Positions 1 through 64,000 of a stretch of 64,000 nt of DNA are shown in pieces. The stretch covers positions 11,588,716 to 11,652,715 of the forward strand of contig CP154954.1 of assembly GCA_039621445.1 (NCBI GenBank), given 5' to 3'. Every line of letters begins with the position of its first letter. The first letter of the stretch is position 1. The notes under the pieces are model-generated. The model was not told where the DNA came from, ran no database searches, and saw only the letters and a program-made list of their open reading frames with translations. The DNA comes from Euglena gracilis. Its lineage: Eukaryota. Made by a program: the position numbers and the translations under genes.

Positions 1-437
1 ACCGCTGGGTTTCAAAAAGAATGCAACGTTGCGCTTAAATGCAAGGCAAAAATCAAAACGAAGTGAAGTGCGAGTTAGGCCGCCTGAGAGTGTTATTACC
101 CCCTGATTGAAAGATGATTCGCTTTGTCCAATGGGATCCCTGCCACCAAAAATCACAGCGTAGATATTGTCCTAGTTCATGTCCCTTTGGAAAGAACTCA
201 GGGACAAACATTCACCAAGTGCAGCCCCACAAGTGGGGATAATATCCAAACAAAAAAAATTCATTCAACCAGGGGAAGAAACAGGCAAAGTGAAGGTGTG
301 CTCCTGATATCAAATGCCGATTGTGCTTTGCTTGCGCTCTTTTGTTGCTCTTGTGGTTTTGAAACCTGAAAATATATCAAACTTCACCTTCATTGCCTTT
401 GTGTCTTGCAGAATTTTCAAGCCATTGGCTGGCACTT

Positions 438-515
438 TTATTCCGGTTATTCCGGTTTATTCCGGTTTATTCCGGTTTTCGCTATTCCGGTTTATTCCGG
501 TTTATTCCGGACCGG
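438..515. repeat. Tandem TTTATTCCGG ~10-mer
   Basis: About 7 direct copies. Confidence 0.9.
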
Positions 516-1758
516 AATATCTCCCTGCCCCTGCCCTTGGGTGGCTGAAAGGGGACCGTTTCTGGGTGCATTTAACCTCGACTTCTGAAAGCCTCACTCA
601 GTTTGGCAACCACCAAGCCGGATCCTATCACCCTCGAAGGAAAATAAATGGAGAGGTTCATGCATATTCACAGTCGTTGAATTTTTCGTGCAAGGTGCCA
701 TTTTGGATGGATTTTTTGAAGCCATGCGAAAAAATGATTTCCAGCTTTGAAGACCTGAGCGAGGCAGTTCACTGCCATTGTTTTTCTTCCGACCCAATTT
801 TCATTTCGATCCTTTTTTGCACGTTCAAATCCAAAAAATAATAATACCATGTTGCAGGACGTTACCCAATTGGAAATTTTTCGCCTCATAATCAAAAATT
901 TGTGTAGCAACTTTATTCCTGGGCTTTTCTGCATTTTAGTTCCTTATTTTCTTGATTACTTAATTCTTTATTTATTTTCATGACTACAGGTTGGGCACAG
1001 TTCTGAGGGGTCTAGGGTTCAACTGTAGCTTTTGTTTTGTAGTGCCGGCAACCCGATCTAAATCACAACATCCGGAAATGTCCAGCAGTCGTCCAGCGGC
1101 AAAAAAAAATAAATAAATTGTCGATGACCATCGACATTTTTCATTTTTTCCGTCGATGACAGGGGCAGGCCATACCATTGCTTTCAGACATCTGGGGAGG
1201 GCGTACAAAAAAAAACCAGTCAGTAACGTTTGAATCAGTCAAGCACTTCCTCGTGAGATCTATCAATCAGGTCACTCTGGACTAAATGGTCCAAAATCAA
1301 GGGGTTGGAGCCGGTTGTACGCTTTTGGAGGTTTCTGGCCACCCACAACACCGGGCCATTTTGACCCCCCCCCTGTGGAGGTTCAGCTCAGATAGAACAA
1401 ACAGACTGCTTTCAAAAAGTGACTGCATTTCCTTTGAAAATGGAAATTGACACCCTCCCTCCTCAATGGTATATTCCTGCAACAGGGGTGTTGTTAGGAC
1501 ATTTATCCCTCAGCTTTTTCCGTCTGCCCAAACCATTGCCTACTGTTTGTCTGACGGCACGGCAAATTTAGGGCTCCAGACCCCTCAAAATCAATTCTTG
1601 TGACCATTTTTTGAAAAATTTTGGTCCGGGGGGGGGGGGGGGTTGGAGACCCAATCCAGCCACTTCAAAAAAACAACAGTCATTCATGCCCCCACGCCCC
1701 CGGGACGAGTCGGACACATACTGGGCATAACCATGCATGGGGCTGGGAGGGAGTTGAT

Positions 1759-2051
1759 CAGGCTTCTTTTTAAGACCCCCGGGGGGGGGAGGGGGGGTCC
1801 CCCCCCCACCCACCCAGGGTGGCGCTGGACCCCCCCGGGGGGGGGGGGGGGGGGGGGGTCCGGGGACCCCCCCAAAATCGGGCCCGTTAAAGGCAATTTT
1901 CAAAAATTTTCGGCGCTTCGCGCCGAAAAGGTATACCCAGCGCCTCCGGCGCGGGAACCCCCCCCCCGGGGGGGGGTCCGGCCCGGACCCACCCCCCCAC
2001 CCCCCCTCCCCCCGGGGGGGGGGGGGGTCAGGTGACTTAAAAAGAAGCCTG
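1759..2051. mobile_element. hAT-type MITE
   Basis: Perfect 16-bp TIR CAGGCTTCTTTTTAAG; perfect 8-bp TSD GAGTTGAT at 1751-1758 and 2052-2059. Confidence 0.92.
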
Positions 2052-2937
2052 GAGTTGATGTAGGTGTGAGCTTCGACATCACATTGGTTAAAAAAAAAGA
2101 ACTCCCGGTCGAATCAAGAATTTCAGGAATACCAAAAAAAAAAACAGGTGTGATCAGGGATCAGAAAAATGTTCATGTGAAATACACACATGTGTACATG
2201 TGTACCCACATACAAACTGAATGTTGAGAATATATCGTACAGCTGCATTTGCAAATGCAATGAATCATTCCGGATTGTGAAATGGGAGAAGGTAACAGAG
2301 CCATCAAAATCTTATTGGCCACCCAAAATTGTATAGTGAGTGGTGGCAATTGACTTTCGAATGTTTCAAACCAATCAAACCCAAGGACCAAGAAATGAAG
2401 ATGAACGCAGGCGACGCTGAGGTCAGCTCACAACTGGAAAATTTGGGTTGGCTGGAAAAAGGCTGCTGGGCGTAAGGCTGTGTGGGTTGCAGCCCCTCCG
2501 GAGTTGCTTTTTTTTGTTGTCGTTTTGCCACGGCACAGGCCACAGGCATGGATGGTGGTTCCCGGGTGGAAATCCATGAGAGATTCCGCTCAGATCGTCG
2601 ATCCGCCACAAAAACACCCGTTCTACAACCTAAATAAATAAAAATATCTGTGCGTGACAAAGAAACGACCTCTTTGAAATATTGCCGAAATAAAATTCAT
2701 TAAATCTCTGTGTTCCCTATTGCGCTTTCCTTCTGTCCTAACAAAGGTCGCAGCAACACAAACGATGCACAGGGTCAGTGGCATACAGCAAAAGGTCTCG
2801 AACAAACAAATAAAATTCATGTGCGGGGGAGGGGAGACAGCCTTCAGACCGCCAGTGATGCGATTCGAACAGCCACGGCTGCCACGAACCCACCCATTCC
2901 ATGAGCGACGTCACAGCGAGTTGCGAGGGGACTCCGC

Positions 2938-3904
2938 TCACGGCACCACAGCATTCAGCACCACGCTGTCCTCCACGAACGCCTTGATGACCCGCACAGC
3001 CTCCAGCGCCGTGGCGTCTGACAGAGGCGCGATGCGAGAGAGCGATGCGGCACCCCTCACGTAGGCTACCACCCCCGACGCGACCATGCACTCGCCTGGC
3101 CTCGAAAACATTGTACAAAAGTGTGCAAAAATGCGCAGAAATGCACAAAAAAATGCGCAAGAATGCGCACTTTTTGAAAAAAAATGCGCAAAAGGCTCCA
3201 AATTTGAGAGAAAATGTGCAAAAATTATATGAAAATGTACGTAAAACCAATATACAATAATTGTATTTTAATTTTAACCAAACAAAAAATTTTAAAAAAT
3301 TTTTAACCAATTAAATTTTTTTTAAAAAATTTTAACCAATTTACATTGCATGGAATCATGAGGAAAATTTCAATTTCAAAATTCTTTAAAAATTGCAAAA
3401 ATTTGCAAAAGTGGTAAAAAAAAAGCGAAAAATTTGTAACAATCACGAAAAAATGTGTTTCCAAAAGCAAAAAAAAATGTGTTTGAAAAAATTGAATTTT
3501 TTTTGCACAAAAAAACGCAAAAATGCGGAAATATGCGAAACACATCCATCTTTGCTGTCACCAGACAGGCCCACCAGCGTTGCACCCGGACGACTTGTTA
3601 GCAGGCCGGACAATTGCAAGAACCCCAACAGTTTCCCGGGTTGCGTCTCATAGGCATTTCAATGGATTTTGACCCTGTGCACTCTGGGGGATCGTCTACT
3701 GTATTGCGACACAAATAAACACCAGTCGCGGAATGCCACAAAAAACCCACACAATCCTGCTGCGCACAACCAAGAGAACTCACTGACATAAAATGACATA
3801 AAACTGGACACAAACACACACCACATCTACACACCCACCCACCCACACAACACACGCACTGCACATGCAAACGTACACACACACACGCGCGCGCGCGCGC
3901 GCGC

Positions 3905-3935
<31 letters not shown>

Positions 3936-4885
3936 ACACACAACACACAACACACACACACACACACACATACAACACATAAAGAACACACAATGCGCAA
4001 AATGCACAACACACAACCACCCACCTTGATAGACACACAACCCCAATCCACCAGCACCCACACACCCTGGGCCTGCTCAGTGGCGGCCCCGATGTGGTGG
4101 GTGATGTACACGTTGGGGTGCTCTGCGAGGGCGGAGCGGAACTCCCCGGCCCCACCGGCAGGCTCGCCCTGGAACACGTCCAGCCCTGCGCCAGCGGAGG
4201 GTTTGCAACACCCTGAGACGCTGTTTGAACCATCTCAGATACTCTTCACAAACACGTCGACTTTGTTGACGCTGTGTTACCCGCCCCCCCCCTTGTCGTA
4301 CGACCGGGTTCCTGCAACCTGTGACCGGGGGGGGGGGAGGGTCGTAACACCCCCATGACCTGCAACCTGTGACCGGGGGGTGGTCGTAAATGAGGGGGTG
4401 GTCGTAGGTAAAGTGGTGTTAAATTTTTCGCAACCTGCAACCTGTGACCGGGAGGGATGGTCATAACACCCCCATGACCTGAGACCTGCAACCTGCGACC
4501 GGGGGGGGGTCGTAAATGAGGGGTGGTCGTACGACAAGGGGGGGGGTGGGTAGTCTCAGAAATACCCACTGTTAAGGCTTCAAAAAAAAGATTGACTTTG
4601 GACCTTTGCGCAAATGAACCATTTGAGTGGTTCCTTTGCGTGCAACTGCACAAAGCACCACTCAAAAAGTCCCAACAATGTCCATCGAGAGGGGGACACC
4701 GCTTTGGACCCCAGGTCACAGCCCTCCCAGTCCCGACTGGTCTTCAAGAGGCTGCTATTGAGGGCCGCCTCCTGGAGATTTCCTGAAGGTGCAATGTCTG
4801 ACTGGCTCACACACACACACCAATGCCCACCCAACCACACGCACACACACAACACACACACACACACAACCACACACACACACAA

Positions 4886-4957
<72 letters not shown>

Positions 4958-7900
4958 GCACGCACACGCGCAAACCCACACCCACACACCCACACACCCA
5001 CACCCACCCACCCACCCACCCACCCATTGGGATATTTGGCCATCTACAATTTTGGTATGCCAGTCAGGGAATTTTTTAAGTTGGAAAAAGCTCCCCCCCC
5101 AAGGGGGTGGGGGTCCAGAAAGAATCGAACCCGGCTGCCAGGCTGGACCCGGGTGGGACACGAAAACAGGCAAAAAACCCAAATACAGCTCAGTTGTCCT
5201 TTTTTGGGGCCAAAATTTTGAGGTGAACCCACAAAAAAGTACCAAAAATGGCCATTTTCCAAAAAAAATTCGGCGCTTTGCACCAAAATTCTTCCGGGTC
5301 CACTCGTCTTCGCTGGGCTCCTTTGTGTGGATGCATGTACGGGATCGAGTTAAAATACCCGTATCATTAAAAAATAAAAAAGAAATTTAATTAAAAAATT
5401 ATAAATAATTTTTGGCCCGAAAAATCCACAACGTAAGAAGACGGAGACCGGCTCGGATGCCCTTCTCCCGCAGGGCCCACAGCAGGGCTTCCTCGTCCAC
5501 CACGGAGCCCCGCGTCGTGTTCAGGAAGAGGGCCCCCGGCCGCATCGCCCGGAAGAAGTCCCAGCCCGCCAGCCCCGCCGTCTCCGCGTTGGGCGGCACA
5601 GCCCGGCCCGCACGGCCTCCGCGACAAAGGCCGGCGGCCAACCGGGTTGGCCGCCCGGCGGCCTACCCGGAGCCGCGAGCGTGAAAGGCTCAAAATCGAT
5701 GGACTTTGGCGAAACACAAACACACACACACACAACAACTCCGGCGCCTGAGGCGCGTGTGTGTGCGCACACGTGCGTGTTTGCGCGCGCGCGCGCGCGT
5801 GTGTGTGTGTGTCGGTGGGTGTGTTGTGTTGTGTTGTGTGTGTGTGTGTGTGTGTGTGTTGCCAAGGGGCAACACACACACACACACACACACACCAATT
5901 TTGGCCGGCTGCCCCCCCCCCCTGTATCAGACACAACCACCGGGGGGGGGGGGAGAACGGTTGGGTTGGGGCAAGGGTTTAGGTTCAAATAGGCTGATTT
6001 TATCCCTGATTGACGTGTCACCCCGATTCCTAAGTTTGACTGAGCGGGACTGAGCAGTCCCAGAAACCCCGGGTGGTGGCTGTCGACAACCTCCAACCCC
6101 ATTCTGGCAGTTGGAGGGGCGGTCCGACCACCCTTCGCCTCGCGCTTCAATTAATAATATAATAAGATATAGATAATATAATATAATATAATATAATATA
6201 AGAATATAATATAATATAATATAATATAATATAATTTGATATAATATAATATAATTTGATATAATATAATATTATATGACGTAATATAACATAATATAAT
6301 GTAATATAATATAATGTAATGTAATGTAATGTAATGTAATGTAATGTAATGTAATGTAATGTAATGTAATGTAATGTAATGTAATGTAATGTAATGTAAT
6401 ACAATTCAATACAATACAATACAATACAATACAATACAATACAATACAATACAATACAATACAATACAATACAATACAATACAATACAATATAATATAAC
6501 ATAATATAATATACTATACTATACTATACTATAATGTAATGTACTGTAATATAATATAATATAAACCCCCCGGTCGACCTTCCTTGTCTTCGCACAAGAC
6601 ATTGTGGCTCAGCCTTGTTCAAGCAGGAAGGTCACCACCCAACGGCCACGGGGAGGCATTTTGGACTAGGCTGCTATTTTTAACTTGCAAGACTTTTCGT
6701 AACACCGCCCAGGGGGGCGGGTCCCCCACACGAGGGGCCTGGGTATGGGTGAAATGGTATGGGTAAATGCTGTCAGACCGCCCCGATCCCCCCCCCCGGC
6801 CCACCACCCCACCGAGGGTGGGTGGGGGCCTCTCCCCCCCTGGGGGTTGAAAATAAGCAATCTTCCGGCCCCTGGTCGGATTTCGAGATTGGGGGGGGGG
6901 GGGCTGAAGCCACAAAACTTTCACAAAAACTTCGAATTTCCGTGCCAATGATTGGGGATTGAAGACACGTTTATTTTTTTCCCTGTGGACGAGAAGTGTG
7001 CCGTATTGCGTTCCTCGTAGGGAGGACCTGTCGACAACCAAGGTAATGAGCATGTCGCCATCCACAGGTGTATCGACAAAAAGAGTTTTGGAGAAAATTT
7101 GCAAATTGGTTTGAAATTACTTTTGTGTTGTTTTGTATTTCGTGTTGTTTTGTATTTCCAATGGATTTTATTAATTTTTAAATTACCATTAATTAATTTT
7201 TTTTCAAAATAAGTTTGCAGCCTTCACTCCCCTACTCCCAATCTCTGGAGGTTGCAAAATAAGGCACACACTCATTTTTTCACGCCTTCACTCCCCTACT
7301 CCCCCCGAGGGGTGCCCACCAATTTAACAGCCCAGGGTGTCCAGGCAAATTTCCCTCGAAAAAAGCCATATAAAAAGGGGGTCCCCAACACCATCGAGGA
7401 GGAAAATATAATCCAAAAAAATTCAATGAGATTTTCGTCTTTTTCAACGAAACAACTGATAAAAAAAATTGTGAAAAAATTGGAAACAAAATCAGCCGGT
7501 ACAGAACCATACTAAAATATAGGTGAGCGGGCACAGAGGACAGCGGTGGGGAGACTGGTACAATTGAAAAGATATAATGTTAAACATGAGGGACGAAAGA
7601 CCCTAAAAAAAGAAAAGAAGAAAACTGAAACTAAGCTAAAAAACGATAGAAAAAAGGAAGAAGTCCAATGGGTACAATTGAAAACCATTGTTGTTACTTC
7701 CAATGAGGTTGCAGTTAGCAATATTTACCGAAATATGATTTTGTTCATCGGGGGTTTCGACGACATTCCAACCTGTTTCACACAGTCTGCAAATGCAAAC
7801 AAAAATGCAAATGCAAAACGTGGGAAAAAGTCATCACCTCAAGCGGTCTGCAGCTCTGAGAGAAATGAGTCTTGGTGGGGGGGGACTCCTTCGAGGCCAG

Positions 7901-9606
7901 GGCCCTGGCCGGCAGCGACGTGCAGCGTCACGACGTGTGCGTCGGCGGCCACAGCCAGCGGGGAGTGGCGGAAGCCGACTGCCTCCAGGCGGATTTCCTG
8001 TTGTCCCCGGGGGGGGGGGCACCCAGCCTTCTTGTTGAAACCGACCCAGGGTTCCACGCTTTTGTTCTTTTGTCCGAAATCTGGAATGTGCTAATGTTTT
8101 CTGCCACTTTGAGGATGACACAAAATGGAAAAAAATGCAAATTTAAACTTTAATAAAAAAACAGAAAAATAATAATTTAATAAATTTAATAATGTTTTAA
8201 ATTTATTTAAATAATAATAATAAATTTAAAAATAATTTAAATAATAATTTAATAAAAAACTTTAAAACTTTAAAAAACAGAGGAATCTGAAAGGGAAGAG
8301 AGATGAACAGTCGTGTGCCTATGGCGGTACAAATGAGGCACTCCGAGTTCTTTGGGACCCTGGGTGCCGGCTGCAGTCCACCCTGAAACAAGCCGTGCCC
8401 GACAGAATTCTCCGTTGAAGAAACCCAGCGTTGGGGACACGGACAAGCGGTTGGCCATGCATCTCTCTGTTGAGATCTGGACCCCGTCAGCGCCGAGCCC
8501 ATGGACGCCAATCCCCTATGCCTACGAAAGGCAGAGGACGTTCCCCCCTGGCCTTCAACAAAGCAGCCTGGTCCCAAGCTTTGCAGCCGTCTCTGCAGTT
8601 AGAGACCTGGGCAGAGACCGGAATGCAGAATGCAGCCAGCTGTGAGCTGTGAAGTCCGAATGAGCGATGTCCCGCCTCGGCCATTCTCGCAGATCTTTCA
8701 TTCAGGAACTAAAACCAGCCCCCCCCCCCCCAATGCCAAGGAGGGTTGTGGACAAGGCATTTGCCGATTTGGTGACCATGGGGGGAGCTCACGAGCAAAC
8801 AGACGCAATGTCACCCACACAAGTTGTTTTGAGACCTGGGTGGATATCATCTTGACAAAACAAAACCCCAAGGTATGCTGATATTTTCCAAAAAAAAATA
8901 ACTATCAGGTTCCAGTGATGGGCTGTCACCGACGTCTTGTCACCGACGTCTTGTCACCGACGTCTTGTCACTGACGTCTTCTCACCGACGTCTTGTCCAC
9001 CGACGTCTTTTCACCGACGTCTTCATAGATTCACTTAGTTGTTTCCCGGGGGGCACTTTTTTCCTGGGACCCCAACCCACCCACCACTCTTGGAAACACC
9101 CCCAGGGGAGGCTTTAAATGAATCTATGATTGCGAACCCTTATGCCAAGACCTGATGGCGACAATTTCGCATAGGGTTGCTTCTTTGCACTTGTTTGGGC
9201 AAAAAAATTCAGGAAGGGGGGACTGTTGTTGGAGGCTATCAAAAAATGTGGAAATTGGGGGAAGATTGGGAAAATTGACATTGGTTTTGGGCTTTTACTC
9301 CAAATGTGGCGGGAAGCAATGGGAAGCACTCAAGGAAGAATTTCATTATAGAAATATCTTTCATTGGTTAAACAAATCTATCAGCAAAATATACACAGAA
9401 TCTTCCACCGAAGAACTCAGCAATTAATGAATGTAACTGATTGCAACTTCCATCTCAAACCAATGCGGTGGAAGAGAAATGAAGGGAAAAAAGCAGAAGG
9501 AGAAGAAAGATTGTGGATAAAATTGAATTGTGGAAATTTGAAAAACTTGCAGATCTCCCCCCACAAACACATTCACGTGCATATGTGCTGCTGAGATGGA
9601 GCAAGC

Positions 9607-9664
<58 letters not shown>

Positions 9665-12600
9665 GGCCCCAACAGATGACGTTCATCTGCATCAAGAACA
9701 GAGGTCTTTAGATTTTGAAAGGTTTGAATAGCTCCTGTTGACCCTCTTGCCCCCCCCATGGTTTATCAATTCAAAGTGTGGGTCCTCCAGTCGGTTGGTG
9801 GATTTTTGGACAATACATTTTTATCTCAAGAAATCTCAAAAAAAAAAAGGATTAAAAAAAAGGGAATTTTTGCGGGAAGATAAAAGAAGTGAGTGAGTAA
9901 GAACAATTTCAACTGTTTTGACACACAGACACATGGGTAATTTTTCATTTCAAATAATTCACATATTTTAGAAGAGGTTTCTTTTTGAGCCAGCCAGTGA
10001 AACTAGGGACGAATTTCTATGGATATTGGCACACAATCTTAAATTTTGACACGGGCGTCAACGATTGGCAGAAACCATTCACCAACTCAGAAAATCAATT
10101 CAGAAAATCAGCTGGGAATCCTAATGGTTTCACATTTCAATTTCACAACCACCTAAATTTTTATAAGTCCTTTTTCCCTTAGGAATGTACAAACTCAGTG
10201 CATTTTTTGCGCATTTTTTTTGCGCATTTTTGCGCATTTTTTCCGAGGGCCGCCCAGCGCATTCCCCCCCCCTGCACTTTTTTTGGTGCTTATCGCTGTC
10301 TTTCAATATATCTCTTGGTCTGGTGGGAATGACCACATGCCATTTTCCCCGCATCCAACAATGAGCCCAAAATTAAACCAAAATCACCAAAAACAGCTGA
10401 AATGAAGGCATTTTTGGCCAAAAAAAATGCATGAGCAAGGCGTCACTCTCTGTTCACCATAACCAACAATGTCAGCCATGGTGCCTCTTACTTGTGACCA
10501 GGGGAGTAGGATTCGATGCGGGGTCTCTGAAAACCCTAGTGTCCTCATCATCATTGGATGAATACCCACACCTCATCACCCAAAGCTTTTTTCTTGAATA
10601 TGGACAAAATGCCTCCAAAAAGTGTAAAAAAGGTGGGAAAATGGAAAAAAAGCGCAAAAAAATTCTTTAAAAAGGGGCAGAACAGAGCACAAATCAAACA
10701 GCATAACTCAGCGTCAATGCAACATTGGTCAAGGAGCAATTTGATAATATACAATCAAAATCAAAAAAACCAAAATGAAACTGCAACATGTAAAAAAAGC
10801 CGGAAATTCTTAAGATGCAAAAAAAAAAATGCGCGAAAAAATCGAAAAAATGCGCAAAAAATGCGAAAAAATGCGCATTCTCCCAAAAATCCGGAAAATG
10901 CGCAAAAAATGCGCAAAAATGCGAAAAAATGCGAAACGCATCCCCCCCCCCTGAAAAGTGAGATGACTAGGCAAATTTTTACCAAAATATAATTGGGATT
11001 TTTCAAACTACCCCCTCCCCAGTGTGGAACACCCATTCATATGAAACTTTCGACCTCAAAAAAAAAGGCATTTTTGGGCCTGCAAATGCTGGAACAAAGA
11101 AAATTCTAATGTGTGAATGGCAAACATCACCAACGTCACAAAAAACCCTGCCTCCAAGCGCGATGCGGATCACGGCTTGGGCGATGTTTCCACTTCCAAT
11201 CACTCCCAGCGTGCGCCCTGCGTGCGCACAGACGCAGAATCACACCAGGGGATAATTGTTTGTTTTTGAACTCGCATTTCACAGCAAGGACACCAATTGT
11301 TTGTACACCCTGATTTTCTCGGTGGTGCCCAAACCCCAGCTCATAGAATGTGGTGACGGTGTGTGCACACTGGCACGTCCCCGCCCCAGCCCCTGTGGTG
11401 CAAAGTGCTGCGCAAAATTGAGGGCAGTCTAACGATGAGAGCAGCAAAAAATCTATGCCCATGGGCTGGGGGTTGTGCACCACCCACGAAATTAAGAGTG
11501 CACAAATAATGAAAAATGACGTCACATAAAAAACCTTTCTGCCTCATTCAGATGTGATAATGTACGAATGCAATACAAGAGTATTCAAATACAGAACGAC
11601 TGGCTTCATCAAATCCGAAATCGTCGAAAAGAAGAAAACTTAAAAAAACCTAAAATGAACAAAAAGATTGGCCGGATGTTTTGTCGTTTTCTCTGTCTTT
11701 TTATTTTCTTCAAACTTAAGCAAATTTGAAATCAAAATAAATTGGCACAAAAAAGTTTAAAAATATAAGCACAATGCCCTTCGTCATTTTTTGAGAACAA
11801 ACAATATGACCAAAATATGCTCCGACGTCATCCATTGTTGCCACCCGGTTGGAAAAAATTTATTATTCATCGCGGGGGAATTTTGCGATACCCGACAAAC
11901 CAGGAATCACACACACTGACCTGACCGACTGTCATCCTGGCGCACCCCCGGACTGCACACCTGCCAGGCCGAGGGCGGCGGAGTACTTTGCCTTGTCCCA
12001 CCGCCCCTGCCGGCTGTCGGTGACGTTTTCAACGATCCGGCGGCAGGGTTCGCGTTCATGCAGGGGAGATGGAGTGGGGTGGGGGGCACCCCACACCTAA
12101 ACAGCGGCATCGTCAAAAAGATCCATTTCGTGTTCGGCATTTTGTTTAAAAGTGCTTTAAAAGAAGGATGGTTTTGGTGCAAAATTTGGGGGTCCCATGA
12201 ATCGCCCTCCTCCCGGGTCTAGACCAGACATTCATTTAATGTGGTTCACAAAAGACGTGTGAACCACAAAATTTTTTTTGGTGTCCACAGGTGAACCACA
12301 AAAATTTTTTGGTGTCCACAGGTGAACCACAAAAAAATTTTTTGGTGTCCACAAAAAATTTTGTTGCCCACAAAACCTGATTGTGGATCAAAAAAAATAA
12401 CCCCCCCCCAAATAATAAACCCCCCCGGTTTATTATTTGGACACCCGAAGTCAGGGTCCAGGGGGTTTATTATTTGGGGGGGGTTTATTATTTGGGCAAA
12501 AATTTTGAAGTCAAAATTAGACCCGAAAACCCCTCCACAGGCTCCAATGGTCACTTTTTTGGCATTTTTGGGCTTTTTTGAAAACTGGGTGCTTTTTTGG

Positions 12601-15600
12601 CATTTTTTCTGCACCAATTTGATCCATTTTTGTGATTTTTTTTGCAACATTTCTGCTAATTTTTGGTTCTTTTTTTCCTTTGCCCTCACACCTGCCAGAG
12701 GGGGGGTTTATTATTTGGGCGGCCGAAGTCGGTCCTCAGGGGGGGGTTTATTATTTGGGGGGGGGTTTATTATTTGGGGGGGGTTTAAAGTTTTACAACT
12801 AAAAGTGGATTGATCTTAAGACACCTCAGCCAAATTGTGGACCTTTGCTCCGGCTCAATCCGTAAAGTGTGGCGGCGAATCACACCCCCAGGCTTGTATG
12901 GGAATCTCGGAGGAGGGGGGTGGGGGGACCCCCTTCAACCTCCAATCGCCGAATCTTCTCAGTTTACGGGTCAAAAAAAGTCGAAACAATCGAACAAAAG
13001 GGGGCGTGGGGGTATGGAAGGGGGTCGCTGACCTCTTAACCTTTCAAAATTTACTGTAAGTCACCGTAAATTGCAGGTGTGTAATTTGAAAATCATAATT
13101 TCTGCGAAATTTGCAATCCTAGTACCAGGTTTGAACAGTGTTGAGATCTTAATGGGACTTGCACGTAATGGACGGCCGAAAAGACCCCCACCCCCCCCAA
13201 GTTTCGGAAGGGGGGGGCCGCTGCTCTGCGGGGCTTCGCACCGGGTGTGTATTTCGATTTTTTTTTCGAGTGAAAAATTAAAAAAAAAAAATAAAAAAAA
13301 AAAAAAATGGCCCAAAAAATAAAAAAAAAAAAAAAAAAATAAAAAAAAAAAAAAAAATTAGAAAAAAAATGTTTTGTGTCCACATTGAACCAAAAAATTT
13401 TTTGGTCCATAAAACAAAAAAAAAAGAAAAAAAATAAAAAAAACCATTTTCTTAAGGTCAACCACTAAACAAAACAAATAAAGAAAAAAAAAAAATAAAA
13501 ACAAATAAAAACAAGCATTTGTTAAAAAAAAAAAACATAAACCAAACCAGCATAAATAGACACCTTAAAAAACACTCAAAAAAAAAAAAAGCTTTTTTTA
13601 AGGTTTTTTGAGAAAAACAAAAACCAAACTTAAAACAAGAAAATTCGCTCCCAGACACCCCCCAGACCCCCCCCCCCCCTACTTTTACCACGTCTCGGCC
13701 CAAACCCCCCCCTCCCCCCAACCCCCCCTGAACCAAGTCCTCACCCCCCGCGGCCTTTTTCCAACTAAAAACCCCACCCAATTGCCCCCCCCCCCCCCCC
13801 ACAGAACCCGCCACCCCCCCCCCATTTCCCCAATACCTCACCGCCCCACCCACCATCCTCAAATCCACCGCCCAGTAATCCCACCCCCCCCCGAAAAACC
13901 TTTCCCACCACACTTCAAGTAGGAAGGGATTTCGTTTTCACTCCCCTAAAATGCCCTCCCCCCCCCCCTCACCCCATAACCCCCCGGTCCCCCCCTCAAC
14001 CCATTGTGACCCACCACCCGCTCCAATACACCCCCCCACCCTTTCCCCGTTATTCCCCCGTTGAAACTTCCCACCCACCTCGGGAAGCACCCCACCCCCA
14101 AACCCATGCCCATAATTGCGCCCAGTCGCAAGCAGGAAAGCACACCCCAAACCCACCCCCCCCCCCCACCCCCCCCCCACCGTCTGACCCCCCCCCCCCC
14201 CCCACCTATCAAAAGAGCCCCGCCAGCCCCTCCGCCCCCCCTAAACCCTCTCCCCCCCCTCTGCCTCACTTCCTAACCCCGTGCCTGCCTGCCCCACCTC
14301 GCGCACCCCCACCCCCCACCCCAGGTGCTATGTTCTTGACCCCCCACCCCGCCATCCCCCCCCCCACCCATCCTCCAACCCCACCCACCCCCCCCGCCCC
14401 GCCCATTCACTCCGCCCGCCCCCCCAAAACCTACCCACCCCCAATCCCCCCACTGCCCGTGCTTATGCTTCACTTTTTTGCACTTCCGGTTTTTTCCTGC
14501 TCCCCCATTTTTTTTTTTTTCTTCCAACTCTCTTCTGCTTCACAAACAGTTCTTCTGGGTCCCGCGGAAACACTAGTGAAAAAAAATGGACGATTTTTTT
14601 TTCGGATAGACCGTTTTCACCCAAAAATTGCATGAATATCAAAACAGTCAACTGTACAAAATTGGCCCAAATTGCCGACAAATAGCACGTAACGTCGGGG
14701 CTGGGGGCGGGGAGTGTTGCAAATCAAAATACCCTTAGATGGGGCTTCAAAGTGCTTCAATTCAGGTCTCCGGACGTTTCCTTTGACTCCCCACCATTTT
14801 CGAAAAATTTCAGAAAACTCGATTTTTTGACCCAAATGTTTTGTGTCCACATATGAACCACAAAAAATTTTTTGTGTCCACAGGTGAACCACAAAAAATT
14901 TTTTGGTGTCCATACGCGAACCACAAAAAAATTTTTGGTGTCCACAGTGAACCACAAAATGACAATCTTGGTGTACCACACTAAATGAATGTCTGGTCCA
15001 GACCAGGCATTCTTCCTTTAAGGCGCCTTAAAACACCATAAAAATTTTTTCGGGCAAAAAGAAATCACAAAATATGGCAAAAGCAAGCCAACTCCGGGGG
15101 AGAGGATTTTTGGCTTCGCTGAAGCATTGTTTATCAACCAAAAAAAATTGTTTATGTTTTGAACTTTTTTGATTTTCAACCTGAACCAACTTTGGTTCGA
15201 TGCCAGCATGGTTTTTTGAGTGCTCTTGGAAAAATAGACACCTTAAAAAATACTCAAAAGTTCTCAAAATTGCGTTAAAAAAGCTTTTTTTAAGTTTTTG
15301 AAAAACCCTTTAAAAAGCTTGGGAAACCTTAAAACTTTTTTGAAGAAAATTCGCCCTAAAAATGCCTGGCCCAGACCCTCCACAGTGAAGAGCCGGTACT
15401 TTAGAAAACCCTGTCCGGCGGTCAAGGGCGATCATGAGGCCGATTGTGAGCTCCGCCACCGCTGGCAATGACGGAAAGCCAGACACACACCTTTCCAACC
15501 GTTTGTCGTCCCCCCGGGTTGACAACCTTTTCGGGAAGCAAACCGTGCTTCATCCAACCCGGGATGCTGCCACCTGATTGCGCTTGCTGCAGCAGAATGC

Positions 15601-16500
15601 AGCGGCCAAAATCCCCTCCCTGATTTCTGTCATCCAATGATGACGATCGTTAGCCTGGGCGGTCCTTAAATAAAAAATTCCTGTTCCAGCACATCAGCAG
15701 GTCCTTAAATAAATAACCCTGCCTTTTTATGACCGCCTTGTTGTCGGGCCTTATCCTCGAGATCGTGTGGGCCTGACCCCACCCCCCGGGAAACTGTCAT
15801 GCCTGAGAACCCGTCCGGGTCCTTCCCGGAAAACTGTCAGGGTCCCTATTGCAGGCCAATCTGCGAGTAGGAAGTTGACAGGGAGCCCGGTACTGCCAAC
15901 CTGCCAGGGTCATTTTTTCTTTTACTTTCGCTTGAAATGCCCTCCGGGGGAAACTTTCAGGGTCCCGCCTGGGAATCCGTCAGGGTCTCTGGTTCCAGCC
16001 AACTTGTCATGATATGAAATTTCAGGGTCATTGTCAGGGTCCCGGTGACAGTTTTTCGGGGGGGGGGGTAGGAATGTCAAGTTGCAAGTTTCAAGAAACC
16101 CAACTCAACATGCAAATGTCATTGTGTCATAAAAAATAAAATAATAAAATAAGCAAATGAGCTACCTTGCTCAAGGGATCAAAGCTTCAAGAAAAAGAAC
16201 CACGAGGGTCACCGAGGCAAACGCACACACCGGTGGCGTTCATTCCGGGGCAATTGCAGACGTGGATTCCCCGCTGAGCAGCATGGGCGACGTCGACGTT
16301 GTCCACTCCCGCACCTGTGGTCACCCCGCACCAAATCATATCTCAAAACAAGGAAGCCATGTGTGGATTTTGGAAAAAACATCACCAAGAAAAGCAATTG
16401 AACTTCACCAAAAATACCATTCAGTTCAAAAATGCAAAACGCACCCGCAATAACCTTCAAGAGGCACCGCACCAGCTACACACTGCATAATTGGACACAG

Positions 16501-16532
<32 letters not shown>

Positions 16533-19500
16533 CAGGTGCCTTGTTCTATGTGGTGTCTCTCCATAGCAGGCACACCTTCCCGGGGGGGTTAGAGACGCCG
16601 GGGGGGGGAGGGGGTACCCCACCCACCCAGCCTGACGCGGAATTGGATCTCCCCCCCCTAGGGGGGGGAATCCAAAAAATCGGGCCGTGTGAGGGCATTC
16701 CCCAAACCCCCCGGGACCTTCCCCGGGGGGGGGGGGGGTCCGGACCCGGACCTACCCCCCCCCAGGGGGGGTCTTCTGACTTGAAAAGAAGTTTGGGTTG
16801 GACCCTGGTGCCTGCCGACCAAGCCAAATTTCTCTTGAAAATAGCCATTTTTCAGGCCACAGCGCCTTCGGCTCTGGGGTGTGCTGTGGTACCACCCATC
16901 CCAAAACCCAACCTCCCGGGGGAGTCAAAAAAATGACCGATCTTCTGCCTGCCCATAGCACCCACCCCCCAGAGGTGCGTACTTCCGCTTAAAGAAGCCT
17001 GACAACCACCCCCCCCCCCCCCCACCCCCACCCCCCCCCCCCCCCCCCACCCACCCACCCACCCACCCACACACACACAGAGGCACATAACACACACACA
17101 TAGCACACCCACACCTACTCACCTTCCCACCCACCCACCCACACACCAGCCCGCAGAATGAGCTGCAATGACGGGCAGGCGTCCATGATGGCTGCAGTGA
17201 CCTTTGTGGACCTTACGACCTGCCACAAGGCGGGAAAAAGAGTCAAGCGATAACTTCTGAGTCTCAATCAGAGGTTTTTTCAGGACCCGGGGGAGGGAGG
17301 GTCCGGACCCACACACCCACTCTCTGGGGGGAGATCCACTTTTGGGAGTCAATTTTGGGTCCAAAAAATTTTGGTGTTTCATGCGGAAAATAAAACAAAA
17401 CCTCGCCTCTGGCGGGGTACCCACCCAGCCCGACACCCCTGCCTGGGGGGAGGGGGGGTCGGCCCACCCCCCAGGTCACGAACTAAAAAAATATCTGGTT
17501 TCAGTGCCTCACCTTGACACAATGGAATCGGATTGCCTGAAAAATTCAACCACGTTGCACACAGATGTGACCATGTTGCTGTCAGTCTCGTTGCATCCTC
17601 TGGGCGACACCACACAGGTCGTCCACCCACTGAGTGTGAGGTTTCGAGGCAAGAAAAAAACGTGCCTAATTTAATGTATGAAAATGGCAACTGTGGCCGG
17701 GGGCACACCAGGACGGCCGGCTGGTGCGTCGCCAGCGCGGCCTGGAGCTCCGCGCCGCCTCCAGCGAGCCCCACCGCGGCGCACCGCACGTCCCGCAGTG
17801 CGGCGAGCCCGCAGGGGGCGAGTGGGTCCGCCAGCAACACCGTGGGCCGGGCCGGGGGTGGCCCGGCGCCTGCAGCGGGAAGACACCTGAACCCCCATCC
17901 ATTGGAAGGAATTTGGGCTGCTGGCTAACCTCCCATGAGGGTCCCCCGGCTTGAACTGGGCCGGACCAGGGGTCAAAGGTGCCAAAAAAAAAACTGCCAA
18001 TTATAATATCGATATTCTGCCCCAAATCTGCCCTGGCCAGCCCTTTTCCGACCCATTTTTGACCCATTTTAGTACCCCTGGAAGTGAAAAATGTGTAACC
18101 ATCCAGCCGTCCTCCGCGCGGCTCGAAATAAAAAAAACTCGTTGGGGGGTCCTGGCTGGAAAAAGGCTGCTGCTTGCCCCCCCCCCCCGGTCAAAATTCT
18201 CTTAAGCTGAACGCCCTGAACATGACTTAGTACAAGGCTAGGTAACGACTTCCCAAGGTGATGGTGACAACCCCACAAATTTCAACCCAAATATTTCAAA
18301 CAAATTTTTTTGACGACAAAAACAGATTAAATTTTTTATGTATATGTTGTGAATTTAGTTGTGTGTGCCAAATTTCTGCGAAAATGACAAAAAATCTGTC
18401 AAATTTGTGAAAATTGTGTGCCCAATGTTTTCTCGACACGACAAGCAGGCACAGTCCTAGCTGACCACATCCCAAATGAGAAATCAGCCAGCATCGCCTG
18501 GGTCGTGGAATAATTTAGTGTGGGGTGTGTGCACTTTTTCCAGCCCAAACCCACTTTCTTGGAAAAGACTCACCCACCCAGCCAGCCAGCAGTCCATCCA
18601 AAATTGACCGAAAACTCTTGAACAACATTTTCAAGGGATTTCAGCCTTTTGGCCCAGCCAGACTGGACCTTGGCGCAGCCCCCTCCCCCAGGGGGTCCAG
18701 CAGCCCCAACAAACTCTCGAAACCCCCCGGATCACAAGGTGTTAAATGAATCTATCAAGTTTATGGCCTGAGTGATGATATGGAGATATCCGGAATTCAT
18801 TTACTCGTCATCTATGCACACACCTACACCCACCGCACACTGCAATGATATGGAGATATCCGGAATTCATTTACTCGTCATCTATGCACACACCTACACC
18901 CACTGCACACTGCATAAAACTCTGAAATATATTTTAAAAATATAAATTATTCTGAAACTATTGGTGCTCAGGGTGCAATGCAAATGTCAATCATTTCAGA
19001 AAAGCGCATTGCAACACAAGCACACCTGCCAATGCAGCCAGTGGCCAACTTGTGCAAGCCTCGGTGGGTGGTGTGTGGTACCATACATGAGCTGGCGCCT
19101 GCTGTGGACGGGATTAAATATAAAAACAAATATCACAACAATTTTATGGCAATGAGAACATTAAAAGACAATAACGACTGAGACGAGTCAAAAAACCCAA
19201 GCAGGAATGCCGTTGTGAGTGAATTCACATGTATCTTGGGCGGCCGAATTCGCACTTAAGGGGTTTCCCTTTAGAATTTGCGCATTTGCGCAAATGCGTA
19301 AATTTTACGAAATTCCTGGACCCTGTACACACGGAACACAATTTATGAACCATTACAACCCTCTATTGGAGGGGATTAACTCCCAGTGGTTTGGTGTAAA
19401 TGCTGCTCACCAAATGATGCGAATAGGGCGGAGGGTGAGATTGGTGCTCAGGAATGTCAAACAGAGCGCACACCAACACGCACATCACGTTTTAAAACCT

Positions 19501-22500
19501 TGTAGGGTCATGGTCCTCATAGGTGTCTTTTAACATAGAAATTAAAATACATGCTGGTGGGCGCATTTGCGCAAATAAACATAAACATGTTGGTGTGCGC
19601 ATTTGCGCAAATGCGCACACCACCAATTTTGTTTATTTGCGCATTTGCGCCCACCAACACGTCATTTTATCATCATCGGTTTACGTTTTATTTGCGCAAA
19701 TGCGCCCACAAACACAATTGTTTTTATTTGCGCAAATGCGCCAATAAACACACATCAGTTGCGTGATGGCTGGCTGGCTGACGTATTCTGTGTTGTGTGA
19801 TGTAATGAGGCTCCGTGTGTTCATCGGCGGCGGCATTATCACAGTCAGTTCAGCCAGCATTTCAGCATCATTTTCAAGTGTCGTAACAAGGGGTGTGTGC
19901 CTCTCTTCATTTGCATCCGCATTTGCACAAATAAACACAATTACGTTTGTGCGCGCATTTGCGCAAATGCGCAAATAAACATTTAATAAACCGCTTCAAA
20001 ATGATGTGTTTCAGCGAGCCTTAACACACACAAACAAAATTGTGCTTATTTGGGCAAATGCGCAAATAAACAAATATCAGCTGTGTGGTACCATCTCCTC
20101 CTCCGTGACGGCTGGCGAATGCATTTCCTCACGCCAACCATTGATTTGCACCACGATTACGTGGTGATGAAATTTGTGGTGAGAGGCAGTGTGTAATGCT
20201 CACTGGAACATGGCATGTGACTGGCCAAAATTTGGCTGTCTTGTGTGTGCACATTTGCACTGCTGTTACCCGGCCCGAACGGCCTGTTGTTTTGGCGGCA
20301 TCCGTTTGGCAGTTAAACGTCATGAATTGATGGCGTGCAAACCACCTGTGACTGTTGGACACCTTTTCTGCAACAGTGCTGCGTTTCAAGAAGACAAAAT
20401 TTGGCACCTGAAATACCCGGGATGCATCGGGCCGGAGTCCCTTTTCTTGATTTCTCCACCATTTTTCCCTTTGAAAAACGTAAAACACACCAGATTTTGT
20501 GCATAATTTGGGGGGGGAGTGAATCCCACCGCTTTGATGCCACCAGTCCAGTGGTAAAGGTTCAACAATTCCTTGCACCCAAAGTAACGGGTGTTTGAGG
20601 GCTACCTTTCTCCGGCTGTTGGTTGTCATGAACTAGCTCCACGTCGTCCCCCCAGTCTCACACCCCGGTTGCGAGATATAACGTGGCCGCTAAAGCTGGG
20701 TGTTGTTGCACCGGGGAGGTTTGGTGGGTGCTGAAGCACCAGCAGCTGATGTGGCTGCAACAGCGGAGCCGAGGCCGCAGGCCAGTGGCAGGGCCCTTGG
20801 GACCTAAAAATTGGTGCCGGTGGACGTGTACCGTTACTGGGTGGCCTGGGTGGCTGCGCACCCACCTTCAGGACATCCTTTGCCTCAACCTTTCCTGGGA
20901 CCTGTCAATGGCCCAAAAACGGCACCATAACACCATGTGCCGGAGGAGACGGTGTGGTCATTTGCTTTCCAATTCAGAAGCCACTAAGGGTAGCAGAAGG
21001 AGGACCAAATGAGTCGCTTTTTACTCCTCCATTGGTTGTTTATTTGCGCATTTGCGCGCATCTCGTTGTTCATTTGCGCAAATGCGCAAATAAACATAGT
21101 AACTTGTGCAGTTAATTCATGCAGTTTATTTGCGCATTTGTGCCCACAAACAATGTGATGCGCGCAAATGCGCAAATAAGCCACATCTGCTGCTGGTGTT
21201 TGTCAGTTGTGTTTCCGTCGCACCGTTCTTCTTTGTGTTTATTTGCGCATTTGCGCAAATAAACAAAGAACATGTTTATTTGCGCGCGCATAAACATAAT
21301 TTATGTTTATCTGCGCATTTGCGCCCATGAGCTTGCGCCGTCGACAAACAGTGTGACAAACCCACCAACTGGATGGCCCGTTGGTCTGCGCACTCACAGC
21401 TCCTTTATCACACCGTTTATCAATGGCGTCAGTTCATGGGTGCTAAAGCCCAATCCTTGAAAGACATGTTTATTGTTTATTTGCGCAATTGCGCAAATAA
21501 ACATAAACATGTTGGTGCGCGCATTTGCGCAAATAAACACAATTTTGTCCTTCCAGTGTTGGGCTTCTTCTGCTTTGTTATTTGCCACACAACTGGTTGT
21601 GCGGATCCCGGATGTAAGCCGGGTGGGAGACACCCATCCCCCTCAGTCCCTGCGGACCCTATTTCTTCCCCCCTGCACTTCCCTTGCCAAACACCCCACA
21701 CTTACCTTCCTCTCACTGCGTTCCTCCTTCCCGCTTGGTCACACCACACTCACACCCCCCCGGCACCTCCTCCCCGCGCTTTAACAAACAGCCCAAAAAC
21801 ACCACAGCAAGGCGTCGCAAGCAAAGCAGTCCGGCAAACACTCAGGACGCACACCGCCGGCAGGTCGGGCACACCCGGGGACACAGCCGAAAGAAGCAAC
21901 AAGGGCAGTAAAGGTCCCATTCCTTTGCCGCTTTTTTGCGCTTTTTTCAGTGTGGGCCGGCAAGGTCCCCGGGGGTTTCGACGTACAAAGTCCATTTTGG
22001 TACACCCCAAAAACACCATTTTTTGCCAAAGTCCCGGGGGTCATACCGCCAAAATCAGAATTTCGCTCATTTTTTTGCGCTCTCTTGTCAACGTGACCTT
22101 CACAGCCGAAACAAAGAAGAATCAAAAAATTCGGAAATTTGCGCGAATGCGCAAATAAAAATAAAAATCTTAAGTGCGAATTAGGCCGCCTAAGTATATG
22201 TGGGTGCATATTTGCAAAAACGCGATCCACACAAGAACTATTGAAGCATACAAAGCGCTGCAATTCACACAAAGAAATATGGACAACTGATTGAAATATT
22301 GTATGTTGAACGAACATTAAAAACAGAACATAGCCAAAAATAATTTTGATTAACACGGAAACAGTATTTTGTTGAAGGCTTTTACCCTGTTGTGTGATCC
22401 CAATGGGATGAAATGAAACATGGTTGCTGTGTCTGACATCTATTATGTACTACTACATCTATTGCACAAGGTGTGCATGCATGTGTCAGGCTGAGAAATC

Positions 22501-25500
22501 AACTTGCAACTGTGACTATTTTCCACAAATGCTTCGTTGGTGATGATAAACTCTAGACGTGGACTTCGGCTGCCCAAATAACATCCGCTTCAGTAGCCGC
22601 ATCTCACATTTGCTCCAGTAGCCGCATCTCACATTTGCTCCAGTAGCCGCATTCACTCCAGTAGCTGTATCCACCGCATCCAGTAGCCGCATACCGCATC
22701 CACTACAGTAGCCGAATACACCGCAACCAGTAGCCACATCCGCTCCAGTTGCCGAATCCGCCGCATCCACTACCAGCACTCTGCATCCACTCTTTTATCC
22801 GTATCCCCACATCTGCACATCCGCGAGCCAAATCTCACACCATTTTGTGTCAAAAATCGTCAAAACGGACCAAAAATAAACAAAAAAAGCCGAAAATGCC
22901 TTAAAATGGCCAAAAAAAAGCCAAAAACAGACCAAAACAGGAGAAAATGGCCTAAAATGACCAAAAGGTGGGCAGAGAACGGTCAGAAAATGGGCGAGAA
23001 AAGGTCAACATGCCATCGCCCTGCATCGCCCTGCATTGGATCCCCACCTTTGGCCTCCAAAATTCCCGCATCGCCCTGCATCGTCGACGGTGCTTGCCCT
23101 CCGAGTGTATTAAAAAATGCACCGACAGAATTGAGTGAAGAAGCCCCAGCTTCATTCCGGGCAATTGCTTCCCCATAAACGATGCCAAGAGCAAGAGGGG
23201 GTGAACTTGCCTGATAGCTGGCTGCCGGCACAAATGTTTTGAGCGTATTCTTCCAAAATTTGCCTAAAACAGGATATTGCCTAGGGACCCGGGGGGGTCC
23301 ACTGGGTTGCCATTTTGCTAGACACTGGAAAAAAGGGACTAGCTAGGGTTCAGGGGGTTATCTCCACTGGAATAAAAAGTCCTCTGGCACTGAATCCGAG
23401 GTGGAAGAGATTTTTTAATGTGTTTTTTTCTGGCTTAGTTTGTTCAAAAAAAACCAAAATGCCCAAAAATGGCCATTTTTGGCCATTTTTGGGAGTTAAA
23501 TTTTTTTGGTGTTTTGCGCCGGTCATTGGAAAGATATTTCCACTAGCCAACTCAACTAGCAGACCCCCGGGGGTCCACTAAGATGTCCACCAGCCAAATT
23601 TGGACGAGCTGCGGTCCAGCCCCCCCCCCCCCCTCAGCGAACCCGTAAGCACAGGCTGGCCTCAAACACACACCTGACAGTGCATGCGTAACGCAATATG
23701 GGCAGCCGCAGCCCAGACAGTGCAAGCAGCTGCTGCAACAGCAAGGATGCTCTGCGGGAGAGGAAGATTAATCAGACCAACCCATGAGGATATGCTGCGC
23801 TCTGCATTCATATACCAAACCTACACGGACACAATATCTCTTAAACAGCAACTTCAATATACAGCGATCTGTATATTGAAAATTATACACATTGCATACG
23901 TATTATATATTGCATATTATTTCTGAGTTAAAAAGAGGCCTGGAGGGTACACCGGGGATATGCCAACCTGAGGCAGCCGGGAGAACCACGCACTGGAGCA
24001 TTGGGCCTGGCCGTCAGCGATGGAGCGCGGCACTGCAGGGGGAAATGCATGGCGAATGTGGTGGTGCTGGTGGCACGGAATGGGGCACCAGCGATGCAAA
24101 CCGCCTCATCTCTCTGGAAAGCAACAGGAAGCAAACCCTCTGCACCAGGAGCTTTGTTGCACTCCTGCCAAAATTAGAGCTTCCCCCTAAAACCATCCCC
24201 CTTCCCTGCCGTTTTTAATTTAGCAAAACCGCCCCAAAAAGCAGACCCTCCCCAAAAGCTCCCCCCATCCCAAAATGTTAAACTGACCCAAAATGGTTTT
24301 TTTTGACTTTTTCTTTTTGATTTTTACCCCCCCTATGTCCAACGACCGTGGGGGGGGGGGTCGTTGGACACAGGGGTGTGACCAAAAAGGTGTCACACGC
24401 CCGCTGACTGGCTGCAATCCGCCACTGTCCCCAAAAATGGCGAAACTCCAAGTTGGCCAACTCGAGTTGGCTTGTATTCTTCAAAATTATAGCAAATTTT
24501 TGAGCCGAGAACCCCGAAAAACCGTTCAAGGATTGTGTGTTTGACTTTTTCAAAAATATGGGTTCAAAATATATATAACCCCCCCAAATATGAAGCCTCC
24601 TGGGCTTTATATTTGGACAGAATTTCAAGACCCTCAGGGGGGGCTTTATGTTTGGGGGGGGGGGTGGCTTTATACTTGGGAGCGAAAATCAAACTTTTTC
24701 GGGTGGCCTCTATGACCTTCGGCGGCCTTCAATTGTGGTCAAATACCAATTTTATGGCAATTGTTCTGTATGTATGTATGCCAGTCGTTGTGTACCTCCT
24801 ATTCTTCGCAGGAATGTGCAAGTGTTATCCAAAACCCAAAAAATTTCTACTTTTTCCTGAATGACACCAGCTTCTGGCTCCAATTCAGGGGGGGGCTTTA
24901 TATTTGGGCGGCAAAAAACAAACCCCTTGGGGGGTTGGGGGGGTCTTTATGTTTGGGGGGGGGGGGGCTTTATATTTGGGGGGGTTTATTTGGCTTGGTC
25001 TCGCTGGAACGATGTGCCGGGGTTCCCACTCCCCCCCCCTAAGGGTCCAGCCAGCCAGCACCTGTTTTCCGGCAGCCCTGCCCAGCCAGGTTCTGCTGAA
25101 ATAGAGTAGAGCACCTTAAGGCATCCCCTGGTCTGAACCTCATGCAAAGTGAAAAACATTACACGCACGCCCGCACAGGCAATACCGAACCTGGGAAAGG
25201 GACTGAAACTGGGCGAGAAGATGCCGCACCGACGTTGTCCGACCCGTAGCCGGCTGGGTGTGTGGGTCTGGCCAGAGTTTGACGTCAGCTTTGGATTAAC
25301 ATTGGCAAACCTCCGATTGTGCGACACGGATTTTTGTTATGCTCTGTGATGAACAACACTCGGAATGGGGCCTGTGGGCCTGTGGAACTCTGTGCAACTC
25401 TGAACGCCTCAGGGGTTTCCCTCAGTGGACCTTCACTCTGTTGGTCTTCACTCGACCTTTATGTCCAATCGGAATCAAGACAAAAGCATAAACCATTTTC

Positions 25501-27121
25501 AAAAGATTAATGAAAAGAATAAAAACTATTAGTGCGCAATGAGGACCGTACAGGAACGTGGGTGGAGTGGTCAACCCCCGACGTGGCGCGATGGGGGAGG
25601 GGGACCCCGCAGCCACAGCAACAGCATGTCGTGAAGGTTTGTTTGACCTTAAAATCAGCGCCAACACCAATCAACACCAGCGGGGTGGCGGTGGGGATCA
25701 ACCTCCGCGCCCACAGCACCAGGCAGATTCTCTGAGGCCAATGAGCATAGGGTGGACAAATCCCCCCCCCCCTGTGAAAAGGACGGCATGGGCGTTAAAC
25801 CCGGGGCTCGGCTCAACCTTGTGTTGCGCGTTACGCCGACGGCCAGCCGACACGGCCAGGGCTGTGGAAAGTGGTCACGCCCCGTGCGTGGCTTCAAAAC
25901 AGCTAACCCCCCCCCCCGGCTTTTCTAAATCTAAAAATTCTAAAAATTTTGATGGCATTTCCAAAAAAAATCGACAAAAATCACGCAGGTAGGGTCCCAA
26001 TATAAGCACAGCCCCCGCTGCCAGAGACGGCGGTCCACCACAAGCGCACCCGTGCTTCTAGTGTAGTGCGGGGGGGGGGGGGCGTAACAGGAGTCGGCTT
26101 GGGAGAGGGGACGGTTGCTAAAATGGAAATTTGCAGAGGTCGAACCACCACAGCAAATTTGATTTTGAGCCCCTGTGGATGGAGCATGGATTCGGGGGTG
26201 TAGTGGCGTTAGTTCGTGCAAGGCGAACACTGCCCCATTTAAATGCGAGGGGTGTGCTGATTTTTAGACCGTATTTTCGGACCCTCAGGAGGGTGAATTT
26301 ATTTGGGCATTGCGCCCTTTGCTTTGGGCAGGTTGGGAGGTTTAAATGAGTGGTGCTCACTTTAATGGCCACAGGCCTTGGCCTTGCTCTTTCGATTGTG
26401 ACTTTGGTGAAATAAATGTTCTTTTTGAATTAATCAGTCTCCCTCCTGAATATAGACCCTCAAGGTCTTTGTTAGACAACCAAACATAGAACCATTTTTG
26501 CAAGAGACACGTAACACGCATGGCAAAACTTTTGGTGTATTTTTTTTTGATGTTCCTGCCCTCACTCCATAAACTGTGACACTCACTGTGACACTCCATA
26601 AAACCAGGTTGCTGAGTCCAGGCCTGGAAAGCCATCTTCCGGGGGGTGGGGTTATGGGAACAATTGAAATAGTGTCCAAATCATCACAAATGGCTAAATG
26701 CTAAGGAAAAGTGGTTGTGTTCGGGTGGATAAAATTTCCGACATACACCCTCCCATTACAGTATAAAGCTGCTTGAGAGTCTTGAAGTGAAACTCTGTCC
26801 AAACATTGAGCCAAGTGGGTCATAGGTGTTTAAATAAAATAATGTGTTACCCCACGCCTGGAAAATGTCACTTGACAGACAGGCCAGCTTTGGGATTCTG
26901 GGATTCTGGCAGCTTTGGCCGGTGGCATGAACTTTAACAGCGAGTGTCCCAGATATCGCTGATGCTCAAGGTTGGCCAGTCCCGGACAGTTTCCTTGGCA
27001 CCACAGTTTTCCATTTCCATGGGGGGGGGTGAAAACAACAACCCTGATCGTGGGGAGTAGCCATAATGTGCAAACGTCATCACCACCGCGATGATGACGC
27101 ACAGTTGTAGACCAACCATGC
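2938..27121 (-). CDS. serA: D-3-phosphoglycerate dehydrogenase (D-2-hydroxyacid dehydrogenase family, no ACT domain), spliced, with N-terminal plastid-targeting presequence
   Basis: Exons (plus coords, transcript order): 27050-27121, 25818-25851, ~25547-25647, 23968-24032, 23674-23751, 19026-19098, 17709-17869, 17147-17219, 16231-16314, 15417-15461, 11961-12038, 11154-11217, 9664-9693, 8483-8521, 8366-8396, 7911-7979, 5449-5590, 4066-4185, 2938-3017 (TGA). They join in phase to give VLLADPL...VVRSTKVT...LILRAGAGVDNVD...NCPGMNATAVAEL...RTLGVIGSGNIA (Rossmann GxGxxA)...LHVAANAET...LNTTRGSVVDEEAL...AGLDVFQGEP...THHIGAATEQAQ...LNAVVP*. Exons above 23.9 kb and at 7.9-8.5 kb are less certain; the true start codon is unresolved. 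Confidence 0.88.
4278..4552. mobile_element. TA-flanked MITE with internal CCTGCAACCTGTGACCGGG repeats
   Basis: TIR TACCCGCCCCCCCCTTGTCGTACGACC / GGTCGTACGACAAGGGGGGGGGTGGGTA. Confidence 0.8.
4806..5026. repeat. (CA)n/(CG)n microsatellite
   Basis: Similar tracts at 3805-4065, 5715-5895, 9610-9663, 16505-16532, 42778-42968, 62690-62960. Confidence 0.95.
6150..6562. repeat. AT-rich pentamer satellite (ATAAT/GTAAT/ACAAT/ACTAT blocks)
   Basis: Directly visible in the sequence. Confidence 0.95.
8924..9023. repeat. Tandem 14-mer TGTCACCGACGTCT
   Basis: About 7 head-to-tail copies, no spacers. Confidence 0.92.
9694..11153 (-). other. Non-conventional intron (PGDH)
   Basis: AGG CAGGGTTTTT ... AAAGACCT CTG TTCTT|G; removal gives IALG-MQMNVICW. 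Confidence 0.8.
12225..14995. mobile_element. hAT-type non-autonomous element nested in intron
   Basis: TIR CAGACATTCATTTA(A/G)TGTGGT; TSD GTCTAGAC/GTCCAGAC; subterminal GTGAACCACAAAAATTTTTTGGTGTCCACA repeats; another left end at 32522. Confidence 0.85.
12398..12787. mobile_element. TA-flanked MITE (TAACCCCCCCAAATAATAAAC family), nested
   Basis: Inverted termini; related elements at 24576-24988 and 49419-49740, which share interior sequence with each other. Confidence 0.75.
17269..17497. mobile_element. Aged hAT-type MITE
   Basis: TIR CAGAGGTTTTTTCAG / CAGATATTTTTTTAG; TSD GTCTCAAT/GTTTCAGT (6/8). Confidence 0.7.
18775..18914. repeat. 70-bp tandem duplication
   Basis: ATGATATGGAGATATCCGGAATTC...CACACTGCA x2, with 1 mismatch. 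Confidence 0.92.
19226..22202. mobile_element. ~3 kb TIR element rich in TTGCGCAA palindromes
   Basis: ~34-bp imperfect TIR CACAT(G/A)TA.CTT(G/A)GGCGGCC(G/T)AATTCGCACTTAAG; dozens of ATTTGCGCAAAT/GCGCATTTGCGC motifs; lies inside PGDH intron 19099-23673. Confidence 0.75.
22580..22830. repeat. Degenerate CCAGTAGCCGCATC minisatellite
   Basis: Directly visible in the sequence. Confidence 0.8.
24576..24988. mobile_element. TA-flanked MITE
   Basis: TAACCCCCCCAAATATGAAGCC ... GGCTTTATATTTGGGGGGGTTTA; interior homologous to 49419-49740. Confidence 0.75.
25852..27049 (-). other. Non-conventional intron (PGDH presequence)
   Basis: C|GAT CAGGGTTGT ... ACAGCCCTG GCCGT|G; 9-bp stem including one G-U pair. 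Confidence 0.65.
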
Positions 27122-29373
27122 CTGAGCAGAGCAGAAAGAAAAACACAAAAGATGCTCATCTGAGAAGAACATGAAGAATATGAATGGGGTTTCTGGGCTT
27201 CATCTTTTTTTTTTTGCATAAAAGAACCATGCAAGCTCCATACGCCCCCCCTGGTTTTGCAGTTAGGCAGAATAGAGGAGGGGCTGGTAACCTCCCTACT
27301 GAAAGGACATATACTCTTTCTGAGTCTGAGACAACTGCCCTTTCATGCCCGAGGTGGGTTCGTATTCATTTTACCGCCAAAATTTCTTCAGGGGTAAATC
27401 AGGCAGCCGAAATGACGAGTCATGAAAAGAATGAAACAGGGGTGATTGGGGACATGCCAAGTTGCTGCTTGAACACCATGGATGACGCTGAATCACTTTG
27501 CTGTCACACCATCGGAGAAGGCACGGGTGGCGGGCTGTACCTGTGGAAAAAGAATAGAACACAACAACCAACCTTGACCCCGTTTTTCACCAACCCCAGT
27601 TAGAGGACACGATGCCTTGGCGTGGTCTCGCTGGTCTTCCATCCAGTAAACCATCAGTCGATGCTTGGATTCGCACTTCTTTTCCATTCCTTCTGATGAC
27701 ATGCCCATCTCAGGCAGAAGGACCCCCTAATGATGCCATTTTCATATGGGGTGGAAGCGGGAACCCATTTCCCTCCTGGCGCTGGTCCACCGCTTCTCTT
27801 TGGATTAGGCCATGCTGAATTGCTTACCGAATCTGTGGGGTGGGGGACAGGGGTCACTCTCCACGTTCAAAACCAGGCATTCCAAAACCAGGCATTCACT
27901 TTATAAAACCAGCCACCCACTTCCTTTTCCCCCCGAGGAGGTTGGCAGGTTTGCACCCCGGGCCAAAAATGGCTCAAAAAGTCAATGTATTTTTTGATCA
28001 AAACCCACGAAAATGTTCTGGCGCCTGTAACGCAGGGTGGGTCAGTTTAGGTCGTTCCTGGCCGAACCCCCCCCCCCCGAGTTCCGGAGCCAAAAACCAG
28101 CAGTCGCTCCGAGAAAACCAGTCAGTCATCCCCCCTGCCCTGGGGAACTTACCTTTGCGCAGATCAGAACCATGTGGCAACTGAGAACCGAGAAATCAGG
28201 AAAATTTACCCGTCGCTGTGACCAGGGAGTTCTTGTGGCTCCAGCCAATCAAAAGCCTTGCCACTTTCCCACCTTTTCCCTCTCCATTGTTGTGCTGACC
28301 AATGAATCTAACCGATCTGCGTCAAACACCGCTCAAGGCTGTCAGGGGTACCCCCTCCATTGCGGTAATTTGAACCCCACCAAGTGATTGACCAGACAGG
28401 CCCAGCCTAGGCTGGGCCTAGGCTGGGCCTAGGGGGTGAGTTGCCCGGGGGTGGGGGATCCGAAACTCAGCCGGGTGGTGCTGCAGGGGAATGACATTGG
28501 AAGCCTTCAAAAAAAAATTGCGGAAAAATTGGAGAAACATTGTGGAAATTGCGGAGAAATTGCGGAAAACACAATTTTGGGAATTAGTGCACTTCTGTCT
28601 GTTGGAGGGGACTGAGAAAAAAATCATCATTAATCATTTTTGCAACATAGAGATAAGTTTTGAGCCATCATTCACATTCCAATAAAAAGGTAAAAAAGCA
28701 TGAATATGGCAATTTTGGAAACAAATTGATTCTGGAAATATGGAATTTCCTGGGTGAAAATTCCAAAACCGACAAAACAACAAACTCAGCACTGGATTCC
28801 CTTGTGAAACGTTCAAGGTATGGCTGGAAGATAGCCCGAAATGGCAGTACCCCCTTTTCCCCTTACTCGTACCCATAGAAAACCGTGGTTTGGCCCCAAA
28901 GCTGGAAACCGATTGGGGTTTCCCATTGCGATCCCCGGGATACCTATTCCGATGTGCCGTCGGATTCGTGCTCACAGGTGTGAAAACCATGCGGATATCA
29001 AAAAAACATTCCGTAACAGTTTTGGAGGGGCGAAACACACCTTGCGTTCCATCTCATGTTCATGCAGAAAAAATTGCGGAAAGGGAAAAAAATTGCAGAA
29101 AATTGCGGAAAACTGTGGAAATTGCAGAAATTGTGCATATTAATACGCTTGGCTGCTGACTGGATAAAAGGTGTTGGTTGGTTGGATCCCTCAGGGTGGG
29201 AGGGCAAGATGAGGTCCGGCTTACTGACAGTGCGCAGTGCGGACCAACAACTTGAACGCATGAAACGCGAACACCAGAGATCACACCCTGATCTGGGGTT
29301 TCATGCCGGGGGCCAACACTGGCCGGGCGGCAGTGGGGCACGCGTGGCGTCGCATGACACAAGGCGCACGCGA

Positions 29374-32300
29374 TCAGTCCGCGCCCGCCTGCGGGACCGG
29401 GCTGAGCACGCGCAGGCCTTGGTCCAGCGTGACCACCATGGCAAAGGGGAACACGTCGGGCTGCTGACACAGGTCGATGTCCCCGTGGGGAGAGGGAGTG
29501 GCTCCTTGCCTCCCGGTTTCTTTTCTCTCGTTCAATCTTAATTTCAATAACCCCCCCCCCAAAATTAGACCCCCCCATAAAATGGACCCCCCAAAAATAA
29601 GACGCCCCCCTGGCCGGTCCGAGCAAAAATCCATGAAATGGACCCCCCCCATAAATAAGACCCCCCCCTGCCAGCGCGAAGCGCCGGATTTTTGAAAAAT
29701 AGGACATTTTGGGGGGGGAATCTGCCCAGGGTTCGATATAAGGAGGGGGGGGTGGTCCGGACCCCCCGTAGATATAGGGCGGGGGGGGGGTCCGGACCCC
29801 CCCCTGCGGGCCAGGAGGGGGGGGACACCCCCCCACCTAAACAGTGGCGCGGTCAGGGTGACCGATTTTCGGCCCGGCGCGAAACGCCGGGCCGAAAAAT
29901 TTTGACCCCCCAAAACGACCAAAAGTGCCATTTTGGGCACTTTTTGGGCAAAAATTGGCCAAAAATGCAAAAAAATTTCGGCGCGAAGCGCCGGAGGAAA
30001 AAATTGACCCTTTTTTGGGGGGGGGTCCCGGGAACCCCCTGAGGGTCGGTCCGGACCCCCCTTGCAGGTGGGGGGGGTGGTCCGGACCCCCCCCTGCGGG
30101 CCAGGAGGGGGGGGGGTGGGGGGGACACCCCCCCACCTAAACCATGTACGCCCTCCTTATATCGAACCCTGAATCTGCCATTGGGACAGTTTTCACACAA
30201 TTCAGCATATTTTCTCATATTGTCTGGCGCGAAGTGCCGAATTTTTCGAAAATTGGTATTTTGGGGGGCATTTTTGGACATTTTGGGGGGGCCGAAAATT
30301 TTTCCAGCAAAATCCATAAAATGCCCCCCCCCCCATGAATAAGACCCCCCCTCGGGCTTTCCAGCAACCGACCCATGAAATGGACCCCCGGTCTTATTTT
30401 GGGGGGGGGGGGTTACGCTTATTTGTTTGCTTTGATTATTTTTATCATTTTTGGTCGTATCGTTCCATTGGTATCGCTTTGTGCGAGTCGTGCAATTTAT
30501 CCCTCCTTCAGTGAAAGCATGCAGAGAGGCTCAGCTGAGATGTAGAAAATGCAAACTATGGGAAGTGATTCAACTTCGAGGTCCCTCTGCCCCTAGATTC
30601 TTGATTACAAAATTATTCGATTATATTGACCCCAGGGGATCGGGGTTTCAGAGTGCCCTGGTGTTTCTGCCAGACAGATACCCCCCGGAAGTCAATGCCT
30701 GCCTGATTGTGGCCGTTTCTGGGCTTTCGGAGCCTTCGACACCGGAGTGCCTTGCCAAATGCCCCGGCACTTTTGAAGACGTGCCCTATCTCCCCCCGAT
30801 CCAGGTGCCTCGGGGTGCCTGCCAGGCAGACACCTCCCCCCCCTCAATGCAGGGCCAGCTCCACCTTAAAATTTGGCCTGGGTTTGGAATCGGGTGCAGC
30901 GGCGAAGCCCGCTCCCTCGGCCGAAGTTGGGCCGCAAGTCGTCCGGGATCGCCTGGCCGCTGACTGCCATGTAGTCCGGCCGCCACGTCAGGAAGTCCCG
31001 CACGTCTGCCGGCTGTCCCACCCAGGGCATCGCCTGACGAACCCCGCCCCCCCCCCCCCCGGCTGGCCACGTTTGGTCCACCCCCCCCCCTGCCCCGCCA
31101 CCCAAACGGCTGGCTGTGACTGACCCGGCCTCGCCCACCGGCTAGCCAGCCCTGGCCGGATGGGTCGATGTGGAGCAGGGGAACTTGAACCTGAACTTGA
31201 AATTTGAAATCAATTTCAAATTTCGAATTTAAAATTCAATTTGAGAAAAATTCTTGCACACTCAAATCTTTTTGAGAACATGTGCGGCGATGGCCTTGCC
31301 CCCGCAGGAGGGCGGCGAGGAACTCGGCGCAGGCAGGCGGGGCCCCCTGCCCCATGCTGGGGCACGAAACGGCGCGAGAGGCGGGGCTGTGTTCGGCGGG
31401 CGGGACGACCGCGTACCGTTTGAAAGCCACTTTCTGTGTTGGGCAGGAATGCCTGCCACGCACCTCGCCTTGCTGGCCGGGGTCTTTCAAGAGGAAGAAA
31501 CGTCCCAGGCGGACGGAACAAAAGCAACACAAAAAGCAAAAAAAAATCGGCCAAAACCACTGAGAGGATTCGAGGCGTTTTTGGGGTATAAATTTGTCGA
31601 CGAGACAGAGACCGAAACAATGTTTCGATTGGTGGCGTTGCAGTGATAGTGAAATAGCAAAATACGCCACTAAGGATGTCTACAGATGCGGACCAAACAC
31701 AGGACACACACGCAATAGAACAAATACACATACAACATACAACACACAAACACACACACTCACACACACACAAGACAAATAGAATATATGCTCAATTGAA
31801 TTGAAGCAAGGGCCCCAGCACGATCCTCGATGCCCAGGCGGGGGTCTGACGCAGAGCACCGCGAGCTAAAAATACAAAAAAAAGCAAAGTGTGTGCTCAT
31901 GTTCGTCTTCAAACTGGACTGCCTTTTTGCCAACGTTGCCCAGGAGAAATAGCCTCCCATGAAAGCTGTTTTTTTACCAACCCCGGGGGGGAGGGGGAGG
32001 GAGGAGAAATAGCCGGGGGGAGGGGGGTCCGGAGAGCCTGTGAGGGAGGCAGGCACATTCCTTTGAAAATAGGCCATTTTTGGCTCCCCGGCGCCTTCGG
32101 CGCCGGGGTTGTGCTCGGGCACTTTTGGCTGTGTGCCATACCCCCCCCCCCCCGGGGGTCGGATTTGGAGTGCCTTGGAGTGCCTGCCCAGGCAGGCCCC
32201 CCCCCCCCCCGGGGTGGGGTCAGCACCCGACTAAAATACGGCCTGCTCCCATGACTGACCCCCCCCCCGCAGGAAATTGTAACCTGACAGATTGGCCGGT

Positions 32301-35300
32301 ACCGGGGACCCTGACAATTTCCCGGGCAGGACCCTGACAGGTTCTCGGGCATGACAGTATTTGGCATCGGACCAACATTTTGGGCGGTTAGCTTGGAGAG
32401 AGCCCTATGGTGCCCTGGGGGCCGTCAAGCTTCACCCCCGTCATCACCATCGAGACAGACACTGGCTCGGGGACATGCCACCGCTCACCGCGGTGCACCT
32501 CGATTCCCAATTCACACAGACCAGACATCCATTTAATGTGGTTCACAAAAGGCGTGTGAACCACAACATTTTTTTTGGGTGTTCACAGATGAACCACAAA
32601 AAATTTCGTGGTGTACACAAATGAGCGGCAGCCTTCCTTTTGGTGTCCACAAATCCCGCAAAAAAAACTTTGGCGTCCACAAAAATTTTGATCTCCAGAA
32701 GACTTGATTCAGAATCATAAAAAATTAAGCAATTTTAAAACTAAAAGTGGACTGATCTGTTGATACTTTAGACAACAAAGCGGCCACTCTGGTAGGGCGG
32801 ACACTTTGGGAGTCAAATTTTGCCTTTGGCGCCTTTTGGGTCAAAAGAAATAGCCACGTTGAGGGTAAACCAAAGTTTGCAACGCTACTGCCTGCGTTCA
32901 GGGCGGGACAGGGATCAATGGGAAGGACTGGTGGCAGAGCCACCCTCACTTGGTTGCCTGGGGGGAGTCTGGCATGCCTGCCTCTGTGCTCGCTTACTTG
33001 TCAGGTTACAGTTTCCCACGGGGAGGCGGGGGGGCTTTTGTTGTGTAACAGGTCCCTGAGGTGACAGGTCATAGAGTACGGGGTTTAGGTGACAGTTTCC
33101 CGGGAGGGGGTAGGAACCACAGAAATTTGGGTTCACAACGGCTCCAAAAGTACAGTTTCAAGTTTGTGGTTATGAATCAAAAGCCCAAAAAATGAGCGGA
33201 CGTGGCGGAGGAGACCTCCGTGCATCATCCACAGGGCGGCCGGAATTCCCATGTCTCCCGGGAATCGATAGGGGCGGACCCGGCAGTCACCCGAAAAGGG
33301 GGTAGGTCGAAACAGGCCAGCTGGCGCTGAGCGTCGGGTGGTGGGCTCTACTGATTGGCTGGGTTCAACAAAGCTTCCATTCAATGCAGGGTGGTCCTTA
33401 ACAGGGCGCTGCTTGACGACCCCCAGGTGGGAGTTTTCTTCATTGAACTTTTATTTCACAGGTGGGCGTTATTATTCTTCACTTTATGTTCAATTTTAAA
33501 TCCTTTAAAGTTCATTTTCTTTAATTGCCATTTCATTTTTCATATTTTTTGGGGTACCCCATCCCGGAAACTGTGGGGTCCTACTCAGAGCACGGCCAGG
33601 CACAGTAGCCCAGCAGTGGCAGTGGCCGGACGAGGCGGCCGCGTACTGCAACACGTGGCGCGCGGTGGCGGTGGCGACGGCGAACGAGGCGGTCAGCAGC
33701 AGCGCTGCGCCGGCCGCCCGGACGACGCCCTGCGTGCCCGCCGTCGTGCGCTGGATCGGCCCCGCCCCACCGCCCACTGCAAGGGCTGCCCGACCCCCTT
33801 TTTTGATTTGTGAAGAACTTGGTCATTGATGTTTTTGATTTAACTTTATTTTGATTTTTGACTTTTTTCCATTTTATTTTTATTTAAATTTATTTATTAG
33901 CTATTACTTGCAAGTTGTTTAAATTTATTTAAGCAATTTTAAGTTATTTTAAGTCAGTTTAAATTAAGTTAATTCAATTATTTCAATATTTTTTTAAGTC
34001 TCATTTTTCATTTTTCTGCTCTTTTTGATCCGGGGGGGGGGGGCTGGGGCATTCCCAACCCCAGCAACCCGTTGGGGCGTGCAAGAGCTTTGGAGGCACA
34101 CTCTTCGGATTTACTTTGGGATCCCAAAGAAATCGTGCCGAAGGAAAAACACAACCCCTTCCCGACGGTGGCATTCAGCAGGGGGGTGGGATGCGGACCG
34201 CAGAATTTGCTGTTTTCGGGACAATTAGAAAAAAAAGGCCCAGAAAAGCATTCAAAACAGTTGCCTTTTGTTTCGGGTCTCCACAAGGACCGGTCCCCAA
34301 AGGGAGAGGAAGAGCCCAACCCATGTCACCAGGGTCAACAAACAAACAAGGAAGTTCTCCAGTGCAGCAGGAAACAGAAACTGATGAACTGCAGAGCCTT
34401 TCACAGGTTTGACTGGCGGTTGCTGATGGCTGGCATTTGCCATCTTAGATACCTGCTCCAAGTGTTGCAGCGTCCAGCGTGCAATTGCATCGGGGCATTG
34501 TGCTTTACTTGCAAAGAGACAGCGACTACACAAAGACATGCGAACGGTTCCTGGCGAACAGCCGAGACGTTTAACCGGGACACGCACGTGCCACCCCACG
34601 GTGATTCCGTGATTCCGAATACCCGAAAGTGGCACGGCATTATCACTCGGGCCATTCATGTACGTACACATGTGACCCGTCGCGCGCCTGACGTCGCCCG
34701 GCGCGGGCGACGGGTTTGCGGGCGGCGGGGCGCCAGTGTGCAGCCCCGCAGGTTGGCCGCCTTGACCTGCACCGGCGAGTTCCAGAGGTCGAAAGTGGCA
34801 ACCGGGAGGCCGCCGACGAGTCGCACGGCACCGTTTGCATCGGCTCACACAGGCACCAGGAGTGGGGGGGGGGGGCTGGAGGGCAGTCACCTGTGGTCCG
34901 CCCTGGTCGGCTGGAGGGTGCAAACAAAAAATTGCCTCAACCTGTCTAAGTACCGGAAATGATGGGTCTGAAAGTGGGTACCCCCCTATGTCCAACAACT
35001 GGTTACCTCTGTCCTCCGACTGAGGGGGGGGGGTCGTTGGACATAGGGGGTCGTTGGGCATCAGGGGGGGGTAAGAAGTGGGGGGTGCTTAATTTTCCAA
35101 AATATGGGTAAGAACCAGGAGGTGTTGCAGAAAAAGGGAGGTCATTTGACTGCAAAAAAATGAGGCGCGAAATTCTTTTGGGGTCCACTGTTGGACTTAC
35201 AGGCATTTGGACGCAAAAATCAGGTAGACGTTTTTAAAATTTCAAAATTTCTGAAAAAAAAACATGCAAAATAAGTCTCCGCGAGAAGATGATTGTTGAA

Positions 35301-38300
35301 AACCGGGGGGGGGGGGTGCTGAGACGGGGAGGGGGGGTACCAGATCACGGATAATATACTACAGGTGGGAAAAACCACGGGAAATTTTTGATTTCGAAAA
35401 AAACGAACTTTTTTTTCACCTACAATGAATATTTTCTTGCAGTATTCCAACTCGAAAATTCCAAAAATCCCAAAAAATGGTCAAAATGGACTTCTGGTGA
35501 TGATTCTTGTACCTACTCCCCCCCCGGGAAACTGTCACCTGACAGGTTGGCCAGTACAGGGGACCCTGACAACTTCCTATACTGACAGGTTGGCCGGTAC
35601 CGGGGACCCTGACAGTTTCCCGGGCGGGACCCTGACAGTTTCCCGGGTAGGGCATTTCAAGGGAAAGTCAATGAAAAATGACCCTGGCAGGTTGGCCAGT
35701 ACCGGGGACCCTGACAACTTCCTATACTGACAGGTTGGCCGGTACCGGGGACCCTGACAGTTTCCCGGGCGGGACCCTGACAGGTTCTCGGGCATGACAG
35801 TTTCCCGGGGGGGGGTAGGTAATTTTCATTTCAAAATAAACCCCAAGAATCAACAACGTAACATAACCCTGTGTATTTGTGTATGAAATTTGACTGCCCC
35901 TGAGAGTGGCTCCCCCAACCGGCGTAGGAAAGGTGCACTGGACAAAAAATTACGGGGGAAAATATGGAAAAAATCAGATAGGTTTGCATAATTATTGTCC
36001 CCGGGGGGGTGCTGAAAAGTCCACTGCAGCAGTTGCCACCACAGGTTGTCCAGGGGACATTTTATCCGGGGGGTGGCTGGCAATCAAATGTTTCGGGGGC
36101 TGGTCTTGGCTAACGTGGCGGATGACACCGTTCCTGCCAGGCTGAATTTTATGGCAAGGCCGACCTCCCCCCTCCTGGGTGGTCGGTGCCTGCCTGATCA
36201 TGGGCCAAAAGGTGCCCAAAAAGTTTTTTGGGGGTTCCCGGCACCTTTTTGAGGTTTCGGCGCGGAAGTGCCTTGGCCGAGTGCCCAGGCACTTTTGGCC
36301 ATGCCCCCTCCCCCCTGGTGGGGGTCGGATCTGGGCGCCTTGGACCGCCTTTCAGGCAGGCGACAAAACAGCTCGCGTGGGCCCAAAGCGACAAACGTGA
36401 TGACTTCCCGGGGTAGGTGACAAGCTCAAAGAACCCTCAAAGCCCAACAAAATTGGCTGGAAAAAAACACACAAAAAAAGGGATAAAACTACAATTCTCC
36501 ATCCCCCCGTGATAATATCCCCTGAGGTTCATATGAATACCCCCCCCCCGCGTGTGCTTTGTTCATTTGCGGTGCTGGGGACGATTTTTTGTCTGGACTG
36601 TAAATGCTTGCTGTAGGTGGGGGTGTCGCCTCCGGGCAAAACATGGACCTGCGGGACGGACCTGCATGGACCTATCTGGTTTTAAAGTTTAGGTACCCGT
36701 CAACCTGCCAGAGGGAAAACTGCTGCCTAAAATATGGGTGTCGCCGGATGTGTGAGGTCACTGAAATTTGGACTAAGACGTCAAAATTTGTTCCTTCGTT
36801 CCAAATGGGAAGGAGACGGAAGAGGCTCGCTTTGGAGGGGAAAAAATGCACCAATTTAACAGCGTTCCAGGAAAAAATTGCATACATAGGTGTCAATTGT
36901 GTAGATATGGTTGCTGTCGTTCGACATTTTCCCCCATTTTGCCTTCATTTCTCGAGATTTCTCAAATTCTCATTGAAGGAGTCCACAACGAAGTGCTCAA
37001 TTGGAGGGGGAGGCATCGGTGTGGTATTTGTATGTTTGCGCACCAAATCTTTCATTGAAATTTGGGGACACCGGAAAACACAGGGAGCACACAGCACATT
37101 TGCATTTTTGTCACGGCAGAGAATTGAAGTATAAAAGGGGAAAAAACCCGGTCTCCCCCTTTTGAAACACATAGAATCATGCATTCTGCTCTTTGTGGGG
37201 CGGTGGGAAATCAGCGGATGAGCCATTGGCACAGAAGCAACACTCAGCGAAAAGTTAGCCGTTTTCAAATTGGCCCCCAATGGTCAGTAAACGGCGCCGT
37301 GGGCCTCACCGATGATTTTCGAGCCGGGCACGCTCTGCCGCAGCGCCAGGGCCTCGTCCACCGTTGCCAGAGGCCACTGCTCAACGCTCTGCATGAGGAT
37401 CGGCACACACCGTGTGTCTTGCGGGGAAACTGGGTCAGAACAAATGCACACGGAAATGTCGGCTATTTTGGGGTTTGAGAGATGTACGCATACCGTGTAC
37501 ACCGTGTGCGGCACACAGCGGGTCGGTATCGCAGGGTTCATTTTTGCATGTGTTGTGTGTTTCTGAATGCTTTTCGAAAACCGGAAATTCGCGCCGAAAT
37601 GAAAGAAAAAAAAGGACCTTTGGAGGGGATGGAGGGAACCTCCCCGAGTCCGTGGGCGCTTTTTTGACCCTTTGTCCAACGACCGACCTCTGGTCGAAGG
37701 ACATCTTGTTGGTCAGAACCCCATGTCCTACAACTCCTCCCCCCGCCCTTTTCAGAGGGCTGATATTGCACGTCGTTGGACATAAAGGGAGGAACCAAAC
37801 CAAATTTCACTCAATACCTTGCTCCACCCACCACAATACTTTGCACGGGGGAAACCACTGACCATTTCTGAAGTCAGGTGACAGCTGTGCTGCGGCAATT
37901 TTCCAGATGATAAATGTCTGGTGGGGAAAGCTTAACGTAGGCTCAAAAGTTAAAAAAAAAACATGCAGGGAGAATGCAAGGTGGGGAGTGAAATACGAGG
38001 GTATTTGATGTGTCATGAGAGGGAGGAGGGAAATGAAGCGGGGAAAATCTGAGAGCTGTTGCCTGCCCCAGTCAGAAGGATCCGCTCTGCCCCGGAGGAG
38101 AAAGCATACGCAGCGGTGGTGAATGCGCGGCACACGTCGATGACAATCTGTGGCGGACAGCAGCGCGCAGGGAAGGCGGGTGGGTGGGAGATGCAGGCCA
38201 CTGAGACCACAAGGATTCCAGGGGCAGAAAAAAAATGAATGAATCAGTAAATTCAAAATGAGTATCAGAAAGCCTCTCGATGGACTGGTAATCTATCTCA

Positions 38301-38587
38301 TATGTTGGGGAGCAGGAGCAAATTGTACAGGGCGAGCAAACACATCAAAGCTGCCAGATGTATTCGTTGAAACAGGGAAAGGGGTCGGTTGTTGGTATAT
38401 CGGTTTGACAAGCCAATGAGAAAGATGAGCCCCCGGATGCCGTCGAGCCAATCCAGGCGGCGTCCCCAAGCGACGGTCCGGCCACTACGCCTGTTGCCCC
38501 GGGACTCTCCTCCAGCGCCAGGAAGCGGATGTCCTTGATGGGGCCCATAGAGACTGGCCCGGCCACACCGGACGGGGGTTGGCCGCC
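29374..38587 (-). CDS. comB: 2-phosphosulfolactate phosphatase (ComB)-family protein, spliced
   Basis: Exons: 38484-38587, ~38070-38148, 37305-~37367, 34735-34817, 33628-33757, 32421-32468, 31820-31846, ~31300-31334, uncertain micro-exons 31040-31170, ~30922-31037, 29374-~29490 (stop). Motifs: DIRFLALEESPGATGVVIVIDVCRAFTTAAYAF...VDEALAL...GEVGGLPVATFDLWNSP...IQRTTAGTQGV...SMVMTG...EDRACAEFL...DIDLC..PDVFPFAMVV, matching ComB family motifs (VIDVxRAFTT, FDxxNSP, TTxGT, ED). Further 5' exons are possible. Confidence 0.8.
29548..30415. mobile_element. TA-flanked MITE hosting the nested hAT MITE
   Basis: TAACCCCCCCCCCAAAATTAGAC ... GTCTTATTTTGGGGGGGGGGGGTTA. Confidence 0.75.
29727..30171. mobile_element. 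hAT-type MITE
   Basis: 21-bp TIR CAGGGTTCGATATAAGGAGGG; perfect TSD AATCTGCC; related copy at 48676-49019. Confidence 0.92.
31847..32420 (-). other. Non-conventional intron (ComB)
   Basis: CCC CAGGGCACC ... GGTGCTCTG CGTCA|GAC; 9-bp stem; removal gives KLDG-DPRLG. Confidence 0.8.
31962..32245. mobile_element. hAT-type MITE with degenerate left TIR
   Basis: Perfect TSD CTCCCATG at 31954-31961 and 32246-32253; right end ...AAAATACGGCCTG. Confidence 0.75.
32469..33627 (-). other. Non-conventional intron (ComB)
   Basis: C|GGC CACTGCCACTGCT ... AGCGGTGGCATG TCCCC|G. Confidence 0.75.
33758..34734 (-). other. Non-conventional intron (ComB)
   Basis: T|GGC GCCCCGCCGCCCGC ... GTGGGCGGTGGGGC GGGGCC|G; 14-bp stem with two G-U pairs. 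Confidence 0.8.
34818..37304 (-). other. Non-conventional intron (ComB)
   Basis: GCC CACGGCGCCGTTT ... AAACGGTGCCGTG CGACTC|G; 13-bp stem; removal gives IIGE-VGGLP. Confidence 0.85.
35510..35821. mobile_element. TA-flanked MITE (GGGAAACTGTCA family)
   Basis: TIR TACCTAC(C)nGGGAAACTGTCA; internal GGGACCCTGACAGTTTCCCGGG repeats; other copies at ~15776-16074, 32260-32358, 33000-33113, 47246-47413, 56868-57118. Confidence 0.85.
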
Positions 38588-40155
38588 CTGCAGAGAGGTT
38601 CAGGAATATGATGGCGCAGGTGAAATATTCACATTCATTTGTTTATTTATAACATATTTTTAAATTTAAATAATATATTTTTGTGTTCATTTACATACCA
38701 ATTTATGGGAAGTATGTTTACTATATATTATCCATTTAATCATAATATACATTCTATTATATTTTTAGACACCCATTCTGCCAAGGTGCGGTGCTGTCCA
38801 AAATGCATTCCAGTTGCGGTTCGTGTGTCCCTGGTTGAATTTGCAAGCGCACTCCGGAGAGCCATGATTACAAAACCCGGGGGGGTTTGGCCCCCGGGGT
38901 TTTGGTCTCAAGCGAAAATTGACCGCAATGCGAAGAAAAAAAATTCACCGAGAATACCCAGCTCCAGTCAAGTTGCTGATTTTTTGACCCTTCTGTGGGA
39001 AGGGTTCGGGTCAAATGCCAATCAGTCACTCAGGAATACTCTGACCCACACATGGACAGAATGGTTTGCACAGTTATGCGGACGTTCAATGGCCCACCCA
39101 CACTGCGAAGGAATACTAATCAAAGGTGGGCTTGTCGTCACCACTACTCAACACCTCTGGTGCGCTGTTTGGTGTGCTCTGGTGTTATTCTGTCTCGTCA
39201 AGGCACACTCCCAGCACATCGGGGTTTTTTGCTTCGCCATTTTTATAAAGTTTTTTAAACATAAAGTTTAATTTTTATAAAGTTTACATATATAATTTAT
39301 TTTTATAAAAATTTTATATATGAAGTTATTATTATTATTATTAATTATTACATTTGTATAAAGTTTTTTTTGGCGCATTTTTATAAAAAACGAGGTCGGT
39401 CAGGGTTTGGCGAGGGGTAGCCCCCCTGGGTATGTCAAGGTCAGTCGGGCAGGGCCAGCGGACTTCCAGGCAGAAGTCTAGGGAGGTGGTGGTGGTGGGG
39501 AGTCAACACACCCAGCAACAAACGGACGCAGATGTTTTGAGTGGTTGCCAGCTCAAACGGGATGGTGGGAGACGGACGGAAAAATATTGCAACAGACACG
39601 GAGGGGGAGGGGCGGGAGATTGGGCTGACGCATGGGTCACCATCCACACAGACAGGGTAATAAATGAGAGAGGGGGGGTTGCGTTGCAGGCGTTATTGCC
39701 CAACAAATGGGCAAACCCATATAAAAAAAAATTTGTCCAGTGCAAAAATCCGGGGGAAAATAAGATTTGGTTGATAAAGGTGGGTCACCCCCCCCCTTCC
39801 ATTGGAGGGAGAGGGGTCCAGACTCCGGACCTCCCCCTCCCCTTTGCACAAAACCGGCGTTCACTTCGTACCCTGCGTGCAGCCCGACCGTGCTGAGGGG
39901 GCACTGGCAGCGTGGACGAGCCATGCTATGGGGTAGGGCAGCGGCAGGCCTGACGTGTTGAAATGTGTACGTCAGCAAACGTCATTCCGCATGGCTGTGC
40001 GCTGGCGGGCCAGCCAGAAGGATCCACGTTTGCATTTCGGTGCCACGAACTCGTTCGGCACATACCCACACCCCAGTTTCTTGCTGCGCCGTGCAACCTG
40101 GCTTGGCCACGAACCGCCACCACTCTCGTGTTGGGCTGTGGAACAAATGCGGACA

Positions 40156-40562
40156 TAAACCCTCCCCTAATAAGTGCACGGGTGCGCGCATTTTAAGGAC
40201 GTAGTTTCGGACCCCAAGGGGTGCGCACTTATTAGGGCAGTGCGCACTTTTTAGGGCAAAGCCAACAATACTGACATTGCCCCCGCTCTTTTTCAATTCC
40301 CCCCCAATTTTGTGATTTCAAGCTATGAGTCAAGTGATTATGTGTCAAATGTGTTAAATTTGGGCTTGGACGATAGAAATATTTGGTCTGAGAAGGACAG
40401 TTCTGAGAATTATGTGTGCTTTCCGACCTGAGATATGACAATGATTTCTCCTTTTGGGGGGTGCGCACTTTTTAGGGAGGTGGTTTCGGACCCTTGGGGG
40501 GGGTGCACTTATTAGGGCACTGCGTACAATTAGGGCACTGCGCACATATTAGGGGGGGTTTA
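40156..40562. mobile_element. TA-flanked MITE with GTGCGCACTTATTAGGG repeats
   Basis: TAAACCCTCCCCTAATAAGTGC ... GCACATATTAGGGGGGGTTTA; relative near 45125-45445. Confidence 0.7.
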
Positions 40563-42509
40563 CCTTTTTTGGGATAAATGGAGGTCTGCGGGGATTATTT
40601 GTGGAGACATATGGCCAAGGTATCCAAATGCCATGGAGACCCGATAATCTGGTGACCATTGAGTATGACTGAATACCCCCCATATTGGCCACACCACGAC
40701 GCTGACAATTTCCCAGGCAAGACGTCGGCAAATTCTCAGGCATGATAACGGAGGTAGGTTTGCCAAGCAGAGAAGGATTTTCAATTTCAAAAAATAACTT
40801 TGGGGGTAAAAAACAAGCAAAACAGGGGGGTCAACAAAAAAAAGGGGGTACATCTTCTTCCAAGAAGGTGGGCCTACCCAAATCACGTTCCCAGGTACGC
40901 AAGGAGCTTAAGAAAAACTCTCCGATGTTCGCAGGGAAAGAGCGGAGACAAGATGGGAAGAGCGAATGGGAATGGGGAGGAAACATTTCACAAGCAGCGT
41001 GCGAGAAGTTTCAGGCACACCAGCGCACGTGTTGTGCTTGCTTGTCTAATTGCAAGCAATTTACTGGGGAAAAAACACTGGACCTAACAGTAATCCAATC
41101 CAGGACACAGGGAACAAGACGCCAACTTCTCAAGCAGGAAGGGAGTTGGTGGCACGTGTGATACCACCTTCAAAAAGCAAAACTATTTTAAACCTTTCTC
41201 TGAAATGTGCTTTGTGAATAACCAACACTTATTAAAAAAAGACACACACACACACACACATCAATTAAAAGTTTTCTTAACTCACACTTGCAACCCAATT
41301 TTTCTTATATATCAATCGGTCCGACAACTGTCTTTATTCACCCAAATTGCCACCAAACGAGAATGTTTCAGGACAATGTTTCCCCCATTTTCTACGCTGC
41401 CTGCGCGGCCGCTCTCAGTCTGTTGGCGTTGGCAATTCAAGAGAGCAAAGGGGCTGTAATTGGTCGCAAAGCAAAGTCCCCGGGAGGTTTAATCTTTCGT
41501 TGGCAAACGGCTGCAAAAATGTACTGAAAAAACATGTCAATTTTGGTCCCTGGAGTACGCTGCCAAATAAACGCCGTCCAAAAAAATCAGAACGGAGGGA
41601 AACAGTGGAGGGTCCCACCCAACTACGACAACAGGGTGTTCATATTGGGGGGGGGGGTATGCGCAACATGTGCCGGGGCTGTCGGAGCAAATTGAAGTGA
41701 GAAGAGGAAGCGTCGCAGAAAGAATTCCTAACAGTTACACAATATGGAGTACAATGCGGCTTAAGCGACCGCCATTAAGAGGAAGGCAGGCTGCTGTCTT
41801 CTGCCTCAGTCAACATAATGCGGACTGACAAACAGAGTGAATCTCGGAGGTTCTTTCAACAAATAGAAGGACGCGGCCTACCGCGGCCCAACCAAACTGC
41901 AAACAACGATTACAAAGTGAGTTAGACTTAAGGTTCACCGGCAAAAAGTTGAGCCCATCCCCCTCATTGTTGTCATGATGTCCGCTGCAGGGTGCTCCTG
42001 GAACCCATAACAGCAGCCCAACTAGGGTTAAAAAACATGGGGGACTGGAGGAAGGCCCTGAAGGCGCCGACCAAGGGTCCCCATGTGTATTAACCCTAAT
42101 TGGCCAGTTGGGTGGCTATTTAGCTTGCCAGTGCTCTGCCGGGCCAATGCATGCAACTTTGCGAAGCAGTTGTGGTTTGGGTCACTGAAATTGTTGTGGT
42201 TGGGCGGCCGCGGCCGGCCACGGCCCTTCCAAAAAAAGGTTGGCTGCTGCCCAACCTCCTGTGAACCTCCCTGCCTTGACTGACCACCCCTAAAATTGTC
42301 ATATGTTGCTACACTGCTTCCATATAAGACATCGAAGAAAAACACAAAGTTCCCAAAATATAAAATATAATATATAAACAGACGAACACAAGAACACATC
42401 CCAAAATTTGGCCAAGGGTTGTGGTCCCCCCCCCGGGGTCCGGCCCTGGATCACCCACCCCACCTTTCCGGTGGTCTTCTGAGTTAAAAAAAGAAAAAAG
42501 AAGCCGTCC

Positions 42510-42903
42510 GCAGAACTGTTGGGCGGAGGGCCGCTGCTTGCCGTGCCCAGGCTCTCCCCGCTGGACCGCCGCCAGGGAGGACCCGGCGCCGGGGGCGGCC
42601 GCAGACCCCCGGGGCGGGCGGCGCCGGTGGGCAGGACGGGCAGGCTGGACCACCGCGCCGACCTGGGCAGCACCGTGGCCGGTAAGGCCCGCTGGACGAG
42701 CCCATCGAAGGCAGAGATGCACTCCCGCCTCCCGACTGGATCGATGCTCAACACCAATTCACGTACCCAACATTCAAACACACACGCACGCACACGCACA
42801 CACACACACACACACACGCACACACACACACACACGCACGCACGCACGCGCGCACACACACACACACACACACGCACGCACGCACGCACACACACACACA
42901 CAC

Positions 42904-42946
<43 letters not shown>

Positions 42947-45900
42947 CACACGCACGCACGCACGCACAGGCACCACACCAAGTCTCCACAAATATGCAAA
43001 TACATTAAAAATGTAACGTCAATTTTTGTGCATTTTGAGGGAACAGGCCGCAACAAAATATAAAAATATACTCGAGTTTTTTTTGTAACTTTGGGAACGT
43101 GCTGAGCGTTAAAAAAAACATTTGCATTGGCAGAAAAAAAAACAATGAAAATTATACAAAAAAAATTGATGGAAAGTTCGTCTCAGGCGGAATCGGGTCC
43201 CAAGCACGTCACTGTCCTCAATCGGAGACATTTCCCAGCAGAAATAAACACCAAACACACCAAAAAAAAATATTCAAAGAAATTTAAACACAATGAAAAT
43301 CAAAAAAAAAGAGCATCCCCTCTCTCAGGGAAACAAGGGCCATTTTACGGGTAGATATCAGATTATGCTATTGCTCGACAACAAAAAAGAAAACAACATT
43401 GGAATTCCCCTCTTTACAGAGGCCTCAGCCATGGCAGCCCTGCTCTCCGTCTGCTGGGTAGCCCAATCCACCGTCCCCCCCCCCCCCCGAGCGCAGGCCA
43501 AATCGAGAGTCTCTGGGCCAGCGTCTGTTGCAGGAGGGGGCCATCAGTGCCATGGTTGGGGTCAGCCCAAGGGTCCAGGCGTCCTGACTGACAGCCAGCG
43601 TGGCGCAAACTTGCGTAGTGTCCTGGTCTGCCGAGTTGCGCACACTTGTGTTTAATTGTGCAACGACTTAAATGTAAAATTGGTCCAAAAAAAGTGATTG
43701 TGCAATTCACAATGGATGTCGGGTAGAAGAGCAATTTCCCTGTGCATTATTGATCACATTTAAAAACAATTGCAAAAAAATTGCAAGGCAAAGAAAGCCT
43801 CAAAAATGACCCTTTCCCAAAAATGCCATTCTGCAAAAATGCGATTCTGCATATCCAAAAAATATTGAGATTACATCCCCCAGAGGTGTTTGGGAAGGTG
43901 GAGGCCCACCCCGTAGATGGCTGCCAAGGAAAAGTTCCTTCAGCGCCGAAGAGAAAATTTGACCCAAAAATCGGCGCCCCCGGAGATGCGGGAAGGCCTG
44001 TCGACTCCCACCCACAGGATGTCCCACAACAAGAAGTCCCACACAGCCCTGCTCCTTGGGGTCCCGGCCTCCGGCTGCACGGGGACATGGAAGTGCGCGC
44101 ACAGCTCCTTCGCCGCCCGCTGCCGCACGGGCATGGCCAGCGGGGCCAGCAGAGCCGCCAGCCCGGACTTCAGCAGGCGGTGGTGGGCGTGGAGGTCCGC
44201 GGCGCTGATGCGGCCCTGCGCGATGAGCGGGTGGTGCTCGGGGGCAGGCAGCCAGGCAACATGGAAGAACAATTGTGTGCATGGCAAGTCTGGAAGCCCG
44301 GTGTCTGATACTCCCGCACATATTGTTATTGTTGTTATATTGTTATTATTGTAAAGGTATGCGGAAGGCACACATATGCACATTGCCACAATTATATCCT
44401 GTGTTTTTTTACCAGAATTTTTAGGCACCCGTTTTGTTGGAATTATTGGGCCATTGGCTCGTCAGGAGGACGCTGTCCACGACATAAGAAAGGAGCGTGG
44501 TGCCCTCGCCCCCAAAACCACGGAGCAGCCTGGGCGGCGAAATCCCCACTCGACCCCAAGGAGGTCGGGTGGCCAGTGGGGGCCACAGTGGGCCGGTGCC
44601 TGCCATGCCGGCCGGCCGGCGGTGGGGCCTCTTCGAAGATGGAAGCGCTTTGAGGGAGCCCCACGCGATGATTTCCCCGGAACATGAGTTCGGATTTCGG
44701 TGTGCGGCGGGCGTGGGAGGTGGCGTGTTGATGCGGGTGTGTTGGTTTGCTTCATCGGCGAGCGGTCCTTTTTGGTTTTGGTCCGGCGGGGTTTACCCAA
44801 GCTATATTCCCGTTTGAAAAATGCACAATTTGGGGTCGTTGTCGCCGAGGGGGGATTTTTAACCCAACCCAACCAAATGTGGGCCGGCCATTTCCTCGCC
44901 CTCATTTTCTAGCAGGCTCCGGGCCGGGGATGTGCTATAGCCTGAACCCGACCATCCCCAGGGGATTGAAATTGCCCTACCCAGGGGGGGGGAGAACTTC
45001 CTTAAAAAGAAGAAACCATGATGGGGGCAAACCACACTTCAGAAGGACAAACCAGAATACCTCGAATAAGACCTTTTTTTAACATCAATGTTCAACCTTT
45101 AATTCGTTTTATTTTATTTTTTTGGCCCCTAATAAATGCTTGGTGTGCACTTTTTAGGAACGAAAATTCGGCCCCTCGGGGGCGTGCCTTCATTAAGACG
45201 GTAACACAAACTGCCTAAAATGGCTTAAGTTGGTCCAAAGATGGGCCGGATTGCCCAAAATCAGACAAAACTTAGGGAGGAAATTCGAAATTTTTGATGG
45301 GGATGCAAATATATTAGGGGGGTTTGCACAATTAGGGCGGAAGCACACTTATTGCGGGCGGGGTTTAAAAATCAATCAATACCTTCCTGGCCGACCCTCA
45401 ATTTCCTCTTCGGCTCCTTGAAACTGGGTGCGCACTTAATAGGGATGTTCTTTTAACGAAATCAGAGAAGTCCTCATTACTTGCCTGCCACCCACCGCAA
45501 CACTCCACCCAACAAATTCCCCCCACCCAATAGTCGCCCACCCGTCCGACGGGCGGGTCCTCAAAAGACCAAAAAAAAAAACCCATGACAAGAAAAAACA
45601 TGACTCTGGCAACAAAGGCAAGCCCCAGCCGTCGCGGTGGAGCCGGTGCGCTCCGACAACGCCGCCTCGCGGTCGTCCAGGCGGTCGACACGCAGCGGGG
45701 GGAACTGCCGCTTGGCCAACGGGCCGCCCGCAGGCCCCTCCCCCCCCCCCCTCTGCAGGAGGGCTGGGGTGGGTGGGTTCGGACGTAGTGCGTGATCACG
45801 GGGCACAGTTTGGTGGAAGCAAGCACCTATGATGGATTCCGAATTTTAGTCCGCGGTCGGCTGCGGTCGGCTGCGGTCGGCCGCGGTCGGCCGCGGTCGG

Positions 45901-48900
45901 CCGCGGTCGGCATGAATTTACATGGCAGCCCACTCTTGTATTTAGACCACGGTGAGCCCCTCATATGGTACCACAAGAAAACAGCAGCGACAGTGGCAAC
46001 CAAAGAATCGGTGGCGTCCCACCACTGGTCAGGCGCTAATGGCATAAAGCCGCCGATTCACATACACAAAGAGGAGGGCATCAAGGGTGCCATTGGTCAT
46101 ATTGAGACGGTCGTCTGTTTGGATAACATATCCTGGTACTTTGCAACAAACCATTGGAACCGTTGAAGGCAAAGCAGCCTCCCATCCTTTGTCAAACCAG
46201 TCCTTTCTGGCAGACTTGCACCAGGACAACCCTTTAAGAGGACCACATTAGCCAGGAAATCTAAAAAATCCGGGGTAAGAATATGAGTAATTTTATCCTC
46301 AACAAAGAAATTGACATCAATTCGGAAAAAGTTGCGCGGTCGGCGGCGGTCGGCTGCGGCCGGCTGCGGTCGGCATAGGTGCTTGGTTGGAAGATCGAAT
46401 AGACGGTCTGTGGGTTGGGTTGGGTTGGGTTGGGTTGGGTTGGGGAGGGTTGGGTCGGACCACCCCCGAGCATTGATGTGCTTAGTGTGTAGCGCAACGC
46501 AACGTCACTGGGATTGCTTATTGTCACATCAATGAGATAAAGTATTGTTTTGGGCATACAAATGGGGGCAGGAAAAATGCTGCTTCACAAATGATACACA
46601 AAATTGTTGACCGTGAGACACGAGGGCAAAATGATACCTTTTAAATGAAAACGCGGAATGATCTATTGGGACTGTGGCCATGGCCTTCGCCCCAGCTTTG
46701 TCCATCACGCTGGCCTACCCAAAGACAAGACCTGGGGCTTGTTTATTGGGTCCATTGCTGGTAACTACTCTCATTTTGGGAGGCTTTCTTTTTAGTCCCC
46801 GGATTCCAAAAAATCCCAAGAGCCATGCGAAGGTTGGTTGGACCCTCTTGCTGCTGCAACACACGACAGTCGAGGTGATGTGCCCAAGTGTGAACAGACA
46901 GCTCGAACAGCTCCAATGGAAAATGGAAAGAGTTGGCGACCGATCCAGATTGAGAGGGGAGATTCCTGGTCCTCTGGCAGCACTTGGTACAGCCGGAGGG
47001 GTTCCGTTAGGCCCCGGAGGGGTTGCAGCGATGGCAGGCTGCTGTCAGGACCCCCATGGGGAGAAGGCACTGTACAATAATTACCCCCCCAGGGACTGTG
47101 ACCTGCCAGGTCAGCAAATACACAGATAGGAGACAGGGCACTATAATGACAGGTCAGCGAGTACGGAGGTACCTGACAGTTTCCTGGAGGTTTCCTGGGG
47201 GGGGGGTAAATTCATGTCCGAATGCAGAATAGCAAACGAGCAGACTACCTACCCCCCCCCCCCGGGAAACTGTCACCTGACAGGTTGGCCAGTACCGAGG
47301 ACCCTGACAACTTCCTATACTGACAGGTTGGCCAGTACCGGTTACCCTGACAGTTTCCCAGGCGGGACCCTGACAGGTTCTCGAGCATGACAGTTTCCCA
47401 GGAGGGGTAGGTATGGGGTGCCAGCTTCCAACCGGCTGGGCTTAAAAGCCCACCACCCCACTGGAAACCCCCCCTTTCTCCAACAGCATCCTTTAGCGGC
47501 TGAAGTCACAGTGCACACCACCGCAGAGGCATTTGGGCACACCCTCTGTCCCCGGATAACTCCGCATGCGTGGAGCCATCACGACCGCTTTCCGGGTCAA
47601 ATGTGGCAACCGGGGGGGGGGGCAGCTTCTTCCAGTGGGGGGTTTTTCATCAATGGAGTTCTAAAAGGTCTCGGGGGGAGGTTCGGCAGGTTGGCTACGA
47701 GCTTTAAAGAATGGGCTGGCTGACTGCAGCCCCCTCCCGGGGGTGGGTCCCTTTCGGGTTACGCGGGCGGAGGGGCCCAATTTGGGGGGGCAGCCCGCCT
47801 GGCCCCGAGGTCGGCCCACACCGCCCCAGGACAGTGGCCGCCCAGCGCCTCGAACACCGCCGCCGACACCGCGGTCTGCCCGCCGTGGCACACGGACTCG
47901 ATGCGCGCCGCGGCGTTGACGACCGGGCCGTAGTAGTCGCCGCCATACCACGGCTTATGGCGCATGGGGGGGGGAGGTCACTTCCCACTTTCAAAAAACC
48001 AGTCAGTCCTTTTCAAAAACCAGCCTCCTTCTCCGTCATGTCAGGCACAGGGACCTGGCGGCTCTGCCGGGGAGGTGCCTTTGCCGCTTTCCGCGGGGGG
48101 GGGGGGCACGTTAGGCATCAGCCTGAAGCTGAACTGCACATTTTGGCTCGCGGAGAAGGCATGAGTTTGGTTGCTGAAATGAGATCAAATCACAGTTTTT
48201 CATTTCAAATTTGAATTGTTAAAAATGTGGTGATTCTTCTTCTGCAATTATTCTTCTTTTTTGTTGGGTGACTTGATCAGCCTGAACACCTTTCCTCCCC
48301 CTGCTCCGTGCGGGGGGGGGGGTCGGTCACTCTGGCCACTTGGGGCCGGAATGGCTCGATTTCCGGAGTTTGGGCAAAGGCCAAGGAAATTCTCCAGCAC
48401 CTTCGGCGCTGGGTGGCCACTTTCAGCCATTCCTGGCCAACCCCCCTGGGGGGGGGGGTCCGAAGACAAAAACCCGTCAGTCACTCCAAAAAAACCCAGT
48501 CACTAACCCCCTGGGGTTGGGCGCATCTCAAGCAATGGTGTGTCCATAGCCCCGTGACACCGGGTCCAGCTTGATGTCAGGCCACTCGGGCCCCATCCCA
48601 AACCCACACAGGTGGCAAAGCCGGCAGTCATCGACCGGTGGACAACAAACAGTCTGTGTGGGCCTCCAATGTGGACAGGGTTTGATATAAGGGCGGGTGG
48701 GGGGTCAGACCACCCCCAGTCCAGCAGGGGGGGGGGGACCCTCCTGTACAGTGGCGCAGTCTGGGTGACGAAAACTCAGCACGGTGCACCCAAAAATCCG
48801 CCCCCAAAAAATCGGCCAAAAATTTCATTTTGGGCACTTTTTGGGTAAAATTTGGCAAAAATGTCAAAAATTTTCAGCGCGAAGCACCGGAAGGGGAAAA

Positions 48901-51900
48901 AATGACCTTTCGGGGGGGGGGGTCCAGTACACCCGCCCCCTGGCAGGTGTGGGGTGGTCTGGTCCCCCCTCCGGGCCGTGGAGGAGTTAGCCCGTACACC
49001 CTCCTTGTATCGAACCCTGTGGCTCACAAAAATTGCAACGTACTCTTCTGTTTACATGAGTGGTGCGGTACACAAAGCGCAAAAAGGGAGAGCCTCAAGC
49101 AGAGCAGGAGACAAATCACGGAACTGTCTGCCAATAAGATTTTCTGCTTGAATGCAATGTCCAAACTGTTTGTGTTCTGAAAAAAATATTTTATTTCTTG
49201 GCATCTGCAATGCTGGCTAATAGCTGGGTTTCTTGGGGAACCATTAAAAAAAAGTATTAAAAAATACAAATGCATGAATCCATGCACGAATCCATTAATG
49301 CATGAATTATTGCTGTTGGGTTGTAAGTTCCACTTCAGGCAGATAAATGCAACAGCATTTTAGATCATACTCGACATAACCTATCTGCAACATTCCCATT
49401 GGATTAATTCAAGAAAAATAACCCCCCAATATAAAGCCCCCCAGTTTTATATTTGGACGGGACTTCAAGACCCTCAGGGGGGAGGAATTATATTTGGGCG
49501 GTAAAATCAAACTTGTTCGGTGGCCTCTATGACCTTCGGCGGCCTTCAATTGTGGCCAAATACCAATTTTATGCCAAATTTTTGTTGTGTACCTCCTGCT
49601 TTTCCAAAAAATGTGCAATTGTTATCCAAGCATTTCTGGTGAAAAAAAATGTTGTATCAACCCGATTTTTCAACTTTTCATTGAAGGGAACCACCGTATG
49701 GCTCCACATCAGGAGGGGGCTTTACATTGGGGGGGTTTTAATTGAAGTACTGCCATGCTAGGCTGGGTTGCCAATAACCTGAAGTTCGGCAGGCATGGTG
49801 ACAACATGGTGACAACCTTAGGTATAATGGCCTTGGGTTGGGGAAATATATTTGTGGGTGGGTGGGTCATCCACATTGGACTGGAGTCTGAATGGGAATA
49901 TCACCGTTTTGGCACCAAGAAAGAGCCCGGATGCCACATCCATAATGGATACCAGTGCGGACCCTCGACGCCAGGAGGTGGATTTTGTGGGGGGAGGTAC
50001 GAAATGGACAAAACGGGGATGAAAAAAGCCAGAACAGCGCCATTTTAATGAGGACTTTGTTTTCTCCTGCTACTTTGACGGCATCACCTTTCGGTGATTT
50101 GAGGGAAATTTCCCATGTGACTTGCTCCTCCCCTGGGCAATTGTCGAACAAGCAATCTGGCGAGCGCAATGGGGGAGCGACAATTTGGGGGGGGGGGTGA
50201 CAATTGGAGCAGCACAGAATGGTTTGGAAATGCCCACGGACAGTGATTGCACAGGGGAGACAACTGGAGGGCAAATCTGGCCATCTGGAAAATTCTGTTT
50301 TATGCGGCAATTTAGAGTCCAAGTCAACCAGAATACAAAATATCAAAAAAATGAGAACTAATGAGAAAAAATGAGAATGGGATATAAAAGGGGGTAGCCA
50401 CAAGAGGGGGGACAATCGCCGGCAGGGATGCAGGTACCCAGAGACTGCTCTCCACCTCCCCCCGTCTGACCAAACTGTATTTGTAGTACCTTCACCCCCC
50501 CCAAAACAATCAAATTAATTTTCGGAGGTTTTGATGAGTAAAGAAAATTTAGACAGACTATTCAGCAGGTGAGAACTTGATTCACAAACGGGGTCACAAA
50601 TTCCCAGAAGGAATAAGAGTAGATGTTGACAGAAAAAACAATTCCAGACATACATGGCAGCAGCACTCTACATGGCCCCTTGGGCCATGTAGAGTGATTG
50701 GGGGGGGGGGGGGGCTTCGTATGGAGTGATCCGCACCCGACCTTCTGGATTTTCGGTCTGTTTTGCCCAGGAACCGCGTTGGATCCTGGCAACCAGCGGC
50801 AGATTCGGGAGGGTCGGCACTTATTTTTAGGAGTAGAGTTAGGGTTAACAAACACCAGAGGGGATATAGCAAAGTGTAGGATAGGTGAACGGAAGACTTC
50901 TCTTGGTAACGTTGTTTGTGAAACTGGGTAACCATTGCACATCGGTGCAACAGCCACGCTGCATTAGAATCTTAAAGATTGTATTTCTATTGCGCGGTGG
51001 CGCAATGTACCTCTTAAATTTGCATTCTACATAAGCATGCCATTGCGCAGATGCCCAATGAAAACACATGTTAACATATATTGTTATTATTGTGCAAGTG
51101 CACAATGATCACCCACATGGAGAATTACAAAAAAATGTGTCGATGTGCAATGTTTTTCATTTGTGGGAATTAAAATGATTGTTGCGCCATGGCATCCCCT
51201 CGCCCTGCACGACGGAGTCCCCTCGCTTCATCACCCAGCGCTTTGGGTTCATGCACACTGGGCCTTGGCAGCCCTGTGCCTTCAGACCGTTCCAAGTCGT
51301 TGCTTTCGCCCCCAGGCCCTGGGGGTGGAGGGTCACATTGATTCGAACTGTCCCGAACCTCGGGGCTCTGTGTTCGAACGCAGAACTTTTTTGCAAGATT
51401 GCGCGTCGGCTCAATCTTCCAGTCACTTTCAAAGCTAAGTGCGACTTAGGCAGCCCTGCCAAACGAAGATCCAATGATTTCCCTATCCCCTGTGGGATAT
51501 TTCTTTTTGAAGGAATTGCAACCATATGTGGTGTAAGCAAATGCCAAACTGTGGGAATTTAATGGATCAGGAATGCCTTTGTGAATCAAAAGCATTCTTG
51601 ATCCACCATTTCGAGATTTTTAAAAGGTCGGTGTTTTGCCGAGCAGGATTTTTTTTTAACTCAAAAAAAATCGTGCGCCGAAAATGGACCCGTTTTTGGG
51701 ACCACATCAGGCCGGAAGTTAGGTGCCATTTTTGGAAGATTTTGGAAAAACAAATTTGCCTCAAAAATGCCACTGAGTTACGTCGAAATTCAAAATTAGG
51801 TCAAATTCCACCCAAACTCGCCCGGGATGCAGCCAAAATTCCCAATAACTTTCGAAAATGGGGGCCCAACAGGACGCCGGTCGCAACCCTAACCTTATCC

Positions 51901-63899: not shown

Positions 63900-63961
63900 G
63901 ACATACAAACCCCCTGCCCGGTGTCTCCTGATCAGGGCGTTGCTGAAGGAAGGACCCCCCC
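42510..63961 (-). CDS. Receptor-type class III adenylate cyclase (Cys-rich CxxCPxG extracellular repeats, single TM, cytosolic cyclase domain); 5' part lies beyond the window, 3' end not resolved
   Basis: Exons: 63920-63961?, ~63180-63292?, ~62412-62514, 61647-~61746, 60641-60736, 59785-59886 ([23 protein letters not shown]), 58210-58298, 57532-57616, 53481-53514, 52712-52885, 49933-49966, 48546-48578, 47805-47938, 46972-47029, ~45631-45725, micro-exon ~44600-44620?, 44045-~44255, 43424-43450, ~42510-42712. Catalytic motifs: [75 protein letters not shown]. Confidence 0.87.
45726..46971 (-). other. Non-conventional intron (cyclase)
   Basis: GAC CAGG ... CCTG CGGGC|G; removal gives VLPE-GPLAKR. 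Confidence 0.8.
45851..45912. repeat. Tandem GCGGTCGGC(C/T) 10-mer
   Basis: About 6 copies; more at 46335-46375, followed by (TGGGT)n at 46411-46443. Confidence 0.85.
47030..47804 (-). other. Non-conventional intron (cyclase)
   Basis: GGC CAGGC ... GCCTG CCATC|G; removal gives DLG-LQPLRG. Confidence 0.85.
47246..47413. mobile_element. Short copy of the GGGAAACTGTCA MITE family
   Basis: TACCTACCCC...GGGAAACTGTCA ... TGACAGTTTCCCAGGAGGGGTAGGTA. Confidence 0.8.
48676..49019. mobile_element. Copy of the CAGGGTTCGATATAAGG MITE family
   Basis: CAGGGTTTGATATAAGG ... CCTTGTATCGAACCCTG; interior similar to 29727-30171; TSD not retained. Confidence 0.75.
49419..49740. mobile_element. TA-flanked MITE
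   Basis: Homologous to 24576-24988 (shared GGTGGCCTCTATGACCTTCGGCGGCCTTCAATTGTGG). Confidence 0.75.
49967..52711 (-). other. Intermediate intron (GT 5' end, non-AG 3' end with stem)
   Basis: T|GTG CCGGGGGTG ... CACCTCCTG GCGTC|G; removal gives WNGL-RVRTG. Confidence 0.85.
52165..52515. repeat. Hairpin + TTAGGG-containing dispersed repeat (two tandem units)
   Basis: TCCCAACTATATG hairpin, T-tract, GATGGA(G/A)TAGGGTTAGGG; related copy at 63460-63640. Confidence 0.75.
52886..53480 (-). other. Non-conventional intron (cyclase)
   Basis: GAG CAGGC ... GCCTG GCGCG|G; removal gives EVK-TIGD. Confidence 0.88.
55690..56012. repeat. Degenerate TGCATCTTGTCCAGTATC minisatellite
   Basis: Directly visible; explains the repetitive ORFs in the track. 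Confidence 0.85.
56259..56869. mobile_element. TA-flanked MITE (TTGTCCAACGACC family)
   Basis: TACCTCCCCCCCCTTGTCCAACGACC ... GGTCGTTGGACAGGGGGGGAGGTGTA; short relatives near 24325-24378, 34979-35072, 37670-37790. Confidence 0.7.
60737..61646 (-). other. Intermediate intron (GT 5' end, non-AG 3' end with stem)
   Basis: GTC CAAGGC ... GCCTTG CTGCC|G; removal gives YSDS-PGQG. Confidence 0.75.
63640..63897. repeat. (TA)n microsatellite
   Basis: Directly visible; also at 63355-63450. Confidence 0.95.
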
Positions 63962-64000
63962 CTGTGTGCACTGTGAATGTTTTTTTTGTGCCTTTTATTC

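What the first reader, a model, noticed from the sequence alone, without database searches (positions are those of the whole stretch)
12031..15421. A non-conventional intron that is a hAT-type insertion: the intron consensus equals TIR + one 8-bp TSD (candidate introner system)
Seen: on the minus strand the PGDH intron reads CCGCC|GGA-CAGGGTT...AACCCTG-CCGCC|GGA, i.e. inverted termini flanked by a perfect 8-bp duplication CCGCCGGA. Established: euglenid non-conventional introns pair +4..6 (CAG) with -8..-6 (CTG), leaving 3+5 unpaired nt, and hAT transposons make 8-bp TSDs and often start with CAG. Seen: non-intron MITEs in this window have CAG..CTG ends and 8-bp TSDs. Their TIRs resemble this intron's ends: CAGGGTTCG is shared with the 29727 MITE, and CAGGGTTTTCTAAAG resembles CAGGGGTTTTCTTAAG at 58784-58799. 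Inference: splicing removes the element plus exactly one TSD-length (3+5 nt), so a new insertion in an exon would be silent. This would explain the geometry of the splice signal and make these MITEs intron generators. A transposon origin for these introns has been suggested before; this is a direct, young example.
Basis: partly seen in the sequence, partly recalled or inferred. Interest (0 to 1): 0.92.

Follow-up and report, generated by a model that had tools for sequence, protein, structure and literature searches.

The report
Transposon-born non-conventional intron in Euglena gene
An intron in a euglenid serine-pathway gene has the footprint of a cut-and-paste transposon insertion (inverted ends plus a perfect 8-base duplication), which fits an already published idea about where these odd introns come from and adds a simple numerical reason why such insertions would be harmless.

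Summary
On the minus strand a phosphoglycerate dehydrogenase exon is interrupted at 12044-15413 by 3370 bp. The insert is bounded by CAGGGTT...AACCCTG and flanked by a perfect 8-bp direct repeat, CCGCCGGA.

- **Junction.** Removing the insert plus one repeat copy restores a 21-residue string identical to a bacterial homologue. The ends fit the published Euglena non-conventional splicing code (N3-CAG...CTG-N5|purine).
- **Transposons in the window.** CAG-ended elements with 8-bp duplications occur elsewhere: 1759-2051 and 29727-30171 (both 8/8), and 53872-54343 (CAT-ended). Two more are nested inside this intron: 12225-14995 and 15004-15368, each 7/8. Shuffled sequence almost never gives such structures.
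- **Unproven points.** The hAT label is not established, since no transposase was found and the target-site preference is mixed. The intron is not clearly young: its inverted ends match over only 7 bp, the ~210-bp core has no second copy in the window, and it already hosts two later insertions.
- **Prior literature.** MITE origin, TIR/TSD labelling, an 8-nt repeat at a newly gained intron and the 3+5 spacer rule are all in print. The link 3+5 = 8 = duplication length was not found in my searches.

The parts
15415..15465 (-). Upstream PGDH exon (...AVAELTIGLMIALDRR)
   Evidence: tblastn of P0001, P0002, P0003 and P0005 gave 94-100% identity over 16-17 aa. A GT-AG intron precedes it.
15414..15421 (-). 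Upstream copy of the 8-bp direct repeat CCGCCGGA. Under the code-defined junction, CCGCC is exonic and GGA is the 3-nt spacer.
15407..15413 (-). 5' terminal inverted repeat CAGGGTT (CAG at +4..+6)
15377..15406 (-). Remainder of the 5' part of the original (core) element
   Evidence: Defined by subtracting nested element B and its duplication.
15369..15376 (.). Right duplication copy of nested element B (GCCCAGAC on +)
15004..15368 (.). Nested element B, 365 bp. The TIR CAGGCATT has 8 perfect bases (10 of 14). The flanking 8-mers match 7 of 8.
14996..15003 (.). 8-mer GTCCAGAC, shared as the duplication copy of both nested elements A and B
12225..14995 (.). Nested element A, 2771 bp. The TIR CAGACATTCATTTA matches 14 of 14. 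Subterminal 31-nt tandem repeats lie in inverted orientation at 12259-12353 and 14834-14959. The middle is G/C- and A/T-homopolymer-rich.
   Evidence: A second, partial copy at 32522-32653 is 83% identical over 135 nt.
12217..12224 (.). Left duplication copy of element A (GTCTAGAC)
12051..12216 (-). 3' part of the core element. It contains a block weakly similar to the 29727 MITE family.
12044..12050 (-). 3' terminal inverted repeat AACCCTG (CTG at -8..-6)
12036..12043 (-). Downstream copy of the 8-bp direct repeat CCGCCGGA. CCGCC is the 5-nt spacer and GGA begins the exon, so the first exon base is a purine.
11959..12042 (-). Downstream PGDH exon (RRIVENVTDSRQGRWDKAKYSAALGLAG)
8047..11150 (-). 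Second non-conventional intron of the same gene. It has the same 7-mer ends (CAGGGTT...AACCCTG) but no flanking repeat (2 of 8).
   Evidence: The 3+5 rule gives ALGFQQEGW against the homologue's ALGMQVVAW.
29727..30171 (.). MITE of 445 bp. The TIR CAGGGTTCGATATAAGGAGG matches 20 of 20. The duplication AATCTGCC matches 8 of 8.
   Evidence: An older family copy at 48676-49019 is 73% identical over 262 nt and has no duplication.
1759..2051 (.). MITE of 293 bp. The TIR CAGGCTTCTTTTTAAG matches 18 of 20. The duplication GAGTTGAT matches 8 of 8.
53872..54343 (.). MITE of 472 bp. The TIR CATACATCTCTTTAAGG matches 16 of 20. The duplication GTCTTTAT matches 8 of 8. It starts with CAT, so it does not fit the CDG splicing code.

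Best explanation
The 3370-bp interruption of the PGDH exon is a euglenid non-conventional intron. It began as the insertion of a small (about 210 bp) non-autonomous cut-and-paste DNA transposon with CAG...CTG termini, and the insertion duplicated 8 bp of the target (CCGCCGGA).

The euglenid non-conventional splicing machinery recognises the terminal stem. It cuts 3 nt upstream of CAG and 5 nt downstream of CTG. The RNA therefore loses the element plus exactly 8 nt, and the pre-insertion coding sequence is restored. Such an insertion into an exon is tolerated from the start.

Two further elements of the same type (CAG ends, 8-bp duplication) later landed inside the intron and enlarged it to 3.4 kb.

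The elements are hAT-like: 8-bp duplication, short CA-started TIRs and subterminal repeats. The superfamily is inferred, not shown.

**Shown:** the anatomy, the non-randomness, the reading-frame restoration by homology, the fit to the published code, and the presence of sister elements.

**Inferred:** the actual splicing here, the order of events, and the superfamily.
For: 1. **Anatomy.** A perfect 8-bp repeat abuts 7-bp inverted ends. Shuffles give a mean of 0.017 such structures per window, against 3 independent ones observed.

2. **Frame restoration.**
- The two exon pieces align to residues 100-115 and 114-147 of P0005. They overlap only in the duplicated RR, so the homologue carries AVAELTIGLMIALDRRIVENV without a gap.
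- The joined 42-aa reading matched 248 of 384 candidate proteins at E<=1e-3. Among the 120 listed, identity was 67-79% and coverage was 100% for all but a few (95%).

3. **Fit to the code.** The ends are GGA-CAG-GGTT...AACC-CTG-CCGCC|G. This fits 5'-N3CDG-/-CH'GN5-6|R (PMC12501133: abstract and sections 8 and 10 read). None of the 9 equivalent junction positions gives GT/GC-AG (read).

4. **Sister elements with the same geometry.**
- 1759-2051 and 29727-30171: duplication 8 of 8.
- 53872-54343: duplication 8 of 8, CAT ends.
- Nested A and B: duplication 7 of 8 each.
- Two families are repeated in the window.

5. **A second intron in the gene.** The second non-conventional intron (8047-11150) has the same CAGGGTT/AACCCTG ends.

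6. **Literature.**
- A strain-specific, recently gained non-conventional intron of E. agilis gapC carries eight-nucleotide direct repeats (PMC4770533, passages read).
- Hermes (hAT) makes 8-bp duplications, has 5' CA ends and prefers nTnnnnAn (PMC3030943, passages read). The nested elements' target G[T/C]C[T/C]AGAC fits that preference.
Against:
- The TIR is only 7 bp, and 11 of 20 beyond it is chance level.
- Neither the core nor element B has another copy in the window at blastn E<=1e-3.
- The similarity of the core to the 29727 family is one short G/C-run-rich block: E 0.007, and local score 38 against a shuffle maximum of 28, where only mononucleotide shuffles were used.
- The heptamer CAGGGTT is not enriched in the window: 15 found against 16.3 expected.
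- The two other non-conventional introns of this gene have no flanking repeat (2 of 8 each). So 1 of 3 shows the footprint.
- This intron's duplication does not fit nTnnnnAn.
- No transposase domain was found in 20 of the 114 ORFs of at least 130 aa that were scanned. The remaining ORFs and shorter fragments were not scanned.
Confidence: 0.72

Rival explanations
1. The intron was gained through repair of a staggered double-strand break that captured filler DNA. The 8-nt direct repeat is the filled-in overhang and not a transposase footprint. The CAG/CTG stem is there only because captured DNA without it would not be spliced and would be lost.
For: - Milanowski et al. 2016 offered this explanation for the eight-nucleotide repeats at the new gapC intron (PMC4770533, passages read).
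- The core of this intron has no second copy in the window, and its TIR is short.
Against: - Elements with the same CAG ends and exactly 8-bp duplications occur in the same window. They have long perfect TIRs (20 of 20 and 18 of 20) and repeated family members. That is transposition, not break repair.
- Two of them landed inside this very intron.
- Break repair does not predict a fixed repeat length of 8.
Confidence: 0.1
2. The intron is transposon-derived, but the element belongs to another superfamily that makes 8-bp duplications (Merlin, P or another), not hAT.
For: - Two Merlin families with 8-bp duplications are described in E. gracilis (PMC8101967, passages read).
- No hAT transposase was found here.
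- Only some of the duplications fit nTnnnnAn: GTCTAGAC/GTCCAGAC and GTCTTTAT fit; GAGTTGAT, AATCTGCC and CCGCCGGA do not.
Against: - Merlin TIRs have a conserved terminal 5'-GG and are 24-462 bp long (PMC8101967). The elements here end in CAG or CAT, directly abutting the duplication.
- 5' CA ends and 8-bp duplications are the Hermes/hAT pattern (PMC3030943).
- Subterminal repeats like those of element A are typical of Ac/Ds-type hAT elements. This last point is recalled, not checked.
Confidence: 0.2
3. The repeat is coincidental, or the region is not a functional intron (a pseudogene or an assembly join).
For: - No transcript evidence was obtained.
- The interior is full of homopolymer runs that are hard to assemble.
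Against: - A perfect 8-mer at both borders of a junction fixed independently by protein homology has a chance of about 4^-8 per position.
- The gene's other exons are intact and in order over 14 kb, with GT-AG or code-conforming borders.
Confidence: 0.03

Closest known systems
Euglenid non-conventional introns, with the code 5'-N3CDG-/-CH'GN5-6|R (Nomura et al. 2025, PMC12501133; Milanowski et al. 2014/2016)
   Same: - No GT-AG at any equivalent junction position.
- CAG at +4..+6 and CTG at -8..-6.
- Four further paired bases beyond CAG/CTG.
- A purine as the first base of the downstream exon.
- Direct repeats that make the junction 'slidable'.
   Different: Nothing in kind. This example has a full 8-nt repeat and carries two nested transposons. 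Its splicing was not observed here.
The strain-specific intron 4 of E. agilis gapC (ACOI 323), with eight-nucleotide direct repeats (PMC4770533)
   Same: A non-conventional intron flanked by an 8-nt direct repeat, read as a sign of recent gain.
   Different: - The authors proposed double-strand-break repair. Here, sister elements with 8-bp duplications in the same window point to transposition.
- Presence/absence polymorphism is known for gapC and unknown here.
- Their Table S3 (a supplement) could not be read.
hAT-superfamily non-autonomous elements (Ac/Ds, Hermes, hobo type)
   Same: 8-bp target-site duplication, short TIRs starting with CA, subterminal repeats (element A), and a target fitting nTnnnnAn for the nested insertions.
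   Different: No transposase was identified. This intron's own duplication does not fit nTnnnnAn. hAT elements were not found described for euglenids in the searches.
Introners / transposon-derived spliceosomal introns (Micromonas, Aureococcus, dinoflagellates; reviewed in PMC11282704)
   Same: A DNA transposon whose insertion footprint supplies what is needed for exact removal from the transcript, so insertions in exons are tolerated.
   Different: - Those are removed by the spliceosome using GT/AG partly built from the duplication.
- Here removal would be by the non-spliceosomal euglenid system, which measures 3 and 5 nt from the TIR stem.
- A multi-copy intronic family is not shown in this window.

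Membership tests
Euglenid non-conventional intron | No GT/GC-AG borders at any junction position compatible with the mRNA | tested here: met
   The 9 equivalent positions give the border pairs CC..TG, CG..GC, GC..CC, CC..CG, CG..GC, GG..CC, GA..CG, AC..GG and CA..GA (read).
Euglenid non-conventional intron | N3-CAG at the 5' end, CTG-N5(-6) at the 3' end, and a purine as the first exon base (PMC12501133) | tested here: met
   GGA-CAG ... CTG-CCGCC|G
Euglenid non-conventional intron | Base pairing of about 4 bp or more just inside CAG/CTG | tested here: met
   GGTT pairs with AACC, giving a 7-bp perfect stem.
Euglenid non-conventional intron | Actually removed from the transcript | not testable with these tools
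Removal is inferred only from an ungapped homologue alignment.
hAT-type non-autonomous transposon | 8-bp target-site duplication | tested here: met
   CCGCCGGA matches 8 of 8. Shuffle control.
hAT-type non-autonomous transposon | Short TIRs with 5' CA ends | tested here: met
   CAGGGTT, 7 bp. The CA end of Hermes is stated in PMC3030943. The YARNG consensus is recalled only.
hAT-type non-autonomous transposon | Target preference nTnnnnAn | tested here: not met
   CCGCCGGA (TCCGGCGG on the other strand) has C at position 2 and G at position 7. Among the window's other targets, GTC[T/C]AGAC and GTCTTTAT fit fully, GAGTTGAT fits at position 7 only, and AATCTGCC fits at neither position.
hAT-type non-autonomous transposon | A cognate autonomous element encoding a hAT transposase | not testable with these tools
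   No whole genome is held. The 20 ORFs scanned, out of 114 of at least 130 aa, had no Pfam family.
hAT-type non-autonomous transposon | Member of a repeated family | tested here: inconclusive
   The core has no second copy in the window. It shares 9 nt of terminus and one weak block with the 29727 family.
Merlin | TIRs of 24-462 bp with a terminal 5'-GG, and an 8-9-bp duplication (PMC8101967) | tested here: not met
   The duplication length fits, but the termini are CAG and directly abut the duplication.
Introner (multi-copy intron-generating element) | Many introns in different genes that are copies of one element | tested here: inconclusive
   Within the window, only the 7-9-nt termini are shared between the two PGDH introns. 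The genome is needed.

The most novel reading that the evidence does not exclude
The geometry of euglenid non-conventional splicing (3 nt before CAG and 5 nt after CTG, so 8 nt in all) mirrors the 8-bp staggered cut of a resident family of CAG-ended, hAT-like transposons.

Every insertion of such an element into an exon would then be born as a precisely removable intron, provided base 6 of the target is a purine. These elements would be the main generators of the roughly 70% non-conventional introns of Euglena genomes.

Under this reading, 'slidable' introns are young ones with an intact duplication, and 'non-slidable' introns are old ones. The splicing machinery and the transposon family have co-evolved, or the machinery derives from the transposon's own end-recognition.
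Probability: 0.45. Interest if true: 0.85.

Novelty: new member of a known kind. Interest (0 to 1): 0.62.

Why it matters
The origin of euglenid non-conventional introns, and the reason for their odd 3+5 spacing, are open questions. The authors of the 2025 code paper still call the origin unclear.

This window puts two things side by side:
- an intron with an intact 8-bp insertion footprint;
- free and nested transposons with the same end geometry.

That turns the MITE hypothesis into a quantitative prediction. Repeat length at young introns should peak at exactly 8, the sliding range should be -5..+3 around the code-defined junction, and intron ends should cluster with 8-bp-duplication elements. 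The prediction can be tested at once on the published set of about 466,000 E. agilis non-conventional introns.

If it holds, Euglena would be a case where a non-spliceosomal removal system makes a transposon family harmless in exons. That would explain the abundance of these introns.

Tried and rejected
- **RNA and DNA reads.** The look-up of sequencing runs listed 24 runs. Fourteen hold half or more of the sampled words, no RNA holder was listed, and four RNA raw-read runs of the same species label are not indexed. No junction, expression or empty-site evidence was therefore obtained.
- **Whole genome.** None is held, so no genome-wide statistic, transposase search or family count was possible.
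- **Earlier findings of this scan.** Nothing was found by place, words or sequence.
- **Search for an orthologous locus or empty site in metagenome contigs.** The 28-aa exon was too short as a query. With a 52-aa exon, 597 stretches matched a pattern, 144 were relatives and 80 were kept. The best had 74% identity on a 105-kb contig, so there was no euglenid orthologue.
- **An identical transcript-derived protein.** None was present; the best match was 79% identical.
- **Pfam scans.** The 20 ORFs scanned had no family.
- **Ranking of all 2196 CAG-started 22-mers by similarity to the intron termini.** The 58799 orphan end and the 49019 MITE end are among the best. The scores are low and tied with unrelated sites, so this was rejected as evidence of clustering.
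- **Census with only CAG/CTG anchors.** It is too noisy: 8 pairs with an exact 8-mer repeat against roughly 2-3 expected, by my own rough estimate. The trinucleotide control in that script was flawed and is not used.
- **Fold of a mini-construct of the two ends.** The terminal stem forms, but the energy is no better than shuffles (z -0.76). Not used.
- **The direct repeat TGGAGGCAG** between the 5' end of intron 8047-11150 and the exon at about 7985. Joining there breaks the frame, so it was rejected as a junction.
- **Literature check for a recalled Hermes target consensus (GTNCAGAC).** No paper in the library holds it. It is not used. nTnnnnAn was verified instead.

Full report
**What is there.** The minus strand between about 17219 and 2938 carries a D-3-phosphoglycerate dehydrogenase (PGDH) gene in many short exons (tblastn with P0001, P0002, P0003 and P0005). 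Reading the borders shows five conventional GT-AG introns, roughly 17138-16318, 16223-15465, 11959-11221, 5444-4189 and 4067-3015. It also shows at least three introns without GT-AG.

The finding concerns one of the latter. The exon ...AVAELTIGLMIALDRR stops at 15415 and the exon RRIVENVTDSRQGRW... resumes at 12042. Both blast segments include the RR, because 8 bp (CCGCCGGA) are present on both sides. Between the two copies lie 3370 bp (12044-15413) that start with CAGGGTT and end with AACCCTG.

**Is it more than chance?**
- The 8-mer occurs only three times in the window.
- One search found 573 CAG-started 7-bp inverted pairs 40-6000 bp apart. Five had an exact, non-low-complexity 8-bp flanking repeat. 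Two of these lie in a tandem array at 55.4-56.0 kb and are artefacts.
- The three real ones are this intron, 1759-2051 and 29727-30171.
- In 300 dinucleotide shuffles the mean was 0.017, and 5 of 300 shuffles had one.
- The junction here is fixed independently by protein homology, which makes coincidence still less likely.

**Is the element plus one repeat what the cell removes?**
- I could not get RNA evidence.
- The inference rests on homology. P0005 carries AVAELTIGLMIALDRRIVENV as one ungapped string across the junction.
- The joined 42-aa reading matched 248 of 384 candidates at E<=1e-3. Among the 120 listed, identity was 67-79% and coverage was 100% for all but a few (95%).
- The ends also fit the experimentally defined code of Nomura et al. 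2025 (PMC12501133; abstract and sections 5, 8 and 10 read). That code requires a 3-nt spacer, CAG, pairing inside, CTG, a 5-nt spacer and a purine as first exon base. Here the ends are GGA-CAG-GGTT...AACC-CTG-CCGCC|G.
- None of the nine equivalent junction positions gives GT/GC-AG.

**Transposons of the same build in the window.**

| Element | Size | TIR | Flanking 8-mers |
|---|---|---|---|
| 29727-30171 | 445 bp | 20 of 20 | 8 of 8 |
| 1759-2051 | 293 bp | 18 of 20 | 8 of 8 |
| 53872-54343 | 472 bp | CAT-started, 16 of 20 | 8 of 8 |
| A, 12225-14995 | 2771 bp | CAGACATTCATTTA, 14 of 14 | GTCTAGAC/GTCCAGAC, 7 of 8 |
| B, 15004-15368 | 365 bp | CAGGCATT 8 perfect, 10 of 14 | GTCCAGAC/GCCCAGAC, 7 of 8 |

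- The 29727 element has an older relative at 48676-49019: 73% identity over 262 nt, termini kept, no duplication.
- Element A has 31-nt subterminal tandem repeats in inverted orientation. It has a second, partial copy at 32522-32653, 83% identical over 135 nt.
- A and B lie inside the intron and share the middle 8-mer. The same 8-bp target was therefore hit twice.
- Without A and B the intron core is about 210 bp.
- About 20 further orphan termini of the CAGG...TTTAAG type lie in the window.

- The intron's own TIR is only 7 bp, with chance-level matching beyond it.
- Neither the core nor element B has another copy in the window.
- The resemblance to MITE TIRs amounts to 9 nt shared with the 29727 family, one short G/C-rich block, and a likeness to an orphan end at 58799 that has no partner.
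- The heptamer CAGGGTT is not enriched: 15 found against 16.3 expected. However, 8 of the 15 are the ends of four convergent pairs: this intron, intron 8047-11150, and the two MITE copies.
- The other two non-conventional introns of the gene show no flanking repeat (2 of 8 each), so the footprint is present in 1 of 3.
- I have no transcript evidence on whether the 'free' MITEs are outside transcripts.
- 'Young' is relative. The eight intronic positions of the two repeat copies are unconstrained by the code and are all unchanged. Against that, two later insertions have accumulated, one with a decayed duplication.

**Superfamily.**
- An 8-bp duplication and 5' CA ends are the Hermes/hAT pattern, with target preference nTnnnnAn (PMC3030943, passages read).
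- The nested elements' target and that of 53872 fit this preference. This intron's and that of 29727 do not.
- Merlin elements with 8-bp duplications exist in E. gracilis, but they have terminal 5'-GG TIRs of 24 bp or more (PMC8101967, passages read). That is not met here.
- No transposase domain was found in the 20 ORFs scanned, and no genome is held.
- 'hAT-like' is therefore the best label, but it is unproven.

**What is already known.**
- MITE origin of these introns was proposed in 2014 (PMC3935182, passages read).
- The 2024 review draws CAG/CTG as TIRs and the junction repeats as TSD-like (PMC11282704, passages read).
- A strain-specific new intron in E. agilis gapC has eight-nucleotide direct repeats, which its authors attributed to break repair (PMC4770533, passages read).
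- 84.4% of E. agilis introns are 'slidable' because of direct repeats, the 3- and 5-nt spacers are genetically defined, and natural and synthetic introns knocked into an exon are spliced (PMC12501133).
- I did not find the statement that 3+5 equals the duplication length of an 8-bp-duplicating (hAT-like) family, nor any hAT element described in euglenids. This rests on the searches and on the passages read. Supplements were closed, and most papers were seen only as listings.

**Verdict.** This is a real, non-random structure: a non-conventional intron that carries an intact transposon insertion footprint, in a window rich in sister elements. It is a further example of a published hypothesis. 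It adds a simple, testable quantitative link and a provisional superfamily assignment.

Noticed in passing
12217-15376: Three tandem occurrences of nearly the same 8-mer (GTCTAGAC, GTCCAGAC, GCCCAGAC) separate the intron core, element A and element B. Two transposons used the same 8-bp target one after the other. The target fits nTnnnnAn and suggests a strong insertion hot spot.
   Followed up: partly
8047-11150: A second non-conventional intron of the PGDH gene has the same heptamer ends, CAGGGTT...AACCCTG, and a 5' end CAGGGTTTT like the intron studied. Its flanking 8-mers match at only 2 of 8. Its interior was not compared in detail.
   Followed up: partly
7998-8022: Between the exon pieces GFQQEGW and EIRLEAVGF lies a 25-nt GT...AG stretch with a run of 11 C. 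It is either a very short intron or a homopolymer length error in the assembly. The protein would be about 7 residues shorter than its homologues here.
   Followed up: no
32522-32725: A left-end fragment of the element-A family has a TIR with 1 mismatch and the same subterminal repeats, preceded by ...ACACAGAC. No convincing right end was found; a 2-mismatch TIR match at 40575-40588 has unrelated interior.
   Followed up: partly
whole window, e.g. 57401(-), 17001(-), 15721(-), 15683(-), 5065(+), 46222(+), 30880(-), 25130(-): About 20 termini of the type CAGG-N-TTTAAGG(A)CC are scattered through the window. Most have no recognisable partner. The end at 57401 is identical over 16 nt to the TIR of the 1759 MITE. 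Two lie in tandem in the conventional intron just upstream of the exon at 15465.
   Followed up: partly
59584-62272: A convergent pair CAGGGTTT...AAACCCTG lies 2689 bp apart, with flanks matching 3 of 8. It could be another non-conventional intron or an old element.
   Followed up: no
55294-56015: A complex tandem array (periods 18, 27, 45 and 104) lies inside a 288-aa open frame (55211-56077, +) with no Pfam family. It produces false TIR/TSD hits.
   Followed up: partly
2938-3015: The PGDH reading frame ends at about residue 320 of its roughly 400-aa homologues, before the ACT domain. The best matches of the exons are bacterial-type dehydrogenases (up to 79% identity over 42 aa). Further exons downstream cannot be excluded.
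   Followed up: no
13650-14450 and 13270-13560: Inside element A, about 800 bp is made almost only of G runs (minus strand), and about 300 bp is made of T/A runs. Similar G/C-run hairpins (ACCCCCGGGGGGG) occur next to the TIRs of the 1759 and 53872 MITEs.
   Followed up: no
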